From assembly GCA_035708165.1 (NCBI GenBank), contig DASSSZ010000001.1, positions 230,884-294,883 on the forward strand: a DNA stretch of 64,000 nucleotides. Direction: 5' to 3'. A model generated the notes under the pieces. That model saw only the letters and a program-made list of their open reading frames with translations. It was not told the origin of the DNA and did not search any database. Numbering within the stretch: position 1 is the stretch's first letter; every line of letters begins with the position of its first letter. This stretch comes from Minisyncoccota bacterium. Lineage in GTDB: Bacteria; Patescibacteriota; Minisyncoccia; Phycocordibacterales; UBA2100. Positions 1 to 64,000 of this stretch are shown piece after piece. Both the position numbers and the translations under genes were made by a program.

Positions 1-2797
1 GCGCCGCGACGACGCCGACCGCCTCGCCGAGATCCACGAGCTCGCCCGTCGAGAGATCGTTGCCGTAGCACAGCTGGCAGACGCCGCGCAGCGTCCGGCA
101 CGTCATCGGGGAGCGGATCACTGCCGAGGAGATGTGCGCCGCTTCGATCGCTTGCGCGTCGTCATGGCTCACGAGGTGGCCTTTCTTGAAGGCCGTCTCC
201 CCCGCCGTGAGCTCCTCGACGAGCGTGCGGCCGGCGATCTGGTCGGCCGCGAGTCCTGCGCCCGCCTCGCGCTCGGCGATGCTGACGCCCTCCTTCGTGC
301 CGCAGTCGTGCTCGAGGATGATGACATCCTGCGCCACATCGAAGAGGCGGCGCGTGAGGTAGCCGGCCTTCGCCGTGTTGAGCGCGGTGTCGGCCATGCC
401 CTTGCGGGCGCCGTGGGTCGAGATGAAGTACTCGATCGGCGTCATGCCCTCCTTCATCGAAGCGATGATCGGGAAATCGATCGTCTCGCCGCGCGGGTTC
501 GCGATCATGCCCTTCATGCCGGCCATCTGGTTCAGCTGGCCGAGCGAGCCGCGGGCGCCGGAGACGATCATGTTATGCACGGAGCTCGTCGGGACCATCT
601 GCGAAGCCAGCTTCTCCTGGATCTTGGCCTTCACGCCTTCCCAGATCTCGATCGTGAGGCGCTTGCGCTCATCCTCCGTGAGGAGGCCCTCCTCATACTG
701 CTCCCAGAGATGCTTCACCGCTTCCTGGCCCTCGGCCACGAGCGTCTGCTTCTCAGCAGGGACGACCACGTCCGAGAAGCTCCAGGTGATGCCGGCGACA
801 GTCGAGTACTTGAAGCCGAACGCCTTGATCTTATCGAGGATCGCCGGGATGCCCGAGAGGCCGTAGCGCTTCACGAGCTCGTTGATGAGGCGGCCCATGC
901 GCTTCTTGGTCATCTCGTCGTTGATGTACGGGAAGTCGTTCGGCAGGACCGTGTTGAAGAGGAGCCGGCCGACCGTCGTCTCGAACGGCTTGCCCTCGTA
1001 CTGCGCGTACTTCGGGTTGTCCGACGGCAGGAGAAGGATCTTCGCGCGCAGGTCCACGTCGCCGAAGTCGTGCGCGGTGATCGCGATGTTCGTGGACGGG
1101 AATGCCTTGCCCTCGCCCTTCGCGCCCTCGATGACTTGCGTCATCCAGTAGCAGCCGAGGATGATGTCCTGGCTGGGGCCGGTGACGACCTCGCCCGAAC
1201 CGGGCTTGAGCACGTTCTTGTTGGCCGACATGATCTCGCGCGCCTCCATCTGCGCCTGCTCGGAGAGCGGCACGTGGACCGAGACGGTGTCGCCGTCGAA
1301 GTCGGCGTTGTAGGCGGCACAGACCAAGGGGTGCATCTGGATCGCCGAGCCCTCGATGAGGGTCGGGCGGAAGGCCTGGAAGCTGAGGCGATGCAGCGTC
1401 GGGGCGCGGTTGAGGAGCACGTACTTGCCCTCGATCACCTCCTCGAGGATCGCCCACACCTCCGGGACGCCGTCCTCGATGAGGCGGCCGGCGCCGCGGA
1501 TGTTGAACGCAAGCTCGCGCTCAAGGAGCCCATGGATGACGAACGGGCGGAAGAGCTCGAGCGCCATGTGCTTCGGGAGCCCGCACTCGTCGAGCGCGAG
1601 ATCCGGACCGACGACAATGACCGAGCGGCCCGAGTAGTCCACGCGCTTGCCGAGGAGGTTCTGGCGGAAGTAGCCCTGCTTGCCCTTGAGGTAGTCGGCG
1701 AGCGACTTCAGCGGGCGGCGGCGTCCGCCGAGGATGCCCGAGGTGCCGCCTCCGCGGCGCATCGAGTTGTCGAGGAGCGCGTCCACTGCTTCCTGCAGGA
1801 TGCGCTTCTCGTTGCGCAGGATCACTTCCGGCGCATGGATCGCCATGAGCTTCTTCAGGCGGTTATTGCGGTTGATGACGCGGCGATAGAGGTCGTTGAG
1901 ATCCGAGCTCGCGTGACGGCCGCCTTCGAGGGCGACCATGGGCCGCAGCGCCGGCGGGACGACCGGCAGCACGGTCATGAACATCCACTCCGGACGCACG
2001 TCCGCCTTCAGCATGCTCTGCGCGAGCGCGATGCGCTTGCGGAGCTTCTCGCGGTCGACGGCGTTCGCGTCCTCGTACTGCTTCTGGAGCGCCTCGATGA
2101 AGGCCGCGAGGTCGAGATTCTTGAGGATGTCATAGAGTGCTTCCGCGCCGATCGCCGCCTCGAACATGGCGCCGTAGCGCACGGCGAACGTGTGGTACGC
2201 CGCTTCATCGAGGACGACGCCTTCCTTGATGGACTCGATGTCGCGCTTGGCTGCGGTCGCGAGCTCCTTGAGCCGCGTCTTCTCCTTAGCGTCGATGGCG
2301 GCCTTCACCTTCATCTGGAGCTCGTTCTCGAGCTCCCGGAGGAGGCGCTGCTTCTCGCTATCGTCCACCTTCGTGACGATGTAGCTCGCGAAGTAGACGA
2401 CCTTCTCGACGTCCGTCGCCGAGAGCCCCATGAGGAGCGCGATCCTGCTCGGGATGCCGCGCAGGAACCAGATGTGCGAGACCGGCGTCGCCAGCTCGAT
2501 GTGGCCCATGCGCTCGCGGCGCACGATGGCGCGCGTCACTTCGACGCCGCACTTCTCGCACTCGATGCCCTTGAAGCGGATGCCGCGGTACTTGCCGCAG
2601 TAGCACTCGTAGTCCTTCTCCGGACCGAAGATCTTCTCGTCGAAGAGGCCGTTCTTCTCCGGGCGCTGCGTGCGGTAGTTGATGGTCTCAGGCTTCGTGA
2701 CCTCGCCGTGGCTCCACTCGAGGATGCGCTCCGGGGACGCGAGGCTGACCAGCAGCTTGTCGAACGTCTGCGGGATGATGTCTGCGTGTTTCTTCAT
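1..2797 (-). CDS. rpoC: DNA-directed RNA polymerase subunit beta-prime, N-terminal ~930 aa (C-terminus lies beyond window start)
   Basis: Minus-strand translation from ATG at 2795-2797 gives MKKHADIIPQTFDKLLVSLASPERILEWSHGEVTKPETINYRTQRPEKNGLFDEKIFGPEKDYECYCGKYRGIRFKGIECEKCGVEV..IELATPVSHIWFL (beta-prime zinc finger and N-terminal clamp motifs). The listed plus-strand ORF 134..2815 is its antisense shadow. The start follows the rpoB TAA stop by 1 nt. Confidence 0.93.
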   Translation of the reverse strand, partial: MKKHADIIPQTFDKLLVSLASPERILEWSHGEVTKPETINYRTQRPEKNGLFDEKIFGPEKDYECYCGKYRGIRFKGIECEKCGVEVTRAIVRRERMGHIELATPVSHIWFLRGIPSRIALLMGLSATDVEKVVYFASYIVTKVDDSEKQRLLRELENELQMKVKAAIDAKEKTRLKELATAAKRDIESIKEGVVLDEAAYHTFAVRYGAMFEAAIGAEALYDILKNLDLAAFIEALQKQYEDANAVDREKLRKRIALAQSMLKADVRPEWMFMTVLPVVPPALRPMVALEGGRHASSDLNDLYRRVINRNNRLKKLMAIHAPEVILRNEKRILQEAVDALLDNSMRRGGGTSGILGGRRRPLKSLADYLKGKQGYFRQNLLGKRVDYSGRSVIVVGPDLALDECGLPKHMALELFRPFVIHGLLERELAFNIRGAGRLIEDGVPEVWAILEEVIEGKYVLLNRAPTLHRLSFQAFRPTLIEGSAIQMHPLVCAAYNADFDGDTVSVHVPLSEQAQMEAREIMSANKNVLKPGSGEVVTGPSQDIILGCYWMTQVIEGAKGEGKAFPSTNIAITAHDFGDVDLRAKILLLPSDNPKYAQYEGKPFETTVGRLLFNTVLPNDFPYINDEMTKKRMGRLINELVKRYGLSGIPAILDKIKAFGFKYSTVAGITWSFSDVVVPAEKQTLVAEGQEAVKHLWEQYEEGLLTEDERKRLTIEIWEGVKAKIQEKLASQMVPTSSVHNMIVSGARGSLGQLNQMAGMKGMIANPRGETIDFPIIASMKEGMTPIEYFISTHGARKGMADTALNTAKAGYLTRRLFDVAQDVIILEHDCGTKEGVSIAEREAGAGLAADQIAGRTLVEELTAGETAFKKGHLVSHDDAQAIEAAHISSAVIRSPMTCRTLRGVCQLCYGNDLSTGELVDLGEAVGVVAA

Positions 2798-2798
2798 A

Positions 2799-5700
2799 TT
2801 AGTAGAGGGAGTTAGCTGCCGACTCGTCGCCCTGGGCGCCGTCGAAGTGGATATCGATCCCGAGGCCGCGCAGGTGCCGGACCACGACGTTGAACGTCGC
2901 CGGCGTGTTGCTCTCGGTGATGCGCTTGCCGGAGACGATCGCATCGAACGCGGCAGAGCGGCCGAGGATGTCGTCGGACTTGATGGTGAGGATCTCGCGG
3001 AGCGTGTGCGCCGCGCCGTAGCCGAGGAAGGCCCAGACCTCCATCTCGCCGACGCGCTGGCCGCCCGACTGCGCCTTGCCGCCCAGCGGCTGCTGCGTGG
3101 TGAGCGAGTACGGGCCGATCGAGCGCATGTGGATCTTATCCTCGACCATGTGGTGGAGCTTCAGCATGTACATCATGCCGACGGCGATCGGCTGGCCGAA
3201 GCTCTCGCCGGTGCGGCCGTCGAAGAGCTCCTGCTTGCCGCTCTCGGCGAAGCCGGCCTTCACGAGCTCCTCGCGGATCTCCTCCTCGGAGGCGCCGGCG
3301 AAGCTCGGGACCACCGCCTGGTAGCCCAGGGCGTCTGCCGCGAGCCCGAGGTGGAACTCGAGGATCTGGCCGAGGTTCATGCGGGACGGCACGCCGAGAG
3401 GCGTCAGGATCATGTCGATCGGGTTGCCGTCCTTATCGAACGGCATGTCCTCCTCCGGCAGGATGCGGGAGATGACGCCCTTGTTGCCGTGGCGGCCGGC
3501 GAGCTTGTCGCCCACCGAGATGGTGCGCAGCTCGGCGACTTCCACGTGCACGCGCTTGATGACGCCGCTCTCGAGCTGGTCGCCGTTCTCGCGGCTGAAC
3601 ACCTTCACGCCGACCACGCGGCCGCGCTTGCCGGCGTCCATGCGCAGGCTGGTGTCCTTCACGTCCTTCGCCTTCTCGCCGAAGATCGAGTGCAGGAGGC
3701 GCTCTTCCGGCGTCAGCTGCGTCTCGCCCTTCGGGGTCACCTTGCCGACGAGGATATCGCCGGGGCGGACCTCCGCGCCGATGCGGACGATGCCGTCCTC
3801 ATCGAGGTTGCGGAGCTTGAACTCCGAGACGTTCGGGATGTCGTGGGTGGTGAGCTCTGGCCCGAGCTTGGTGTCGCGCACGACGCACTCGAACTCCTCC
3901 ATGTAGATGGAGGTGAAGCGCGCCTCCTTCGCGAGCCGCTCGGAGATGATGATGGCGTCCTCGTAGTTGTTGCCGGCCCAGGACATGAACGCGATGCGCA
4001 CGTTCTGGCCGATCGCGAGCTGGCCGTTCTCGGACGTCGAGCAGTCCGCCAGCACGTCGCCGCGGGAGACCTTCTCCCCCATCGAGACAGCCGGGCGCTG
4101 GTGCAGGACCGTCGAGTCGTTGCTGCGGGCGAAGTTCACGAGCGGGTACTCGATCGCCGTGCCCTTGGCGTTGGTGACGATGACCTTCTTCGCGTCCACG
4201 GCCGTCACGGTGCCTGCCTCCTTTGCAAGCACGAGGCGGCCCGAGTCGCGGGCGGTCGCCTCCTCGACGCCGGTCGCGACGAGCGGGGCCGACGGCAGCA
4301 CGCACGGCACTGCCTGCTTCTGCATGTTCGAGCCCATGAGGGCGCGGTTGGCGTCATCGTGCTCGATGAACGGGATGAGCGCGGTCGCCACGGAGAACGG
4401 CTGGTTGGTCGCCACCTCCATGAAGTCCACCTCCTCGCGCGATACGAGGATCGGCTCGCCTTCCTTGCGCACCTCCACCTGCTCGACCGTGATGCGGCCG
4501 GCGGCGTCGCGCGGGGTGCCGGCGTGCGCGATCGCGTAGCGCTCCTCGTCGAGCGCGTTCATGTAGGCGATCTCGCTCGTGATGACGCCGTTCTTGACCT
4601 TCGCGTACGGCGTCTCGATGATGCCGAACTCGTTCGGGCGCGCGTAGAGCGCCATGCGCAGCACGAGGCCGATGTTCTTTCCTTCCGGCGTGTGGATCGG
4701 GCACGCGCGGCCGTAGTGGCTCGAGTGCACGTCGCGTACCTCGAGCCCGGCGCGCTCGCTCGAGAGGCCGCCCTGGCCGAGCGTCGAGAGCGTGCGCAGG
4801 TTCTCGATCTCGCCCAGCGTGTTGTGCTGCTCCATGAGCTGCGAGAGCTGATTGCTCGTGAAGAACTCCTTGACCGCGGCCTGGAACGGGCGCGGGTTGA
4901 TGCAGGAGACCGGGAGCACCGTCTCGATGTCCATCGTGGACATGCGATCCTGCGTGTTGCGCTTCATGCGGCTCATGCCGATGCGCATGCGCGCGGCGAT
5001 GAGCTCGCCGACGAAGCGGACGCGGCGGTAGCCCAGGTGGTCGATGTCATCCGGCTCTGCGTCCGGCTTCGCGTTCTGCGCGATGATGTGCGCGACGATC
5101 GCCATCATGTCATCCACGGTGAGCGTCCCCTTGCCCGTGATGCCCGCCTCGCTGGTGTCCCAGCCGAAGCGGCGGTTGATCGTGTAGCGGCCGACCTTCG
5201 AGAGGTCGTAGCGCTCGGACGAGAGCATGCCCTCGACGTATGCGCGCGCCGTCTCCGGCGTGGTGACGTCGCCGTCGCGCAGCCGGCGGTAGATCTCGAG
5301 CGCGCTCTCCTGCGCGTTCGTCGCGGTGTCGTGCGCGAGGCTCGCCTTGAGCGCATCCTCGCCGCCTTCGATCGCCTTGAAGCGCTTCTCGATCTCCTTC
5401 TCGTCGGTGAGTCCCATGACGCGCAGGAGGTCCGTGACCGGGAACTTGCGCTTACGGTCGATCTTCACGGAGATGCCGCCGTCCGGGTCGGACTCCACCT
5501 CGATCCACACGCCGCGCTGCGGGATCACCTTCGCCGCGAAGTATCCGACGCCCTTGTAGGGCACGGCGTCGAAGAAGACGCCGTAGCTCCTCGTGAGCTG
5601 CGGGACGATGACGCGCTCGACGCCGTTGATGATGAACGTGCCGTGGTCGGTCATCCACGGGAAATTCGCGAGGAAGATCTCCTGCTCCTTCTCTTCGCCG

Positions 5701-6002
5701 GTGATCTTGTTCTTGAGCTTCGCCACCATCGTGAGCGGCGCCTCGAAGGTGAGCATCTTCTTCTTCGCGTAGTGCTCGTCGTACGCGGGCTTGCCGTACG
5801 TGAACTTGCTGAGCGTGAGCTCGAACTTCTTATTCGAATAGTCGGTGATCGGGGTGAACTCCTTGAACACCTCAGCCGAACCTTCCTCGATGAGCCAGCG
5901 GAAGGATTCGAGCTGCGGCTCCACGAGGTTCGGGAGCTCGACCAGCGGCTGCTGGTATTTGCCGAAGAATTTCTGTTCCCGGCGCGCGGTCTTCTTTGCC
6001 AT
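2799..6002 (-). CDS. rpoB: DNA-directed RNA polymerase subunit beta (short form, 1067 aa)
   Basis: ORF-track protein carries the hallmark GDKLAGRHGNKGVISRILPEEDMPF and NIGLVLRMALYARPNEFG motifs. ATG at 6000-6002, TAA stop at 2799-2801, directly upstream of rpoC. Confidence 0.97.
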   Translation of the reverse strand: MAKKTARREQKFFGKYQQPLVELPNLVEPQLESFRWLIEEGSAEVFKEFTPITDYSNKKFELTLSKFTYGKPAYDEHYAKKKMLTFEAPLTMVAKLKNKITGEEKEQEIFLANFPWMTDHGTFIINGVERVIVPQLTRSYGVFFDAVPYKGVGYFAAKVIPQRGVWIEVESDPDGGISVKIDRKRKFPVTDLLRVMGLTDEKEIEKRFKAIEGGEDALKASLAHDTATNAQESALEIYRRLRDGDVTTPETARAYVEGMLSSERYDLSKVGRYTINRRFGWDTSEAGITGKGTLTVDDMMAIVAHIIAQNAKPDAEPDDIDHLGYRRVRFVGELIAARMRIGMSRMKRNTQDRMSTMDIETVLPVSCINPRPFQAAVKEFFTSNQLSQLMEQHNTLGEIENLRTLSTLGQGGLSSERAGLEVRDVHSSHYGRACPIHTPEGKNIGLVLRMALYARPNEFGIIETPYAKVKNGVITSEIAYMNALDEERYAIAHAGTPRDAAGRITVEQVEVRKEGEPILVSREEVDFMEVATNQPFSVATALIPFIEHDDANRALMGSNMQKQAVPCVLPSAPLVATGVEEATARDSGRLVLAKEAGTVTAVDAKKVIVTNAKGTAIEYPLVNFARSNDSTVLHQRPAVSMGEKVSRGDVLADCSTSENGQLAIGQNVRIAFMSWAGNNYEDAIIISERLAKEARFTSIYMEEFECVVRDTKLGPELTTHDIPNVSEFKLRNLDEDGIVRIGAEVRPGDILVGKVTPKGETQLTPEERLLHSIFGEKAKDVKDTSLRMDAGKRGRVVGVKVFSRENGDQLESGVIKRVHVEVAELRTISVGDKLAGRHGNKGVISRILPEEDMPFDKDGNPIDMILTPLGVPSRMNLGQILEFHLGLAADALGYQAVVPSFAGASEEEIREELVKAGFAESGKQELFDGRTGESFGQPIAVGMMYMLKLHHMVEDKIHMRSIGPYSLTTQQPLGGKAQSGGQRVGEMEVWAFLGYGAAHTLREILTIKSDDILGRSAAFDAIVSGKRITESNTPATFNVVVRHLRGLGIDIHFDGAQGDESAANSLY

Positions 6003-6236
6003 AGCGTGCTACGGACTAATGCCGAGCATCCCGGACGGACGGATGCTCGTCGCGTATAAATAGTCGCCCGGAACGAACCTGAGCGAGGATTTACTTTTAC
6101 GGGAAATGCGCAACCGGGACTCAATCAGGCACGCAAAAGTATGCGAGTACTGTACCGCGCGCAAAGGGGTGCGTCAAGCTAACCAGTACAGTATCCGGAT
6201 CGCTGGTGAAGAGAAGATGAAGCGTACAAATAGTCA

Positions 6237-6264
6237 GCGGGACCCGATCGAATCGGGTCCCGCC
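6237..6264. terminator. strong GC hairpin (12-bp stem GCGGGACCCGAT/ATCGGGTCCCGC, loop CGAA) followed by CTTTTCGCC on the plus strand
   Basis: Seen directly in the noncoding stretch upstream of rpoB. The plus-strand T-run suggests an intrinsic terminator for an unannotated plus-strand transcript; orientation is ambiguous. Confidence 0.4.
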
Positions 6265-6327
6265 TTTTCGCCGCATTTTGCCCCCCAGAAGGATGGAAAA
6301 TGGCAAATATGCAGATTGGGTCGTTAC

Positions 6328-6534
6328 TCAGTCGCCGGAGACAGCCATGTTCGCTGCGATGCACCTGAGATCGACGATGCTCGGGTTGAGTCTGCGCTCA
6401 CCGCACCGCCGGTCCATCGCCTGCATGACCGTAATCATGCCCGCCCGTTCCAGGGCGCCCTCGCTGTGCAACCGCCCCAGTTCGTATTCGTACTGGCTGC
6501 TGCGCTGCGGCACTGATGACGATTTCTTCCCCAA
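6328..6534 (-). CDS. hypothetical small protein (68 aa), TTG start preceded by AGGAGG
   Basis: AGGAGGAAAGA-TTG context and high GC3 consistent with coding, but no recognisable homology. Lies in the 660-nt leader upstream of rpoB. Confidence 0.25.
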   Translation of the reverse strand: MGKKSSSVPQRSSQYEYELGRLHSEGALERAGMITVMQAMDRRCGERRLNPSIVDLRCIAANMAVSGD

Positions 6535-6665
6535 TCTTTCCTCCTATGAGACTCCGCACGAGCGGAGTGAGAAAAACAGATCAATCCTGCATGCCTTTGG
6601 CCTTCATGGCATGCACCTGACCCGTTTTCGACGATACACCCTCCAGTGCTGTAGCGTCAAATGAA

Positions 6666-7400
6666 TTATGCACCGTCCTGCGGACGGGATGTACGCTTCA
6701 CGGATGCGCGCTTCGAGGCATTCTTCTTCGCGGTCTCGAGCCTGCCGCCGCGCCATTCCTCGAGGAGCGCATGGTGCCCGGAGAGGAGCACGGGCGGCAC
6801 GCGATGCCGCTTCCCCTTCCACGTGAGGATCTCAGGCCGCGTGTAGACGTCCGGCGAAGCGGTCCGTTCGTCTTCCCTGCTCTCGTTCTTGCCGAGGACG
6901 CCATTCACGTAGCGTGCAGCGGCATCGATGACGATGCCTGCGGCAAGCTCGCCGCCGGTCAGGACGTACGGGCCGACGGATACCGCCTTCGCCTTGAGGA
7001 TCTTCGGGACGCGCGCGTCGATCCCCTCATAGCGCCCGCACAAGAGCACCACGTGCTTCGCGCGGGCGAGCTCCTTCGCCATGCCGGCATCGAACTGCGC
7101 GCCTGAGGGCGAGAAGAAGAGCACGGTGACATCCTTCTTGCGGCCGATCGCCTTCTCTGCCGCCTTCAGCACCGGCTCGGGAGCGAGCACCATGCCCGGA
7201 CCGCCGCCGTACGGCCGGCGATCCACGCGCTCCCAGTGCTTCCCGCGCGTCGCGCCCTTCGCCGTGTCCGCGACGAAATCGCGCGGGTTGTAGTATGAGA
7301 CCGCGATCTTCTTGTCGTCCTGAGCGCGCCCGAGGATGGACGACTCGAAGTACGCCGCGATCGCCTCGGGGAAGAGCGTGATGATATGGAAATGGGTCAT
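6666..7400 (-). CDS. trmD: tRNA (guanine37-N1)-methyltransferase
   Basis: MTHFHIITLFPEAIAAYFESSILGRAQDDKKIAVSYYNPRDF...RPYGGGPGMVL..LLCGRYEGIDARV matches the TrmD SPOUT fold signature. Confidence 0.95.
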   Translation of the reverse strand: MTHFHIITLFPEAIAAYFESSILGRAQDDKKIAVSYYNPRDFVADTAKGATRGKHWERVDRRPYGGGPGMVLAPEPVLKAAEKAIGRKKDVTVLFFSPSGAQFDAGMAKELARAKHVVLLCGRYEGIDARVPKILKAKAVSVGPYVLTGGELAAGIVIDAAARYVNGVLGKNESREDERTASPDVYTRPEILTWKGKRHRVPPVLLSGHHALLEEWRGGRLETAKKNASKRASVKRTSRPQDGA

Positions 7401-7420
7401 GATCGGGAGGCGATGCGCAT

Positions 7421-7460
7421 ATCCATTTTAATTGCAATTTTAATTGCAATTAAAATGGAT
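7421..7460. promoter_or_regulatory. perfect AT-rich inverted repeat ATCCATTTTAATTGCAATT-tt-AATTGCAATTAAAATGGAT
   Basis: 19-bp perfect arms with a 2-nt spacer, about 90% AT in a ~65% GC genome. Sits 20 nt upstream of the trmD ATG, in the slot where rimM normally lies; followed on the plus strand by GTGCTTTTTCC. Confidence 0.5.
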
Positions 7461-7531
7461 AGTGCTTTTTCCGGCGAGCTGCCGTGCGGCATTGCTGGCA
7501 CCCCGCCAGGGTCGGCCTCAGGCTGCCGTGG

Positions 7532-7846
7532 CTATGCGTCGAGATCCGCGAGGACATCGTCGACCGTGCGGTCGCGCGCAGGCTCGCTCGCCCGCATGCC
7601 GCCTTCCGGCTCGTTGATCTTGAGGTTCACGCGCGCGTCGTTCTTCATGCCGACGACGCGCAGGAGGGTGCGGATCGCCTTGGCGGTCGCGCCGGAACGC
7701 CCGATGATCTTGCCCATGTCGTCGGCATTGACGGTGAGGGTGAGGAGCACGCCCATCTCGTCGATCGTGCGCGTGATCGCGACGTCGTCCGGATGATCCA
7801 CCAGGGATTTGACTACGTATTCAAGGAAGGTCTGATCTCGTTCCAT
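7532..7846 (-). CDS. KH-domain RNA-binding protein (YlqC/UPF0109-like)
   Basis: 104 aa with VGKIIGRSGATAKAIRTLL (KH GXXG loop). Canonical position between rpsP and trmD. Confidence 0.8.
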   Translation of the reverse strand: MERDQTFLEYVVKSLVDHPDDVAITRTIDEMGVLLTLTVNADDMGKIIGRSGATAKAIRTLLRVVGMKNDARVNLKINEPEGGMRASEPARDRTVDDVLADLDA

Positions 7847-7937
7847 GGCTGTCGTTGCTATCGGTATCAGTAGTAAGGCGCACGCTGCTTCCTCATGCTA
7901 GCGTGCGCTCGCTGCGGGCGCAAATGAGAGCAGCGGA

Positions 7938-8354
7938 TTACGCGGCGGTCTCGTCGGTCGCCGGAGCCTCTTCGGCTGCGGGAGCCTCTTCGGCAGCTGG
8001 CGCTTCCTCGGCTTCAGGCGCGGGAGCCTCGGCTGCCGGCTCTGCCGGAGCGGCTTCCTCGGCCGGAGCCTCCTTCGCGATCGGCGTCTTCTTGGGGAGG
8101 ACGTTGATCTTCTCGCCCTTCACGATGCCGGCGGACACGAGCATGTTATGCACGGTGTCGGACGTCTTCGCACCCTTGCTCATCCAGTACGTGATGCGCT
8201 CCGCATCGAGCTGGCGCTCCTTCGTCTTCGGGTTGTACGAGCCCACGCGCTCGAGGAAGTTGCCCGTCTTCGGGCTCCTGGTGTGCTCGGCGACGACCAC
8301 GCGGAAGGCGGGGTCGTTCTTGCGGCCGGTGCGCTGCATGCGGATCTTCAACAT
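7938..8354 (-). CDS. rpsP: 30S ribosomal protein S16 with C-terminal Ala/Glu/Pro low-complexity tail
   Basis: Internal start MLKIRMQRTGRKNDPAFRVVVAEHTRSPKTGNFLERVGSYNPKT is the S16 N-terminus. The upstream 66 aa of the track ORF are read-through. The tail is AEEAAPAEPAAEAPAPEAEEAPAAEEAP. Confidence 0.93.
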   Translation of the reverse strand: MLKIRMQRTGRKNDPAFRVVVAEHTRSPKTGNFLERVGSYNPKTKERQLDAERITYWMSKGAKTSDTVHNMLVSAGIVKGEKINVLPKKTPIAKEAPAEEAAPAEPAAEAPAPEAEEAPAAEEAPAAEEAPATDETAA

Positions 8355-8480
8355 ATGTGGCGGTACTCTACCAGAAGCGCGCCGCGGGGTCAACGAGGGG
8401 CGATCCGCCCGCGGCGGCGGCGGCATCCAGCCGGCAGTCCCGTTTCGACTTCGCTGCCGTTGTGTTGTATAGTCGCTGTG

Positions 8481-10522
8481 TGAACAACCGAGACGGGCGC
8501 CAGCACGAACAGCGCCGCAACCATCAGCACCATCAGTATCGCGACCGCTCAAGCGCGCCCTCGCGCGGCCCTGCCCCCGCTGCCGGCACCGAGTACGAAG
8601 GCGTCATCGCGGTCACCAGGAAAGGCGTCGGCTACTTCTCGCACGAGACGCTCCCGGAGGATCTCGAGATCGATCCCGGGAAGCTCAACTGCGCGCTGAA
8701 CGGCGACACGGTGATCGTGAAGGTCGCCGGCTACTCGCCGCGCGGCCGCCTGCAGGGCGAGGTCGCGAAGGTCGTCGCGCGCGCGACGACGCAGTTCGTC
8801 GGCACGCTCGTCGAGGAGAACGGGTTCCTGATCCTCCATCCCGACAACCAGCGCGTCTATATCCATATCCGCATCCCCGAGAGCGGGCGCACGCCCGAGG
8901 CGAAGGAGGGCTACAAGGCGCTGGTCGCGCTCGATGCATGGACTGATCCCCTCTCGCCGCCCATGGGCCGCGTCATCCGCGTGCTGGGGCCGGCGGGCCT
9001 CCACGAGACGGAGATGCAGGCCACGCTCGCGGCCCACGGCTTCGTGCCGGCATTCCCGCCCGCCGTCGAGCGCGAGGCCGAGGCGATCGCTGCCAGAGGC
9101 GCGGTATCCGCAGCGGACTATGCCGAGCGCCGCGATTTCCGCGATATCCTCACCTTCACGATCGACCCGACCGACGCGAAGGACTTCGACGACGCGCTCT
9201 CGTTCCAGGCGCTCGGCGACGGCGCGTGCGAGGTCGGCATCCACATCGCCGACGTGACCAACTACGTCCGCCCGGGCACGGCGCTCGATGCCGAAGCGCG
9301 CCATCGCGCGACGTCCGTCTACCTCGTGGACCGCACCATCCCGATGCTGCCGGAGGCGCTCAGCAACAACCTCTGCTCGCTCGTGCCGCACGAGGAGCGC
9401 CTCGCCTTCTCCGCCGTCTTCACCGTCGCGCATGACGGGCAGGTGACGGAGCGCTGGTTCGGCAAGTCGGTCATCCGCTCCGCGCACCGCTTCACGTATG
9501 AGAGCGCGCAGGAATCGCTCGATGGGAAGAGCGACGTGCATCGCGAAGCGCTCGCCGAGCTCGACCGCCTGGCGCAGATCCTGCGCCAGGAGCGCACCGC
9601 GAACGGCGCCATCTCCTTCGAGACGGATGAGGTGCGCTTCGAGCTCGACGCGGACGGCAAGCCGATCCGCGTGTACGTGAAGGAGCGCCTCGAGACGATG
9701 CGGATGATCGAGGATTGGATGCTGCTGGCGAACAAGGAGGTCGCCGAATTCATCAGCAGGAAAGCGCACGAGGACCGCGCGAGCGGCAAGGCGACCGATG
9801 AGACCTTCATCTATCGCATCCACGACGAGCCGGACACCGACCGCATCGAGGACCTCAAGATCTTCCTCCATGCGATCGGCCACGACCTCGGGCATAAGGA
9901 TGCCGCGAGCATCACAGGGCGCGACGTCAACAGGCTCCTCGCCGAAGTGCGGGGCACGCCGGAAGAGGCCGTCGTCCAGATGGCGACCCTGCGCTCGATG
10001 GCAAAGGCCGTATACAGCCATAAGAATGTCGGGCACTTCAGCCTCGGCTTCAAGCATTACACCCACTTCACCTCCCCCATCCGCCGCTACCCTGACATGA
10101 TGGTGCACCGCATCCTCGAGAGCCACCTGCACGGCGAGCCGCTCTCAGCGCATGAGCTCGAGAGCTACCGCACGGCAGCGATCCACTCGAGCGAACGCGA
10201 GGTGGAAGCCGTAGCAGCCGAGCGCGACTCGGTGAAGTACAAGCAGGTCGAGTTCATGCTGGGCAAGATCGGCCAGGAGTTCGATGGCGTCATCACCGGC
10301 GTCGGCGAGCACGGCGTCTTCGTCGCGGAGAAAGAGAGCCGCGCCGAGGGCATGGCGCACGTCTCCACGCTCGGCAACGACTACTTCGAGCTCGATCGGA
10401 AGCACTACTCGATGGTGGGCCGCTCGAGCGGCAAGAAATTCCGCCTCGGCGACGCGGTCAGGATCAAGCTCCTCGCCGCCGACCTTGAGAGCCGCCAGCT
10501 TGATTGGGGCATCGTCTCCTAG
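8481..10522 (+). CDS. rnr: ribonuclease R (RNB-family 3'-5' exoribonuclease with C-terminal S1 domain)
   Basis: CSD-like N-terminus (EYEGVIAVTRKGVGYF), RNB core (DFRDILTFTIDPTDAKDFDDALS..HIADVTNYV) and S1 domain at the C-terminus. The track start at 8357 abuts the divergent rpsP start, so the true start is probably the GTG near 8481. Confidence 0.88.
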
Positions 10523-10525
10523 CGG

Positions 10526-12721
10526 TCACTTCGCCACGGCCTGCGCCTCCTCGAGCTTCACCGAGAGGAGCTTCGAGACGCCATCGGCGCCCATGGTGAC
10601 TCCGTAGAGCTCGCCTGCCGCCGCCATCGTCGCGCGGTTATGCGTGATCACGATGAGCTGGCTGCGCTTCGCGAGCGTCTCCATGATCTGCGCATAGCGG
10701 CGCGAGTTCGCTTCGTCGAGCGCCGCGTCGGTCTCGTCGAGGATCAGGAAGGGCGGCGGGTTCACCTGGCTCATCGCGAAGATGAGCGCGATCGAGGTAA
10801 GCGCGCGCTCGCCGCCGGAGAGGGTCTCGAGCCCGCGCGCCTGCTTCTTCGGGAGCTGAACGGAGACGGCGAGCCCGGCGGGCTGCGCCTCCGCATCCCC
10901 GTCGGCCTGCGGCTTCGCCGCCTCGAGCGTGAGCGATGCAGTGCCGCCGCCGAAGAGCTGCGCGAAGTAGGCGCTGAATTCCTTCTGGATGAGCGCGAGC
11001 CCGTTACGGAAGCGCTCGTCGATGGATGACTCGAGCTCCGCGATGATCTCTCGCAGCTGCTCGGCCGAGCGCGAGAGGTCCTCGGTCTCGCGCGCCAGGA
11101 ACTCGTCGCGCTCTTTCGTCTCGCGGTACTCCTTCATCACTTCGTCCGCGTTGCCGCCGCGGTACTCCTCGATGCGCACCTTCAGCCGCTCGATCTCGCG
11201 CCGGCGATCCTCCTGCAGGCGGCGATCCTCCGAGGCGGCTTCCGGCGGGACCGGCTCGCTCTGGTAGCTCATCGTGCGGCCGCCGATCAGGGCGACGCCT
11301 TCGCGCACCTCTTCCTCGAAGCGCTCGCGCGAGCGCGCGAGGTCCGCGAGCGCGGCATCGGCACGCGCGAGGGCCGCTTCCGTCTCGCGCAGCTCGCCCG
11401 TCTTCGCGATGAGATCCCGCTGCGCCGCATGGAACGCCTCGCGGCCTTCGTCGGCCTTCGCCTGAAGCGCTGCGAGCGCCTGCTCGCGCTCGCGCTCGTC
11501 CACCTGCGCGTTCTCGAATTCCATCATCAGCGCCTGCACCGTGTTCGCTGCATCATGCGCGGCATCCGCCATGGGCGAGCGCGCGTCCGTGCGATCGCCG
11601 ATCTCGCGGCGGAATGCCGCGACGCGATCTGCCACCTTCGCGAGCGCGTCGTGCGCGGCGGGCAGGCTCTCGGCCGCGCGCGCAGCGTCGATCCCGCGCT
11701 CGATATCATCCGCGAACGCCCGCGCTGCCTCTGCAGCGATCGCTTCGGCGGGCGAGCTCGGGCGCGCGACAGCGGCGCGCAGCGCAGAGAGCTCCCCTTC
11801 GGCGCGGCCGAGCGCGCGGGATGCTTCTTCGCGCGCGGCGCGCGCGGCGCTGAGCGCCTCCTTCGCCGCCTGCACGGCCGGGTCTTCCTCGGCGCCCGCG
11901 CCGGGTTCGTGCGCCGCCACGGTCGCCTGCGCCTGCGCGAGTGCGCGCGTGAGGCCGGCGAGCCGGTCGGCGAGCGCATGCCGCTCGCTGGTCGCGCGCG
12001 CGTTCTCACGAGTGAGGTAGCCGTGCTCGCGCGCTAGGTAGGTCGCGAGCTTCCCCGAGAGCGAATCCGCGAGCTCCTTTGCCGCTTCGATGCGCTCCAT
12101 CTGCTTGCCGAGGTAGCGCAGGTGCGGCGCGAGCTCGCGGCGCAGCGAGCCGACTTCGTGCAGGTTGCGGTCGGTCTCCTCGAGCTTCTTCTCGCTCTCT
12201 ATCTTCTTGCTCTGGAAGAGCTTGAGGCCGAGCGCTTCCTCGACCATCTCGCGCCGCTCGCGCGGCGATGCCGCGAGCACGCGGTCCGCTTCGCCTTGGG
12301 AGATGATGTGGTAGCCGGATGCGCCGACGTTCGCCTGCGCGAGGAGCTGCGCGACATCCCGCAGGCGCACCGGGCTGCCGTTGATCGAGTACTCGTTTGC
12401 GCCGTCGCGGAAGACGGCGCGCTCGATCACGACCTCGGGGAAATCGAGCGGGAGCGCGTGGCTCTCGTTATCGAAGACGACCTTCACCGATGCGCGGTTC
12501 GCGCGCGGCGCCTGCGAGCTCCCCGCCCAGATGAGGTCCTCCCCCTTCTTGCTGCGCATCGATTTCATCGACTGCTCGCCGAGCACGAAGCGGAACGCCT
12601 CGGCGACGTTGCTCTTGCCCGAGCCGTTCGGCCCCACGACCGCGACGATCGGCGAGCTGAACGAGAGCTCGCTCTTGCGGCCGAAGGATTTGAATCCCGA
12701 GAGCTCGATGGATTTCAGCAT
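10526..12721 (-). CDS. smc: SMC-family chromosome segregation ATPase, short form (731 aa), no recognisable hinge
   Basis: N-terminus MLKSIELSGFKSFG...VVGPNGSGKSN (Walker A). C-terminus LSGGERALTSIALIFAMSQ..FLILDETDAALD (signature plus Walker B). Long Ala/Glu/Arg-rich coiled coil between them. Confidence 0.85.
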   Translation of the reverse strand: MLKSIELSGFKSFGRKSELSFSSPIVAVVGPNGSGKSNVAEAFRFVLGEQSMKSMRSKKGEDLIWAGSSQAPRANRASVKVVFDNESHALPLDFPEVVIERAVFRDGANEYSINGSPVRLRDVAQLLAQANVGASGYHIISQGEADRVLAASPRERREMVEEALGLKLFQSKKIESEKKLEETDRNLHEVGSLRRELAPHLRYLGKQMERIEAAKELADSLSGKLATYLAREHGYLTRENARATSERHALADRLAGLTRALAQAQATVAAHEPGAGAEEDPAVQAAKEALSAARAAREEASRALGRAEGELSALRAAVARPSSPAEAIAAEAARAFADDIERGIDAARAAESLPAAHDALAKVADRVAAFRREIGDRTDARSPMADAAHDAANTVQALMMEFENAQVDEREREQALAALQAKADEGREAFHAAQRDLIAKTGELRETEAALARADAALADLARSRERFEEEVREGVALIGGRTMSYQSEPVPPEAASEDRRLQEDRRREIERLKVRIEEYRGGNADEVMKEYRETKERDEFLARETEDLSRSAEQLREIIAELESSIDERFRNGLALIQKEFSAYFAQLFGGGTASLTLEAAKPQADGDAEAQPAGLAVSVQLPKKQARGLETLSGGERALTSIALIFAMSQVNPPPFLILDETDAALDEANSRRYAQIMETLAKRSQLIVITHNRATMAAAGELYGVTMGADGVSKLLSVKLEEAQAVAK

Positions 12722-12748
12722 GCGTCACCATTGTATCAAACGAAAGGA

Positions 12749-12777
12749 AGGACGGGCGCATGCATGATGCGTCCGTC
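12749..12777 (-). terminator. hairpin GGACGGGCGCATG..CATGATGCGTCCGTCC followed by a T-rich tract on the minus strand
   Basis: Imperfect palindrome 28 nt upstream of the smc start codon; would terminate an upstream minus-strand transcript. Confidence 0.35.
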
Positions 12778-13048
12778 CTAGCGCCGGGGGCGGGAGCGGC
12801 GAAGCTGGTGTATGATCCCGGAATCTACCAGCATGCCTCGCCTGCCGTTGACGATAAGCCCCAATGAGCGGAGCAGCTGATCGTGCCGCATCATCGATCC
12901 TTTCACCCGTATCCTGCCGATCCGACGGCGGGATTTCTTCTTCATCGTGCCCGTTGCCTCCTTGGTGAGGGCCGCTTCGTACGGTATACCACGCGTGCGG
13001 CTTGGCCGCCATGCATGAAAGAGCGGGCGCCGTGGGCGCCCGCCAGTG

Positions 13049-13294
13049 TCAGAGCCGGATGACCGGATCCTTCTCATCCTTCTCGAGATAGCTCTCCTCT
13101 AGCTTTGCATCGTGCGAGACGGCGTACATGCCATCCCGCATGACGACACGGCCGTTCGCGCGCATGAGCTTGCCTTGCATCGCGAGCTCGAACACGCCTT
13201 TGGACGTCAGTCGCAGCCAGAGCACTCGGGATTTCTGAGTCTGCTCCATCGCATCGGAACCTCCTTCGGTACGGTCCCCTACTGGCACCATCAT
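13049..13294 (-). CDS. hypothetical small protein
   Basis: In-frame tail of track ORF 13049..13426 downstream of rnc (MEQTQKSRVLWLRLTSKGVFELAMQGKLMRANGRVVMRDGMYAV). A GC hairpin (13019..13042) follows the stop. No homology recognised. Confidence 0.3.
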   Translation of the reverse strand: MMVPVGDRTEGGSDAMEQTQKSRVLWLRLTSKGVFELAMQGKLMRANGRVVMRDGMYAVSHDAKLEESYLEKDEKDPVIRL

Positions 13295-13334
13295 AGCCCC
13301 GAAGGCGCCTTGACGGCTATCTGATTGCGTCGCG

Positions 13335-14024
13335 CTACCAGCCCTTCGCTGCGAGCGCAGCTTCCGCAGCGGCTTGTTCCGCCTCCTGCTTCGAATTCCC
13401 TTCGCCTTGAGCGATGAGTTCTTCATTGAGAAAGACGCCGGAGACGAAGACCTTGTCGTGATCCGGGCCGCGCTCCTCGAGGAGCTCGTAGGAAGGCGTC
13501 ACGCTCTCCTTCTCCTGCGAGAGCTCCTGGAAGCGGCTCTTCGGATCCTGCCAGAGGCGCTTCGCGACCATCTCATCGGTCTTATAGAAGAGATTGTCCG
13601 CGATGAACTGCTTCGCCCCGTCGTACCCCTGATCGAGGTAGAGCGCCCCGATGAACGCCTCGAAGGTGTTCGCGAGGATGTACTGGCGCGCGCGGCCCGT
13701 GTCCTTCGCCTCGCCTTTCGAGAGGCGGAGGTACTCGTTCATGCCGAGCTTGTCCGCCGCGTCCGAGATCGAGATCGTGTTCACCAGCGCCGCGCGGTAG
13801 GCGGTGAGCTCGCCTTCGGTCGCCTCGGGATACTTGTGGAAGAGGAAATCGGTCATCACGAGCTCGAGGACCGCGTCGCCGAGGAACTCCAGGCGCTCGT
13901 TATGCTCGATCTGCTCCTCGCGATGCTCATTGACGTACGAGCGGTGCGTGAAGGCCTGCCGGATCAGCGTCTCGTCGGCGAACGACGCGACGCCGATCTT
14001 GCGTAAGAAGGGCTCGAATTCCAT
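13335..14024 (-). CDS. rnc: ribonuclease III
   Basis: ERLEFLGDAVLELVMTDFLF (RNase III signature) plus a C-terminal dsRBD. Confidence 0.95.
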   Translation of the reverse strand: MEFEPFLRKIGVASFADETLIRQAFTHRSYVNEHREEQIEHNERLEFLGDAVLELVMTDFLFHKYPEATEGELTAYRAALVNTISISDAADKLGMNEYLRLSKGEAKDTGRARQYILANTFEAFIGALYLDQGYDGAKQFIADNLFYKTDEMVAKRLWQDPKSRFQELSQEKESVTPSYELLEERGPDHDKVFVSGVFLNEELIAQGEGNSKQEAEQAAAEAALAAKGW

Positions 14025-14035
14025 GCGGCGGCAGA

Positions 14036-14986
14036 TTACTCCTTTTCGCCCTTGCGCGCAATAAGGAGGGTGATCGCGTTCGTCACGATCGGAAGGATAT
14101 CATCATAGAAATTAAGGTCGCCCACGCGCGCGAGCGGGAACCACTGCGCGTCGTCGAGGCCGCCTTCGCGCTTGAGCGTAAGGTCATCGAAGGGAGACCG
14201 CACCAGGAAGTACTGCGCGTGGCGGCGCTTCTTGCCGTGCTCAGGGTCATTCGCGATGTACTCGTTCTCTCCCAGCCGGTCCTCCACCGTGCCGGGCAGG
14301 CCGATCTCCTCCTTCACCTTGCGCAGGACGCCGTCCTCCGGCTTCTCATCCGGCAGGAGCTTGCCCTTGCTGAGGGTCCAATGGCCGAAGATGTCATGCA
14401 CGAGCGCGAGATAGATGTCGGTCCCCTCGACGGCATAGACGATCGCGCCTACGAGCTGCTCGAGATGCATCTGCTCGTACGGGATCTGCTTCTTCTTCGA
14501 GACCTCGTCCTTGCCCGGCTCGCCGAGCTCGACGTAGACCGCGCCGAGGACGCCGTTCACGAAGCGGCTGCTGGTCTCGCTGCCGAATGTCTTGGCAAGC
14601 TCGATCGCCTCGTTGATGGCGACCTTCGCCGGCACCTGCGTGCGATCGGCATAGAGGAGCTCCGCGAGCCCGAGGCGCAGGATATTGCGATCGATGACCG
14701 AGATCTTCTCGATCGGCCATTCGGGTGCGGCCTTCTCGATGACAGCATCCAGCTCCGAGCGCTTCGCGGTCACGGTAGAGAGGAGCTCCTGCATGAACGG
14801 CTCGTCGGCGACGCCCTGGCCGAACTCCTCCGTATTCGCCGCTAGCCGCTCCATGAGCGCGTCCTGGGCCATGGTGCATCCGGCGGAATCCCATTCGAAG
14901 AGGGTCTGGAGAACGATGGATCGCGACCGGTGCCGATTCGCCATATGTCTTGCTGCCAGTGTGCCTGCTTGGCGGCCGATGCGCAA
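14036..14986 (-). CDS. nusB: NusB (transcription antitermination) fused to a C-terminal NUDIX hydrolase domain
   Basis: N-terminal half: RSRSIVLQTLFEWD...SSRFVNGVLGAV (NusB). C-terminal half: GVLRKVKEEIGLPG (Nudix box GX5EX7REVXEEXGU) with DAQWFPL. The likely real start is MANRHRS near 14944. Confidence 0.85.
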   Translation of the reverse strand: MRIGRQAGTLAARHMANRHRSRSIVLQTLFEWDSAGCTMAQDALMERLAANTEEFGQGVADEPFMQELLSTVTAKRSELDAVIEKAAPEWPIEKISVIDRNILRLGLAELLYADRTQVPAKVAINEAIELAKTFGSETSSRFVNGVLGAVYVELGEPGKDEVSKKKQIPYEQMHLEQLVGAIVYAVEGTDIYLALVHDIFGHWTLSKGKLLPDEKPEDGVLRKVKEEIGLPGTVEDRLGENEYIANDPEHGKKRRHAQYFLVRSPFDDLTLKREGGLDDAQWFPLARVGDLNFYDDILPIVTNAITLLIARKGEKE

Positions 14987-15026
14987 GTGTGCACAACAGC
15001 GAGGCCCGCTCTCGCGGGCCGTGTCG

Positions 15027-15320
15027 TTACTTCTGCTCGTCGTGCGAGTGGTCGTGCTCGTCGGCGCCCCCCTCGGAGGCGGACGTCATGCCGAGCTCGG
15101 CAAGGAGCTGCTCGCGGCGCTTCGTGCGGCGCTGCGTGCGCTCCGTGCGGGCGACGACATCGATCACCTGCTTGCCGCGGTACATCCCGCAGGCCTGGCA
15201 GGCGGTGTGGCGCACATGCATCGCCCCGCACGCGCACTGCGTGAGGCGCGGCTCGGGAAGCGCGTGGTGCGACCGGCGGTTGCCGGTATGCCCCTTGGTG
15301 CTACGCATGCGATTGACCAT
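15027..15320 (-). CDS. rpmF: 50S ribosomal protein L32 with acidic/His C-terminal extension
   Basis: MVNRMRSTKGHTGNRRSHHALPEP..C.C...RHTACQACGMYRGKQV matches the L32 zinc-ribbon pattern. Tail is SEGGADEHDHSHDEQK. Confidence 0.85.
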   Translation of the reverse strand: MVNRMRSTKGHTGNRRSHHALPEPRLTQCACGAMHVRHTACQACGMYRGKQVIDVVARTERTQRRTKRREQLLAELGMTSASEGGADEHDHSHDEQK

Positions 15321-15414
15321 AGTGCTGCGCAGTATACCGGTTTTCCTGCCGATGGCAAGGCCCCCAAAAGGAAGCCGCCGCGCTGATGCGCGGCGGCGTT
15401 CGGGGCTACGCTGC

Positions 15415-15678
15415 TCATGCCGCCGCCCCGGGGAGCGGGGTCCGACGGTTATGCTCCTCGACGGTCGCCTGGAGCGCCTGCTCGATGCGCCGGTCCCCTT
15501 CGGGGCCTGAAAGGTCGATCAGCGGTATCCCGCTCGCATGGCAGCCGGCACGCTGGACGCCGTAGCGGCCGCACCGGCCGCGGTCCTCCCGGAGCGTGCA
15601 GACGGCGCAGAGCCGCAGCGCGTCGGGCGGGTAGGAGCCGCTCGCGCTCACGACCTGCATCAGCTGTTCGTCAGTCAT
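15415..15678 (-). CDS. small Cys4 zinc-ribbon protein in the YceD/DUF177 position upstream of rpmF
   Basis: 87 aa with CAVC..(9)..C..(9)..C and high GC3. Too short for a canonical DUF177, so the assignment is positional only. Confidence 0.35.
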   Translation of the reverse strand: MTDEQLMQVVSASGSYPPDALRLCAVCTLREDRGRCGRYGVQRAGCHASGIPLIDLSGPEGDRRIEQALQATVEEHNRRTPLPGAAA

Positions 15679-15741
15679 TCAAGGCACCTCTGCCGCTTCG
15701 TTCCAGAACAATGCCGCGCGATGCGCGGACCGCATACGAGG

Positions 15742-16344
15742 CTACACCTCTTCCGCTTTCGCGGTCAAGCCGGTTATGAACGTGAGCCGGTGGACGCGCG
15801 GGATCGGGCCATGCGCGCGCAAGCGCTCCTGGTGGAGCTTCGTGCCATACCCTTTATGGCGCTCGAAGCCGTAGAGCGGGTGCTCCTGCGCGAGGCGCAC
15901 CATATAGCGGTCGCGCGTGACCTTCGCCATGATGCTCGCGAGCGCGATCGCCGGGAACCGCTCGTCCCCTTTCGTATGCTGTTCCTGCCGCCAGGCGGCG
16001 GGCAGGCTGATCCCGCGGTCGAGCAGCACCTCGGCGTCTGCCGTGCGGATCGAAAGCGACGCGATCGCCCGCTGCGCCGCATCGAGGATCGCGGGGACGA
16101 TGCCATCCGCATCGATCGTGGCGGCGTCCGAGAGCGCAACGGCGCTCCGCACGTGCGGATCGCCCGCAAGGGCGCCATACCAGGTCTCGCGCTGCTTCTC
16201 CGTCAGCTGCTTGCTGTCCTTCAATCCCGCCCAGCACGACCACGCGGCACGCGCTGCAGGCAGCGCGACCGCGCCGACCGCGACCGGGCCCGCCAAAGGG
16301 CCGCGGCCCGCTTTGTCGATGCCGATGATCCATTCCGGTTCCAT
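15742..16344 (-). CDS. rnhB: ribonuclease HII
   Basis: Internal start MEPEWIIGIDKAGRGPLAGPV (RNase HII DEAGRG motif). The upstream 23 aa of the track ORF are unlikely to be coding. Confidence 0.92.
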   Translation of the reverse strand: MEPEWIIGIDKAGRGPLAGPVAVGAVALPAARAAWSCWAGLKDSKQLTEKQRETWYGALAGDPHVRSAVALSDAATIDADGIVPAILDAAQRAIASLSIRTADAEVLLDRGISLPAAWRQEQHTKGDERFPAIALASIMAKVTRDRYMVRLAQEHPLYGFERHKGYGTKLHQERLRAHGPIPRVHRLTFITGLTAKAEEV

Positions 16345-16409
16345 CCCGGCATCATAGCAAACGGCCGCCCTCCGGGGCGGCCGTATCATGCCTGGCAGCG
16401 AGAGTGAGC

Positions 16410-16747
16410 TCACGTGCCGTTCGGGTCATCGAACGCGCGGATGCCTTCGAGCTTCTCGCGGATCTCCGTGCTCGAGGCAGTACCGAGCAATCGCTGCATG
16501 GTTCTCTCGCGATGCTCTTCCTCCGGGCTCGGCGGAAGCCGCCTCACGACATCCCACAGGTCGGGATAGTCCGCATCATAGGGGCCGATGCCGCGCGAAC
16601 GCGCCGCTTCGCGCTGGCGCACGAGCTCGCGCGACGCGTAGCGCGCCCGGTAGTCCGCGTCATGCACGAGCAGGTACGCTTTCGCCCGTTCGCATCGCCA
16701 TGCCCGGTACCGGCACTGCAGCTGCCGGAATAATCGTGCACCATCCA
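16410..16747 (-). CDS. hypothetical protein (about 112 aa), divergent from dnaE
   Basis: The in-frame MDGARLF.. tail of track ORF 16410..17609. The rest of that ORF is an antisense shadow of dnaE. No homology. Confidence 0.3.
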
Positions 16748-16817
16748 TTGAGGGACCTCCCTGTTCACTGCCGTGCACTCTACTCCATTTGCTATACTTC
16801 CACCATCCTGCGTGCGC

Positions 16818-19800
16818 ATGGCAGACATCCCGTTCACACACCTCCACACCCACAGCCACTACTCGCTCCTCCAGGCGCTGCCGCAGATCGGCCCTCTGGT
16901 GAAAGCGGCGAAGGCGGATGGCCAGACGGCGCTCGCTCTGACGGACGCCGGGGCGCTCTATGGCGCGATCGAGTTCTACCAGAAATGCCAGAAGGAGGAC
17001 ATCAAGCCGATCATCGGCGTGGACGCGTACATGGCGCCGCGCACGCGGCACGATAAGGAGCACCGCATCGACAACCGCACGTCGCGCCTCGTCCTGCTCG
17101 CCAAGGACCGCACCGGCTACCAGAACCTGATCCGCCTCGTGACGGCGTCCTACCTCGAAGGCTTCTACTACAACCCGCGCATGGATCGCGAGCTCCTCGA
17201 AGCCTCGCATGAGGGGCTGATCGCGCTCGTGCCCTCGTTCGCCGGCGAGACTGCCAAGGCGCTGAAGGACGGCGATACGGATCGCGCGCACGAGGCGCTC
17301 GCATGGTATCGCGATCTCTTCGGCGATGACTGCTACCAGGAGATCACCATGCACCCCGAGATCGAAGGGCACCAGGAGCTCCAGGAGCAGCTGATCGCGC
17401 TCGCCCGCGAGATGCGCGTCCCCATCGCCGCGGCGCACGATACCTATTACCTGAAGCCCGAGGATGCGCTCGCCCGCGAGCTCGTCATGAAGATCAGGAC
17501 CGGCGAGCGCCTCGACCGCGACGGGGGCATCCGGCAGGAGGACTTCTCGTTCATCACGCAGAAGCGCGCGAACGAGCTCTTCAAGGAGCTGCCGGAAGCG
17601 CTCGAGCATACGCAGCGAATCGCCGAGGCCTGCACCCTCGAACTCGGGCTCGGCAAATGGGTCTTTCCCGACTTCCCCATCCCCGCGGGCTCCTCATACG
17701 ATGCGGAGCTGCGCGCGAAGGCATACGACGGCCTCGAGAAGCTCGGCATCGAGCGGACGCCTGCAGTCCTCGAGCGCATCGAATACGAGCTCGGCGTCAT
17801 CGCGACAAAGGGCTACTCCGTGTACTTCCTTGTCGTCTCCGACCTCCTCACCCACGCGGCCGAGGACGGCATCCTCACCAACACCCGCGGCTCGGCGGCC
17901 GGATCGCTCGTCTCCTACCTCGCCGGCATCACGACCGTGAACCCGCTCGAGTACGGCCTCCCGTTCGAGCGCTTCCTCAATCCTGAGCGGCCGAGCCCGC
18001 CGGATATCGACATGGATATCGCCGATAACCGTCGCGACGACCTCATCGCGTACGCCCGGCAGAAGTACGGGACCGACCATGTCGCGCAGATCGGCACCTT
18101 CGGGACCATGCTCGCGCGCGCGGCCGTGCGCGATGTCGCCCGCGCGCTCGGCCACTCCTATTCCACCGGCGACATGATCGCCAAGATCATCCCGCCGCCG
18201 AAGCAGGGCTTCCCCGTCACGATCGCCTCGGCGCTGCGCGACGTCCCGGAGCTCAAGGAGATCTACGACTCTGATCCGGATGCGCGCGAGATCATGGATC
18301 TCGCGCAGAAGATCGAAGGTAATGCGCGCCATATGGGCATCCACGCGGCAGGCGTGGTCATCTCCCCCACCGTCGCGACCGATTTCGTCCCGCTGCAGTA
18401 CGATCCGAAGGGCGGCAAGATCATCACGCAGTACGAGATGCACGCGGTCGAGGACGCCGGGCTCCTCAAGTACGACTTCCTCGGCCTCACCAACCTCTCC
18501 GTCCTTGCTGACGCCATCGCGCGCGTGAAAGCGCGCCTCGGCGTGGACGTGAATATCCGCACGATCCCGATCGATGACGCGAAGACCTACGCCATGCTCT
18601 CCCGCGGCGAGACCCTAGGCGTCTTCCAGTTCGCCTCAAGCGGCATGACGAGCTACCTCGTCGAGCTGAAGCCCTCGGTGATCGACGATCTCAACGCCAT
18701 GGTCGCCCTCTATCGTCCCGGGCCGATGGCGTTCATCCCGGAATACATCGAGCGCAAGCGGAATCCCGCGCGCGTGACATACCTCGACCCGCGCATGGAA
18801 CCGATCCTCAAGCGCAGCTATGGGATCATCACCTACCAGGACGACGTCCTGATGATCGCGATCGAGCTCTCGGGCTACACCTGGCTCGAGGCGGATAAAT
18901 TCCGCAAGGCGATCGGCAAGAAGATCCCCGAGGAGATGGCCGCGCAGAAGGAGCGCTTCATCGCAGGATGCATCGAGCGCGGCATGGCGCCTGCGGTCGT
19001 GCAGGCGCTCTGGGACCAGATCGAGACCTTCGCCGCGTACGGCTTCAACAAGGCGCACGCCGCCTCCTACGGGAACCTCGCGTACAAGACCGCCTACATG
19101 AAGGCGAACTACACGGTGGACTACATGGCCGCCCTCCTCACGGGCGAAGGCGGCGACGTGGAGAAGATCGCGCTCGTGGTCGCGGAGTGCGAGCGGCTCG
19201 GCATCACGGTGCTGCCGCCGTCCATCAACGAGAGCCGCGGCGACTTCACCGTCTCGGACGAGACCACCATCCGCTTCGGGCTCTACTCGATCAAGAACTT
19301 CGGCCAAGGCATCAGCGACGCGATCATCGCGGAGCGCGACGCGAACGGCCCGTACGCTGATCTCGGCGACTTCCTCGCCCGCGTGCGCGACAAGAACCTC
19401 AACCGGAAGTCGCTCGAGGCCCTGATCCAGTGCGGGGCCCTCGATGCCTTCGCCGAGCGCGGGCGCATGCTCGCGGCGATCGAGCTTCTGCTCGCCTATC
19501 ACAAGGAGCATATGAGCCTGGATCAGTCGCAGGATTCGCTCTTCGGCGCGCTCCCGGCCGCCGCAGCGGGGATCCAGCTCCCGGATGCGCCCCCCATGCC
19601 CGCGCGCGAACGCCTCCGGCTCGAGAAGGAGCTCCTCGGGCTCTACGTCTCAGGCCATCCGCTCGATCCGTATATCGAGACCCTCAAGCGCCAGAAGTTC
19701 GATATCGCGGGGACGAAAGAGCGCATGCAGGAAGGCGTCACGACCGTGATCGGCGGGCTCCTCGAGAACGTCTCGACGATCCTCACCAAGAACGGCGAGA

Positions 19801-19982
19801 AGATGGCCTTCGGCACCTTGGCCGATCACTCAGGCGCGGTCGAGGTGGTCGCCTTCCCCCGGACGCTCGCGGAATACGCGCATCTCTTCCGCCCCGAGCA
19901 GCTCATCCTCATCAAAGGCAAGATGTCGTCCCGCAACGGCGACAAGAGCTTCGTCGCCGAAGCGATGAAGGAGCTCACCTAG
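16818..19982 (+). CDS. dnaE: DNA polymerase III alpha subunit (short form, ~1055 aa)
   Basis: Internal ATG giving MADIPFTHLHTHSHYSLLQALP (PHP domain), then the polymerase core and OB fold. Confidence 0.96.
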   Translation: MADIPFTHLHTHSHYSLLQALPQIGPLVKAAKADGQTALALTDAGALYGAIEFYQKCQKEDIKPIIGVDAYMAPRTRHDKEHRIDNRTSRLVLLAKDRTGYQNLIRLVTASYLEGFYYNPRMDRELLEASHEGLIALVPSFAGETAKALKDGDTDRAHEALAWYRDLFGDDCYQEITMHPEIEGHQELQEQLIALAREMRVPIAAAHDTYYLKPEDALARELVMKIRTGERLDRDGGIRQEDFSFITQKRANELFKELPEALEHTQRIAEACTLELGLGKWVFPDFPIPAGSSYDAELRAKAYDGLEKLGIERTPAVLERIEYELGVIATKGYSVYFLVVSDLLTHAAEDGILTNTRGSAAGSLVSYLAGITTVNPLEYGLPFERFLNPERPSPPDIDMDIADNRRDDLIAYARQKYGTDHVAQIGTFGTMLARAAVRDVARALGHSYSTGDMIAKIIPPPKQGFPVTIASALRDVPELKEIYDSDPDAREIMDLAQKIEGNARHMGIHAAGVVISPTVATDFVPLQYDPKGGKIITQYEMHAVEDAGLLKYDFLGLTNLSVLADAIARVKARLGVDVNIRTIPIDDAKTYAMLSRGETLGVFQFASSGMTSYLVELKPSVIDDLNAMVALYRPGPMAFIPEYIERKRNPARVTYLDPRMEPILKRSYGIITYQDDVLMIAIELSGYTWLEADKFRKAIGKKIPEEMAAQKERFIAGCIERGMAPAVVQALWDQIETFAAYGFNKAHAASYGNLAYKTAYMKANYTVDYMAALLTGEGGDVEKIALVVAECERLGITVLPPSINESRGDFTVSDETTIRFGLYSIKNFGQGISDAIIAERDANGPYADLGDFLARVRDKNLNRKSLEALIQCGALDAFAERGRMLAAIELLLAYHKEHMSLDQSQDSLFGALPAAAAGIQLPDAPPMPARERLRLEKELLGLYVSGHPLDPYIETLKRQKFDIAGTKERMQEGVTTVIGGLLENVSTILTKNGEKMAFGTLADHSGAVEVVAFPRTLAEYAHLFRPEQLILIKGKMSSRNGDKSFVAEAMKELT

Positions 19983-20086
19983 CGCTTGCCCCGCGCATCC
20001 GCGCGGGGCGCCGTCTATCCGCTTGCGCGGATGCACGGGGCAGCTTAGAGTGTCGGCGGCACCACGTTCTATCAACAGGAGAAATC

Positions 20087-20533
20087 ATGCTTTCAGAACG
20101 GCTTTCGAGCCGCTCGCCGCGTACCCCCGAACAGCTCCGGGGGACATTCATCTACGAACGGTTCGTGAGCGCCTCGCTGCTAGCGGCAGCAGGCACCCTC
20201 GAGCACGGGCGGCGCGAGCCGGATCTCGGCGTGCAGGAGCGCAAGCACGTCCAGCGCGCGATCGGGATCCTGGAGAAATCCGGATTCGCGACCCGCGCTG
20301 CATTCCTGCGCGATGCACCCGGGCAGGCGTACATCATCGAATTCATGGTGGCGTTCTTCTCGGCCGCATCGCCTGAGGAGGCCGCCGCCGCGTGCGTCGA
20401 GGCGTATGCGAACATCCTCGCCGTCTGCTATCGCGGCACGGGGAACCGCGCCGGCGCAGCGGACTTCCTCCGCGCGCTCCACCAAGTCGCCCAATCGCTC
20501 CAGCCGGCGACGGTGCAGATCCGCCGCAGATGA
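20087..20533 (+). CDS. hypothetical protein (149 aa)
   Basis: AGGAGA RBS 9 nt upstream of ATG, followed by an intrinsic terminator. No homology recognised. Confidence 0.5.
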   Translation: MLSERLSSRSPRTPEQLRGTFIYERFVSASLLAAAGTLEHGRREPDLGVQERKHVQRAIGILEKSGFATRAAFLRDAPGQAYIIEFMVAFFSAASPEEAAAACVEAYANILAVCYRGTGNRAGAADFLRALHQVAQSLQPATVQIRRR

Positions 20534-20543
20534 TCACTCCGAA

Positions 20544-20570
20544 GCCCCGCGCACGCGCGGGGCTTTTTCA
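20544..20570 (+). terminator. intrinsic terminator GCCCCGCGC-acgc-GCGCGGGGC-TTTTT
   Basis: Perfect 9-bp GC stem plus a U-run directly after the 20087..20533 CDS. Confidence 0.6.
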
Positions 20571-20589
20571 TGCGCCGTTGCCCCTTTTG

Positions 20590-20800
20590 CGCTCGCCGCA
20601 CGATAGCGCTACTATGACCCTACGGAGATTGCTTCGGAGTACCGCCCGAGGATGCGCGAGAGCGCATGCGCCGTGAGGCGCCTAATCCGCCCAATGAGAG
20701 CCTAGGGACCCTAGGAAGCTCGGTGGAACCGCGATTCGCTGAATCGTCCGAGCAAGGATGCGAGCCGCCCCTCGCATCCTTGCTCGGGCGATTTTTTAAT
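20590..20800 (+). promoter_or_regulatory. T-box riboswitch leader (Thr specificity inferred) controlling thrS
   Basis: T-box consensus AGCTCGGTGGAACCGCGA (GGUGGNACCGCG) at about 20718-20735. Mutually exclusive terminator GAGCAAGGATGCGAG-ccgcccc-CTCGCATCCTTGCTC-GGGCGATTTTTT at about 20750-20797. Stem I contains ACC in GAGTACCGCC. The UGGA bulge matches the UCCA 3' end of the tRNA-Thr in this window. Confidence 0.75.
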
Positions 20801-20814
20801 AAGGATCACTCAGC

Positions 20815-22644
20815 ATGAGGCACGATCCATTGAGGCCCCTCCTCGCGCACGCGAAGAGGCGCCGAGACGGAAGCGCCGATCGATCCCCATCACTACCAGC
20901 CGCTATCATGAATCTCGAACACAATCGTCACACCCTCGCCCACCTGCTTGCGCAAGCGGTGCTCGAACGCTACCCCGACGCGAAGCTCACCTTGGGCCCG
21001 GCGGTCGACAATGGCTTCTACTACGATATCGATTTCGGCGAGACGAAGCTCTCCGATGCCGACCTCCCCGCGCTCGAGGCGCTCATGAAGGAGCATCTGC
21101 CCGCTTGGACCGCGTTCACGCATGAGGAAGTCTCGCCCGAGGAGGCGCGGGAGCGCTTCGCGGGGAACCCGTACAAGCTCGAGCTCATCGATGAGATCGC
21201 TGCGCGAGGCGAACCGATCACGCTCTATGCCGCGGGCGGCTTCACGGACCTGTGCCGCGGCGGGCACGCCGAGCACCCGGCGCACGAGATTCCGGCGGAT
21301 TCCTTCGCGCTTGACCGCGTCGCCGGCGCCTACTGGCGCGGCGATGAGCGCAATACGATGCTCACCCGCATCTACGGGCTCGCCTTCGGCGACGGCGCGG
21401 CGCTTGCGGCCTTCCGCGCCGCGCGCGAGGAAGCCCGCGCACGCGACCACCGCAAGATCGGGCAGGAGCTCGACCTCTTCACCTTCTCCGAGCTCGTCGG
21501 CCCCGGGCTGCCGCTCTGGACGCCGCGCGGCACCCTCCTGCGCTCGCAGCTCGACGCATTCGTCTGGGAGCTGCGCTCCCGGCACGGCTACCAGCGCGTG
21601 ACCATCCCGCATATCACGAAGCGCGCGCTGTATGAGACGTCAGGCCATTGGCAGAAATTCGCCGATGAGCTCTTCCATGTGGCCACGCGCGAGGGCAAGG
21701 AGTACGCCCTGAAGCCGATGAACTGCCCGCACCACACGCAGATCTTCGCCCGCAAGCCGCACAGCTACCGCGAGATGCCGCAGCGCTACGCCGAGACCAC
21801 CATGGTGTACCGCGATGAGCAGTCGGGCGAGCTCGGCGGCCTCACGCGCGTGCTCTCGATCACGCAGGACGACAGCCACGTCTTCTGCCGCCACTCGCAG
21901 GTGAAGGAGGAGTTCTTCGCCATCTGGGACATCATCGATACCTTCTACAAGACGTTCGGCTTCTCGCTGCGCGTACGCCTCTCCTTCCATGACCCGGCCG
22001 AGATGGAGAAATACCTCGGCACGCCTGAGATCTGGGAGAACGCCGAGAACGCGCTGCGCGAGATCGCCAAGGAGCGCCATGCCGATTACTTCGAGGCGCC
22101 TGGGGAAGCGGCGATGTACGGCCCGAAGCTCGACTTCATGGCGACCGATTCGATGGGCCGGCAGCACCAGGTCGCGACGATCCAGCTCGACATGAACCTG
22201 CCCGAGCGCTTCGACCTCTCCTGCACCAACGAGGAAGGCCAGAAGGAGCGGATCGTGATGATCCACTGCGCCGTGATGGGCTCGATCGAGCGTTTCAGCG
22301 CCGTCCTTCTCGAACACACGGCCGGCGCGCTGCCGAGCTGGCTCGCGCCGACGCAGGCGATCATCCTGCCGATCGCGGACGCGCACGCCGAGTACGCGCA
22401 CCAGGTCGCCGATGGCCTCCTCGAGGCCGGCATCCGCGCGATGATCGACGCCAGCTCAGAATCGCTCGGCAAGCGCATCCGCACGGCGAAGACGGGCAAG
22501 GTGCCCTACGTGCTCGTCGTGGGCAGCCAGGAAGCGGAGCACGGCACCGTTTCCGTGGAGAGCCGCGAGAAGGGAAAGCTCGACGGCATGAGCCAGGAGC
22601 AATTCCGCGAGATGCTCCTGACCGAGATCCGCGAGCGGGCCTAG
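20815..22644 (+). CDS. thrS: threonyl-tRNA synthetase (N2 editing, catalytic and anticodon-binding domains; no TGS/N1 domain)
   Basis: HRHTLAHLLAQAV..GPAVDNGFYYDIDF (N2), DHRKIGQELDLF, class II motifs, and a C-terminal anticodon-binding domain. AAGGA RBS 8 nt upstream. Confidence 0.95.
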   Translation: MRHDPLRPLLAHAKRRRDGSADRSPSLPAAIMNLEHNRHTLAHLLAQAVLERYPDAKLTLGPAVDNGFYYDIDFGETKLSDADLPALEALMKEHLPAWTAFTHEEVSPEEARERFAGNPYKLELIDEIAARGEPITLYAAGGFTDLCRGGHAEHPAHEIPADSFALDRVAGAYWRGDERNTMLTRIYGLAFGDGAALAAFRAAREEARARDHRKIGQELDLFTFSELVGPGLPLWTPRGTLLRSQLDAFVWELRSRHGYQRVTIPHITKRALYETSGHWQKFADELFHVATREGKEYALKPMNCPHHTQIFARKPHSYREMPQRYAETTMVYRDEQSGELGGLTRVLSITQDDSHVFCRHSQVKEEFFAIWDIIDTFYKTFGFSLRVRLSFHDPAEMEKYLGTPEIWENAENALREIAKERHADYFEAPGEAAMYGPKLDFMATDSMGRQHQVATIQLDMNLPERFDLSCTNEEGQKERIVMIHCAVMGSIERFSAVLLEHTAGALPSWLAPTQAIILPIADAHAEYAHQVADGLLEAGIRAMIDASSESLGKRIRTAKTGKVPYVLVVGSQEAEHGTVSVESREKGKLDGMSQEQFREMLLTEIRERA

Positions 22645-22674
22645 GCGCGCCGCCGCGCGGCAGCGATGCAAAAG

Positions 22675-22702
22675 AACCGCCCCGGCATATGCCGGGGCGG
22701 TT
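22675..22702. terminator. bidirectional hairpin AACCGCCCCGGCATATGCCGGGGCGGTT between convergent thrS and the surface-protein gene
   Basis: Perfect palindrome flanked by A-run/T-run. Confidence 0.6.
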
Positions 22703-22746
22703 CTCCCTTTGGAGTCTCTCAGGCAGCTGCCTGAGCGCACCCGTCC

Positions 22747-24711
22747 TTAGTTCTGGCCAGGCAGGCCGGTGCCGGGGCGCTTCGAGCGCGTGATCACGAG
22801 GCGCGGCATGCCGCTGCTCGTATCTAGCGTCATCGCGTCGCCGTTGCCGCCCTCCTCGCCATCCGATTCGTCGTCAATGACTGCCTCGACGCTCTCGGGG
22901 AGCTCAGCCTCGCCATCCTCGTCCGTCTCGTCCTCGGAGGCGACGATGTGATTGCTGCGAGCGCCGAGCGCCGAGAGGGCGAAGTTCACTGCGCCGCCGC
23001 GGTACATCGTGAGGAAGTACGCAGCCGCAAGCGCACCGCCCGCGAGCACGAACCAGTAGATCGTGTCGCCGACAGGCCCGAAGTCGAAGCCGGTGTACGG
23101 GACCTGGGTGAGCGAGACGTACGTGCCGTTCACATAGGTGTCCGTAGAGCAGGTCTGCGTGTGGCCGTAGCCGTCAGAGACCGTGAGCACGTAGTGCGTG
23201 GTGCCCGACGGGTGCACGATGAGCGAGCCGTTAGTCGCTACCGAGCCGATGCCGTCAGAGAGCCATGCGCTGGTCGCGCCCGTCGAGGTCCACGAGAGAT
23301 AGCTCGCGCCGCCGCTCGTCACGTAGTTCTGGCTCGACGTGATCGAACAATAGAGATTGCTGGTCGGCGGGTAGTAATTGTTCTGCTGCACGTTCGCGTA
23401 GCCGGTGCAGGTCGCACTCTGGCCGTTGTAGCCGTAGACCGTCATCGTGTACGTGCGGCTCGTGCCCGGGTAGATGGTGCGGGAACCGCTGCCGACGTTC
23501 ACGCTGCCGAGCCCCTGGTCGATATACGCGGAGCTCGCGTTGGTCGTCGTCCAGGTGATGGTGGCGCTGTTGCCATTGTAGATCGGGTTCGGGTTGACCG
23601 AGAGCGAACAGTACGGCTGCTGGTACTGCTGCTGATTGACGGAGACCGTCGTCTGGCAGGTGTTCGTCTGGCCGTTGTAGCCGTAGACCGTGAGGGTGTA
23701 CGTCTTCGAGCCGGTCAGATTGCTGAACGAGTAGCTGCCGTTCGTCGAGACCGTGCCCGCGTCGGTGAGCGAAGCCGAGAGGGCATTCGCCGACGTCCAG
23801 TGCAGGGTCGAGCTGCCGCCGTAGCTGATCGAAGTCTGGTCAGCGTAGAGCGAGCAGGTCGGCTGCTGATACTGCTGCTGGTTGACATAGATCGTGGTCT
23901 GGCAGGAATTGCTGCCGCCGTTGCCGTAGACCGTAAGGGTGTACGTGCGGGTGCCGGTGAGATTGTTGAGCGTGTAGGAGCCGTTCGTCGAGACGTTCCC
24001 GGCATCCGTGAGGGTGGCAGAGGTCGCGTAGTTGCTATTCCAGGTCAGGGTCGCGGAGCCGCCATAGGTCGCGGAGTTCGGGTTCGCGCTGATCGAACAG
24101 GTCGGCTGGTACGTGACCGGGTTGCCGTTCTGCACCGTATGCTGCGGCGGCGTGTACGTGTACGTATACGTCGGAGTGGTCGTGTACGCGTAGGTCGGGG
24201 TCGTCGTGTACGTGTACGTCGGGGTGGTCGTGTACGTGTAGGACGGCGTCTCGTAGTCGGAGTACGTGTACGAAGGGGTCTCGTAGTCGCTCGTCGTGTT
24301 GTCCGTATACGTGTACGACGGAGTCGTGTAGTCCGTGTACGAGTAGGACGGCGTCGAGTAATCAGTCGTGTCGTAGCTCGGCGTCGTGTAGTCCGTATAC
24401 GAGTAGGACGGCGTGGTGTAGTCCGTGTACGAATAGGACGGCGTCGAGTAATCAGTCGTGTCGTAGCTCGGCGTCGTGTAATCGCTGTAGGAGTACGAAG
24501 GCGTCGTGTAATCGCTGTACGAATAGGACGGCGTCGTGTACGACGTGTCGTAATACGACGGCGTCGAGTAGTCGGTGCAGCACGAGACCGGATCGCTGTA
24601 CGTCACGGCCTCCGTGCTCGCCGGCATGATCACCGCGACAGCCGAGAAGCTGAGGAACGAGGCAAGGATCGCCACGAGAGCGACGCGAGCCTGATTGGTA
24701 ATGGTATTCAT
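22747..24711 (-). CDS. cell-surface protein: signal peptide, Tyr/Ser/Thr-rich tandem repeats, four ~95-aa Cys-pair Ig-like repeats, C-terminal TM anchor and acidic tail
   Basis: MNTITNQARVALVAILASFLSFSAVAV signal. (YSYSDYTTPS)n repeats. Four repeats each with C..TLTVYG..C. TM segment IYWFVLAGGALAAAYFLTMY, then a D/E-rich tail. Confidence 0.75.
   Translation of the reverse strand: MNTITNQARVALVAILASFLSFSAVAVIMPASTEAVTYSDPVSCCTDYSTPSYYDTSYTTPSYSYSDYTTPSYSYSDYTTPSYDTTDYSTPSYSYTDYTTPSYSYTDYTTPSYDTTDYSTPSYSYTDYTTPSYTYTDNTTSDYETPSYTYSDYETPSYTYTTTPTYTYTTTPTYAYTTTPTYTYTYTPPQHTVQNGNPVTYQPTCSISANPNSATYGGSATLTWNSNYATSATLTDAGNVSTNGSYTLNNLTGTRTYTLTVYGNGGSNSCQTTIYVNQQQYQQPTCSLYADQTSISYGGSSTLHWTSANALSASLTDAGTVSTNGSYSFSNLTGSKTYTLTVYGYNGQTNTCQTTVSVNQQQYQQPYCSLSVNPNPIYNGNSATITWTTTNASSAYIDQGLGSVNVGSGSRTIYPGTSRTYTMTVYGYNGQSATCTGYANVQQNNYYPPTSNLYCSITSSQNYVTSGGASYLSWTSTGATSAWLSDGIGSVATNGSLIVHPSGTTHYVLTVSDGYGHTQTCSTDTYVNGTYVSLTQVPYTGFDFGPVGDTIYWFVLAGGALAAAYFLTMYRGGAVNFALSALGARSNHIVASEDETDEDGEAELPESVEAVIDDESDGEEGGNGDAMTLDTSSGMPRLVITRSKRPGTGLPGQN
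24110..24580 (-). repeat. in-frame coding tandem repeats (about 30-nt units encoding Y-S-Y-S/T-D-Y-T-T-P-S)
   Basis: Visible DNA-level periodicity GTACGAGTAGGACGGCGTCGTGTAGTC.. inside the surface-protein gene. Confidence 0.6.
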
Positions 24712-24758
24712 ATATTCCTACGGATACGGTTAACCCGAAAAACCCTTATAACAAGCAA

Positions 24759-24786
24759 ATTTTACCACATACATGACATTTGTCAA
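24759..24786 (-). promoter_or_regulatory. sigma70-like promoter TTGACA-16nt-TAAAAT for the surface-protein gene
   Basis: Minus-strand TTGACAaatgtcatgtatgtggTAAAAT, about 50 nt upstream of the ATG at 24711. Confidence 0.5.
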
Positions 24787-24787
24787 G

Positions 24788-24823
24788 TATGAAGAAGCCA
24801 CGGGAAACATACGTTCCCCGTGG
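24788..24823 (-). terminator. hairpin CCACGGGGAACGTATGTTTCCCGTGG plus T-rich tract after the 163-aa gene
   Basis: Palindrome directly downstream of the 24834 stop. Confidence 0.45.
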
Positions 24824-24833
24824 CGGTATACCA

Positions 24834-25325
24834 TCAATCGGGCACCTTTTTCAATGCAAGGCGGCGATCGCACGCAGCCCCGTCCATGAGGCAGACGGTC
24901 GTGCGCAGCGTTTGCGGCGCATCCCCTGCCTCATAGTACCCGCGCAGCTCGGCGCCTTCGATGCGATGGCTGGTCCAGTGATGATTGCACAGGATGATCC
25001 AGCCGCCGTCCGCGAGGACATCGGCCACGTAGTGGCTGCCGATGCAGTACGAATCCGACGTGCCCTTCACCTTGTGGTGATCGGGATTGCCCTCATCGAG
25101 AAGCTTCCCCGTCCCGCTATAGACGAACAGAGGCGTTGCCTCCCGGGCGTCCTGCTCGATATAGAAGCAGGTGCGCGGATGCGGATACGGGATCTTCCCC
25201 TTCGGGGTTGCCGCATGCATGGCGATGCAGCGGTCGGATACGCACGGCTGGTCAGCACGAGCCGTCACCGGAGCGACCGTCAGCATGCTGACGAGCGCCG
25301 TGATTGAAAGGAACAAAGCGCGCAT
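24834..25325 (-). CDS. secreted Cys-rich hypothetical protein (163 aa)
   Basis: Signal peptide MRALFLSITALVSMLTVAPVTARA; 8 Cys; no homology recognised. Confidence 0.55.
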   Translation of the reverse strand: MRALFLSITALVSMLTVAPVTARADQPCVSDRCIAMHAATPKGKIPYPHPRTCFYIEQDAREATPLFVYSGTGKLLDEGNPDHHKVKGTSDSYCIGSHYVADVLADGGWIILCNHHWTSHRIEGAELRGYYEAGDAPQTLRTTVCLMDGAACDRRLALKKVPD

Positions 25326-25453
25326 CAGGTCTCTCCTTGGTTGCGCGGCCTCTCACGAAGGCCATGACATGCATCCCGCAGGATGCACGATAGGCATTCA
25401 CGAAAGAGAAAGAGCTGGAGGCGGGAACGGTCCCGCCTCCCTCAGCGGCCTGC

Positions 25454-26050
25454 TCACTGCTCGGCAAGGTGGAAGTGCCACTTGCAGTCGGTACCATCCC
25501 AACGCACGTCGTAGGCGCCCGGCGGGACGAACTGGTGCAGGCGGTGCTTGTCGCACACGAGCCGCGTCTTCTGCTTGCACAGCGCGACGCCGTTCAGGGT
25601 GACGAGCGTGCCCGTATCGCAGTGCGGCGTGCCGAGAGCGCTATCGCCGGCCTGCATGTCGGGAACCGCCGCACCGTCATCCGGCATCGTGCCGGATACG
25701 CTGGACTGGTCCGTAGCGTTCGCCGACGTATCGGCGGTGACGCCGGGGATCTGCTCTACCGTGCCGGCGGCGCACATCTCCTTGCCATCATGCAGGACGA
25801 GGACCTGCTGGCCGGTGCAGTGCGCACCGGTCGCGCTCTGGAGCACCTCGCACTGCACGCGACCGTCGATCATGATCGGGGTCGTGCTGTCCGCTGGGCA
25901 GTTGGCGGCTGCTGCCGCGCCAGATGACGCGCTGCTCATGGCAGACGGCGTCATTTGGTCGCTGGTGCTTTCGCCCTGCGCGAACGAGTACCCCACGGCC
26001 GCTATGGTGGCGGCGACCGCAGCGGCGAGAATCGCATTCGCAAGTTTCAT
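25454..26050 (-). CDS. secreted Cys-rich hypothetical protein (198 aa) with an internal duplicated HC.G..V.L.G...C motif
   Basis: Signal peptide MKLANAILAAAVAATIAAVGYSFA. Repeats HCTGQQVLVLHDGKEMC and HCDTGTLVTLNGVALC. Confidence 0.55.
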   Translation of the reverse strand: MKLANAILAAAVAATIAAVGYSFAQGESTSDQMTPSAMSSASSGAAAAANCPADSTTPIMIDGRVQCEVLQSATGAHCTGQQVLVLHDGKEMCAAGTVEQIPGVTADTSANATDQSSVSGTMPDDGAAVPDMQAGDSALGTPHCDTGTLVTLNGVALCKQKTRLVCDKHRLHQFVPPGAYDVRWDGTDCKWHFHLAEQ

Positions 26051-26182
26051 TCCGAAACCCTCCGATAAGCGACCATACGCGGTCGCGAGTTGAAGAACAA
26101 TGGTTCATCATCCGGGCTTTCGCGCGGATGCATAAAGGCACGGCGAGCGCGCCTTCCTGCATTCGAACGAACAGAACATGAG

Positions 26183-26212
26183 TCGGTGCGTGCGGGGCGA
26201 GCCCCGCACGCA
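26183..26212 (-). terminator. perfect 12-bp GC hairpin GTGCGTGCGGGG-cga-GCCCCGCACGCAC
   Basis: Immediately downstream of the 26219 stop. Confidence 0.45.
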
Positions 26213-26218
26213 CGAGAG

Positions 26219-26716
26219 CTAACGAGGATTCCTCATCGAGTAGCGGAATGCGCACCGCGCCGCATCCGGACGGATATTGAATGCGCCGGCCGGTATTGCT
26301 GCGCGAGCAGCTTGCCAGTTGCAGCGGTTGCTTCCCGCCTGCGGGATCGGCACCCCGCCCTGGACAGGCTCTCCGATAGCCACCGGACCAGCCTGAATCG
26401 GATCGGCATGCGCTGCCGAACCGAATACCCAGAGCGGCGGCGGATACTCCGTGCCGCCATACCAGTACCTGATGCCCAGGATGAGCCACAGGAGCACCAA
26501 GGCACCGAAAATCGCCTTCATCCACTCAGCTGCCGTCTTAGGCATTATGCTCTCCTTCTTTTCTCCGACAGCCGCCGTTGCCTGCTTCGCCCCGGTTATG
26601 ACTGTTTCCTTGGCTTTGCTCAGGTCGACGGTGACCTTCCCTTGGGGTTCGACGAGAAGATCGGTCGTGGCTACGCGAGTCTGGCCGATCGTTCCTAGAT
26701 TCTGCACGTCGGCCAT
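26219..26716 (-). CDS. hypothetical single-pass membrane protein (165 aa)
   Basis: Hydrophobic segment AIFGALVLLWLILGIRYWY; no homology. Confidence 0.5.
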   Translation of the reverse strand: MADVQNLGTIGQTRVATTDLLVEPQGKVTVDLSKAKETVITGAKQATAAVGEKKESIMPKTAAEWMKAIFGALVLLWLILGIRYWYGGTEYPPPLWVFGSAAHADPIQAGPVAIGEPVQGGVPIPQAGSNRCNWQAARAAIPAGAFNIRPDAARCAFRYSMRNPR

Positions 26717-26742
26717 CAGGCCCTCCTGCTTCAGGATTGGTT

Positions 26743-26979
26743 CTATTCGCCGCCTGCGTCGCTTCCCGTGTCGTGCCTGCTCGAGGAGACGGCACGCTTA
26801 TGTCCATGGAAGGATTCAGCAATCGACTCGACGAGGCTCGGCGGCGGCTCGGTCTTGATCACCTCGCCGCCGTATGGGCGAAGGTTAAGAAAGACTCTCA
26901 CCTCCAGGTACACATCGTAATACCCGATCGCATCCGGCTTATCTGGATGCGGGATCTGGCGAGGTTTTTCCTCTGCCAT
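26743..26979 (-). CDS. hypothetical small protein (78 aa), apparently strongly expressed
   Basis: Consensus promoter plus AAAGGAG RBS 7 nt upstream of the ATG. Sequence MAEEKPRQIPHPDKPDAIGYYDVYLEVRVF.. has no homology. Confidence 0.5.
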   Translation of the reverse strand: MAEEKPRQIPHPDKPDAIGYYDVYLEVRVFLNLRPYGGEVIKTEPPPSLVESIAESFHGHKRAVSSSRHDTGSDAGGE

Positions 26980-27046
26980 GTGGGACTCCTTTCAAGTTCC
27001 TGCTGCTCTCAAAGCATCCTCGTGGATAGCTCTGAAATCTGACAAC

Positions 27047-27074
27047 ATTATATCACGAGCAGTATCTTTGTCAA
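27047..27074 (-). promoter_or_regulatory. perfect consensus sigma70 promoter TTGACA-16nt-TATAAT
   Basis: Minus-strand TTGACAaagatactgctcgtgaTATAAT, about 65 nt upstream of the 26979 ATG. Confidence 0.6.
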
Positions 27075-27104
27075 TAGCAAAATACGGCCCTACTGGGCCG
27101 TATT
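27072..27104 (-). terminator. hairpin AATACGGCCC-agta-GGGCCGTATT plus TTTTGCTATTG; overlaps the sortase stop codon
   Basis: The stop TAG at 27090-27092 lies at the stem/loop junction. Confidence 0.5.
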
Positions 27105-27788
27105 CGAGGCGCCGATAAAGGTCGCATGAACGACCCATCGCGCCGTCTTCGCCGAGAGCGTATCGCACGTGGAGAGCGTGAGCTTTGCCGTGCCGTCATT
27201 GCTGAGGTCGATGTAGGTATCCGTCGCGTCCACATGCTCTACATCCTCGACCTGGTAGTCGTACGAGGTCCCGTCTGCGGAGATGAGCGAGATGATGGCT
27301 CCCTGCTTCAGGTCCGGCAGGCCGTTGAATGCCTGATAGAAATGATTATGGACGATCGGAAGGTGCGAGCTATGCCCGAAGACGAGCACGTTGCCATCCT
27401 GCCCCGCGAGCGCAGAGCTCGGATAGCGCACGACTTCGCTCTCGAGCAGCGCATCGAGCGCATCCACGTCGGTCGTGGTCGGATTGCCGACAGGCAGGTC
27501 GAGCCCGATCGACGAGGCAACGATGCGCACCGGCGCTGCCGGCGCGGTCGTGGCGCCGCCGAGGACCGGGAGGGTCGAGAGCGAGACGCCCGGCTCGATA
27601 GAGCCGATCGCATACGCCAGCCCGCCGCTTGCGGTACGGGCGGCGGCCGGCTGCGTCCCATCGACGTAGTACGGCACCGCCCCGACCGAATCGGCCGCCG
27701 AAAGGCTGAGCAGGAAGACCATGCCGAAGGTCACCAGGAAGGTTCCTGGCGTCTTTGCGAGCGGATTCTTGAGCTGGAACGGCTTCAT
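27090..27788 (-). CDS. sortase family transpeptidase (membrane-anchored)
   Basis: VRIVASSIGLDLPV, VLVFGHSSH (catalytic His) and LTLSTCD (TLXTC Cys) motifs. N-terminal TM anchor. Start probably MKPFQLK (GTG or ATG near 27788). Confidence 0.85.
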   Translation of the reverse strand: MKPFQLKNPLAKTPGTFLVTFGMVFLLSLSAADSVGAVPYYVDGTQPAAARTASGGLAYAIGSIEPGVSLSTLPVLGGATTAPAAPVRIVASSIGLDLPVGNPTTTDVDALDALLESEVVRYPSSALAGQDGNVLVFGHSSHLPIVHNHFYQAFNGLPDLKQGAIISLISADGTSYDYQVEDVEHVDATDTYIDLSNDGTAKLTLSTCDTLSAKTARWVVHATFIGASNTAQ

Positions 27789-27933
27789 ACCGGCTTTTGT
27801 ATGCCCGGATATTACCATGATTATGGGAGTAATGTCAACAGGCACTGGACTGCGCCGTTCTTTGACATAGGGTAATCTTCATGGTAATATCCTTACATTA
27901 ACCGCTCATACGGCACTCGCCTTTCACGGCTTT

Positions 27934-28869
27934 ATGGCAGATGCACCTGAAACGAAACCGAGCCTGGTCTCGAATATCATCGCCCTCATCGGTTTCATCT
28001 TCATCCTCATCATCATCGTCTGGGGGCTGCTCAATATCGGCAGCTGGGTGCCGGGCATCGGCAGCTGGTTCTCCGGCCTGTTCGGTCCTGGCAAGACCCT
28101 GACGATCGAGCTGCAATCCTCGAGCGTCCCCTCCGGGACGCCGACCACGATCGGCTGGACGCATAAGGCGTCGGACGGGACGTACGCGTTCGAGTACGAG
28201 TGCACGAAGAATGCCTCATTCTCGGTGCCGACTGCCGCGACGAGCACGTACGCGACGCTGCCGTGCGCGACGCCGTACATCATCGCCGCGGCAGGCCCGC
28301 ACGCGATCAAGGTCGTCCCGACCTCGTCCGCGGCTTCGGTTACGATCCCGTTCACGATCACCTATCGCGACACGAAGGGCGTCGCCGGCGCCTCGGGCAC
28401 GAGCGCGCTCACGATCACGAACGCGCAGAAGGATGATGGCGGTACGGGCAGCACCGGCGGCAGCACCAGCACGACGACTCCGCCGGCCGCCGGCAAGCCG
28501 GATCTCACGGTCTCGGTCCTCGGGCTCGGCGTCATCGTGAACGGCGTCTACCAGACGGCGAACCAGATCAATCCTGGCGACACGGCCGCGATCCGCTTCG
28601 AGATCCGGAACGCGGGCACGAAGGCGACGGGCGCCTGGCGCTTCCGCGCGAGCCTCCCCACCGCCGATGGCTATATCTACAACTCAGCGCTGCAGGACTC
28701 GCTCGCGCCCGGGTCATACGTCATCTACACCCTTCGCTTCACGAATCTCGCGGCAGGCGGCGGCATCGTGACCATCGAGGCCGACCCGCAGCATGCGGTC
28801 GCGGAATCGAACGAATCGAATAACGGCGTCTCGTACCGCATCACGGTGCAGCCTGCATACAGCTACTAG
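27934..28869 (+). CDS. membrane-anchored exported protein with C-terminal CARDB-like domain
   Basis: TM segment LVSNIIALIGFIFILIIIVWGLL. C-terminal PDLTVSVLG..INPGDTAAIRFEIRNAG..APGSYVIYTLRF..ADPQHAVAESNESNN matches the CARDB fold pattern. Confidence 0.6.
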   Translation: MADAPETKPSLVSNIIALIGFIFILIIIVWGLLNIGSWVPGIGSWFSGLFGPGKTLTIELQSSSVPSGTPTTIGWTHKASDGTYAFEYECTKNASFSVPTAATSTYATLPCATPYIIAAAGPHAIKVVPTSSAASVTIPFTITYRDTKGVAGASGTSALTITNAQKDDGGTGSTGGSTSTTTPPAAGKPDLTVSVLGLGVIVNGVYQTANQINPGDTAAIRFEIRNAGTKATGAWRFRASLPTADGYIYNSALQDSLAPGSYVIYTLRFTNLAAGGGIVTIEADPQHAVAESNESNNGVSYRITVQPAYSY

Positions 28870-28887
28870 CCGTTGCAGGATAGTGCG

Positions 28888-28920
28888 GACGGCGGGCCAC
28901 TGGCCCGCCGTCTGCTTTCT
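28888..28920. terminator. hairpin GACGGCGGGCCACTGGCCCGCCGTC plus T-rich tract between convergent genes
   Basis: Between the CARDB gene (+) and gyrB (-). Confidence 0.45.
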
Positions 28921-28952
28921 CGGGGAACAGCTCTTCTATGGGCTGCCCTCCG

Positions 28953-31043
28953 TTAGATATCGAGCGTCGCTTCCTTCGCGTGCGACTGGATGAACGACTT
29001 GCGCGACGACACGTCCGTACCCATCAGGATATCGAAGATCTTGTCCGCGTCGCGGGCGTCCTCCACGGTGACCTGCTTCAGTACGCGGCGCGCCGGGTCC
29101 ATCGTCGTCTCCCAGAGCTCTTCGGCATTCATCTCGCCGAGGCCCTTGTAGCGCTGGACGGAGAATTTCTTCGGCTTCCCCTTCCCCTTCGCGGCACTTT
29201 CCTCGGCTTCCTCTTCAGTCTCCTCGCCCTCAGGTGCCTCGCTCTCTTCCTCGATCGGCGTTTCTTCGCCCGCGATCGCGATCTTCTGCTCGTCCGTGAA
29301 GGCGTAGTAGATCTCCTTCCCTGCCTTGATCTTATAGAGCGGCGGCTGGGCGATGTAGACGTACCCGCCGTCGATGATCGGGCGGAAATGGCGATAGAAG
29401 AGGGTCAGCAGAAGCGTGCGGATGTGCGCCCCGTCAACGTCGGCATCGGTCGCGATGATGAGCTTATGGTAGCGCAGCTTCTCGATATCGAACGTGTCGC
29501 CGATCGCCGCGCCGAGCGCCACGACGAGGTTGCGGATCTGCTCGGAGTCCAGCATGCGGTCGAGGCGGGCGCGCTCGACATTGAGGATCTTGCCGCGTAA
29601 GGGCAGGATGGCCTGCGTACGGCGATCGCGGCCCATCTTGGCCGTGCCGCCTGCCGAGTCGCCCTCCACGATGAAGAGCTCGGCCTCTTCCGCATTCTTG
29701 ACCTGGCAGTCGGCAAGCTTGCCCGGGAGCGTCATGCCCTCCAAGGCGCCCTTGCGCAGGATCGAATCCTTCGCGGCCTTCGCGGCCTTGCGCGCCTTCA
29801 TGGCCATCGTCGCCTTGTGCATGATGGCCTTCGCGTCGTCCGGGTTCTCCTCGAGGAACGTACTGAAGGCGTCGGCGAAGACCGTGTCTACCGCGCCGCG
29901 CGCCTCGACCGAGCCGAGCTTCGCCTTGGTCTGGCCCTCGAACTGGATCTCCGGGAGCTTCACCGAGATGACGGCCGTGAGGCCTTCGAGGACGTCATCG
30001 CCGCTGAATGCTTCCACGTCCTTGCCGTTGTTCGCCTTCTTGAGATAGGTGTTGAGCGTGCGCGTGAGCGCGGTCTTGAAGCCGGTGATGTGCGTGCCGC
30101 CTTCCGGCGTATGGATATTGTTCGCGAACGCTTCGACGCGCGTACCGAAGTCGTCCACGTACTGCAGCGCGATCTCCACCTGCACGGCGTCGAGCTCGCG
30201 GTCCACGTAGAAGACGCTCTTGTGGAGCTTCTCGAGATGGCGGTTCTCGAACTTCACGAGCGAGCGAAGTCCGCCCTCGAAATAGAAGCTCATGGACGGG
30301 CACTCGAGCGTGCTGCCCTGCTTTTCGAAGAGCTCGCGGAGATAGAAGACGTCCGTATCATCCACGTCCTGCAGCTCGCGCATGTCGTAGATAGCGATGC
30401 GCATGTCCGGGACGAGGTATGCCTGCTGGCGCAGGTGGTTCACGATCGTGTCCCAATTGAACGTCGTATCCGGGAAGATGGAACCGTCCGGGATGAAGGT
30501 GGTGATCGTGCCGCGCAGGTCCGAGGCGCCGGTCTTCTTCACCTTGGCGACTGCCTTGCCGCCATCCTTGTACTCCTGGACGAAGCGGCCGCCATCGCGG
30601 TGTACCTCGACGCGGCAGTAGGTGGAGAGCGCGTTCACCACGGAAGCGCCTACGCCGTGCAGGCCGCCTGAGACCTTGTAGCCCTCGCCGCCGAACTTGC
30701 CGCCGGCATGGAGCGTCGTCATGATCGTCTCGAGCACCGAGACCTTGGTCTTCGGATGCACGTCGACCGGCATGCCGCGGCCGTTATCCGCGACGCGCAC
30801 GCCTCCTCCTGGCAGGAGCGCGACTTCGATGTCGTTCGCGTGCCCGTTCATGGCCTCGTCGCGCGAGTTGTCGAAGATCTCCCAGATCAGGTGATGGAGG
30901 CCGTCGGTGCCAGTCGTGCCGATGTACATGCCCGGACGGCGGCGCACCGCTTCGAGCCCCTCGAGGACGCTGATATCCTTCGCGGTATACGAGGACGCGG
31001 CCGCTTTTGCGGCCGTTTTCTTGGCGGTCTCCTTTGCTGCCAT
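28953..31043 (-). CDS. gyrB: DNA gyrase subunit B (696 aa)
   Basis: GLEAVRRRPGMYIGTTG, GLHHLIWEIFDNSRDEAMNG and GLHGVGASVVNALS (GHKL ATPase), then Toprim EGDSAGG. Confidence 0.97.
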   Translation of the reverse strand: MAAKETAKKTAAKAAASSYTAKDISVLEGLEAVRRRPGMYIGTTGTDGLHHLIWEIFDNSRDEAMNGHANDIEVALLPGGGVRVADNGRGMPVDVHPKTKVSVLETIMTTLHAGGKFGGEGYKVSGGLHGVGASVVNALSTYCRVEVHRDGGRFVQEYKDGGKAVAKVKKTGASDLRGTITTFIPDGSIFPDTTFNWDTIVNHLRQQAYLVPDMRIAIYDMRELQDVDDTDVFYLRELFEKQGSTLECPSMSFYFEGGLRSLVKFENRHLEKLHKSVFYVDRELDAVQVEIALQYVDDFGTRVEAFANNIHTPEGGTHITGFKTALTRTLNTYLKKANNGKDVEAFSGDDVLEGLTAVISVKLPEIQFEGQTKAKLGSVEARGAVDTVFADAFSTFLEENPDDAKAIMHKATMAMKARKAAKAAKDSILRKGALEGMTLPGKLADCQVKNAEEAELFIVEGDSAGGTAKMGRDRRTQAILPLRGKILNVERARLDRMLDSEQIRNLVVALGAAIGDTFDIEKLRYHKLIIATDADVDGAHIRTLLLTLFYRHFRPIIDGGYVYIAQPPLYKIKAGKEIYYAFTDEQKIAIAGEETPIEEESEAPEGEETEEEAEESAAKGKGKPKKFSVQRYKGLGEMNAEELWETTMDPARRVLKQVTVEDARDADKIFDILMGTDVSSRKSFIQSHAKEATLDI

Positions 31044-31175
31044 ATGGCTCTAGTATACCAGAAATCAGGCACCGTTTCAGCACATCTTCAAGCCCGATTC
31101 ACCATGAGCGGCAGTTGAACGCTTCACGTTTCCGTGCTTCTATACGCAGCAGATTCCACGCACAAGGAGGTGAAG

Positions 31176-31799
31176 GTGGAACAGAAGGCCTATGCGGCAC
31201 TCACTGCGTCAGCGGCACTCGTGCCGTTTCCCGATCGGTATCGGGCCTTGATCGGCATGGAGCCGATCGCACCCGAAGCCTGGGAGACACACAAGCGCGC
31301 CCAGCTGGCGAAATACGGCGGTACGCTGCTCGGGCGGATGCTCTGGCAGATGCATATCCGGGATCAGGACACCTATGCCGTCCTGCTGCGCCTGCTCACC
31401 TATGGCGTGGCTGTCCTTGCGGCGGTGATGATCACCAGCGCCCTGATGCCCTTCACGATCGCCGGAGTGACTCCGGCACTCGTGACGCTTACGACCGGAC
31501 TGTTCCTCGTCTGGGCCGTATCCGCCATCATCCGCTACTGCGGGTTCGTGCGGTGGCCTGCGCAGTGGCGGGAGGTTGCGCTCGATCGCGCGATCCCGCC
31601 GCCATATGACGTGTACGAGCTGATCGCACGCATCGCGCAGCTCATGCCCGATGTCCGGTTCACCGTCCACGAGCTCTGGCAGGAAGAGATCGTCGACCCG
31701 GCGCTCGAAGTGCATGACGACGCGACCGGCGAATCCCTCATCGCAGCGATCTGGGATGCGCCGGTGCGGATGGCACACTGGGGCGCCCCGCAGCCCTGA
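31176..31799 (+). CDS. hypothetical polytopic membrane protein
   Basis: AAGGAGG RBS then a GTG start. Three hydrophobic segments. No homology. Confidence 0.5.
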   Translation: MEQKAYAALTASAALVPFPDRYRALIGMEPIAPEAWETHKRAQLAKYGGTLLGRMLWQMHIRDQDTYAVLLRLLTYGVAVLAAVMITSALMPFTIAGVTPALVTLTTGLFLVWAVSAIIRYCGFVRWPAQWREVALDRAIPPPYDVYELIARIAQLMPDVRFTVHELWQEEIVDPALEVHDDATGESLIAAIWDAPVRMAHWGAPQP

Positions 31800-31803
31800 A
31801 CCA

Positions 31804-31834
31804 TTGCCGGCAGGCCATAACGGCCTGCCGGCAA
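31804..31834 (+). terminator. hairpin TTGCCGGCAGGCC-ataac-GGCCTGCCGGCAA plus TCTCTTT
   Basis: Perfect 13-bp stem after the 31799 stop. Confidence 0.5.
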
Positions 31835-31846
31835 TCTCTTTGCATG

Positions 31847-32365
31847 CTACGCCGCGCGCGCGATGAAGATCGCGAGCTTCCGGAACCGGCGCGCGAATTC
31901 CTTCGTGCTCATCACGAGGTCCTTCCCCTCACGTTCGGATCGCTTCGCCGGATCGTTATACCGCCAGCCTTCTCGCCCGAAGCCGGTCAGCGTGACGAGG
32001 TGCGTATCCTCGGTGCTTGTCGTAAGGGAGACGATCGGCACGATACCGCGCTTCAGCGCATGCCGCAGCGCAGAGAGCGCGAATGGCATCGCGAACGGCC
32101 TCGCGAGACCGTTCCATTTGTACTCGCGCCGCCATGCCCGCGCGCCGTGCCGGAGCGCGAGTTCGGCGAGCCCGGCATGCTGCCATCCCCTGCCCGCGCG
32201 GTAGGCGCCAGCAGCGACGCCTTCGTCGATGAGCGCCGGCACGGGAGCGTCCGCTCCCGCATATGCGAGCGCCATCGAGAGCGCCGCCACGCCGCACGCG
32301 CGCGAATGCCACTCTTCCGGGATATCGCCGGCCTGCTGTGAGAAGAACGGGACAGGGAGCTGCAT
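31847..32365 (-). CDS. C39-like (papain-fold) peptidase domain protein
   Basis: PVPFFSQQAGDIPEEWHSRACGVAALSMALAY resembles the Peptidase_C39_2 N-terminal Gln/Cys motif. Confidence 0.55.
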   Translation of the reverse strand: MQLPVPFFSQQAGDIPEEWHSRACGVAALSMALAYAGADAPVPALIDEGVAAGAYRAGRGWQHAGLAELALRHGARAWRREYKWNGLARPFAMPFALSALRHALKRGIVPIVSLTTSTEDTHLVTLTGFGREGWRYNDPAKRSEREGKDLVMSTKEFARRFRKLAIFIARAA

Positions 32366-32370
32366 ACGTA

Positions 32371-34726
32371 TCAGCGCGTCTCGAACCCCGCTTCCCTCAT
32401 GGCGGCGTAGAGGCGGTCCATGAGCGGATCCATATCCTGATCGGAGAGCGTGCGCTCTTGCGACTGGAAGACGAGATGGAACGCGAAGCTGGTCCGGCCG
32501 TCTTTCGAGAACTGATCGAACAGCTCGAGGCGCACCAGGAGGTCGCCTGCCGTCTCCCGGATCATCGTCTCGAGCGCATCAGCGCTCGTGCCTCCCGGCG
32601 TCCACGCCGCGATATCCCGCAGCACGAAGGGATACGGCGAGAACGGCTTGTAGAGCGCTCCCGGCGCGATGCGCGCGCCGCGGACGTATGCCTCGGGTAC
32701 GGCGAGCTCTGGGATGATCATCGAGAGGTTCCATTCGAGCGTCTCCTCGCCTGCTGCTGCGGGCGCAGCCTCGGTCCCGAGCGCGGCAGAAACGACGGCG
32801 CGCGCCTGCTCGAGCGCCTCGCGCGTCTGCTGCGCACGCTTCTTCCCCGCCGGGAAGCGCACCGCGATCCCGAGGCGGAGCTCTTCAGCTTCGCTCGGGA
32901 AGACGTTGCCGATCTCGAAAAGCCGCACCGCATCGAGTCCCAAGAGCGGCAGGTTCCCTTCGTTGAGCGGGAGCGACGCTGCGAGCCCGGACGCGAGATC
33001 CTCGCGCAGGTGGCTCTTATCGCTCGCGAGCGCGTTGGCGAGCGCGGTCGCGCCCGTCTCGCGCAGGGAGTACGTATAGGTCTCGATGAATCCTGCCTCG
33101 CCAAGGGCGGCGCGCAGCTTCTCGGCGTACGCGAAGCGCGGATTGATGAGCGGGGCCGCCGGCGCGGCGGGCAGCATCTGCTCCGCGATATTCGCATAGC
33201 CGAAGACGCGGCCGAGCTCCTCGATGAGGTCGGTGCTCGTGCGGAGATCCAGCCGCTCGATAGGCGCAGTCACGATGAAGCGCGGCACGGGTGATGCGAG
33301 CGGGCGGCGGTAGGCCACGATGCGCTGGAACATCGGGCTCGACGCCATGGGCTCGATCGTCACATGCCCCGGATTTCGCGATGCGTGGATGACCATTCCT
33401 TCGCCGAGGTACATGCCGACGTGGTCCACGCCGGACGGTACGGGCGTCCCTGGAAGGTACTGCACCGTCTCGGTGCGGATGCGGCCTTCGCCCGTGTTCT
33501 CGAAGACGAGGTCGCCCGGCGCGAGGCCGTCCGCCTCGATTGGCGTCGTCGCCGCGTACTGGTCGATCGAGATCGAGGGCAGCGCGAGGCCCGCGCCATG
33601 CACGTAGACGTAGTTGGTGAAGGACGAGCAGCTGAACGCGCGCGGCGCATCGAAGCGCATCGCGCTGTCCTCCGCGTACGCGGCGCCCTCAAGCGAGCGG
33701 GCGAGCGCGATCACGCGCGCGAGCGGGTCGTCTGCCTTCTCGTACGCGAAGCCGAGCCTGCCGAGCAGGGCCGCGAGCGCCGCATCATCGAGCGCGGTGC
33801 CGAGGCGCCGGTTCGCTTCCTGTGCCGAGACGCCGAGCACGAACGGCGCCGGCTGCGGAGCATCCGCATGCGCGAAGCCCGCGAGCTCGCCGCCCGCGAT
33901 CTTCGCGATGAGCGCGACGACGGCGTCGAGCCCGTAGCGCGGCAGCATGTCCGCGATGCCGTGCTCGAAGCGGGTCGAAGCATCGGTGCGCAGCTTGAGC
34001 GCCTGAGAGGTGCGGCGCGTGCGCGCGGGGTCGAAGGAAGCCGCTTCGAGCACGATGCGCGTCGTCGCCTCCGTCACCTCCGCGCGCGTGCCGCCCTTGA
34101 TGCCCGCGATCGCGAGCGCGGCATCCGCATGCGCGTCCGCAATGACCGTCATCTCGCTCGTGAGCGCGTACTCGGCTCCGCCGAGCGCCGTGACCGTCTC
34201 GCCGTCCCTCGCCGCGCGCACGCGGATGCCGATCGTGCCGCCGCTCGCGGAAAGCTTGTCCGCATCGAACGCGTGCAAGGGCGTGCCGAGTGAGAGCATG
34301 ACGTAGTTCGTCGCGTCAACGACATTATTGATAGAGCGCTGGCCGAGGCGCGCGAGGCGCGCCGCAAGCCACGCGGGCGAAGGGCCGACCGAGACCCCTT
34401 CGAGCAGCGCCGCCGCGTAGGAAGGGCAGCGTGCAGGGTCGTCCACCGCGACCGCGAGCCCAGGAGCCGCGGGCAGGAGCTCCGGCAGCGCATGCGAGAG
34501 CGGGTCATCCGCAAGCGGCAGCCCGAGCAGGACCGAGAGCTCCTTGGCGATGCCACGGTGGCAGAGCATGTAGCAGGCGCGGTCCGGCAGGACCTTCACG
34601 TCGATGATGCTGTCGTCATCGGCCTCCTCGATGCTTTCGATCTCCGCTACGCCGAACGTGAGCGCATCCGCGAGCGCGGCCGCATCCGGCAGCGGCTCCG
34701 CGAAGAAATCCTGCAGCCATTCCCTG

Positions 34727-34737
<11 letters not shown>
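32371..34737 (-). CDS. pheT: phenylalanyl-tRNA synthetase beta subunit with an NlpC/P60-like domain inserted in the B5 domain
   Basis: N-terminus MKVSREWLQDFF, then B3/4 (SINNVVDATNYVMLSLGTPLHAFD), the B5 boundary, FDX-ACB at the C-terminus, and a C-terminal anticodon-binding-like domain. Residues ~356-506 match NlpC/P60 (FSCSSFTNYVYVH..QY..GDLVF..HVGMYLG..IHAS). Confidence 0.93.
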
Positions 34738-35464
<727 letters not shown>

Positions 35465-35576
35465 GAATCGCAGTATACCGCACGGGTACCCGCCCCCCAA
35501 TGGCGCAGCGCAGCCGCGCATCCCCTTGACGCTTCATGGAAAATATAGGAAAAGTCAGCTATACTCGAGGCGTCCT

Positions 35577-36839
35577 ATGGCACTCTCGAGCATCCTCCCC
35601 TACCTCACTGACGGGCTGTTCTTCGTGTCCCTCTACTTCGAGGTGTTCATGCTGATTGCCCTTCTCCAGAAGCGTTCGCTCCGCGACCGGCATGAGCAGG
35701 AGCCGATCCTGCCCGCCGTCCTGCCATCGGTCGCTATCGTCGTGCCATGCTTCAACGAGGAGCATACCGTCGGACCCACGATCGAATCCTTGCTCGCGCT
35801 CGAGTACCCCGCGGATCTGCTCGAGGTGATCGTCGTCGATGACGGCTCGACCGACGCCACGCTGGCAGCGGCGAAACGCTACGAAGGCGAGCGCGTGCGC
35901 GTGCTCAGCAAGGAGAATGGCGGCAAGCACTCCGCGCTCAACCTCGCGCTCTCGCAGACGGACGCCGACCTCATCGGCTGCCTCGACGCGGATTCGGTCG
36001 TAGCCGCAGACGCGCTCAAGCGCACGGTCGCCGCGTTCACCGATGAGAACGTCGCGGCGGTGACGCCTGGCATCCATATCCAGAAGCCGCAGACCCTGAT
36101 CCAGCACCTGCAGGAAGCCGAGTACCGGCTCGCGATCTTCACCCGCGCGGCGTTCGCGGATATCGGCGCGACCTACATCACGCCGGGGCCGTTCTCCATC
36201 TTCCGCACGCACATCGTGCGCGAAGCCGGCGGCTGGCGCCATGCCCATGCCACCGAAGACCTCGAGCTCGGCCTCCGGCTCCAGGAACGCGGCGCGATCA
36301 TCCGCAACGAGCCATATGCCGCGGTCTACACCAAGACGCCGTCCACCGTCCGCGCACTCGTGAAGCAGCGCGTGCGCTGGACGTACGGCTTCCTGCGCAA
36401 TGCGTTCGACTACCGCCACATGATCGGGAACTGGCGCTACGGCAACCTCGGGCTCCTCGCGCTGCCGTTCGGGATCATCTCGATCGGCGTCGTGTTCTAT
36501 TTCGTCGCGCTCATCACGTACGATTGGGCGCAATCGCTCGCGAACTGGATGACGTACGTCTCGGTCACGCACACCGTCTTCGCAGCGCCATCATTCGATC
36601 CGTTCTTCATCGATACCACCGTGATGAGCTTCATCGTCTATCTCTCGACCGCGCTCGTCCTCGTCCTCCTCTTCGTGGGATCGCGCCTCTCATCGCGCCC
36701 GGAGCGGAAATTCCGCGCGCTCGGCACGTCATTGTTCCTGCTGTTCTACGGATTCCTGACGCCTATCTGGCTCGGCATCGCGGTCGCGCGCGCGAGCTTC
36801 CGGACCGGCGTCGATTGGAAGGGCGTCCGCAACCGCTAG
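35577..36839 (+). CDS. processive family-2 glycosyltransferase (cellulose/PNAG-synthase-like, membrane-integral)
   Basis: DDGSTD, DAD, TED and QRVRW (QxxRW) motifs with flanking TM helices. Internal start MALSSILPYL with a GAGG RBS. Confidence 0.8.
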   Translation: MALSSILPYLTDGLFFVSLYFEVFMLIALLQKRSLRDRHEQEPILPAVLPSVAIVVPCFNEEHTVGPTIESLLALEYPADLLEVIVVDDGSTDATLAAAKRYEGERVRVLSKENGGKHSALNLALSQTDADLIGCLDADSVVAADALKRTVAAFTDENVAAVTPGIHIQKPQTLIQHLQEAEYRLAIFTRAAFADIGATYITPGPFSIFRTHIVREAGGWRHAHATEDLELGLRLQERGAIIRNEPYAAVYTKTPSTVRALVKQRVRWTYGFLRNAFDYRHMIGNWRYGNLGLLALPFGIISIGVVFYFVALITYDWAQSLANWMTYVSVTHTVFAAPSFDPFFIDTTVMSFIVYLSTALVLVLLFVGSRLSSRPERKFRALGTSLFLLFYGFLTPIWLGIAVARASFRTGVDWKGVRNR

Positions 36840-36872
36840 CCTTCCTGCGCATTGTGCGGTAGATTCGACTCC

Positions 36873-37574
36873 ATGCCATTGCCTGCTTCCGATCCGCACC
36901 GACGCGTCCGCTGGGGGACCTACCTCATCGCGTTCATCATAACCGCCGCGCTCTTCGGCACGGCTATCGGCGCATCCGCCTATTTCGATGCGCGCCGGGC
37001 AGACGAGGTGCGCTCGACGACGGACAGCATCTCCGTAGACATCCTCTCGCTCGAGACGCAGTTCGACCTCCTCGCGCAGAACTCCTGCAAGAACATCGCC
37101 GATAATTCCGTGCTCTCGACCGAGCTCTGGCCGCTGGGCGAGCGCCTCGCCTACCTCGAATCGCAAGGCGGCGACCAGGCGCAGATAACCGAGCTCAAGC
37201 GGTACTATTCGCTCCTCGAGATCAAGGATCTCCTGCTCGAGCAGCAGGTCGCAGATAAGTGCGACATCAAGCCGGTCGTGATCATGTACTTCTACAGCAA
37301 CGCCGGCGATTGCGCCGACTGCACGCAGCAAGGCTACGTCCTGACCTCTCTCGCGGACCGCTACCCCGACGTGCGGATCTACTCCTTCGACTACAACCTC
37401 GACCTCGGGGCGCTGCAGACCCTGATCTCGATCGACAAGATTCCCGACACGCTCCCCGCGCTCGTGATCAACGGCAAGGTCTACACGGGCTTCAAGGACA
37501 TGGACGCGATCCATGCGATCCTGCCCGGGCTCGCGGCAATGTCGAGCACGACGGCGACGAGCACGCGCAAGTAG
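36873..37574 (+). CDS. membrane-anchored thioredoxin-like protein (CxxC)
   Basis: N-terminal TM, then VVIMYFYSNAGDCADCTQQGYVL. The CADC motif in a Trx-like context; weak assignment. Confidence 0.45.
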   Translation: MPLPASDPHRRVRWGTYLIAFIITAALFGTAIGASAYFDARRADEVRSTTDSISVDILSLETQFDLLAQNSCKNIADNSVLSTELWPLGERLAYLESQGGDQAQITELKRYYSLLEIKDLLLEQQVADKCDIKPVVIMYFYSNAGDCADCTQQGYVLTSLADRYPDVRIYSFDYNLDLGALQTLISIDKIPDTLPALVINGKVYTGFKDMDAIHAILPGLAAMSSTTATSTRK

Positions 37575-37728
37575 CGCTCGCTCGCCTTCACCTCCACGAA
37601 CTGGCTTGCTTGGAGCCGCCTCTCGGGCTTGAACCGAGTATTCGGATGACAAAACGTGAACGCTGCGCTCGCTCGCCTTCACCTCCACGAACTGGCTTGC
37701 TTGGAGCCGCCTCTCGGGCTTGAACCGA
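37575..37728. repeat. tandem direct repeat (2 x ~90 nt) covering the tRNA-Thr 3' end plus downstream flank
   Basis: GCGCTCGCTCGCCTTCACCTCCACGAACTGGCTTGCTTGGAGCCGCCTCTCGGGCTTGAACCGAG occurs at about 37575-37638 and 37665-37728. Confidence 0.7.
37611..37664 (-). pseudogene. tRNA-Thr pseudogene fragment (3' ~50 nt: degenerate anticodon arm, intact T-arm, acceptor 3' strand, CCA)
   Basis: Minus strand reads ..CGTTTTGTCATCCGAATACTCGGTTCAAGCCCGAGAGGCGGCTCCA. Identical to the intact gene from the T-arm onward, diverged upstream. Confidence 0.5.
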
Positions 37729-37777
37729 GGACCTACGGTTTACAAAACCGTTGCTCTACCAACTGAGCTAAGGCGGC
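37702..37777 (-). tRNA. tRNA-Thr (anticodon UGU), 76 nt, CCA encoded, discriminator U
   Basis: Minus strand GCCGCCTTAGCTCAGTTGGTAGAGCAACGGTTTTGTAAACCGTAGGTCCTCGGTTCAAGCCCGAGAGGCGGCTCCA. 7-nt anticodon loop TTTGTAA gives anticodon TGT. Confidence 0.9.
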
Positions 37778-37792
37778 TTCTAGGACGTTGCG

Positions 37793-37801
37793 ACTATACC
37801 A
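37793..37801 (-). promoter_or_regulatory. extended -10 element TGGTATAGT for tRNA-Thr, duplicated at about 37909-37917
   Basis: Minus-strand TGgTATAGT about 15 nt upstream of the mature tRNA 5' end. Confidence 0.5.
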
Positions 37802-37834
37802 TATTCCGAGGGAATTCGAGCGCAACGGTTTTGT

Positions 37835-37869
37835 GCCAAAACGTCCGGCAGTGCCCCGCACTGCCGGAC
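37835..37869 (-). terminator. intrinsic terminator GTCCGGCAGTGC-ggg-GCACTGCCGGAC-GTTTTGG; second copy at 37952..37985 terminates the 38017..38424 gene
   Basis: Perfect 12-bp stem plus U-run on the minus strand; part of the 116-nt repeat unit. Confidence 0.6.
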
Positions 37870-38016
37870 CTCTACCAACTGAGCTAAGGCGGCTTCTAGG
37901 ACGTTGCGACTATACCATATTCCGAGGGAATTCGAGCGCAACGGTTTTGTGCCAAAACGTCCGGCAGTGCCCCGCACTGCCGGACCGCTTCCAGCTGCGC
38001 ACGGCCTGGGCGGGCG

Positions 38017-38424
38017 CTATTCGGCAACCGCGTCTGCGGGGATCACGAGCGTCTCCTTGTGCTTGCGGACCTGCTTGAGGAAATCGGACTTCGTCTCGCG
38101 ACGGGAAAACGTGCGCTTGTGCGAGACGAACTCGGCTACGCGGTGCGCCTGCCGTTCGATCCCGCGCGCGGAGCGCGCCACGAGGAATGCGCAGACGTGC
38201 ACCAGATAGAGCGCGAACGCGATCGTGAATGAGGGCAGATGCTCGACCGCGTATGCGGCCTTCTCGCCCATGCGCTCGACGACGAGCGCCTTCTCATCGA
38301 GCATGGCCCGCGTATTCGGAGCAAGCGTCCGGCCTGATACGGCCTCGACAAGCTTGAGGATGAAGAGCGCGAGGATAAGCGCGAAGGCGCCGCCGAAGAT
38401 GATCATCGATATGGGCACTTCCAT
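38017..38424 (-). CDS. hypothetical membrane protein (135 aa)
   Basis: Two hydrophobic segments (MIIFGGAFALILALFILKLV; FTIAFALYLVHVCAFLV). No homology. Confidence 0.5.
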   Translation of the reverse strand: MEVPISMIIFGGAFALILALFILKLVEAVSGRTLAPNTRAMLDEKALVVERMGEKAAYAVEHLPSFTIAFALYLVHVCAFLVARSARGIERQAHRVAEFVSHKRTFSRRETKSDFLKQVRKHKETLVIPADAVAE

Positions 38425-38478
38425 AGGATAGTACGTAGTGTAGCGCGGCAGCTGCCGCAGGCAAGTGGCTGTGCGCCG

Positions 38479-39057
38479 CTAGACCGTGAAGCGCTCACAG
38501 CGCACCACAGCGATCTTCTCGCCGAACTTCTGGGTCGCCTGCTCGACCATCTGGCCGATGGTCATGGTCGGATCCTTCACGAACGGCTGGTCGAGCAGCA
38601 CTTTCTCCGCGAGATAGCTCTCGAGCTTGCCCGCGAGGATCTTCTCCTGCATCTCGGCGGGCTTGTCGGCGACCTCTGCCGCGAACACCTCGCGCGCTGC
38701 CTTCGTATCCTCCGGCGTCACATCATCCTTGCTGATGAACGAAGGCGCCATCGCTGCGGCATGCAGCGCGATCTCATACGCGAGCTTCACGAACTCCTCG
38801 TTCTTGGAGACGAAATCTGTCTCGCACGCGAGTACGACCATCGCGCCCACCTGGTTGCCCGCGTGGATGTACGCCTGCACGGCGCCGGCGCCGAGCTCGC
38901 GATCGGACTTCTTCGCAGCTGTCGTCGCGCTGATCTTGCGCAGCACGACCTTCGCCTTCTCGATATCGCCGCCCGCTTCCTCGAGCGCCTTCTTGCACTG
39001 CATGATAGAGACGCCGGTCTCGTCGCGAAGCTGCTTGATCTCGTCGATGGTAGCCAT
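38479..39057 (-). CDS. tsf: elongation factor Ts (short form, 192 aa)
   Basis: MATIDEIKQLRDETGVSIMQCKKALEEAGGDIEKA (UBA-like N-terminus) plus the dimerisation core. Confidence 0.93.
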   Translation of the reverse strand: MATIDEIKQLRDETGVSIMQCKKALEEAGGDIEKAKVVLRKISATTAAKKSDRELGAGAVQAYIHAGNQVGAMVVLACETDFVSKNEEFVKLAYEIALHAAAMAPSFISKDDVTPEDTKAAREVFAAEVADKPAEMQEKILAGKLESYLAEKVLLDQPFVKDPTMTIGQMVEQATQKFGEKIAVVRCERFTV

Positions 39058-39108
39058 AACGTATGGGAAAAGGAGCTAGCGCCCCGAAGCGGGGCCTGAT
39101 AGATGCGC

Positions 39109-39846
39109 TTACGCCTGCGGCGCTGCCGCCGGGGCCTCCGGCGCAGCCGTCGCCTGACGGAAGCTGTCGCGGTATGCGTTCGCGAACGCGTCCACGAAGT
39201 ACTGGACCGACTTCACGGCGCTGTCATTCGCCGGGATCGGGTACTGGAGCATGTTGAAATCGCAGTCGGTATTCGCGAGCGCGATCACCGGGATCCCGAG
39301 CTGGTTCGCCTCGCGGACCGCCTTGTCCTCGAAGCGCGGATCGACGACGAAGAGCGCCGCCGGGAGCTTCTCCATGCTCGTCAGGCCGCCGAAGCGGCTC
39401 TCGAGCTCCTCGATCTCGCGATCCTGCATCATGCGCTCGCGCTTGGTGTACTTCTTCTCGCGCTCGCCGGTCTCGCGGGCGCGGGTGAGCTCGAGCAGGC
39501 GCGCGATGCGGCCGCGGACCTCGGAGAAGTTCGTGAGCGTGCCGCCGATCCAGCGGCTCGCGACGAACGGCAGGTTCGTCTTGCCGGCTGCGGCCTTCAC
39601 GAGCGCTGCCGCCTCGGGCTTGCCGCCGACGATGAGGATCTGCTTCCCCTCGCCGGCGAGCTTCTCGACGAACGCGATCGCGCGCTCGAGATCGGCTGCT
39701 GTCTGCTCGAGATCGAAGATATCGTTGCGATCCTTGGTACCGAAAATGCGCTTCGCCGCGCTCGGGTGGCGGCGGCTGCGCGTATAGCCGAAGTGCGCCC
39801 CTACGGAGAAGAGCGCGTCGAGATCCTTCTGCTGCGTCGTAGCCAT
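39109..39846 (-). CDS. rpsB: 30S ribosomal protein S2
   Basis: LFSVGAHFGYTRSRRHPSAAKRIFG and IVGGKPEAAALV. Canonical rpsB-tsf order. Confidence 0.95.
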   Translation of the reverse strand: MATTQQKDLDALFSVGAHFGYTRSRRHPSAAKRIFGTKDRNDIFDLEQTAADLERAIAFVEKLAGEGKQILIVGGKPEAAALVKAAAGKTNLPFVASRWIGGTLTNFSEVRGRIARLLELTRARETGEREKKYTKRERMMQDREIEELESRFGGLTSMEKLPAALFVVDPRFEDKAVREANQLGIPVIALANTDCDFNMLQYPIPANDSAVKSVQYFVDAFANAYRDSFRQATAAPEAPAAAPQA

Positions 39847-39932
39847 TGTCGTGATTGAAAAATGCGAGACTCGGGAAACCGAGCCAGCGAGGGGATTCTA
39901 GCAGATACCCTGCCTGCGCGCAATGCGGCACC

Positions 39933-40925
39933 TCAGGCCTCGGGGCCCGCCTGCTCGAGCGCATCCTGCGCCGCCCCGAGCGCGTCGAGGATCGGCTGGA
40001 TGCGCCCGGCCATGATCGCCTCGATATTCGACCAGGACTCCTTGATCCGGTGGTCCGTCACGCGATCCTGCGGGAAGTTATACGTGCGGATCTTCTCCGA
40101 GCGATCGCCCGTGCCGACCTGGCTTTTCCGCTCGCCCGCGCGCTTGGCCGCCTCCTGCTCGTCCTTGAGCACCTGGAGCCGGGAGAGCAGGAGCTGCATC
40201 GCCTTCTCGCGGTTCGCCTGCTGGCTGCGCTCGCTCGTGACCCGCACATCGATTCCGGTCGGGGTGTGCACGAGGCGTACGGCAGTCTCTACCTTGTTCA
40301 CGTTCTGGCCGCCCTTGCCGCCAGCTCGGCTGAACTCCATCTCGATATCCGCCGGGCTCACCTCGACCTTCACCTTCTTATAGACCGGCATGATCGCGAT
40401 GGAAGCGGTCGAGGTGTGGATGCGCCCTTGCTTCTCGGTCGCCGGGATGCGCTGCACGCGGTGCACGCCCGTCTCGAAGCGCAGCGTCTTGTAGCAGTCC
40501 TTGCCTTTCACTTCGTACGATGCCTCCTTGAAGCCGCCGAGCGCCGCCCGCGAATCATCGAGAGCGCGCCACTGCCAGCCGCACGCTTCGCAATACCGCT
40601 CGTACATGAGCGCGAGCTCTTCCGCGAAGAGCGCCGCTTCCTCGCCGCCCACGCCCGCGCGCACCTCGAGCACGAGCTCGTTCGGGAACTCCTGCGTGTC
40701 GTCCTCCTTCACGATGCTGGCGATCTGCTGCATCAGCTGCTCCTTCTGCTGGCCGATCTCGGCAAGCTCCTGCTCCGCGAGCTCGCGCATGGACGGATCG
40801 GCTTCCACGAGCGCGGTCGCGTCGGCCTCCGCCTGCGAGAGGCGCTGCCACTCGGCGACCATGAAGGATACGCGCGGATCATCCGCGTATTCCGAGGGGT
40901 CGATGCTGGTCGTGTCGTCTGCCAT
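39933..40925 (-). CDS. prfA: peptide chain release factor 1
   Basis: PAT tripeptide ([14 protein letters not shown]) and GGQ motif ([17 protein letters not shown]). Internal start MADDTTS; the upstream Arg-rich 77 aa of the track ORF are not coding. Confidence 0.92.
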
Positions 40926-40980
40926 ACCGTGATGATAGCAAACGGGCGCCCCGCATGCGGGGCGCCCGTTTGCGAGGGCG

Positions 40981-41247
40981 TTACTTGCCCGCCTTCTTCT
41001 TCGCGGCCTCCTGGCGCGCGCGGAACTTCTCGAGACGGCCGGTGGTGTCCACCGTGCGCGCCTGGCCCGTGTAGAACGGGTGCGAGGCGCTCGAGATCTC
41101 CACCTTGACCAGCGGGTACTCCTTGCCGTCGTCCCACTTCCCCGTCTCCTCGGCACGGACCGTCGAGCCGACCAGGAAGCGTGCGCCGGAGGACGTGTCC
41201 TCGAAGATCACGTCGCGGTAGTCTGCCGGATGGATGTCTGCCTTCAT
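40981..41247 (-). CDS. rpmE: 50S ribosomal protein L31
   Basis: Internal start [29 protein letters not shown]...SHPFYTG. Confidence 0.9.
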
Positions 41248-41362
41248 ACGCGCCGTACTATACCCGAATCCCCCTGCTGCCGCAAGGCACGGCAGCGCGG
41301 CTTCAGGACGAGGAGAACGACGGCGCGGTGCGGACAAGGCATCGCCGCTCGATCCGCTCGTG

Positions 41363-42715
41363 CTACGCCCCGTTCAGGATATCGATCTGCTTCTGCAGCC
41401 GCGCCATGATATCCATCACGTCATCGCCGTAGAAGGCGTACGCCGGCTTGTTCGCGTTGCCCCACCCGGCGAAGTAGCGCAGCGCCGCCAGGCGCTCGGC
41501 CGAGTACGTCCCGGCGCCGGCGCCGTTATCCATCATGAGGATGGCCGCAGCGAAGATGGCCGTGCGCGCATCCCACGGGTTGGCCGGCGAGACGCCAGTC
41601 ATCGCGGAGATGCGGTCCTCGTAGAGCACCCACGTGGACGGGATGAACTGCGCCGGGCCCATCGCGCCGCCGTACCCGTATCCTGGCGGGCATGAGACGA
41701 CCATGCTATACGGGTCGAGCCCGAGCGACGCGGTGATATCCATGAACGGATCCACGTCGCGGCTCCCCTTCATCACCTGCGAGAAATGCGTACCGGTGTT
41801 CTTGCCGATCCCATCGCCCTTGTTCGGCGTGTTGGTGAGGAGGCACTGGCCGACGTTCTCGCCGAGGTTCGTCTCCTGCGTGAGGATCGCGAGCGTGAGC
41901 GCGGCCGGGACGCCCGTCTTCGCCTCGGCTTGCTTGGCGTACTGATAGGCATCACCGAACTGGATCGCGGCCGAATCGCGGATCGCGAAGAGCGCGGAGC
42001 GGATCTGCGATGCTGTCTGCTGCTGGTTCGCGATGATGTTCTGGTATGCGGCTTCCTGGCCCTTGGTCTCGTCGAGCAGCTGCTGCTTCTTATTCTCCTG
42101 GCTCTTGATGGTCTGTTGCTGCAGTAACGAGACCTGCCGCAGCTGCTCCTGCTCTTCCTGCTGGCTCTCGAGTGCGGCCTTGCTCTGCGTCAGGTCGTCC
42201 TTGAGCGCTGCCATTTGGTCGAAGGAGGTTCCGAGGGCGCTCTGGAGCGCCTCGTACGAGTCGAGGTCCTGGAAGAAATCCGAGAAGGTCCCGGAGAGCG
42301 CGAGCTCAATGAGGGATGTGTCATCGCTCTCGTTGGTGAGCCGGATCAGCTGCGCCAGGCTCGCCTGCCCTGCGGCGACCTTGTCATCGAGGACGCCGAT
42401 CGAGTCCTCCTTCTGGCCGATCTGGCCCTCGATCTGCTGGATCGTGAGGTTGCGCGCCTGGATATCGAGCTGGTTCTTCTTGATCTGCGCATCGAGGATG
42501 TCGATATCGTTCTGGAGCGACTCTCCTTCGGCCTCTTTCTGCGTGAGCAGCTTCTGCTGCTGCGCGATCTGGGCTTCGATCTGATCGAGCTGCTGCTGAA
42601 GCGCCGCTCGCTGCGCCTCGGTCGTCGGCGCCGTGACAGCGAGCGCGAGCGTCGGAGCGCATGCGAGCAAGGCGATGGCGGCCCCAGAGGCCGCTTTGAT
42701 GATCGAGACGCGCAT
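41363..42715 (-). CDS. secreted coiled-coil protein with C-terminal lytic-transglycosylase-like (MltB/SLT_2-like) domain
   Basis: Signal peptide [26 protein letters not shown]. ~250-aa Gln/Leu-rich coiled coil. C-terminus [12 protein letters not shown]...[10 protein letters not shown]. Confidence 0.7.
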
Positions 42716-42875
42716 GCCACGCACCGCTTCAGGCATGCGTGACAGTATACCATTGCCATCGGCGGCTCCGTCGCGCATCGTCATGCTTCCATGCAGACGC
42801 GGGACGAGCCGATCCGTTACGCATCCCATGCAAAAGGCCCGGCGCAAGCCGGGCCTCCTTTCTGCATCAGAAATG

Positions 42876-43496
42876 CTACTGCGCAGCCGTATCGCCCGCT
42901 GCCGGTGCGGCAGCTGCCTCGCCCTCTGCCGGAGCTGCCTCTTCCGCCGGCTCCTCCTCCTGCTCGGCGATCGTCACGACCGTCTCGTCCGGGTCGATCA
43001 TGAGCTCTGCGGACGCCGGGAGCGCGATGTGGCTGACGGCGATATGATCGCCGATCTGCTCGAGCGTGCCGAGATCCACTGCGAAGTGCTGCGGCAGCTC
43101 CGCGGCGGAGACCTTGATCGGGAGCTCGTGGAGCACCTTCACGACGACGCCGCCCAGCTTCTCGGCCGGAGCCGTGCCGGTGAATTCGATCGGAATCGCC
43201 ACTTCGAGCTTGCGCGTCACGTCGATCGCATAGAAATCGATATGGAGGACCTTCCCGGAGACGGGGTGCGTCGCCACATCATGGATGAGCACCTCCTTGT
43301 TCTTCTCGGCGCCGGTCAGGGTGACGATAGTCGTCTCGCCGGCATCCTTCCATACCTTCGCGAACTCGGCGGCGTCCACCGCGATCGGCGTGGACTCCTC
43401 CTTGGGACCGTAGAAGACAGCAGGGACCGAGCCGGCCGCGCGCATCGCGTCCGGATCCTGCTTCGTATCTCGTGCTGTCACTGCAAGCGTCAACAT
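42876..43496 (-). CDS. rplY: 50S ribosomal protein L25/Ctc family with acidic A/E/P tail
   Basis: MLTLAVTARDTKQ...VPAVFYGPKEESTPIAVD...VLIHDVATHPVSGKVLHIDF matches L25 plus the Ctc C-domain. Tail EEEPAEEAAPAEGEAAAAPAAG. Confidence 0.85.
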   Translation of the reverse strand: MLTLAVTARDTKQDPDAMRAAGSVPAVFYGPKEESTPIAVDAAEFAKVWKDAGETTIVTLTGAEKNKEVLIHDVATHPVSGKVLHIDFYAIDVTRKLEVAIPIEFTGTAPAEKLGGVVVKVLHELPIKVSAAELPQHFAVDLGTLEQIGDHIAVSHIALPASAELMIDPDETVVTIAEQEEEPAEEAAPAEGEAAAAPAAGDTAAQ

Positions 43497-43550
43497 GGCG
43501 GGAAGTATACCCGAGAAGGGCCGTTTTGCAACCTGATCCTCCGCGCTTCG

Positions 43551-44522
43551 CTATGCGGCGACCGCGTTCGGCGCCTCAGCGCCCGAGAGGACGGCGAGCA
43601 CGTTCTTCGCCGCGATATCCGCCATCGCGCTCCTCGTCCCTTCCGAGGCGGAGCATAGGTGCGGCGTCAGCACCGCGTTCTCGCAGGCCGCGAGGCCAGG
43701 GGCGAGCGCAGGCTCGTGCTCGTAGACGTCGAGCGCCGCTCCCTTGATCGTGCCATCCGTGAGCGCGGTGACGAGCGCCGCCTCGTCCACCACCGGGCCG
43801 CGCGACGCATTGATGAGGAAGGCCGATGGCTTCATCATATGCAGGCGCTCGGCATTCATGAGGTGATGCGTGGAGTCGAGGAGCGGCACGTGGAGCGTCA
43901 CCGCATCGCACTGCGGCAGCAGCGCCTCGATCGAGTCATCGAATACGGCGCCGGTCGCCGCTTCGAAGTCCTCATTCCGCTTGATATCGGTATAGCGGAT
44001 CTTCATGCCGAGCCCCTTCGCCGCGATCTCGCCCACGCGGGCGCCGATGCGTCCTGCGCCTGCGATCCCGAGCGTCGCGCCCTTCATATCCGTGCCGAGG
44101 AGCAGCATCGGCGCCCAGCCGTCGTACTTGCCGGCACGGACGAAGCGATCGCCCTCCGCGATGCGCGAGGTGAGGGAGAGCAGGAGCGCGACCACGTGCT
44201 CAGCGACGGTATCGGTGAGGACGCCCGGCGTGTTGGTGACGATGACGCCGGCAGCCTTCGCGGCTGCGACGTCTATGTTGTTGTAGCCCACGGCATAGTT
44301 CGCACAGATCTTGAGCGACGGAGCCGCCGCGAAGACGCTCGCGTCGATCGTGTCGGTGAGCTGGCTGATGATCGCTTCGGGCGCATGCTCCGCGAGCGCA
44401 GCAAGGAGCTCCTCATGCGTGAGGACGCGATCATCAGGATTCGTAATGACGGCGTGTCCGGCTGCCGTGAGCTCCTGCTCGGCCGGCTCGGGGATTCGAC
44501 GGGTGACGTAGATGGTTGCCAT
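43551..44522 (-). CDS. D-isomer-specific 2-hydroxyacid dehydrogenase (glyoxylate/hydroxypyruvate reductase-like)
   Basis: GIAGAGRIGARVGEIA (NAD Rossmann) and the catalytic R..E..H triad context (INASRG, HLCSASEGT). Confidence 0.85.
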   Translation of the reverse strand: MATIYVTRRIPEPAEQELTAAGHAVITNPDDRVLTHEELLAALAEHAPEAIISQLTDTIDASVFAAAPSLKICANYAVGYNNIDVAAAKAAGVIVTNTPGVLTDTVAEHVVALLLSLTSRIAEGDRFVRAGKYDGWAPMLLLGTDMKGATLGIAGAGRIGARVGEIAAKGLGMKIRYTDIKRNEDFEAATGAVFDDSIEALLPQCDAVTLHVPLLDSTHHLMNAERLHMMKPSAFLINASRGPVVDEAALVTALTDGTIKGAALDVYEHEPALAPGLAACENAVLTPHLCSASEGTRSAMADIAAKNVLAVLSGAEAPNAVAA

Positions 44523-44545
44523 GACGTGTGTGGTGTATGGATCTG

Positions 44546-45418
44546 TTATGCCGCTTTCCCGGCGAAGAGCGCGAGGCGCTTGCGCACGACCTCCTTCATC
44601 TGGTCGCGACCATGATCGAGATAGCGGTACGGAGCGATCTCATCAGCATCCGCTGCGAGCCCCGCCTCGATACCCTTGCGGTACGCGACGCGGATCTCAG
44701 TATTGATGTGCACGAGGTTCATGCCGGCCTTGATCGCCCCGGTGAAGTCCTCGTCCTCGATGCCCGAGCCGCCGTGCAGGACGAGCGGCGTATGCGGCAG
44801 GGCCGCACGGATCTCGGCGATGAGGTCGATATGCAGGCGCGGGTTTGGCTGGTTCTTCAGCATGCCGTGTACGTTGCCGACGGCCGGCGCGAGTGCCGTA
44901 ACGCCCGTCTCCTCCACGAAGCGCTGAGCATCGTCGGCGCTCGGGAGCGCCGCGGCAAGCACATCCTCCGGGATGGAATCGAGCAGCTTGCTCGAGGTGC
45001 CGATATAGCCGAGCTCGCCTTCTATCATCACATCGCGGCCGGATGCATTCGCGTATGCGACCACTTCGCGCGTCTGCGCGATGCGCTCATCCTCGGTAAG
45101 CTTCGTGCAATCGATGATTACCGAATCGAAGCCGGCATCGATCGCCTCCTTGCAGCCCTCGACCGAATGCGTGTGGTCGGCATTGAGGTAGACTGCTTTC
45201 CCCTGCGCCCGCTCAGAGGCGACGAGCGCGGCGACTTCAGGGACGCCGAGGAACGTGCGTTCCCCTTCCGAGACGCCGAGCACCACCGGGAGCTCGAGCT
45301 CCTGCGCCACGTCCACAATCGCGTGGAGCTGGGTCGAATCGGAGATATTGAAATGGCCGAGCGCGATCTTCTGCTCGGCTGCCGCTGCTAATGCCTCTCG
45401 AAGCGTGTGCATAGCCAT
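44546..45418 (-). CDS. fba: class II fructose-bisphosphate aldolase
   Basis: Internal start MAMHTLREAL. HFNISDSTQLHAIVDVA, LNADHTHS, LHGGSGIEDEDF. Confidence 0.88.
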   Translation of the reverse strand: MAMHTLREALAAAAEQKIALGHFNISDSTQLHAIVDVAQELELPVVLGVSEGERTFLGVPEVAALVASERAQGKAVYLNADHTHSVEGCKEAIDAGFDSVIIDCTKLTEDERIAQTREVVAYANASGRDVMIEGELGYIGTSSKLLDSIPEDVLAAALPSADDAQRFVEETGVTALAPAVGNVHGMLKNQPNPRLHIDLIAEIRAALPHTPLVLHGGSGIEDEDFTGAIKAGMNLVHINTEIRVAYRKGIEAGLAADADEIAPYRYLDHGRDQMKEVVRKRLALFAGKAA

Positions 45419-45495
45419 ATACGAGCATGCTAGCGCGCACGCAGGCCAGTGCCTGTGGATAACGCAAGCTGCGTGCGGTGCTACGCTACTCCCAT

Positions 45496-46491
45496 ATGGC
45501 TCATTATGATTTCGTCTCAATCGGAGACATTACCACGGACGCGTTCATCGAGCTCGAGGATGTACGCGTGGATTGCGATAGCAATAACGAGAATTGCCGG
45601 CTTTCGATGAATTTCGGCGATAAGATCCCCTACAAGTCGGTCACTGAGGTCCGCGCCGTCGGCAACAGCCCGAATGCGGCCGTCGCAGCGCACCGGCTCG
45701 GGCTCGCGACCGCTCTCATCAGCGATATCGGCGATGATCGCGGCGGACAGGACTGCCTCGATCAGCTGCGGACCGAAGGCCTCTCGACCGAATTCGTGAA
45801 AGTGCACCAGGGCAAGATCACTAATTACCACTACGTCCTGCGCTACCAGGCCGAGCGCACGATCCTCATCAAGCACGAGGAGTACCCGTACGCCCTGCCG
45901 TCATTCTCGGAGGCGCCCGGATGGCTCTATCTCTCCTCGATGGGCCCATCATCGCTTCCGTTCCATGACGAGATCGCGGCGTTCCTCGACGTGAATCCGG
46001 ACACGAAGCTCGCCTTCCAGCCTGGCACGTTCCAGATGGAGATGGGCAAGGAGCGGATGGCGAAGATGTATGCGCACGCGGAGCTCACGATCTGCAACAA
46101 GGAGGAATCGCAACGGATCCTCGGGAGCGCATCGGACGATATCACGGAGCTCCTGGTCGGCATGCATGCGCTCGGGTCGCGCCAGGTCGTGATCACCGAT
46201 GGCCCGAACGGCGGCTACGCCTCGGATGGCACGCATGCGTGGGCCATCCCCATGTACCCGGATCCAGCGCCGCCGGTGGATCGCACAGGCGCCGGCGACG
46301 CGACGGCAAGCACCACCGCAGCGTATCTTGCACACGGGCTCTCGCTCCCGGAAGCGCTCAAGCGCGGCATGGTCAATTCCATGTCGGTCGTGCAGCACAT
46401 CGGCGCGCAGGAAGGATTGCTCTCGGCCGAGCAGATCGACGACTATCTCGCCAAGGCGCCGGCTGATTTCGCCGCGACGCCGCTCGCGTAA
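45496..46491 (+). CDS. PfkB-family carbohydrate kinase (ribokinase-like)
   Basis: FVSIGDITTD N-terminal motif and the DRTGAGDAT anion-hole motif. Confidence 0.8.
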   Translation: MAHYDFVSIGDITTDAFIELEDVRVDCDSNNENCRLSMNFGDKIPYKSVTEVRAVGNSPNAAVAAHRLGLATALISDIGDDRGGQDCLDQLRTEGLSTEFVKVHQGKITNYHYVLRYQAERTILIKHEEYPYALPSFSEAPGWLYLSSMGPSSLPFHDEIAAFLDVNPDTKLAFQPGTFQMEMGKERMAKMYAHAELTICNKEESQRILGSASDDITELLVGMHALGSRQVVITDGPNGGYASDGTHAWAIPMYPDPAPPVDRTGAGDATASTTAAYLAHGLSLPEALKRGMVNSMSVVQHIGAQEGLLSAEQIDDYLAKAPADFAATPLA

Positions 46492-46560
46492 GCCGCACTG
46501 CGGCAAACGGAAAGCCGGGCGTATTCGCCCGGCTTCTGGTGTGCGGTCTCTTTCTCTTGC

Positions 46561-47001
46561 TCAGCTCTCTGGGCAGCCGAAGTCATGGCCGCCCACGCGA
46601 TGCACGCGGCGCATGTACCGTTGCCTGCTCGTCGCGAAATACTGGATGCAGGAAGCCCACCCTGGGACATCGAGCCGATGCTCGTACGCGGCTTCTGCAA
46701 CCCGCCAGATCTGCGGTGCGATGAGGTGCGTCGGCACGCCATGGAAGCCAGTGAACTGGTCGGGCTGATACACCACGCCGCAAGGCGTTTCCGGCCAGTC
46801 GCCATCCTCCGAACGGTTCACGATGACTTTCGCGACCAGCCGCTGTCCCATCAGCGGTTCGCCGCGCGCCTCATGGTAGATAGCCTGCGCGATGCAGGAT
46901 ATTTGCGCTTGCGCGCTATGATTTGCCGAGCTCGCATTTGCTGTCGTTGCCGGAAGCAACATCGTGGCAGCACATGCGAATAGACAAAGAAGAGATTTCA
47001 C
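46561..47001 (-). CDS. secreted cell-wall hydrolase, SleB/CwlJ-like (Hydrolase_2)
   Basis: Signal peptide, then AQAIYHEARGEP..VAKVIVNRSEDGDWPETPCGVVYQPDQF. Confidence 0.7.
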   Translation of the reverse strand: MKSLLCLFACAATMLLPATTANASSANHSAQAQISCIAQAIYHEARGEPLMGQRLVAKVIVNRSEDGDWPETPCGVVYQPDQFTGFHGVPTHLIAPQIWRVAEAAYEHRLDVPGWASCIQYFATSRQRYMRRVHRVGGHDFGCPES

Positions 47002-47128
47002 TCAAGAACTCCTGGATCGTTGCGATAGGTATGCCGCGCGTACGCGGCACGAGTTTCCTCGTCGAGCCTCCGATTTGGAATATACAACACGGATCAGATT
47101 CGTGCAAGGGTCTCCATGAAGCCTTTAG

Positions 47129-47302
47129 CTACCCCATGAGACCGCTCTCCTCGATGGCCGATTCGGTCGGATCCTGGATGCCGGCCGCTCGCACGATCAG
47201 CGTGGCAGCGAAGTAACCAAGGGCTGCGACCAGCACGAGGGAGAGCACTGCGTTCACATGGCTCTTCAAGAGCCCGGAAAGGAGGTACTTCTCAATGCGC
47301 AT
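47129..47302 (-). CDS. hypothetical small membrane protein (about 57 aa)
   Basis: Internal start MRIEKYLL.. with one TM segment; weak. Confidence 0.3.
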   Translation of the reverse strand: MRIEKYLLSGLLKSHVNAVLSLVLVAALGYFAATLIVRAAGIQDPTESAIEESGLMG

Positions 47303-47358
47303 GCCCACAATCGTAGCATGCTGCTTCGCCTCGGACTCTGAGGAGGAGCGCCGCGACT

Positions 47359-47601
47359 TTAGAGAGCGGCATCTCGCTGCGCGAGCGCGAAGCGCGGGAC
47401 CGTGATACCGCTGCCTTTCGGCCACTCCACCATCTCCTCGAACATCGAAAGCGGCCTGATCCAGACGCGCGATTCAGGGTTCTCGTACTGCGCCTCGTAG
47501 ACGACCATCGGCTCCAGGGTCTCGGAGTGCTTCCCGAGCGCGATGATGCGGTACAGGTTGCCCGTCTTGTAGTGCCGATACCGCTGCCCTGCCTCGACCA
47601 T
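47359..47601 (-). CDS. DUF1653-like small protein
   Basis: YRHYKTGNLYRIIALGKHSETLEPMVVYEAQY resembles the DUF1653 core. Confidence 0.6.
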   Translation of the reverse strand: MVEAGQRYRHYKTGNLYRIIALGKHSETLEPMVVYEAQYENPESRVWIRPLSMFEEMVEWPKGSGITVPRFALAQRDAAL

Positions 47602-47603
47602 AC

Positions 47604-48590
47604 CTATTTCCGCACGATGACCTTCCGCGCGGCCGTGACGATGTGCGGCGTATCCATACCGTAGTGCGCGATGAGCTCGTCCGGCTTGCCCGACTGCCCG
47701 AAGACGTCATGCACGCCGACGAACTCGACGGGGACTGGGTGCTCGCGCGCGAGGAGCTCGGCGACCGCACTGCCCATGCCCCCCATGATCTGGTGCTCCT
47801 CCACCGTGACGACCGCGCCTGCTTTCTTCGCCGCCGCAAGCACGGCTGCCTCATCCATAGGCTTGATCGTGTGATTATTCAGCACGAGCGAGCGGATGCC
47901 GCTCTCCTCGAGCTCGGATGCAGCACGGAGCGCGTGGTGCGCCAAGGCACCCGTCGTGATGATCGCGACCTGCGGGGCCGCGTCATCCCAGAGCGTGATC
48001 GCCTTCCCGATTTCGAAGGGCGTCTCGGGCGTGGTGAAGACCGGAGTCTTCTCGCGGCCGAAGCGCAGGTAGATGGGCTTCCCGAACGCTGCCGCGGCCA
48101 GCGTGGCCTTGCGCGCCTCTTCCGCATCGGCAGGGGCGACGACCGTCATGTTCGGCAGCATCCGCATGAGCCCGATATCCTCGAGCATCTGGTGCGTCGC
48201 GCCGTCTGGCCCCACCGAGACGCCGGCGTGGCATCCCGCGATGATGACCGGCTGCTGGTTGAGCGCGATCGTCGTGCGCACCTGCTCGTAATTGCGCCCG
48301 GGATTGAATGCCGCATAGCTCGCGATGAACGGGACCTTGCCGGCAGCAGCCAGGCCGCTGCCGAGGCCTGCCATGTGCTGCTCGGTGATGCCTGCCTCGA
48401 TGAAGCGGTCGGGGTAGGCTTCCTTGAACTTGTCCGTGCGCGTGGATTCGGTGAGATCGGCGCAGACCACCATCACGCGCTCATCGTCCTTCCCCGCGTC
48501 GAGCACGCCCGTCCCGAAGCCGTCGCGCGTGGCGGCTTCTTCCGCGGGCTGCTCCCAATCTTCTCTCAAATGCGCGTCAGGGTTGATCAT
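47604..48590 (-). CDS. transketolase, C-terminal subunit (Pyr-binding plus C-terminal domains)
   Basis: FIEAGITEQHMAGLGSGLAAAGKVPFIASYAAF and GPDGATHQMLEDIGLMRMLPNMTV. Confidence 0.93.
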   Translation of the reverse strand: MINPDAHLREDWEQPAEEAATRDGFGTGVLDAGKDDERVMVVCADLTESTRTDKFKEAYPDRFIEAGITEQHMAGLGSGLAAAGKVPFIASYAAFNPGRNYEQVRTTIALNQQPVIIAGCHAGVSVGPDGATHQMLEDIGLMRMLPNMTVVAPADAEEARKATLAAAAFGKPIYLRFGREKTPVFTTPETPFEIGKAITLWDDAAPQVAIITTGALAHHALRAASELEESGIRSLVLNNHTIKPMDEAAVLAAAKKAGAVVTVEEHQIMGGMGSAVAELLAREHPVPVEFVGVHDVFGQSGKPDELIAHYGMDTPHIVTAARKVIVRK

Positions 48591-49012
48591 AGGCTCATGA
48601 GCGAGAGGCCGGTCTCGTCATCGAAGCGGCGCTCGACCGGTTCGGCATCCGGCACGAGGCTCACCTCGAGCGTGACGGCGACCGTCGCCTCCTTGAGATG
48701 GCCGCCCGCGCACGCGAGCGTCTCGTCGCCTGCCGAGAGGACCGTATGGATATGGAGGGTGGGTGCGCCCTCGGCAACCGCGATCGTGCCGTTCATGGAG
48801 GCGACTTCGCGGGTGCCCGCGATCGGGAAGAAGAAGTACTGGCGCTTCGCAAGGTCGTAGTAGCCGAGCTCGGCGTCCATGATCGCGCCGATTGCGCAGA
48901 GCGTTCCGCTGCCGATCCCGCGCTCCGCGCAGAAGCGCGTGAGCGTCTCGATCACCTTCTCGCCGCGCGCAAGGCGGATGAGAAAGCCGTTGCTCGTCTC
49001 TCGTGATTGCAT
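48587..49012 (-). CDS. PPC/DUF296 domain protein, encoded between the two transketolase halves
   Basis: FLIRLARGEKVIETLTRFCAERGI...GTIAVAEGAPTLHIHTVLSAGDETLACAGGHL fits the DUF296 (PPC) pattern. Start and stop overlap the neighbours. Confidence 0.6.
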   Translation of the reverse strand: MQSRETSNGFLIRLARGEKVIETLTRFCAERGIGSGTLCAIGAIMDAELGYYDLAKRQYFFFPIAGTREVASMNGTIAVAEGAPTLHIHTVLSAGDETLACAGGHLKEATVAVTLEVSLVPDAEPVERRFDDETGLSLMSL

Positions 49013-49018
49013 GGCTGC

Positions 49019-49885
49019 TTATTGATGTTCGCTGGTAATCTTCCCGTTGAGCGTCCGCAATTCCGCAAGGAATCGCTTCCCCTCCTCTTCCGTCGGCGGC
49101 TTGCCGTGCCATTCGTACTTGCGCTCGATCTCGGGGATCCCCTTGCCAGGGATCGTGTGAGCGATGATCACGCTCGGCTTCTCGTAGACGGCCTGCGCCT
49201 CGCCGATCGCCTCCACGAACTGCCGCACGTCGTGCCCGTCCACTTCCTGCACATGCCAGTTGAAAGCCTCGTATTTCGCACGGAGCGATTCGAGCGGCAT
49301 GACATTCTCGGTGAAGCCGTCGATCTGGATGTTATTGCGATCGATGACGACGATCAGGTTCGCGAGACGGCTCCCCTGCTTGCCTGCCCAGAGGAACGAT
49401 TCCCAGACGATCCCTTCGTCCTGCTCGCCATCGCCCATGACGCAGTAGACGAACGAGCGCTTCGCATCGAGATTGAGCGCGTACGCGATGCCGGCGGCTT
49501 GCGAGAGCCCCTCGCCCAAGGGGCCCGAGGTCGTCTCGAGGCCGGGGAGCTTCAGCCGCTCAGGGTGCCCCTGCAAACGGCTGCCGAGGTGACGCAGCGT
49601 CATGCATTCGGCGACCGGAAAGTAGCCTGCGTGCGCCATCGCCGCGTAGCGCACCGGGACGATGTGGCCGTTGCTGAGGATCAGGCGATCGCGCTCGGGC
49701 CAATCGGGATCCTTCGGGTCATGGCGCAGGATATGGAAATAGAACGCGGCGAAGATATCCGCCATCCCCATGGGGCCGGCCGTGTGCCCGGATCCGGCCG
49801 CGACGAGCATCTCGATGATGGTCTCGCGGATCGCTTCCGCCTTCCCGGCGATAGCGGCGATACGCTCATCAGTCAGCGGCTGCAT
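49019..49885 (-). CDS. transketolase, N-terminal subunit (TPP-binding)
   Basis: GSGHTAGPMGMADIFAAFYF and MGDGEQDEGIVWESFLWAG. Confidence 0.93.
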   Translation of the reverse strand: MQPLTDERIAAIAGKAEAIRETIIEMLVAAGSGHTAGPMGMADIFAAFYFHILRHDPKDPDWPERDRLILSNGHIVPVRYAAMAHAGYFPVAECMTLRHLGSRLQGHPERLKLPGLETTSGPLGEGLSQAAGIAYALNLDAKRSFVYCVMGDGEQDEGIVWESFLWAGKQGSRLANLIVVIDRNNIQIDGFTENVMPLESLRAKYEAFNWHVQEVDGHDVRQFVEAIGEAQAVYEKPSVIIAHTIPGKGIPEIERKYEWHGKPPTEEEGKRFLAELRTLNGKITSEHQ

Positions 49886-49908
49886 GATCCGATTCTAGCA
49901 CACGCGGG

Positions 49909-50397
49909 CTAGAGCGATTCGCAGCTCGGCCAGTCGTAGCTCTGGATCGCGGAGTTCTCCACCGCGCTCGCTATGCCCGAGAGGTAGATGCAGTAGGTCG
50001 CTGCTTCCTCGTCGTACATCGCGAGGAAATAGCCGGCATGGACGTCCTTCGTGCCGTAGAGGTAGGGGTTGGCCGTGGCCGGCGTGGGATCCTCTGGGAG
50101 CGTCGTGGCGTACTTCGGCGTCATTTCCGACATGCCCGAGACGAGGTACGATCCCGGCTGCGGCGGGTAGGCGTTGTGGTCGGTCGCATAGAGCTCGAGC
50201 GCCTTCTGGAAATCGCGCATCGAGGCGAACCGGCTCGCGTCGCGCGCTTTCATGCGCGCGCTATCGAGCGATGCAAGCACGACGGCCGAAAGGATGCCGA
50301 TGATCGCGATGACGACGAGAAGCTCGATGAGCGTGAAGCCCCGCACCCTTCCTTGAGCCTGCAGCGGACCACGGTGAGAAGTATGAGTGATGTGCAT
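49909..50397 (-). CDS. type IV pilin / pseudopilin (prepilin N-terminal methylation domain)
   Basis: Internal start; leader then [25 protein letters not shown]. Confidence 0.8.
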
Positions 50398-50452
50398 AGC
50401 AGCGCTGCCTATACAGGCAGTGTACGGTGCGCCGTGCTGGCCGACAACGTGG

Positions 50453-51190
50453 TTATCCACCGCGCGGCATGTTCGCAGCGCGCTTGAGCTGACGGTACGC
50501 GAGCGGAAGATTGTCCGTGCGGAAGAGAGCCGAGCCGATGATGAATCGGGTCGCCTCCGTCAGCGCGAGGAGCTCGAGCGAGGTGAGGTTCACGCCGCCA
50601 TCCACTGAGATCGGCAGGCCCGGGTATGCAGCATGCACTTCCGCGATGCGTTCGATCGCCCGGCGATCGAACGCTTCCCCTTGGCGGCCGATCGTCGTGA
50701 TTCCCATTATCTGGATGACGCTGAGCTCCGCAGCGTATGGCTCGATTACCGAGACCGGCGTATCGGGCATGAGCGAGATGCCGATCTCCGCAGCGCCCGC
50801 CTCGCGCCAGCGCGCGAAGATGCCGGGCGTCTCTGCCGGCTTGAGCGTGAGCGCGTGCGGGATGAGGCGTTTGACGCCCGCCTTCGCGAGTAATGCCCCG
50901 ACCCGCTCCGGTTCGGCGACCATCAGGTGCGCCTCATAGGAGACGCTGTCGCCGTACGGCAGCTCCCACGAAAGCGGTCCGTGAGCCGCGAGCTTCTCGA
51001 GCTCGGCCCACTGCCCATCCTCGTACGGCCAGCCCGTGCTGCCCACGAAGCGGCCATCCATCACGTCGAGCTGCACCCATGGCGCGATGTCGTGCACGAG
51101 GTCGACCAGCCCTTCGATATCGCTGAACCGCTCGCCCATGATGGACGGGATGATCAGCTTCTCTCCGTTCGTGAGGTCCGTGTCACTCAT
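50453..51190 (-). CDS. rpe: ribulose-phosphate 3-epimerase
   Basis: Internal start [31 protein letters not shown]; C-terminal GG..N. The upstream Arg/Ser-rich 106 aa of the track ORF are not coding. Start overlaps the rpiB stop. Confidence 0.92.
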
Positions 51191-51677
51191 CGCTGTGCTT
51201 CTCGAGCATGGACGCATCCTTCGCGATCTCATCGAGCTTGCCGATGCGGTACGCGTGCCGCTCCTCGCCTGAGAACGGCGTCTCGAGCCACGTCCGCACG
51301 GCGTCCTTCGCCTCGTCCTCGGAGAGGAATCCGCCCGCGAGCGAGAGGATGTTCGCATCGTTATGCTCGCGCGAGAGCGTGAGGATCGAGGGCTCATGGC
51401 CGTAGTAGACGGCAGCGCGCACGTGCGGGAAGCGATTCGCCGCCATCGCTTCGCCCTGTCCGGATTTGCCGAGGATGATGCCGCGGCATTCCGTGCCGTT
51501 CGCCGCATCAGCAGAGACGCGCGATGCCGCGCCGGCGATCAGCTCAGGGTAATCATCCGCCGAATCGAGCTCGAAGGCGCCGCAATCCTCTACCTCATGC
51601 CCGAGCTCCTTGAGGAATGGCACGAGCGCCTCCTTGAGTGCGAATCCTGCGTGATCCGTCGCGACGTAGATCTTCAT
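51183..51677 (-). CDS. rpiB: ribose-5-phosphate isomerase B
   Basis: MKIYVATDHAGFALKE...GIILGKSGQGEAMAANRF. Confidence 0.92.
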   Translation of the reverse strand: MKIYVATDHAGFALKEALVPFLKELGHEVEDCGAFELDSADDYPELIAGAASRVSADAANGTECRGIILGKSGQGEAMAANRFPHVRAAVYYGHEPSILTLSREHNDANILSLAGGFLSEDEAKDAVRTWLETPFSGEERHAYRIGKLDEIAKDASMLEKHSDE

Positions 51678-51678
51678 G

Positions 51679-52686
51679 CTATGCCGTCTTCCCTGCCGCG
51701 ATGACGTGCTTCACGAGCGTGTGCACGTACCCGGCTTCGTTGTCGTACCAGCCGAGGACCTTCACCAGCGTGCCGTCCACGACGCGGGTCATGGCGAGAT
51801 CAGCGATGGAGCCGTACGGCTGCCCGACGACGTCCATCGAGGTGAGCTCGTCTTCCGTCACGGTGAAGACGCCATCCCAGCGCGGATCCGCGGCGGCCTT
51901 CTTCAGGGCGTCGTTCACCTCCTCGACGGAGGTCGGCCTCGAGGCGACGAAGGTCACATCCGCGATCGAGCCGGCCGGCGTCGGGACGCGCAGCGAGATG
52001 CCGTCGAACTTGCCAGCGAGCGAGGTGTGCGCGAGCGTGGTCGCTTTCGCGGCGCCGGTGGAGGTCGGGACGATGTTGAGCGCGGCTGCGCGCCCTTCGC
52101 GCACATCCTTCTTCGACGGCGCATCCACGATCGCCTGGCTCGCCGTATAGCTGTGCACGGTGTTGAGGATGGCGCGCTCGATCCCGATCGCCTCATTGAG
52201 GATGCCGATCAGGGGCGAGACCGCGTTGGTCGTGCAGGAGGCATTGCTGGTGATGGGGCAGGTCACGAACTGGTCCTCGTTCACGCCCATGAGGATAGTG
52301 GCCGCGCCTTCGCCCTTCGCCGGCGCGGAGATGACTACACGCTTCGCGCCCGCGTCGATGTGCCCCTGCGCCTTGGCCGGGTCGGTGAAGACGCCGGTCG
52401 ATTCCACGACGACATCCACGTCGTACTGCCCCCACGGGAGCTTCGCGAGATCTGGCTCATGCACGAATGCGACCTCCTTCCCGTCCACGATAAGCGCATC
52501 GTCCTTCGATTCCACGGAGAACGGCGCGCGACGATAGACGGAGTCATACTTGAGGAGGTATGCCAGCGTCTCTGTCGGCGCGAGATCATTGATGGCGACG
52601 ATCTCGATGTCGGGATTGCCCCATGCGGCGCGGAAGAAGACGCGCCCGATCCTCCCGAACCCATTGATTGCTACTCGTGTTGCCAT
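51679..52686 (-). CDS. gap: glyceraldehyde-3-phosphate dehydrogenase
   Basis: Internal start MATRVAINGFGRIGR; ASCTTNA catalytic Cys motif. Confidence 0.95.
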   Translation of the reverse strand: MATRVAINGFGRIGRVFFRAAWGNPDIEIVAINDLAPTETLAYLLKYDSVYRRAPFSVESKDDALIVDGKEVAFVHEPDLAKLPWGQYDVDVVVESTGVFTDPAKAQGHIDAGAKRVVISAPAKGEGAATILMGVNEDQFVTCPITSNASCTTNAVSPLIGILNEAIGIERAILNTVHSYTASQAIVDAPSKKDVREGRAAALNIVPTSTGAAKATTLAHTSLAGKFDGISLRVPTPAGSIADVTFVASRPTSVEEVNDALKKAAADPRWDGVFTVTEDELTSMDVVGQPYGSIADLAMTRVVDGTLVKVLGWYDNEAGYVHTLVKHVIAAGKTA

Positions 52687-52781
52687 ATCATTTTCCTGAT
52701 TATGCGCACGCCTGCCACCCGGCCGTGCCGCTACTATGCCAGAAGTGTACCACCACCCCGGCTGCCAGATATCCACCATTT

Positions 52782-52856
52782 GCGGAGGTTAAACCTCCGC
52801 AGATCTGTCCTCTATTTTAGATTATTTATGGAGATGTGCGGAGGTTTAACCTCCGC
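52782..52856. repeat. two copies of REP-like palindrome GCGGAGGTT-w-AACCTCCGC (52782..52800, 52838..52856) downstream of RAYT-1
   Basis: Perfect 9-bp arms, seen directly. Confidence 0.85.
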
Positions 52857-52876
52857 AATTTCCGCGAACCCTGCCC

Positions 52877-53533
52877 TCATTCCACCCACTCTGGTTGCTT
52901 GAGCCATGCATCGAGTTCGCGTTCCATCCCGATTCCTCCGGAGAAATAATCCGGGAATGCAGCAGGATTGATGATTGACTGCTGTATGCGCTTGCGCCCG
53001 ACATAATCAGCATAGCTGGAATACTCATAATCACGCAGGCCATGAGCATCCACGATCTCCCGCGGATTGAGGTGGATATATGCGAAGAGGTACTTGAGGT
53101 GAGTATCTTCGGTCACGTGGCGAGCCTTGAATGAGGAACCGAACAGGGCGCCAGTGCGCTCATTCTTCTTATTGAAATACATGGTGTAAGAAGTCATCAG
53201 CCTCTGCATGAACTTGCTCACACCCTTCCCTTCACTGTCATTCTCGCGAACGAGGATATGAAAATGATTCGGCATCAAGCAATATGCGCCAATGTCCACC
53301 AGCGGCCTTCCTCGATCGAATGAGAAAACGGATGAGGAATCCGCGGAGGTTAAACCTCCGCGAGATCGCTTGATCTCGCGGATTTCAGTTCCCTTCTGGA
53401 CCGCATTGAACAGATACATGCCTTCGAGGAATCGCTGATACTCTGCTCCATCCCGATAGACTGGCATCTTCTCGACGCCGCGCGCATAGAGATGGTAGTA
53501 CTCACCCGGAGCGAATACGTAGTTGCGTGCCAT
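52877..53533 (-). CDS. REP-associated tyrosine transposase (RAYT; IS200/IS605 Y1-like HuH)
   Basis: YHLYARGV, AYCLMPNHFHILV (HuH) and YIHLNP (catalytic Tyr). Real start MARNYVF; upstream codons of the track ORF merely translate REP copies. Confidence 0.8.
   Translation of the reverse strand: MARNYVFAPGEYYHLYARGVEKMPVYRDGAEYQRFLEGMYLFNAVQKGTEIREIKRSRGGLTSADSSSVFSFDRGRPLVDIGAYCLMPNHFHILVRENDSEGKGVSKFMQRLMTSYTMYFNKKNERTGALFGSSFKARHVTEDTHLKYLFAYIHLNPREIVDAHGLRDYEYSSYADYVGRKRIQQSIINPAAFPDYFSGGIGMERELDAWLKQPEWVE
53343..53361. repeat. REP-A palindrome copy inside the RAYT-1 coding sequence (encodes RSRGGLTSA)
   Basis: GCGGAGGTTAAACCTCCGC in-frame within RAYT-1. Confidence 0.85.
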
Positions 53534-53554
53534 GACAAAAGCATAGCACAGCTT

Positions 53555-53618
53555 GCGGAGGTTAAACCTCCGGAACTTCGTACAAGGTTCGCAGAGATTG
53601 CGGAGGTTTAACCTCCGC
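53555..53618. repeat. two REP-A copies upstream of RAYT-1 (53555..53573 imperfect; 53600..53618)
   Basis: Seen directly. Confidence 0.8.
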
Positions 53619-53639
53619 AAGAAGAGATGATTAGATTAA

Positions 53640-54239
53640 TTAGATGAACTGCCAGGTCTGCATGATTCCCGCGAGCCACGCATCATCATCCTTATAAGTG
53701 GTCACCTCATAGAGGAAGCCGCCATGGATGAACCACACCTCGCGCGTATCCCCCATTACCGGGTTGTTCCCGAAGAACATCGTCCCCGTCACGCCATCTA
53801 TGACCACGCTCGTGGGCTGCGTGCGCACGCCGGAGGGCTCGTCGAGCAGGAACCGCGCATCGCTTATGGTCGAGCTCGCGTACGACACGATATACACCTG
53901 GAACGCATGCGTATCATCCGCATCTTCGAAGGTGATCGTGTGCCCGCCGCCCGCTTCATCGTACTCGGCGCCGGTGAGCGTATCGGGATAGAGCAGGGAG
54001 AAATGATAGACGGCATTGTGGTACTCGCGTTCGCCCTCCGGCACCGCGCGCGGGTGCGTGAGAGGCGCACGCGGCGCGGCGAATGCTGCAAGCGCGCGCG
54101 CCGGATCAGCGGCAAACGCAGCAGGCGCAGCCGCATGGCGAAGCCATGCGGCTGCGCCGATCACGATCAGAAGCACCGCCGCCGCGCACCCGGCGAGTAT
54201 CAGCTTCCGGTTCCCGAGCTGCCGCATCAATGGAACCAT
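53640..54239 (-). CDS. membrane-anchored hypothetical protein, paralog 1 (199 aa)
   Basis: N-terminal signal anchor. C-terminus REVWFIHGGFLYEVTTYKDDDAWLAGIMQTWQFI paralogous to 55459..56079. Start overlaps the stop of the Gly-rich gene. Confidence 0.55.
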   Translation of the reverse strand: MVPLMRQLGNRKLILAGCAAAVLLIVIGAAAWLRHAAAPAAFAADPARALAAFAAPRAPLTHPRAVPEGEREYHNAVYHFSLLYPDTLTGAEYDEAGGGHTITFEDADDTHAFQVYIVSYASSTISDARFLLDEPSGVRTQPTSVVIDGVTGTMFFGNNPVMGDTREVWFIHGGFLYEVTTYKDDDAWLAGIMQTWQFI

Positions 54240-55393
54240 ATCAATCCATGGAACTTGATCCTGCCGTGCAGACGGATGACGCGGCCGTCCGATGTGCCGC
54301 TGCCGCCCGTACCCTCATCCTCTTCTTCGCCGCCGCTCGTCGGCGCATACGTGATCACGATGAGCCCCTGACCGCCGGTGCCACCCGCGCCATTGTACGT
54401 GCCGGAAGAGCCTGAAGAGCCGCCGCCACCTCCGCCGCCTCCGTAAATGCCACCCGCGCCACCCACTCCATACGTGCTCACGGTCGTCTGGCCGTAATAC
54501 GCATTTCCTCCCCCGCCGCCTCCGCCTGCGCCATGCGTCGCATCCCATTCGGTGCCTGCACCGCCTGCACCGCCCGTTTGCGTGCCGCTCGCGGCATTGT
54601 TCTGGCCGGCGCCGCCGCCGCCCGCGCCATCCGTACCATCCGTCGCTGGAGTAGTATTCGTGCCCGCCGTGCCTCCGTCCACTCCGTTTCGATTATTCCC
54701 GCCGCTCCCGCCTGCGTGGTAAGACGGCGCAACCGGCGAATCACCCACCGTACCGCCATCCGCACCACCTCCGCCTGAGCCACCGACGTAGCCAGTCGCC
54801 GTCTCATTACTCCCGCCGTCCGCACCGTCGGCATTCGGCCCGGCCGCACCGCCTCCGCCTCCGGCGCCATAGTTGCCCGCGCCGCTATTGCCGCCATTGC
54901 CACCGTCGTAAGTAACCGTCCCGATGCTTCCAGATACCGCGCCGCCCGCACCGCCGTTCGTGGACGAGCCGTTGGCGCCGGCCGCCGCCCGCACCGTTGA
55001 AATGCTACCGAACCACGTATCCGCTCCCGAGCCGCCGGCTCCGATGGAATACGAGACGGAACCGGAGAGCCCTTCGAGATCCGATACCTCGGCATATGCG
55101 CCACCGCCTCCTCCGCCGCCGCCTTTCGAGTTTGCGCCCTTCGCTCCGTTGCCGCCTGCGCCGATCACCTCGATTGTATTCGTGTCCGACCAGTCGCTCG
55201 GGACCGTCCAGTTTGTCGCAGCAGTATCGGTGAGATACCCGCGACACTCACCGCCGCCGATATCTGACCCGAAATCGCACGTAGTCGCCTGCGCGATCGG
55301 AACCGCTGATACGAACGGCGCGAATGCGAGCGCCGCCGCCAGAGCCGATGCGCATGCGCGGCGCAGCATCCGTTCCAGCATCCCCTTCCTCAT
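54227..55393 (-). CDS. secreted glycine-rich protein (388 aa)
   Basis: Signal peptide MRKGMLERMLRRACASALAAALAFAPFVSAVPIAQA. N-module TTCDFGSDIGGGEC..WTVPSDW..TNTIEVIGAGGNGA. Long GGxGG tracts. TEWDATHGAGGGGGG..GQGLIVITYAP shared with the 947-aa protein. Confidence 0.6.
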   Translation of the reverse strand: MRKGMLERMLRRACASALAAALAFAPFVSAVPIAQATTCDFGSDIGGGECRGYLTDTAATNWTVPSDWSDTNTIEVIGAGGNGAKGANSKGGGGGGGGAYAEVSDLEGLSGSVSYSIGAGGSGADTWFGSISTVRAAAGANGSSTNGGAGGAVSGSIGTVTYDGGNGGNSGAGNYGAGGGGGAAGPNADGADGGSNETATGYVGGSGGGGADGGTVGDSPVAPSYHAGGSGGNNRNGVDGGTAGTNTTPATDGTDGAGGGGAGQNNAASGTQTGGAGGAGTEWDATHGAGGGGGGGNAYYGQTTVSTYGVGGAGGIYGGGGGGGGSSGSSGTYNGAGGTGGQGLIVITYAPTSGGEEEDEGTGGSGTSDGRVIRLHGRIKFHGLIWFH

Positions 55394-55458
55394 ATCCTGA
55401 TTCTAGCATCGAGCGAACGCGACGCGCTCATACCGATCACTATCGCTCTATCCAGCGG

Positions 55459-56079
55459 CTACTGCGGATCCGCTGCATGATCCGTGCTGCTCGCGAAGCG
55501 GAACGTCTGCATGATGCTCGCGAGCCAGCTGTCAGCGCTGAATGGCGCCGTCACCTCGAAGAGGAATCCATCGTGAATGAACCACACCTCGCGCGTCTGC
55601 TCATGCGTCAGAGGATCCGAGCTCTGGAAGATCGCCGCGTGGATTGCCTGTCCTATCCCGATCACCGCTTCCTGCATGTCGCGGATGTCACCGTTCGGGA
55701 TGTCTTCCGCGAGCCGCGCCTGGGTGATCGTCGCCTGCGCATACGGCGTGATGAAGAGCTGGAAGCGCTCGTCGCTCGTCGAGCTCGCATCGCGCGGCGC
55801 GAAGACGTCTATCTCGGATGCGTTCCCTTCCTTATCGCGCGTCACGCCGAGCGAATCAGGAAAGTCGAGGCTGAAAGCGTAGCGCGGGTGCGTGAAGCGC
55901 GCCATGCCTGGCGCGAGCGCGTTGCCGACCTTCTCCACTTTCGGCACCAGGCCGGCCGCTCCGACAGCAGCAGGCTTCATAGCGTACCGCACGAAGAACC
56001 AGCTGCCCAGTCCAAGCGCAATGAGCATGACAATCACGGCAGGGACCAGCAGAGATATCTTGGAGAATGGCATATGCAA
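55459..56079 (-). CDS. membrane-anchored hypothetical protein, paralog 2 (206 aa)
   Basis: N-terminal TM. C-terminus REVWFIHDGFLFEVTAPFSADSWLASIMQTFRF. Confidence 0.55.
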   Translation of the reverse strand: MHMPFSKISLLVPAVIVMLIALGLGSWFFVRYAMKPAAVGAAGLVPKVEKVGNALAPGMARFTHPRYAFSLDFPDSLGVTRDKEGNASEIDVFAPRDASSTSDERFQLFITPYAQATITQARLAEDIPNGDIRDMQEAVIGIGQAIHAAIFQSSDPLTHEQTREVWFIHDGFLFEVTAPFSADSWLASIMQTFRFASSTDHAADPQ

Positions 56080-56086
56080 GATGATA

Positions 56087-57904
56087 TCAATAGAGTCGCA
56101 CGCCTGTCAGCCGCACGTTGCCGAGCAGCCGGATGATCTTCCGTACCGCCGTTTCCGTCGTCGTCACGCTCGCAGTCGGGCTCCAGTCAGAGATGGTGCC
56201 GCCCGTGTCCTTCGCTTCCGCTCGGAAGGTGTACTCAGTCCCATGAGTAAGCCCGGTGACGGTCGTCCCATCCCATGCGGCATCCGTCTGCCAGACGGCA
56301 GTGGCCGATGGATCGCCGGAGGCGTCCACGTACTTCCCGTCCCAGCTCGAGTCGGTCGGAAGCGTAGTGGAGACCTGGATCGCGTAAGTCACAGAGGATT
56401 CGTTCCCATTCGCATCGTTGCTGAGCGTGACAGATGAATCGGTCTGGTCAGCGAGCGCAGGAGCACCAGGAGCGGTGAGTACGCTAGGGAGAGTACCGGT
56501 CCAGATGTCGCCTTGGTTGCTATCTGCTACCACAATCTTTCCATCTGAAGAAATGGCGATGCCGCCCCATGAACGAGCACCTGCCGCAGTTTGATCGGTC
56601 CAGGTGACCCCACCATCAGAAGATGTATAGATATCACCGCTTAGGGTTGCAAGCTTCATACCGTCTGAGGACATGACGATACTTCCCCACATACGAGCAC
56701 CTGCCGCAGTTTGATCGGTCCAGGTGACCCCACCATCAGAAGATGTATAGATATCACCACCGGAATAACTCGCTCCAAAATAATCTACGGCAGCAAGCTT
56801 CATACCATCCGAGGACATGGCGATGCCGTTCCAATAACGAGCACCTGCCGCAGTTTGATCGGTCCAGGTGACCCCACCATCAGAAGATGTATAGATATCA
56901 CCACCGCCCAAATCTACGGCAGCAAGCTTCATACCATCCGAGGACATGGCGATGCCGTTCCAATAACGAGCACCTGCCGCAGTTTGATCGGTCCAGGTGA
57001 CCCCACCATCAGAAGATGTGAATATGTCACCACCGGCACCACCTCCATTATCAATTGCTGCGAGATGCGTCCCATCTGCCGATAAGGCAATGAACGACCA
57101 GTCGCGCGATCCGGCGGCAGTCCGATCGATCCAGGTGACCCCACCATCAGAAGATGTGAATATGTCACCCCCATTGGTATTATTCCCATCATGCCCAGAC
57201 ACTGTCACAGCAAGATTCATACCATCCGAGGACATGGCGATACCAGCCCAGTAACGAGCACCTGCCGCAGTTTGATCGGTCCAAGTAACGCCGCCATCAG
57301 AAGATGTATAGATATCGCCGCCGGAAAGATTTGCCCCATAACCATCTGTCGCCACAAGATGTACGCCATCAGCACTTGAGGCGACAAACGACCAAGAGCG
57401 CGTTCCAGAGCCAGTCTGATCGGTCCATGTATATGTCTCCGAAGGAGCTGCTGCGGCTGTCGAGAAGCTCAAGATCGAACCGTACCCAGAGTCATTCCCG
57501 CCGCCGCTCTGCTGGGAATAAGCTCTGAAATAATATGTAGTATCGGCGGCGAGACCGCTCAATGCCACCAGGAAGGTTCCCGTCCCGACTGATATCGAGG
57601 GACAGGATGCGGTAGTGGTTGCCGTATCGCCACCGGAGAGCGTCGGCACAGTACCCCATGCGAAGTCACAGGCCAGTAGCGTCAGCCCACCCTGAGGGAG
57701 GGTAACAGAACCATTGAGCGTCGCCGCATCGCTTCCGACCGCGCTCGCAGCCGTCGTAGTGACCGTCGGCGGTAAAGAACCGCCTGGTGCTGCAGCAGCC
57801 GTTTGCGGATACGAGAAGAACAGAGCGGCAGCGAGTATATACACACCCGCAAGGACGGGCAGCAGCAAGACTGATTCAGCTATTTTCGCACGCAGTATCC
57901 TCAC
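56087..57904 (-). CDS. secreted FN3 - BNR/Asp-box beta-propeller repeat - FN3 protein (605 aa)
   Basis: Signal/anchor, FN3 (TTYYFRAYS). Seven or more ~46-aa repeats GGDIYTSSDGGVTWTDQTAAGARYWNGIAMSSDGMKLAAVD (S-x-D-x-G-x-T-W). C-terminal FN3 shared with the 947-aa protein. Confidence 0.7.
   Translation of the reverse strand: MRILRAKIAESVLLLPVLAGVYILAAALFFSYPQTAAAAPGGSLPPTVTTTAASAVGSDAATLNGSVTLPQGGLTLLACDFAWGTVPTLSGGDTATTTASCPSISVGTGTFLVALSGLAADTTYYFRAYSQQSGGGNDSGYGSILSFSTAAAAPSETYTWTDQTGSGTRSWSFVASSADGVHLVATDGYGANLSGGDIYTSSDGGVTWTDQTAAGARYWAGIAMSSDGMNLAVTVSGHDGNNTNGGDIFTSSDGGVTWIDRTAAGSRDWSFIALSADGTHLAAIDNGGGAGGDIFTSSDGGVTWTDQTAAGARYWNGIAMSSDGMKLAAVDLGGGDIYTSSDGGVTWTDQTAAGARYWNGIAMSSDGMKLAAVDYFGASYSGGDIYTSSDGGVTWTDQTAAGARMWGSIVMSSDGMKLATLSGDIYTSSDGGVTWTDQTAAGARSWGGIAISSDGKIVVADSNQGDIWTGTLPSVLTAPGAPALADQTDSSVTLSNDANGNESSVTYAIQVSTTLPTDSSWDGKYVDASGDPSATAVWQTDAAWDGTTVTGLTHGTEYTFRAEAKDTGGTISDWSPTASVTTTETAVRKIIRLLGNVRLTGVRLY
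56494..57322 (-). repeat. near-identical DNA tandem repeats (about 138-nt units) encoding the BNR blades
   Basis: Repeated GCACCTGCCGCAGTTTGATCGGTCCAGGTGACCCCACCATCAGAAGATGT.. blocks visible at about 56560, 56700, 56840, 56950, 57090 and 57250. Confidence 0.7.
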
Positions 57905-58051
57905 ACCCTCATTATATAGCAGCTAATACAACCTGCCCGATTGATTGCAGATCCGAGCGCAGACCGAACAATCAGCTGTGCTCTGCGCACACAGAGTACA
58001 GCGTAATGAGTGGTAACGCGTACTATCGTCCCATTTTCCGCTCTTCACATC

Positions 58052-60877
58052 TTAGAAAAGCGCCATGCCGAAGAGGGTCGTACCGCCGAAGAGGATGACC
58101 GATTTCGCGATGTGCTCCGTCGTCGTCACGCCCCCGCTGCCGCTCCAGTCAGTCGTGATGCCGTCGCCGTTCTCTGCCTGCGATTCGATCGTGTACTGCG
58201 TGCCGCTCTGAAGGCCGGTCATCGTGGTCGCATCCCACGCTGCATCCGTCTGCCAGACAGGCGTCGCCGATGGATCGCCGGACGCATCCACATACATGCC
58301 GTCCCACGCGGAATCCGTAGGCGAAGACGCCGTCACCTTGATCGCGAAGAGCGTGTTGCTCGGATTGCCGTTCGCATCGTTCGCGATGTTCGCAGTGCTC
58401 TCGGTCTGACCGGAGAGCGAGGGCGTGCCGGGAGTATTGGCGAACGTGTACGCTTCCGCGACGCTGCTCGTCGCGGTGTAGTTCGGCGTCGGCGCAGAGT
58501 CGCGCGTCGTGATCGCGTAGCCGTAGCACTTGTTCACGTCGAGCCCGGTATCGGTGTAGGTCGCGCTCGTCTGCCAGCCGGAATCAGCGCCGCCCGTGCC
58601 TGCGTCACTTCCGCAGGCCTTGTAGGTGAAATCATATTCGACGGGCGTGGATGATGCATCGGTTGCTGTGGTTGCGGTCATGGTGATCGCAGAACTTGAA
58701 GTTGCAGCCGGCACGGAATCGAACGTCGCCGGATTCGGCGTGGGTGCAGTGGTGTCGGGAGGCGCCGATTGCGGCGTATAGATGATCACGATGATGCCCT
58801 GGCCGCCGGTACCGCCGGTACCGGCGGCACTGCCAGCCGCGCCAGCACCGCCGCCAGCACCGCCATACGTACCACCAGCGCCGCCATTTCCTGCATTATT
58901 GCCGAATCCCATTCCCGACCCGCCGCCGCCGCCGCCTGCGCCATGTGTGGCATCCCATTCAGTACCCGCGCCGCCTGCGCCGCCATTGCCTGAACTACCA
59001 GACTCCCAGCCATACCCAGAACCGGCGCCGCCACTTCCGTTGCTTCCGTTTCCGCCGGCGCTGCTGCTTCCCGAGGTTGACCCGTCCGATCCGATACCGC
59101 CAGCCGTGCCGGTCGTCCCTGCGCCGCCATTGCCACCCTTCGATGATGATCCGGCAGATCCGGCCGTGGAAGACCCTCCATCCGCTCCGCCGCCGCCGCC
59201 GGCGGTATTGGGCGTAGAGGCATATGGCTTTCCGCCGCCTTTGCCAGCGCCGAACGGGCCCGCGGCCCCGCCACCTCCGCCCCCACCGTATGGCGAGCTG
59301 CCAGACACGGCCGCGCCAGCTCCGCCTGCGTACAGCGTTGTCCCTACCGAATTGCTCGTGCTACCGCCCGCACCAGCAGTCTTCCCTGATGCGTTCGCTC
59401 CGTTCGCTGCTGCAACCGTGCTGCTCGTATCGAACCATGTCGTGCCGGAGCCAACGCCACCCGCACCGATCGAATACGCAACGGAGCTGCCTGGAGTGAG
59501 CGAGAGATTCGCGATTTTTGCGTACGCACCGCCGCCACCGCCTGCGCCAGCGTACGACTCAGCAACACTGTTTGCACCATTCCCTCCTGCACCGATCGCC
59601 TCGATCGTATTGTTCGTGCTATCCCAGTCATCCGGCACGGTCCAGCTCGTGCCTGAGGTGAGGAAGATGATGCACTCGGTTCCGTTATACACGGCGCCAG
59701 CGTCGCAGGTCACCGGTTCATCCTCTTCCTCTTCGTCCCCACCACCGAGCGATGTTTCCGCGCCGACCTCATAGAATGTGCTCGGGCTCGTTTCGGTGTC
59801 GTATGCGGCCGCGAGCCAATCGGCACTGCGCGCTACCGAGGAGATGCGGAATTCATCGATATCTCCCGTGAAATACGCGCTCCCCGATGAGCCGGATGAG
59901 ACGTCCGAACCGATGTTCAGGCCGCTCGTATCGCCTGCGTCGATACTCGAGCCCAAGCCGTTCGTCGTGCCTTTGAGCGTGCCGTCCGTATAACCCTTCA
60001 GCGTCCCTGCGGAGCCGTCGAAGACACCGGCGACCTGATGCCATGCGGAAGTCGAGAGCGTGCCGACGTTCGCGACCTCGTTCGCGCCGTCGATCTTCAC
60101 CAGAGGCCCCTGGTCCCCGGCACCGCTGAAGGAAAGCAGGAAGAGCTGATTGCTCAGCTCCATGGAGCGCTCGCCGCTGTATGAGCTCGATTTCACGAAC
60201 ATCGAGAAGGTCGCGGCGTTCCCTATCGCGGCACGCTGAGCCGTCGTCGTGTTGATATGCGCGTTCGTGCTGCCGGAGAAACTGGTCGCTTCGCCTGCGA
60301 TACCCGAGACGAGCGTCCCGCCGTCCTCCGTAGAGTCAGAGAAAGTGCCCGTCGAATCGACCAGAGTCGAGCCATCCATGTGCCAGACGCCAAGGAACCC
60401 GTTCGACCACACTGCCGGCGCATCCGACTGGTCCGTGGTAATGGAGGAATCGCCGTAGCAGAGATAGAAGGCGGTGTCGGACGTATGCGAGAGAGTCGGC
60501 AGTTTCACCCAGTACGTGACGGCCCCGGTCGAGGCATCATAGCTCTCCGTCTCCCAATCGAGCTTCGTGCTGCAGGAGGAATCGCTGTAGAAGCCGATGT
60601 CATAGCCGCTCGTATTCTGCGCATCGCCACCGTTCGCAGTCGTCGCGAGATAGCTGTACGTGCCGGAGACAAGTACCGGGAAATCGGTAAGATCCGATCC
60701 TACCGTACCGGAGGGGATGGTAATGGAGCGGGTATACGAGAAGCCGTCCGCATTGGCGAGCGCGGGCGAAAGCGCGTATGCGGTGGCGAAGATTGCCAAG
60801 CAAAGCAGCGCGACTCGCGCGGATGCGGTCGCGGGTGTGATGCGTCGTACGTGCGGTTGCGTATCAGGTTTTCTCAT
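58052..60877 (-). CDS. large secreted surface protein: DUF2341-like N-domain, LamG/ConA-like domain, glycine-rich module, FN3-like repeats, C-terminal hydrophobic tail
   Basis: Signal peptide MRKPDTQPHVRRITPATASARVALLCLAIFATAYALSPALANA (internal ATG). DGFSYTRSITIPS..LTDFPVLV..YWVKLP..AFYLCYGD (DUF2341-like). GDIDEFRISSVARSADWL (LamG-like). Gly-rich module with TEWDATHGAGGGGGG..GQGIIVIIYTP. C-terminal FN3-like SAWDGMYVDASGDPSATPVWQTDAAWDATT. Confidence 0.7.
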   Translation of the reverse strand: MRKPDTQPHVRRITPATASARVALLCLAIFATAYALSPALANADGFSYTRSITIPSGTVGSDLTDFPVLVSGTYSYLATTANGGDAQNTSGYDIGFYSDSSCSTKLDWETESYDASTGAVTYWVKLPTLSHTSDTAFYLCYGDSSITTDQSDAPAVWSNGFLGVWHMDGSTLVDSTGTFSDSTEDGGTLVSGIAGEATSFSGSTNAHINTTTAQRAAIGNAATFSMFVKSSSYSGERSMELSNQLFLLSFSGAGDQGPLVKIDGANEVANVGTLSTSAWHQVAGVFDGSAGTLKGYTDGTLKGTTNGLGSSIDAGDTSGLNIGSDVSSGSSGSAYFTGDIDEFRISSVARSADWLAAAYDTETSPSTFYEVGAETSLGGGDEEEEDEPVTCDAGAVYNGTECIIFLTSGTSWTVPDDWDSTNNTIEAIGAGGNGANSVAESYAGAGGGGGAYAKIANLSLTPGSSVAYSIGAGGVGSGTTWFDTSSTVAAANGANASGKTAGAGGSTSNSVGTTLYAGGAGAAVSGSSPYGGGGGGGAAGPFGAGKGGGKPYASTPNTAGGGGGADGGSSTAGSAGSSSKGGNGGAGTTGTAGGIGSDGSTSGSSSAGGNGSNGSGGAGSGYGWESGSSGNGGAGGAGTEWDATHGAGGGGGGSGMGFGNNAGNGGAGGTYGGAGGGAGAAGSAAGTGGTGGQGIIVIIYTPQSAPPDTTAPTPNPATFDSVPAATSSSAITMTATTATDASSTPVEYDFTYKACGSDAGTGGADSGWQTSATYTDTGLDVNKCYGYAITTRDSAPTPNYTATSSVAEAYTFANTPGTPSLSGQTESTANIANDANGNPSNTLFAIKVTASSPTDSAWDGMYVDASGDPSATPVWQTDAAWDATTMTGLQSGTQYTIESQAENGDGITTDWSGSGGVTTTEHIAKSVILFGGTTLFGMALF

Positions 60878-60895
60878 ATCGATATCATTCTTCAA

Positions 60896-61600
60896 TCATT
60901 CTTCCCGCGCGTTAGAGGCTAAACCTCTAACGGGTGCGTCATGCATGTCCCCTTCCTCAAGCCAGTCATCTATATGCGCATCGAGGCTCCGCCGTGTCGA
61001 GAAGTATTCGGGGAACCTTGCCGGGTCAGTAATCACATGCCGCTTGCGATTATATTCGCCGAAGCTCGAGTACGGATATGTCTGCACGTATTCCCGCACC
61101 TTTTTGAAATCGCGAGAGCCGAATTCTTTCCAGTGCGGATCGACGAGTTTCGCCGGATTGAGATGAATATAGGAAAACAGGTACCGTGCATACCGATCAT
61201 CGAGCACATGCCTTGCCTTGAACGTGCCCTGGAAGAGCGCGCCGCTTCGCGCATGCCGCTCATTGAAATACATCGTGTAGGCGGTCTGCAGGCGCTGCAT
61301 GAATTTCGATATTCCATTTTCGACGAGCGGCGTCACATACAGGTGAAAGTGATTCGGCATGAGGCAATAGGCGCCGATCGCCACCAATGGCGCACCTTGT
61401 GTTAGTTTTAGAGGTTTAGCCTCTAACACATAATCGCGACGGATCTCGTGTGTCAGCCGAGGCGCAGCGGCATCATTCAGAACACAGAGGTAAGCCAGGA
61501 ACCGCTGGTATTCATCGGCGTTTGAGAAGATCTCGCGCTTATCCACCCCCCTATTATAGAGGTGGTAGTATTCTCCTTCGCTGAAAATGATACGTCTCAT
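60896..61600 (-). CDS. REP-associated tyrosine transposase paralog 2 (RAYT)
   Basis: YHLYNRGV, AYCLMPNHFHLYV and YIHLNP. Its stop abuts the start region of the 947-aa gene. Confidence 0.8.
   Translation of the reverse strand: MRRIIFSEGEYYHLYNRGVDKREIFSNADEYQRFLAYLCVLNDAAAPRLTHEIRRDYVLEAKPLKLTQGAPLVAIGAYCLMPNHFHLYVTPLVENGISKFMQRLQTAYTMYFNERHARSGALFQGTFKARHVLDDRYARYLFSYIHLNPAKLVDPHWKEFGSRDFKKVREYVQTYPYSSFGEYNRKRHVITDPARFPEYFSTRRSLDAHIDDWLEEGDMHDAPVRGLASNAREE
60911..60931. repeat. REP-B palindrome GTTAGAGG-ctaaa-CCTCTAAC inside the last codons of RAYT-2 (encodes VRGLASNA)
   Basis: Seen directly. Confidence 0.85.
61407..61425. repeat. REP-B palindrome TTAGAGGTTTAGCCTCTAA inside RAYT-2 CDS (encodes LEAKPLK), at the position homologous to the REP-A insertion in RAYT-1
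   Basis: Seen directly; alignment of the two RAYT proteins places both intragenic REPs between EIR(E/R) and PLV(D/A)IGAYCLMPNHFH. Confidence 0.85.
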
Positions 61601-61615
61601 ACTGTATGGAAGATA

Positions 61616-61667
61616 TTTAGAGGCTTAGCCTTATTTAGAGGTATTTTAGAGGTTTAGCCTCTAAAAG
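61616..61667. repeat. cluster of REP-B copies (degenerate half at 61616..61631, TTTAGAGGTA at 61634..61643, full TTTTAGAGGTTTAGCCTCTAAAA at 61645..61667) upstream of RAYT-2; supplies the stop codon of the tail-fibre-like gene
   Basis: Seen directly. The TAA stop of the 61654.. gene lies in the REP loop (GGC-TAA-ACC). Confidence 0.8.
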
Positions 61668-64000
61668 AGGTGGCTGAGGTCGGGGTCGAGGTCGAAGCCG
61701 GAGTTTCTGTCGTGGGCACGGTTGCAGTTGCAGTTGTCGTTGTCGTTGCGGTCGAGCTTGCCGGGTCGAACATATCTTCAGGCGAGGGTGACGAACTGCC
61801 ATCCGGGGTCGAGCTCGCATCCCCTGCCTTCGGCGTCGCGGGCGCCGTGCGTGCGGTATCGCTCTCTGGCGTGCTCGTGGCGTTCCCGCCGATACCACCG
61901 CTCGTCGCGCTCGTCGAAGTCGCGGCGCTGCCCTCCCCTGCCCCCTGCTCATCCTCCTCGGTGCTCGTCGCTGCGGTCGAGCTCGCGTCCCCCACGATCA
62001 CGGTGCGCGTCGCGGTCGTCGTGTTGCCGTCCTGGTCGGTCGCGCTGTAGAGGATCGTGTGCGTGCCCGGCGCCGAGGTGTCGAGCGAGATCAAGCCCGG
62101 CGTCGTGGTCGCGCCTCCGTCAACAGACGCGCTGATGCCGAGATTCATGTTCGTGCCGTCGACGACCGTCTCGCCCACGTCGTTGTACGCCGCACCCACC
62201 GCGATGTGCGCCGGATTCGCGCCGAGGATGGTGATGACCGGCACCGTAGAGCTCGCGGTCTCCGCGGCCGGTGCGGCTGCCGCCTGGCTCGCCAAGACCG
62301 CGGCGAGCTGATCGCCCGTCACGCACACGTCCGTGCCATCGCTCTTCGTCACGCAGAGCTCCTTCGTGTGCACGCGGTTCGCGAAGAAGTCGCCGATGCC
62401 GTTGCCTGCCGACGCGAACCATTGCGCGAGCGCGAGCTTCATATCACCCGAGATCTGCACCATCTGCTGTACTTGCGCATTCAGCTCCTGCAGCGCCTGC
62501 AGCATGAGCCACTGCACATCGCCGTACTTCACTTCGTACATGCTGCTGCTCGCGTCGACCGTCACCAATTCCGGTGCGACCGTGAGTACCTGCTGCGCGA
62601 TCAGGCCGTGATAGGTGGTGGAGGTTGCCGTCTTGTAGGCGAAGGAATTGACCTGCAGCCCTGCGATCTGCGCAAGGGCGGTCGTCGAGCCTTGGTCGAA
62701 GGAGAGCGGCGTGATGTCGGTCTTCAGGCGCTCGTCGGAGGCGCAGGTGCCCAAGGTACCCGAGTTGTAGTAGATGCAGCCCCAGTTCAGGCCGGAGGCG
62801 CCGAGGTTGTAGCTCGACGCCGCACTCGGCGTGATGGAGCCGGCGATTTGAAGCTTCGATGCAGGTGATGTGACACCGATGCCGACGTTGCCGCCCTGCG
62901 ACCCGTTCAGGAGAAGCGAGCCCGAACCCTGTACCGCTACCTGATTCGCTGAGATCTGCAATGCGGATCCCGACGCACCGAAGCTCGCAGCCCACCCCGA
63001 TGATTGTGCCACGTGCAGTGGCGTTATCGGATCGGTCGTCCCGATCCCGACGAAGCCGTTGCTCAAGAGCCGCATGTTCTCGATGAACGAGGTGCCATTG
63101 TACGAATCGAATGCGAGGCCGCGATTCGTGCCGTCATTGATCGCGTTGATGCCGCCCGTCGAATTGGTGACGCCCGGATTGTTCGAGGTCGCACCGGAGA
63201 AGCGCAAGAGCGGCGTGGTGCGCTCGACCGAGAGATCGGTGTTATCGACGATCACTGCTGCAGGCTTCGTGTCGTCCGCGCTATTGAGCATCGTGTAATC
63301 GGTATCGCCCGAGGGGTTCAATGCAGGGCCCGTCATGATGCCTGCGCCGAAGCTGACCCGGTTGCTCCCGCCGATCGAGACCGCGGAATTGGTCACGGAG
63401 AAGATCGACGTGCCGTATTGGTCATAGACGCCGAGCAAGGTGCCGCCTGCACCGCCATTCGCTTGCGAGATGACGAGACCATTGCCTTGGTCGTTGCCGC
63501 CGATGCGCGCCTGCGCGGTCTCCGGTTTGTTGCCCGTCGTCCAGTTGTATGCCTGATCGCTACTTTCGATTGTGGTCGTCCCGGCGACGGTGAGAAGTGA
63601 GGAAGGTGTGGAGGTTCCGATGCCGACGTTGCCATTCGTCAGCATCTCAAGGATGGTGCCGACAGAGTTATCTATGCGCAGCGCTTCATGATAGTCATTG
63701 CTGTTAAGGAAACCGTAGAGACCGTTGCCGGATGAGTTGTTCTGATCGAAGCGCATCGCGTAGCCACTTGAAGCATTATTGCTGCTCACGTAGAGCGTCG
63801 CGCCAGTCGGGGCGGTGCCGATGCCGACGTTACCGGTCGATGCGAGGTAGAGCGTGCTGTTCGGCGTATTCGGCTCCAAGTAGAACGGATTCTTATCATG
63901 CGTCGCGTCGTAAAAGGTGAGGCCACCCGAGGTATCGTTCGAGAACGACCATGCTTGCGTATTATTACCATTCACCAGCTGGAAATTCGCCGATTGGCTG
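61654..64000 (-). CDS. tail-fibre-like surface protein with Peptidase_S74-like intramolecular chaperone domain, Ig-like domain and S/T/A-rich tail (N-terminus beyond window)
   Basis: Repeated NVGIGT.P...L.VAG beta-helix motifs. SDERLKTDITPL (S74 SDxRLK autoproteolysis motif), then coiled-coil VKYGDVQWLMLQALQELNAQVQQMVQ. Ig-like VITILGANPAHIAVGAAYNDVGETVVDGT..TRTVIV, then a low-complexity tail. The frame stays open to the window edge. Confidence 0.7.
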   Translation of the reverse strand, partial: SQSANFQLVNGNNTQAWSFSNDTSGGLTFYDATHDKNPFYLEPNTPNSTLYLASTGNVGIGTAPTGATLYVSSNNASSGYAMRFDQNNSSGNGLYGFLNSNDYHEALRIDNSVGTILEMLTNGNVGIGTSTPSSLLTVAGTTTIESSDQAYNWTTGNKPETAQARIGGNDQGNGLVISQANGGAGGTLLGVYDQYGTSIFSVTNSAVSIGGSNRVSFGAGIMTGPALNPSGDTDYTMLNSADDTKPAAVIVDNTDLSVERTTPLLRFSGATSNNPGVTNSTGGINAINDGTNRGLAFDSYNGTSFIENMRLLSNGFVGIGTTDPITPLHVAQSSGWAASFGASGSALQISANQVAVQGSGSLLLNGSQGGNVGIGVTSPASKLQIAGSITPSAASSYNLGASGLNWGCIYYNSGTLGTCASDERLKTDITPLSFDQGSTTALAQIAGLQVNSFAYKTATSTTYHGLIAQQVLTVAPELVTVDASSSMYEVKYGDVQWLMLQALQELNAQVQQMVQISGDMKLALAQWFASAGNGIGDFFANRVHTKELCVTKSDGTDVCVTGDQLAAVLASQAAAAPAAETASSTVPVITILGANPAHIAVGAAYNDVGETVVDGTNMNLGISASVDGGATTTPGLISLDTSAPGTHTILYSATDQDGNTTTATRTVIVGDASSTAATSTEEDEQGAGEGSAATSTSATSGGIGGNATSTPESDTARTAPATPKAGDASSTPDGSSSPSPEDMFDPASSTATTTTTATATVPTTETPASTSTPTSATSFRG

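Follow-up and report, generated by a model that had tools for sequence, protein, structure and literature searches.

Two genes for RAYT-type enzymes in the window (the whole 64-kb stretch of DNA analysed) were each found flanked by their own family of hairpins, with a further copy in frame inside the gene itself. Related genes of the ultra-small Patescibacteria (CPR) show this layout again, so that the internal hairpins are not a matter of chance. We interpreted each RAYT enzyme, together with its own hairpins, as a REPtron-like unit acting in cis, and the internal copies as survivors at permissive sites. We hold this interpretation with somewhat more belief than doubt.

Two RAYT-type genes with their own hairpins

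The features of the two loci are collected in Table 1. Pfam assigned RAYT-2 to Y1_Tnp at 32.4 bits (cut-off 23). In an alignment of 36 sequences (alignment A1), N83, H84, H86 and Y144 were invariant. These belong to the metal-binding HUH motif and the catalytic-Tyr motif Y-x-x-x-N-P, which read NHFH (residues 83-86) and YIHLNP (residues 144-149) in RAYT-2. The AF2 model of RAYT-2 (pLDDT 80.3) placed the HUH residues on strand E84-91. The PDB entry closest to it in fold was 4ER8, in which the E. coli RAYT is complexed with a REP hairpin (E=4.7e-7; TM on the target, 0.67). The TnpA proteins of IS608 and ISDra2 came next; the entries matched by Foldseek were 4ER8, 2A6M, 2XM3 and 2VJV. When the family profile was run against PDB sequences there was no match, and only the fold search succeeded. 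No HTH domain was found by Pfam in either RAYT protein.

RAYT-1 and RAYT-2 were 45% identical. Both are diverged members of a very large class-2 Y1 HUH clade (RAYT/TIRYT-like), with 6971 relatives at E<=1e-5, the named matches being Patescibacteria. YIHLNP agrees with the Y-x-x-x-N-P of class 2 TnpA-REP-like proteins, and NHFH, LFQG, YIHLNP and YSS at 216-234 aa agree with subclass 2.1, by comparison of motifs, not of trees, with Table 1 of PMC6006769. A plasmid search returned distant 'transposase' matches only, at 25-42% identity.

Table 1. Positions of the RAYT genes, their hairpins and the adjoining genes in the window
Feature	Position	Strand	Remarks
RAYT-1 CDS, 218 aa	52877-53533	minus	ORF list, Pfam Y1_Tnp
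Two downstream REP-A copies, inverted	52782-52800 and 52838-52856		between RAYT-1 and GAPDH gene
Internal REP-A copy, GCGGAGGTTAAACCTCCGC	53343-53361		inside RAYT-1, read R-G-G-L-T-S-A
Two upstream REP-A copies, inverted	53555-53573 (one mismatch) and 53600-53618		
Downstream neighbour of RAYT-2, DUF2341 and LamG	58052-60877	minus	ORF list, Pfam
RAYT-2 CDS, 234 aa	60896-61600	minus	ORF list, Pfam Y1_Tnp E=1.2e-7
3' REP-B copy, CGTTAGAGGCTAAACCTCTAACG	60910-60932		within last RAYT-2 codons; perfect palindrome 60912-60930
Internal REP-B copy, plus-strand TTAGAGGTTTAGCCTCTAA	61408-61426		in frame inside RAYT-2
Degenerate and partial REP-B copies	61617-61634 (TTAGAGGCTTAGCCTTAT) and 61635-61641 (TTAGAGG only)		read from the sequence
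Upstream REP-B copy, TTTTAGAGGTTTAGCCTCTAAAA	61644-61666		overlaps end of neighbouring gene; perfect palindrome 61646-61664
TAA stop of upstream surface-protein gene	61654-61656	minus	in loop of upstream REP-B copy
Upstream neighbour of RAYT-2, at least 773 aa, Peptidase_S74 and bacterial Ig-like domains	61654-63975	minus	Pfam

The start of RAYT-2 was placed at its ATG (61600) because residues 1-18 are conserved in alignment A1. The hairpins of this gene, REP-B, are perfect palindromes of the form TTAGAGG-YTWAR-CCTCTAA. The number of matches was 3 against 0.03 expected, and none of 100 shuffles reached 3.

The internal REP-B copy formed a DNA hairpin of -6.2 kcal/mol (z = -6.8). Its minus-strand reading, L-E-A-K-P-L-K, makes up residues 59-65 of RAYT-2, preceded by V, in the loop that joins helix alpha-A to the HUH strand. 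The 3' copy (-8.9 kcal/mol) is read V-R-G-L-A-S-N-A on the minus strand, and R-E-E-stop follows. The upstream copy (-7.1 kcal/mol) is centred 55 nt 5' of the ATG, and one of its arms encodes F-R-G, the last residues of the upstream surface-protein gene. On the other side, the likely ATG of the downstream neighbour, at 60877, lies 18 nt past the RAYT-2 stop.

An earlier description made from the letters of this DNA (the sequence-only reading) had already assigned LEAKPLK to a palindrome copy inside the gene and placed the neighbour's TAA stop within a hairpin loop, as found here. Its view that both genes are RAYT-type, with distinct palindrome families, agreed with Pfam, the fold match to 4ER8 and the difference between REP-A and REP-B. 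It read VRGLASNA correctly, except that these are not the last residues. The cluster of copies that it saw upstream came down to one perfect copy and two that are degenerate or partial, the latter unmatched by the REP-B pattern search at <=2 mismatches. It called the upstream neighbour tail-fibre-like, for which the basis is only Peptidase_S74 and an Ig-like domain; the gene encodes a surface protein, is chromosomal and has no phage context. The structure check that it proposed for the REP-encoded peptides placed both in the only stretches of the model with pLDDT <50 (60-65 and 218-234), where they are predicted to be disordered.

The hairpins of RAYT-1, REP-A, have the form GCGGAGG-TTWAA-CCTCCGC, and the internal copy had a folding energy of -11.6 kcal/mol. 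The flanking copies are paired in inverted orientation on each side of the gene, at spacings of 45 and 56 nt, which we looked at as a REPIN-type arrangement. The true start of RAYT-1 is ATG 53533, not TTG 53620. Within the window, no copy of REP-A or REP-B was found >200 nt from both genes.

The sequence-only reading also took the two systems to bracket an 8-kb accessory segment. This was not borne out by a relative, L113, in which a single RAYT lies between a LamG gene and GAPDH; an S74 gene resembling the upstream neighbour is also near this RAYT. The surroundings in the window consist of core metabolism and surface-protein genes and are not a mobile island.

The flanking layout is shared by homologous loci

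A gene with its own hairpin family on either side, the mark of a REPtron, was found not only for both window genes but in 57/86 homologous loci, each having one perfect palindrome of its own both before the ATG and at the gene's 3' end. The palindrome centres lay at a median of -37 nt from the ATG and +11 nt from the stop, and in 22 of the 57 loci the stop codon was within the 3' palindrome. There was a single upstream copy in 46/57 and a single 3' copy in 49/57. The RAYT unit is compact and REPtron-like, at about 750 bp, and no second ORF was present within it, either in the window or in the relatives' loci.

The top of the palindrome was invariant, AGG-N5-CCT (A in 56/56, the two G's in 54/56 each), and the lower stem varied by locus. 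Palindromes with this top had densities of 4.8 and 3.8 per kb beside the gene ends versus 0.089 per kb far off (distal hairpin density, 0.05-0.09 per kb). Three further CPR genomes had 2-5 exact copies per MAG. Within 8 nt either side of the upstream and 3' palindromes of the 57 loci there was no conserved base, and so neither a GT[AG]G foot nor a guide motif. The GGGGWSAS motif was absent from the palindromes of the surveyed loci. No known RNA family was found in 52000-64000 at E<=1.

The internal copy occupies a preferred loop and phase

An in-frame internal copy was present in 19 of the 57 hairpin-bearing loci, at 0.53 per kb versus 0.05 per kb far from the gene. In 17 of the 19 it lay in the loop before the HUH strand, and in the other 2 after that strand. 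Most copies were 14.7 or 17.7 aa ahead of the IGAY glycine. The centres in the two window genes were 14.0 and 20.7 aa ahead of this conserved residue, so that the 'same intragenic position' of the sequence-only reading is the same loop but not the same residues. The two copies also have different reading phases and opposite loop orientation relative to the gene.

Over all internal copies, the three reading phases were used 14, 5 and 0 times. In the RAYT-2 clade both hairpin orientations occurred at nearly one site, each in the phase that avoids a stop codon in the loop.

Loops with and without the internal copy were nearly equal in length (32.0 vs 28.9 aa), and sister loops of equal length were seen in L078 vs L061, and in L029 and L082 vs L084 and L088. 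Simple insertion of the internal copy was therefore rejected for most loci. Loci with an internal copy were not significantly more likely to have additional copies, whether flanking or distal (odds ratio 1.25, p=0.78), and a pure form of 'more activity, more by-products' is thus not matched.

That the arrangement is functional rather than chance, as first proposed, held in its second half: 19/57 loci, 17 of them with the copy in the same loop, is not chance, but 'functional' is an overstatement. The internal copy is carried by about a third of the genes, close orthologs differ in having it, and its peptide is predicted to be disordered, all of which speak against the functional claim.

Copies within one locus change together

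The upstream copy shared 7.8 nt of its arm with the 3' copy of its own locus and 3.2 nt with those of other loci. The internal copy matched its own flanking copies, and other loci were equal in only 72/1045 comparisons. In the RAYT-2 clade, the three copies were TTAGAGG in the window, L104 and L106, and all were GTGGAAGG in L113. The internal copy was identical among the window, L104 and L106 at 21/21 nt, including 7/7 third positions; third-position identity elsewhere in these genes was 0.36-0.40. Against L113, only 6/21 nt were alike. The copies within one locus evolve in concert, the internal copy being either kept identical or replaced together with the flanking ones.

Conservation of 21/21 nt at saturated synonymous divergence is also expected from selection on a functional site, and in this respect it counts against our main model.

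Interpretation

The architecture, the invariant top, the concerted evolution, the bias in position and phase, the disordered loop and the RAYT fold are shown by the results above. We infer that these hairpins are what the protein binds and cuts, that it works in cis and that it drives their homogenisation. The enzyme would read the conserved top of the hairpin in single-stranded DNA and then cut and rejoin beside it, chiefly on DNA adjoining its own gene. Hairpin copies would be deposited at and near the gene, and rewritten from each other there. Among the intragenic copies, those would survive that keep the frame, avoid TAA or TAG in the loop, and sit in the disordered loop or the C-terminal tail. 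Such a survival filter is proposed to explain why the site recurs and why the reading phases are restricted. Tight packing of the genes around the hairpins may likewise have given the neighbour its stop within a hairpin loop, and RAYT-2 its extra C-terminal residues. In-frame REPs in the tnpA-REP genes of subclass 2.4 were likewise regarded as tolerated peripheral insertions (PMC6006769).

A different possibility, which we consider real but distinctly the minor one, is that selection maintains the internal hairpin as a third site. It would be autoregulatory, acting on the gene's own DNA or mRNA, or it would be the 5' synaptic partner of the 3' copy, and gene and substrate would be physically coupled. 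The complete identity of the internal copy among orthologs at saturated synonymous sites is in line with this, as is its change along with the flanking copies. Its place and phase were constant over at least 12 clades, and of the 114 closest homologs about 43% had a REP-type peptide in this loop. L104 and L106 combine a degenerate upstream copy with perfect internal and 3' copies, which hints that the internal copy can matter.

On the other hand, two thirds of the hairpin-bearing loci have no internal copy. Close orthologs differ in carrying it (L048 vs L065, P0016 vs P0007), and L065 and L112 are close orthologs of carriers that are without it. Protein-level decay series were found in the RAYT-2 clade (WKAEPS, LQDKPQ, AFKPK), and an 'all or nothing' description of the internal copy is too strong for this reason. 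Loops without the copy contained no remnants of their own hairpin (6.46 vs 6.66 of 12, p=0.96). The orientation of internal relative to flanking copies was variable (12 direct, 6 inverted). Nor was a promoter-like or terminator-like signal present at the hairpins in this window, where consensus scans on the gene strand were empty and counts were close to shuffle expectation; overlap of an upstream hairpin with a -35 box is speculation.

We are a little more doubtful still of the broader form of this idea, in which the in-frame hairpin is under selection and works as the third site of an undescribed, CPR-wide REPtron class characterised by the AGG-N5-CCT top, private lower stems and concerted evolution of three sites. 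If it were true, the internal substrate copy would couple enzyme to substrate, by feedback on its own gene or as a working pair of internal and 3' copies, and the gene and its hairpin would co-evolve as one unit.

It is improbable, in our judgment, that hairpin-gene-hairpin is an autonomous IS200-like insertion sequence, whose left and right ends would be the upstream and 3' palindromes and in which the internal copy would be incidental. The constant subterminal distances of the hairpins from the gene ends would fit such an element, and so would the fold, which is shared with the IS608 and ISDra2 TnpA. Both RAYT genes have a GC of 0.52 and a GC3 of 0.60, against 0.64 (window) and 0.71-0.84 (neighbouring genes), and the RAYT-2-like gene of L113 is in a different gene neighbourhood. 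However, the ortholog pairs L035/L057, L048/L065 and L054/L058 are syntenic, and ongoing mobility was for this reason not directly seen. No near-identical multi-copy genes were seen; the paralogs within one genome are as diverged as given above and their hairpins differ. Y-x-x-x-N-P stands in place of the Y-x-x-x-Q of IS200 (PMC6006769), the orientation of upstream relative to 3' copies is mixed (29 inverted, 18 direct), and solitary hairpins without a gene also occur.

Chance or an assembly artefact, favoured only by the small size of the palindromes, is refuted by the REP-B shuffles, by the 57/86 loci, by the recurrence of the architecture in dozens of independent assemblies and by the specificity of the copies to their own locus, and we give it practically no weight.

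Implications

CPR genomes are tiny and streamlined, and repeats in them are rare. Enzyme, hairpin and intragenic copy here form a compact unit that evolves in concert. Thousands of genes, each paired with a hairpin whose top is invariant and whose lower stem varies, make a clean natural data set, usable for studying how Y1 enzymes read hairpins and how copies become homogenised.

The hairpins also affect annotation. They cause spurious N-terminal extensions, such as the RAYT-1 ORF starting at TTG 53620, and add C-terminal read-through tails. They can yield gene fusions, and they donate stops to neighbouring genes.

Comparison with known systems

Among the papers searched, none joins RAYT or REPtron with CPR. 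The canonical REPtron (E. coli RAYT yafM, subclass 2.2, with REP/BIME and the structure 4ER8) likewise consists of an HUH/Y1 gene flanked by its own hairpin family. Canonical REPs have a GTAG foot and imperfect stems, and are dispersed in hundreds of copies, whereas the hairpins here are footless and occur in only a handful of copies, almost all of them located at the gene. On NCBIfam NF047646 (REP_Tyr_transpos, the canonical RAYT equivalog), RAYT-2 and RAYT-1 scored 39.6 and 42 bits, below the cut-off of 80. The term 'REP family' in the sequence-only reading is therefore apt as far as a gene with its own palindromes is meant, but these are local, low in copy number and without the GT[AG]G foot.

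The IS200/IS605 TnpA proteins (IS608, ISDra2) have the same fold as those here, and their small gene units likewise have a hairpin at either end. Those elements are multi-copy and mobile, with Y-x-x-x-Q, strand-specific ends and often tnpB, none of which was seen here.

For the TIRYT/TIRtron systems, TnpA-Y1 subclass 2.1 (Di Nocera et al. 2013, PMC3733652; Quentin et al. 2018, PMC6006769), two motif patterns or more are published, and the key motifs here match the second of them, NH[YF]H, FQ, Y[IV]HLNP and a C-terminal SS, at a length of about 220-240 aa (subclass 2.1, about 238 aa). Also as in TIRYT, the flanking repeats are private and rare or absent elsewhere in the genome, and several diverged paralogs per genome have their own repeats each. 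Subclass 2.1 was reported without REP-like hairpins, with TIRs containing GGGGWSAS and with a C-terminal HTH; here the repeats are perfect palindromes with the AGG-N5-CCT top and are also intragenic.

In-frame REPs inside the gene are described for tnpA-REP subclass 2.4 (Bertels group 4; Quentin et al. 2018, PMC6006769). As there, a RAYT-type gene has its own flanking REPs, and in-frame copies fall in a peripheral, variable region of the protein. Subclass 2.4 has long REPs of canonical or 'double-foot' type that bear a GT[AG]G foot, whereas these are short and footless with the AGG-N5-CCT top. The motifs are NH[IFV]H, WQ and YIxNNP in that subclass and NHFH, FQ and YIHLNP here; its hosts are Cyanobacteria and Bacteroidetes, not CPR. 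The REP insertions of subclass 2.4 are between HuH and Y, and those here are before the HUH strand in 17/19. Intragenic hairpins as such are thus already published (PMC6006769), and the present ones differ in site and in hairpin type. REPs lying within RAYT genes had until now been described as unique to subclass 2.4; with the present loci they become a recurrent property of these systems.

Palindromes at the two RAYT genes

RAYT-2 and RAYT-1, the two paralogous Y1 HUH genes of the window, are each accompanied by a different palindrome, REP-B (TTAGAGG-N5-CCTCTAA) and REP-A (GCGGAGG-N5-CCTCCGC), respectively, and each contains one copy in its coding sequence. The sequence-only reading had proposed this pairing, an internal REP-B palindrome encoding LEAKPLK, and a neighbouring stop codon within a REP-B loop, and all three were borne out. 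VRGLASNA, taken as the final residues of RAYT-2, indeed lies in the last codons, but three residues separate it from the stop. The proposed upstream cluster is present with a single perfect copy; the two further copies, between it and the RAYT-2 ATG, are degenerate or partial.

Coordinates of the RAYT genes and their palindromes in the window
Feature	Position	Strand	Description
RAYT-2	60896-61600	-	234 aa, Pfam Y1_Tnp domain
REP-B 3' copy	60912		in the final codons of RAYT-2; V-R-G-L-A-S-N-A, then R-E-E-stop
REP-B internal copy	61408		within the RAYT-2 CDS; L-E-A-K-P-L-K
REP-B upstream copy	61646		46 nt before the RAYT-2 ATG
TAA stop of neighbour	61654-61656		ends ORF 61654..63975; inside the loop of REP-B copy 61646
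RAYT-1	52877-53533	-	45% identity to RAYT-2
REP-A (GCGGAGG-TTWAA-CCTCCGC)	52782, 52838, 53343, 53555, 53600		53343 intragenic; R-G-G-L-T-S-A

Perfect matches to TTAGAGG-YTWAR-CCTCTAA numbered three in the window versus 0.03 expected, and none of 100 shuffles gave three or more. No further copies of REP-A or REP-B were found in the remainder of the 64 kb. Folded as single-stranded DNA, the copies gave -6 to -12 kcal/mol (z-scores -5 to -7).

The public NCBI protein of RAYT-2 (P0001, 216 aa) begins at the GTG of codon 19 (window 61547-61600). Because residues 1-18 (MRRIIFSEGEYYHLYNRG), which form the first beta strand, are kept throughout the family, the annotation as deposited is N-terminally truncated. 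The longest RAYT-1 ORF starts at TTG 53620 and runs through two REP-A copies (RRLNLR and RRFNLR; window 53534-53620); homologs show ATG 53533 to be the true start. A second palindrome, whose stem measures 11 bp (TCCGCGAGATC-GCTT-GATCTCGCGGA; window 53357-53382), overlaps the arm of the internal REP-A within RAYT-1. It may be the remnant of an older copy, since the RAYT-1 loop is 38 aa long instead of the usual 27-33. Both RAYT genes have a GC of 0.52 and a GC3 of 0.60, versus 0.64 for the GC of the window and 0.71-0.84 for the GC3 of neighbouring genes. Foreign origin or weak codon bias may explain this atypical composition.

The two systems had also been thought to bracket an 8-kb accessory segment. 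This was not upheld. The interval holds surface-protein genes (LamG, BNR/fn3, glycine-rich), with genes for GAPDH, RpiB and transketolase flanking it. In locus L113 (1910-9012), whose RAYT is 66% identical to RAYT-2, the order is LamG, RAYT, GAPDH, RpiB and S74 protein; the single RAYT occupies the position that RAYT-1 has in the window, with the S74 surface gene lying on the opposite side. This shows rearrangement of surface-protein genes around RAYT genes, not a bracketed mobile segment. The label 'tail-fibre-like' for the neighbour, based on a Peptidase_S74 and an Ig-like domain only, was likewise not supported. Two other neighbours (window 54227-55393 and the 58782-59774 region) contain long glycine-rich stretches (GGGGGAxG repeats) and are predicted surface proteins.

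Hairpin architecture across 86 loci

Of the homologous loci, 80 came from metagenomes and four from species-representative genomes; RAYT-1 and RAYT-2 made up the remainder. The metagenome loci, many on short contigs, were those that best fitted two peptide patterns, and therefore represent a single clade; most palindrome counts include perfect palindromes only. An identical perfect palindrome flanked the gene on both sides in 57 of the 86 loci. In these 57, the upstream centre lay a median of 37 nt 5' of the ATG (interquartile range -42 to -29) and the 3' centre 11 nt past the stop (-8 to +19); in 22 the 3' palindrome contained the stop codon. The flanking copies were inverted in 29 loci, direct in 18, and had differing loops in 10.

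The top of the stem was invariant, A-G-G, five bases, C-C-T (A in 56/56, each G in 54/56), and both REP-A and REP-B conform to it. The lower stem was distinct in almost every locus. No conserved GTAG-like foot motif was found beside the palindromes. In a motif-based scan, palindromes occurred at 4.8 and 3.8 per kb at the gene ends, 0.37 inside genes and 0.089 elsewhere. The exact REP-B-type 19-mer occurred only two to five times per MAG in three CPR (Patescibacteria) MAGs, mostly at the RAYT gene. Each palindrome is therefore specific to its own gene and essentially confined to its surroundings.

A few solitary copies lay beside or within housekeeping genes. A REP-B-type 19-mer (L021:1097-1115) is read in frame, L-E-V-K-P-L-K, within a cobalamin adenosyltransferase gene, whose Pfam match of 170 residues over 171 profile positions indicates that the palindrome contributes no added length. 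In one CPR MAG (L002:3051-3105 and L017:3261-3315), the repeated unit consisted of the hairpin and about 35 nt on its 3' side; one copy precedes a RAYT gene, and the other is solitary between two LysM/CHAP genes. One homolog, P0019 (400 aa), reads on through its 3' hairpin (SRLNLE..RGFISN) and into the gene that follows, and so carries a fused signal peptidase I domain (PF10502).

The in-frame internal copy

The gene's own palindrome was repeated in frame inside the gene in 19 of the 57 loci, and the carriers were dispersed among 12 or more clades in a neighbour-joining tree. Seventeen internal copies lay in the loop that joins helix alpha-A to the HUH strand, in most cases 14.7 or 17.7 residues N-terminal of the conserved IGAY glycine; the other two lay just past the HUH strand. 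They shared an arm of 5-10 nt with their own flanking copies. An equally good match came from other loci in only 72 of 1045 comparisons, mostly with the commonest arm, CAAGG. Of the three reading phases, xxA-GGN-NNN-NCC-Txx was used by fourteen internal copies, xAG-GNN-NNN-CCT by five and the remaining one by none. Because the REP-B loop holds TAA or TAG, each orientation is compatible with some reading phases only. Both orientations are found at almost the same site in the RAYT-2 clade, which points to two or more independent writing events.

Among the 114 closest RAYT-2 homologs, 49 had an xAKP or xGLAS peptide of the REP type in the pre-HUH loop, a few had two there, and 22 had one in the C-terminal tail. 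In P0022, P0030 and P0052, oppositely oriented peptides adjoin in the loop (e.g. GGLAS..LEAKP), an inverted hairpin doublet within the CDS. In the AlphaFold model of RAYT-2, pLDDT fell below 50 only at residues 60-65 and 218-234, which are the two REP-B-encoded stretches. For most loci, plain insertion of the internal copy is contradicted by the loop lengths, whose means with and without a copy differed by only three residues and which were equal in several sister pairs.

Concerted variation of the hairpins

The three copies vary in concert in the RAYT-2 clade. The TTAGAGG arm is shared by RAYT-2, L104 and L106. L113 has GTGGAAGG at all three sites, the internal copy reading Q-W-K-A-K-P-S, and L112 has GAGGGAGG at both flanking sites with a decayed internal site (L-Q-D-K-P-Q). 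Third codon positions were only 36-40% identical among RAYT-2, L104 and L106, yet the seven hairpin codons were identical at 21/21 nt in all three comparisons; against L113, these codons matched at 6/21 nt. Thus, the internal copy is either preserved at the nucleotide level or wholly replaced along with the flanking copies.

In the main rival reading, the internal copy would be a working site under selection. This is favoured by its nucleotide-level conservation, and by L104 and L106, in which the upstream copy is degenerate but the palindrome is perfect both internally and at the 3' end. On the other hand, the internal copy is missing in two thirds of the loci, and in close orthologs of carriers. 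The degenerate upstream copies (L104:1925-1955 and L106:200-231) are non-palindromic hybrids, in which an 18-nt stretch, CAAGGCTAAACCTCTAAA, is identical between the two loci despite saturated synonymous divergence.

Orthologs retained synteny in L035/L057, L048/L065 and L054/L058, and no near-identical multi-copy RAYT genes were seen. Tandem paralogs with their own distinct bracketing palindromes, spaced by 1-2 kb, were present in L072 (3387-4081) and in L063 (3-626) with L036. They mirror the window's pair, 8 kb apart.

A proposed REPtron-like unit

The best-supported reading is that the RAYT gene and its hairpins form a REPtron-like unit. We infer that the Y1 enzyme would bind and cleave its own hairpins, acting chiefly in cis, and that this would cause the homogenisation. 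Hairpin copies would be deposited and homogenised around and inside the RAYT gene, and the surviving intragenic copies would be only those that are in frame, stop-free and in a disordered loop or tail.

The HUH (NHFH) and Y-x-x-x-N-P (YIHLNP) motifs were invariant in the family alignment. Among PDB structures, the RAYT-2 model (mean pLDDT 80.3, pTM 0.81) best matched 4ER8, in which the E. coli RAYT is in complex with a REP hairpin; the transposases of IS608 and ISDra2 came next. Scores against the canonical RAYT equivalog were 39.6 and 42 bits, below its cut-off of 80. RAYT-2 had 6971 relatives at E<=1e-5, and those with names were Patescibacteria.

Compared with the published consensus table of TnpA subclasses (PMC6006769), the NHFH, FQ, YIHLNP and SS motifs of these genes match subclass 2.1. 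That subclass was reported to lack REP-like hairpins (PMC6006769), whereas the genes here have flanking palindromes. In-frame REPs are already known from tnpA-REP genes of subclass 2.4 (PMC6006769), and these loci extend them to a different subclass, site and phylum, with a non-canonical hairpin.

Follow-up and report, generated by a model that had tools for sequence, protein, structure and literature searches.

The 64,000-nucleotide stretch of DNA analysed here (the window) carries at its edge, on the minus strand, the C-terminal part of a gene for a fibre-like protein (61654..64000). Read from 63999, the frame stays open as far as a TAA stop codon at 61654-61656; 781 codons plus the stop are visible, and the N-terminus lies beyond the window edge. 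Neither the strand nor this truncation had been given in the first-pass annotation. At NCBI, the RpoB and GyrB of the window are the proteins HET8581079.1 and HET8581102.1, which come from a Candidatus Paceibacterota MAG, and elsewhere in the window lie rpoB, RNase R, SMC, dnaE, thrS, gyrB, pheT, prfA, transketolase and similar genes. As the first-pass annotation had noticed, the fibre gene adjoins a RAYT island: a RAYT-like Y1 transposase (60896..61600, minus strand; PF01797, E 1.2e-7), which is a neighbour and no part of the fibre, lies directly downstream. The fibre stop codon falls within the loop of a REP-type hairpin, TTAGAGGTTTAGCCTCTAA (61646..61664), from which the last three to four codons (FRG-stop) derive, and further copies of this hairpin are found at 60912 and 61408, around and inside the RAYT gene.

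The search of the protein collection returned 331 homologues, the closest being 45% identical, while the exact protein was absent. This absence, the end of the gene inside a REP hairpin and a C-terminal tail longer than those of its relatives could be taken as signs of a decaying pseudogene fragment, altered at its end by the REP/RAYT element and without present function. Such decay is scarcely credible, since 781 codons are open in DNA with a G+C content of about 62%, the S74, hairpin and Ig-like elements described below have kept every invariant residue, both Pfam domains are full length, and the same sequence was independently assembled from SRR25158513.

Domain order of the visible protein

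The visible protein begins with a shaft (aa 1-407; 62779..63999, minus strand), in which modules of about 100-130 aa, each centred on a GNVGIGTxxPxxxLxV loop motif, are combined as a mosaic. Four copies of the motif G-x-V-G-I-G-(T/V)-x-x-P/x-x-x-L-x-V were located at aa 56, 123, 315 and 370, in agreement with the repeated NVGIGT.P...L.V.G motifs reported at first reading. On the minus strand these are GNVGIGTAPTGATLYV (aa 56-71; 63787..63834), which belongs to DNA repeat family D16, GNVGIGTSTPSSLLTV (aa 123-138; 63586..63633), which aligns with GNLGLGTAAPTSALHV of the Bdellovibrio fibre Bd2133, and two further copies, GFVGIGTTDPITPLHV (aa 315-330; 63010..63057) and GNVGIGVTSPASKLQI (aa 370-385; 62845..62892). 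The tail-fibre family phrog_9942 (PHROG) matches the shaft at aa 52-302 with E 3e-15. When compared module by module using phmmer, the shaft matched its homologues in shuffled order, and AF2 modelled aa 260-425 as all-beta.

The shaft is followed by an S74 intramolecular chaperone/protease domain with a long C-terminal helix (aa 421-531; 62407..62739, minus strand). The HMM search proposed by the first-pass annotation for its SDERLKTDI motif (aa 421-429) gave PF13884 Peptidase_S74 at aa 421-480 with E 2e-11, 44.4 bits against a cut-off of 22, over the full model (1-58); PHROG tail-fibre families also match this region. The catalytic dyad, Ser421 and Lys426, lies in SDERLK (62722..62739, minus strand) and is invariant in 27/27 aligned modules, with the Asp and Arg at least 90% conserved. 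A profile of the 27 modules matched the solved S74 domains 8JOV (2e-14), the MyRF ICA domain 7DC3 (4e-13), 6F45 (2e-12) and GA-1 3GUD, and SDERLK is aligned with SDERLK in 8JOV, SDRRIK in 6F45 and ADLRAK in the MyRF chain 7DC3. The AF2 monomer model, with pLDDT of 81-95 across the S74 core, has the beta-rich core and then the long helix (aa ~492-531) of the S74 fold; this helix corresponds to the coiled coil that had been noted after SDERLKTDI. The best structural match of the S74 model was the MyRF ICA domain (7DC3_B, Foldseek E 3e-4, 136 columns, TM (target) 0.59). The S74 domain of the window fibre is likely to cleave itself.

Only four cysteines occur in the visible 781 aa, arranged as two close pairs. 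Cys408 and Cys419 bound a loop (62743..62778, minus strand) just ahead of the putative cleavage serine; the pair is common to the closest relatives and is taken to be a disulfide. The second pair, Cys549-x9-Cys559, lies in a beta-hairpin with a short helix (ELCVTKSDGTDVCVTGDQLAAVLA; 62278..62367, minus strand), as drawn from the alignment and from the AF2 model, in which the element forms two strands and a helix. Cys549 is invariant among the 27 aligned modules and Cys559 is at least 90% conserved.

An Ig-like domain comes next (aa 587-670; 61990..62241, minus strand). Its presence after S74, which had been read from the sequence, was borne out by the HMM search: PF16403 Bact_surface_Ig-like matched aa 589-669 with E 1e-11 and 45.2 bits against a cut-off of 27. 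Foldseek matches of this domain were BT2262 (5FQ8_G), Big_3 (2KPN), PKD, SraP and S-layer domains, and no other segment of the module is as conserved, the mean pairwise identity being 52% here versus 44% for the S74 core. The protein ends in an acidic low-complexity tail of 109 aa (61657..61983, minus strand), whose composition (T 25%, S 19%, A 17%; 61% S+T+A; net charge -10) agrees with the S/T/A-rich tail first reported. The tails of homologues are similar in kind and 1-70 aa long, shorter than that of the window protein. No transmembrane anchor was found C-terminal to S74, the tail being devoid of a hydrophobic stretch.

Likeness to MAT fibres, phage fibres and MYRF

The MAT (mosaic adhesive trimer) fibres of Bdellovibrio bacteriovorus are described as surface-displayed, with 13 of 21 ending in S74 (Caulton et al. 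2024, PMC10769870). Over the loop motifs, the best PDB sequence match of the window shaft was one of these, Bd2133 (8OND). The 13 best Foldseek PDB matches of the shaft model (aa 260-425) were all Bdellovibrio MAT fibres, ahead of every phage fibre, namely Bd2133, Bd3182, Bd1334 and Bd2439 (8OND with E 1.9e-6, 8ONC, 8OML, 8ONF); since a monomer model was compared with intertwined trimer chains, TM-scores were about 0.3 and rmsd was high, and these matches therefore stand for local similarity only. The printed consensus of the MAT capping loop is V-G-G/N-pi-x-x-P-x-x-x-L (PMC10769870); the loop motifs of the window align with the Bd2133 loops, with the Pro register one position off that consensus.

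Fibres of the MAT Bd3182 subgroup and the window fibre are both chromosomal, non-phage proteins of about 1,000 aa, the window fibre being presumably exported as well. They share a beta-structured shaft with V/L-G-x-G-T-x-x-P-x-x-x-L loop motifs, an S74 domain with an SDxxxK dyad, mosaic modules and the possibility of several copies per genome. They differ in that the S74 members among MAT fibres end in S74, whereas the window fibre adds about 250 residues (Cys hairpin, PF16403 Ig-like domain and S/T tail); the combination of S74 and Ig is absent among the MAT tips in the main text of PMC10769870. The hosts also differ, namely a Gram-negative predator for MAT and a Paceibacterota (CPR) member of a monoderm-type lineage for the window. 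Bdellovibrio MATs are defined in PMC10769870 by a signal peptide and then a conserved beta-rich N-terminal domain of about 130 aa, while the N-termini of full-length window homologues look different (signal/TM segment, S/T/P-rich linker and helical neck).

Phage S74 proteins (K1F endosialidase, T5 pb1, GA-1 gp12 and the S16 long tail fibre) share with the window protein the Pfam family, the Ser-x4-Lys dyad, the GxxAQ motif and the long C-terminal helix. Solved phage S74 chains end within a few residues of this helix (8JOV 437/439, 6F45 195/204), whereas the window S74 is internal, with about 250 residues after its helix instead of the extreme C-terminal placement of the phage type. Unlike the phage S74 proteins, the window protein is chromosomally encoded and probably exported. 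The first-pass annotation had called an Ig-like domain after S74 unusual, which holds relative to phages but not among the cellular relatives, where this architecture is common and conserved.

An internal S74 domain is also found in eukaryotic MYRF (PMC3742443). In MYRF/MrfA and in the window protein alike, self-cleavage would yield two fragments of several domains each; in MYRF a DNA-binding domain lies upstream of S74 and a TM helix downstream, and the protein acts in the cytoplasm, whereas the window protein has a shaft upstream and an Ig-like domain with a hydrophilic tail downstream and is probably extracellular. BT2262 of a Bacteroides SusCD complex and the B. cereus Big_3 domain (2KPN) are matched by the window Ig-like domain (aa 587-670) in both HMM and fold. 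The PF16403/Big_3-like surface proteins are no fibres and contain no S74, and it is the combination of S74 and Ig that defines the window family.

Module distribution and chromosomal context

In at least about 115 of the 150 best-matching protein clusters, the S74 domain, Cys hairpin, Ig-like domain and S/T tail follow one another without interruption as a single C-terminal unit; the representatives of these clusters match the whole 304-position module profile in one stretch at the extreme C-terminus. With this profile 2,641 proteins reach E <= 1e-30, and the S74-Ig family comprises hundreds of 50%-identity clusters. Among GTDB genomes, the module occurs in Patescibacteria and Alphaproteobacteria. 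One Kaiserbacteria MAG carries four copies, and another copy is present on the complete chromosome of Methylocystis parvus M6-2022, where a GH5 glycosidase follows the gene. The window gene represents a large, previously undescribed family in which a conserved Ig-like domain follows S74 and S74 is not terminal. As the family is also found in free-living Alphaproteobacteria, no role tied to CPR episymbiosis is implied.

In INPHARED, none of the 32 matching records covers at least 80% of the module. The INPHARED matches and those of the best 80 of 194 IMG/VR relatives end by query residue ~156 and comprise the S74 part only. Among the listed S74 matches of both viral collections, none reaches the Cys hairpin or the Ig region, and so far as these matches go, the module seems confined to cells.

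Both S74 and the PHROG tail-fibre families are characteristic of phage fibres, genes of mobile elements, RAYT among them, lie nearby, the upstream side of the gene is outside the window, and PMC12923769 indicates that S74 may occur in fibres of extracellular contractile injection systems (eCIS). The gene could on these grounds encode an ordinary tail fibre of a prophage, a tailocin or an eCIS, with the other genes beyond the window edge. Against this, the visible 61 kb are ordinary chromosome without structural phage genes. The first-pass annotation had seen no other phage genes in the 10 kb downstream, and none of the ten ORFs that occupy 12 kb on this side (49.9-61.6 kb) matched a phage structural Pfam family. 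These ORFs are two Y1_Tnp/RAYT genes, a LamG/DUF2341 protein, a BNR/fn3 protein, GAPDH, Rpe, a pilin, one ORF overlapping GAPDH on the other strand and two without Pfam matches. When six of the ten were scanned against PHROG, no structural family was matched, the matches being to pilin and unknown-function families only.

The position of the fibre gene is conserved. The Kaiserbacteria contig MFLP01000023.1 has the same gene order (fibre, RAYT, GAPDH ... TktN, TktC, PfkB, L25), so that the place next to GAPDH is kept between genomes whose housekeeping proteins are 54-67% identical (GAPDH 67%, TktN 67%, TktC 59%, PfkB 55%, L25 54%); RAYT is 48% and Rpe 37% identical. In six homologue loci, including the syntenic Kaiserbacteria locus and the Methylocystis parvus M6-2022 chromosome, flanks of up to 10 kb were free of capsid, terminase, portal and tail genes. 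Signal peptides or N-terminal hydrophobic anchors were detected in seven homologues (P0004, P0006, P0010, P0011, P0017, P0030 and P0033) and in ORFs of eight loci (L018, L022, L026, L030, L039, L042, L049 and L053), while virion proteins assembled in the cytoplasm have none. Together with the absence of the S74-hairpin-Ig module from INPHARED and from the listed IMG/VR matches, these points make a tail fibre of a prophage, tailocin or eCIS very unlikely.

The chromosomal site of the fibre gene is conserved, and the fibre is very probably no virion protein. That the gene is for a cellular surface fibre and does not belong to a prophage, as the first reading had suggested, is very probable on five independent grounds, namely the chromosomal position shared with the Kaiserbacteria genome, the six homologue loci without phage structural genes, the signal peptides of full-length homologues, the S74-Ig module being found in neither viral collection among the matches listed, and the Bdellovibrio MAT surface fibres as closest solved relatives. 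The adhesin function also suggested there is putative, and the word 'domesticated' presupposes a passage from phage to cell. Because the N-terminus and the upstream neighbours of the window gene are outside the window, its export and the lack of phage genes upstream rest on the homologues and on synteny.

Proposed processing of the fibre and fate of the C-terminal fragment

The ORF probably encodes the last 781 aa or more of a large trimeric fibre that is exported to the cell surface of a Paceibacterota (CPR) bacterium, is related to MAT fibres and loses a C-terminal fragment through cleavage by its S74 domain. Export would proceed via an N-terminal signal peptide or membrane anchor, as deduced from the full-length homologues. 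Outside the membrane, three chains would be brought into register by the S74 chaperone (aa 421-531), which would template the folding of the upstream beta-structured shaft modules as in phage spikes, MYRF and Bd3182. The Ser421/Lys426 dyad would then cut the chain at Ser421 and detach a 361-aa fragment consisting of the chaperone, the disulfide hairpin, the Ig-like domain and the acidic S/T-rich tail. The mature fibre would keep its last shaft module (aa ~300-420) as an exposed tip, which may bind surfaces or cells.

In phages, S74 is a cytoplasmic assembly chaperone. The hairpin, Ig-like domain and tail may extend the disposable assembly module in a way peculiar to the exported fibres of cells, rather than form an adhesive tip. 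We tentatively place the Ig-like domain and the tail in the assembly module instead of the working tip, at slightly less than even chances, since conservation is highest in the Ig-like domain (52% mean identity) and the shafts are mosaic and variable.

The same conservation can be read otherwise. If S74 served only or mainly as a trimerisation unit and the C-terminal fragment stayed in place, uncleaved or non-covalently held, the Ig-like domain and the S/T-rich, possibly glycosylated tail would form the working distal adhesin or brush. The Ig-like domain as the best conserved module segment, its resemblance to adhesin and S-layer domains (SraP, Rib, SlpX, SbsB) and the intactness of the module in well over 100 protein clusters favour such retention. 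It is nevertheless unlikely, because the Ser/Lys dyad is invariant in 27/27 modules, a receptor-binding tip is expected to vary between paralogues while Ig is the least variable part, and the Ig-like domain is attached via low-confidence, low-complexity linkers. Moreover, the S74 domains with an intact dyad described as tested in PMC10769870 and PMC3742443 self-cleave, namely Bd3182 (at Ser782, PMC10769870), the S74 proteins cited there and MYRF.

Release of the other product is also conceivable. In MYRF the internal S74 stands between a functional trimer on its N-terminal side and an anchored part on its C-terminal side (PMC3742443), and several homologues of the window fibre have cleavable-looking signal peptides (AxA sites) that would leave the N-terminus free. 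The Ig-like domain and the S/T-rich tail might likewise hold the precursor at the envelope until S74 cleavage frees the N-terminal trimer into the medium, in the form of a lectin- or bacteriocin-like particle; S/T-rich stretches often span cell walls. We regard this as improbable, as no TM segment, LPXTG or other known anchor follows S74, the acidic end of the tail is not hydrophobic, the tails of homologues may be as short as 1-4 aa, and the fibre is without the distinct C-terminal tag borne by neighbouring secreted proteins.

Within the preferred reading of an exported, self-cleaving fibre, a strongly conserved Ig-like domain after the cleavage site is hard to square with a discarded fragment, and it may have a function of its own. 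There is some chance, though a minor one, that the hairpin, Ig-like domain and tail are not passive and represent either an adaptation by which the S74 chaperone can act on Sec-exported chains outside the cell or a shed cap whose loss unmasks the adhesive fibre.

The S74-Ig fibre is a variation on known parts and involves no new principle. Few candidate surface structures for attachment or recognition have been named in CPR/Patescibacteria beyond type IV pili, and a MAT-like fibre is identified here at a conserved chromosomal site in Paceibacteria, which extends the MAT concept beyond predatory Bdellovibrio. It also offers a bacterial parallel to MYRF, in which an internal S74 splits the protein in two. 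Methylocystis parvus, which carries the module, can be cultivated, so that cleavage and function are directly testable. If the hairpin, Ig-like domain and tail prove not to be passive, S74 cleavage would give two functional products as in MYRF, and the family would constitute a widespread, cell-specific class of self-processing surface fibres in Patescibacteria and Alphaproteobacteria.

Domain order of the fibre protein and its module family

The fibre gene lies on the minus strand and runs from its TAA stop codon (61654-61656) to the window edge, with the frame open, 781 codons visible and the N-terminus outside. The repeated fibre-shaft motifs reported in the first-pass annotation were recovered as four copies of G-x-V-G-I-G-T/V-x-x-P-x-x-x-L-x-V, at aa 56, 123, 315 and 370 counted from the visible start. 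The sequence SDERLKTDI, which had been read as an S74 intramolecular chaperone motif, begins at aa 421, and that reading was confirmed by profile search, in which PF13884 (Peptidase_S74) matched aa 421-480 (Pfam; E 2e-11, 44 bits, cut-off 22). An Ig-like domain and an S/T/A-rich tail had been proposed to follow, and both were found: PF16403 (Bact_surface_Ig-like) matches aa 589-669 (Pfam; E 1e-11), and the final 109 residues are 61% S/T/A with a net charge of -10. Cysteine occurs only four times in the protein, as two close pairs: 408/419, immediately N-terminal of the S74 serine, and 549/559.

In an AF2 model of aa 395-690 (mean pLDDT 76; 81-95 in the S74 core and Ig domain, <55 in the linkers), the beta-rich S74 core was followed by a 40-residue helix, then by a two-stranded hairpin accompanied by a helix, and finally by an Ig sandwich. 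Using Foldseek against the PDB, the S74 part resembled the MyRF ICA domain 7DC3_B (E 3e-4), while the Ig part resembled BT2262, Big_3, PKD, SraP, Rib and S-layer domains. The shaft model was limited to aa 260-425 and was all-beta with a pLDDT of 74. Its 13 best PDB matches, with E-values down to 1.9e-6, were the Bdellovibrio fibres Bd2133, Bd3182, Bd1334 and Bd2439, and the T4 gp34, Mu and T5 fibres ranked below them; the TM-scores were low, as is expected when a monomer model is compared with an intertwined trimer. By sequence the best PDB match was also Bd2133, across the loop motifs.

In an alignment of 27 C-terminal modules (A1), the order of elements was fixed as S74, long helix, Cys-x(4-10)-Cys hairpin with a short helix, low-complexity linker, PF16403 Ig domain and S/T-rich tail. 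Ser421 and Lys426, the S74 dyad, were invariant, with Asp422 and Arg424 conserved in at least 90%; Cys549 was invariant and Cys559 conserved in at least 90%. Mean pairwise identity was highest in the Ig domain (52%), followed by the S74 core (44%), the hairpin (38%) and the helix (28%). This conservation and the open frame speak against the rival reading that the gene is a remnant. The A1 profile matched the solved S74 domains 8JOV (2e-14), 7DC3 (4e-13) and 6F45 (2e-12), and also 3GUD, and the dyad aligned at the position of their SDxxxK motif.

When the A1 profile was searched against 1.84 billion cluster representatives, 2,641 proteins were obtained at E <= 1e-30. About 115 of the 150 best matched the whole profile in one stretch at the extreme C-terminus, in proteins of 300-3,300 aa. 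On the Patescibacteria side the carriers were Kaiserbacteria, where a single MAG (MFD04540.bin.2.11) has 4 copies, Minisyncoccia, Paceibacterota and Saccharibacteria; further carriers were Xanthobacteraceae, Hyphomicrobiales and Methylocystis. A scan of GTDB genomes with the single protein found no close relative; the GTDB pattern search used a subset of the alignment (A2), because A1 itself was too diverse for patterns. The shafts are mosaics whose modules, each about 100-130 aa long and centred on the GNVGIGT motif, vary in number and order. Since these modules are shuffled between homologues, no whole-shaft alignment was possible.

A resident fibre gene or a prophage fibre

One rival explanation, that the gene encodes a prophage or eCIS fibre, draws on the shaft and the S74 region both being matched by PHROG tail-fibre families. 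The window carries the housekeeping genes rpoB, RNase R, SMC, dnaE, thrS, gyrB, pheT, prfA, L25, aldolase, transketolase, rpe and GAPDH. Its RpoB and GyrB are identical to NCBI proteins (HET8581079.1 and HET8581102.1) from a 'Candidatus Paceibacterota bacterium' MAG, where they are encoded on a contig of 302,555 bp. The genes directly downstream of the fibre gene encode a RAYT-like Y1 transposase, LamG/DUF2341 and BNR/fn3 proteins, two proteins that have no Pfam match, and a second RAYT. Neither Pfam nor PHROGs gave a phage structural family for any of these six neighbours, in agreement with the earlier statement that phage genes are missing downstream. On the upstream side, the window end is probably near the contig end, given a gene density of about 1 per kb and the number of locus tag VFL98_01525, which lies at 53.6 kb and would be about gene 305. 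Logan contigs with the RAYT, the LamG gene or a 199-aa neighbour (SRR25158513; L001, 5.3 kb, and L004, 2.8 kb) did not extend upstream of the fibre gene. Most alternative start variants of the neighbouring genes had no exact counterpart in the protein collection.

A syntenic Kaiserbacteria contig (L007) carries a fibre gene with the S74-Ig module (P0098), followed by a RAYT and GAPDH and later by TktN, TktC, PfkB and L25, which is the order of the window. The housekeeping proteins are 54-67% identical to those of the window, and the RAYT is 48% identical. Upstream of P0098 (L007 3868-6699), a 1,280-aa ORF (39-3881) encodes more fibre shaft (phrog_9942, E 1e-25) and reaches the contig end; therefore, long repetitive fibre genes break the assemblies in both genomes. 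Its start, where the contig ends, falls in the middle of a motif, and the ORF shares 14 nt with P0098 in a different frame. The two are either one frameshift-split fibre of >2,200 aa or two adjacent genes.

At five further homologue loci, including a Rhizobiaceae chromosome beside ruvABC and the complete Methylocystis parvus M6-2022 chromosome (NZ_CP187161.1), no capsid, terminase, portal or tail genes were found in flanks of up to 10 kb per side. Transposases, integrases and ArdC were present around those homologues, with a GH5 glycosidase in Methylocystis. Full-length homologues begin with signal peptides or hydrophobic anchors; virion proteins that assemble in the cytoplasm are not known to start with such sequences. 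The S74-to-Ig module was also searched against viral sequences, as protein against INPHARED and as alignment against IMG/VR (best 80 of 194 relatives). Among the matches listed, only the S74 part was covered, to query residue ~156, and none covered 80% of the module, while dozens of whole-module matches were present in GTDB genomes. Synteny, homologue contexts, the export signals of homologues and the distribution of the module thus support the earlier proposal that the fibre is cellular and does not belong to a prophage.

Several homologues appeared to be HTH-TM-fibre fusions of the MYRF type, with HTH-like residues in-frame ahead of a signal peptide or TM segment (L013 811-7488, L028 3356-11257 and the N-terminus of P0089), recurring in unrelated genomes. 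The candidate was rejected, as Pfam scores were low (HTH_17 at 26.9 bits, just under its cut-off of 27, and LexA at E 0.01) and the HTH-like residues are immediately followed by an internal Met with a signal peptide. These N-termini are probably a start-codon artefact of taking the longest ORF. Both in Methylocystis parvus (L042 10729-12174) and on the contig with P0017 (L002 13799-16222), the gene after the fibre gene encodes a secreted protein that contains an fn3-like (Pur_ac_phosph_N) domain. In Methylocystis this downstream gene is the GH5 glycosidase, and the fibre gene (L042 6758-10732) overlaps it by 4 nt. A gene arrangement of this kind may reflect a functional pairing of fibre and polysaccharide hydrolase.

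Secreted neighbours and REP hairpins

Beside the fibre gene, the LamG/DUF2341, BNR/fn3 and Gly-rich 388-aa proteins all have a signal peptide and end in a similar tag of 15-17 aa (VILFGGTTLFGMALF, IIRLLGNVRLTGVRLY, VIRLHGRIKFHGLIWFH), encoded on the minus strand at 58052-58099, 56087-56137 and 54227-54280, respectively. No copies beyond those three turned up when the six frames were scanned with a regex, and the tag is absent from the fibre protein. It looks like an undescribed C-terminal sorting or anchoring signal. The C-terminal segments of the BNR and LamG proteins are fn3-like and homologous, with 72% identity over 206 nt (56154-56359 and 58116-58321), the BNR gene contains 6-8 tandem repeats of 120-150 nt, the Asp-box blades (56506-57430), and families of Gly-rich, GGAGG-type repeats are common to the 388-aa gene and the LamG gene (54405-55165 and 58842-59552).

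Each RAYT has its own REP hairpin, TTAGAGGTTTAGCCTCTAA in three copies around and inside RAYT1, which adjoins the fibre gene (60896-61664 with its hairpins), and GCGGAGGTTWAACCTCCGC in five copies around and inside RAYT2, farther downstream (52781-53624). One hairpin lies within the ORF of each RAYT gene, and the Pfam Y1_Tnp match in both covers only profile positions ~41-119, beginning just past it. The stop codon and last 3-4 codons of the fibre gene sit in the loop and stem of the hairpin at 61646-61664, therefore a REP element sets the present C-terminus; this hairpin probably also acts as a terminator-like hairpin. A 90-nt tRNA-Leu(taa) called by ARAGORN within the RAYT2 ORF (53319-53408, plus strand) had no Rfam tRNA match at the gathering threshold. 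It is centred on a REP hairpin whose loop provides the 'anticodon', and is probably a false positive.

Relation to known S74 proteins and proposed maturation

B. bacteriovorus has 21 surface-displayed, trimeric mosaic adhesive trimer (MAT) fibres of ~1,000 aa that comprise a signal peptide, a conserved N-terminal domain, a beta-helical shaft bearing capping-loop motifs, and a C-terminus that is S74 (13 members) or another adhesive tip; Bd3182 cuts itself at Ser782, and S782A abolishes cleavage (Caulton et al. 2024, PMC10769870). The window protein has the same shaft motif, S74 domain and cellular setting, but belongs to another host lineage, and its S74 domain is internal, with the hairpin, Ig domain and tail placed after it. 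In solved phage S74 proteins, by contrast, the chain stops right after the helix. Internal S74 is otherwise known from eukaryotic MYRF, with a transmembrane helix downstream (PMC3742443). The window protein differs in having no such helix downstream of S74, which bears on the rival reading of a fibre released in the manner of MYRF. A full-text search of one literature library on S74 in Patescibacteria/CPR found no description of an S74-Ig fibre family, and the Patescibacteria Tn-seq paper makes no mention of S74 or tail-fibre proteins.

In the most likely course of maturation, the fibre chain would first be exported. Judging from the behaviour of studied S74 domains and the invariant dyad, it would then trimerise, with S74 templating the shaft from C to N. 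Self-cleavage at Ser421 would then follow, the 361-aa fragment would be lost, and the mature fibre would expose its last shaft module as the tip. Alternatively, the C-terminal fragment could be kept on the fibre as its working tip. The strongly conserved Ig domain, together with variable mosaic shafts, fits better with an assembly role alongside the chaperone than with a variable receptor-binding tip, although with such conservation the fragment may also have a function of its own.

In conclusion, the window protein is a MAT-like fibre in which S74 is followed by a conserved Ig module, a type that is widespread in Patescibacteria and Alphaproteobacteria. Its parts are themselves familiar; for CPR biology the family provides candidate surface fibres, and it is also a bacterial instance of an internal S74 domain that can be tested.
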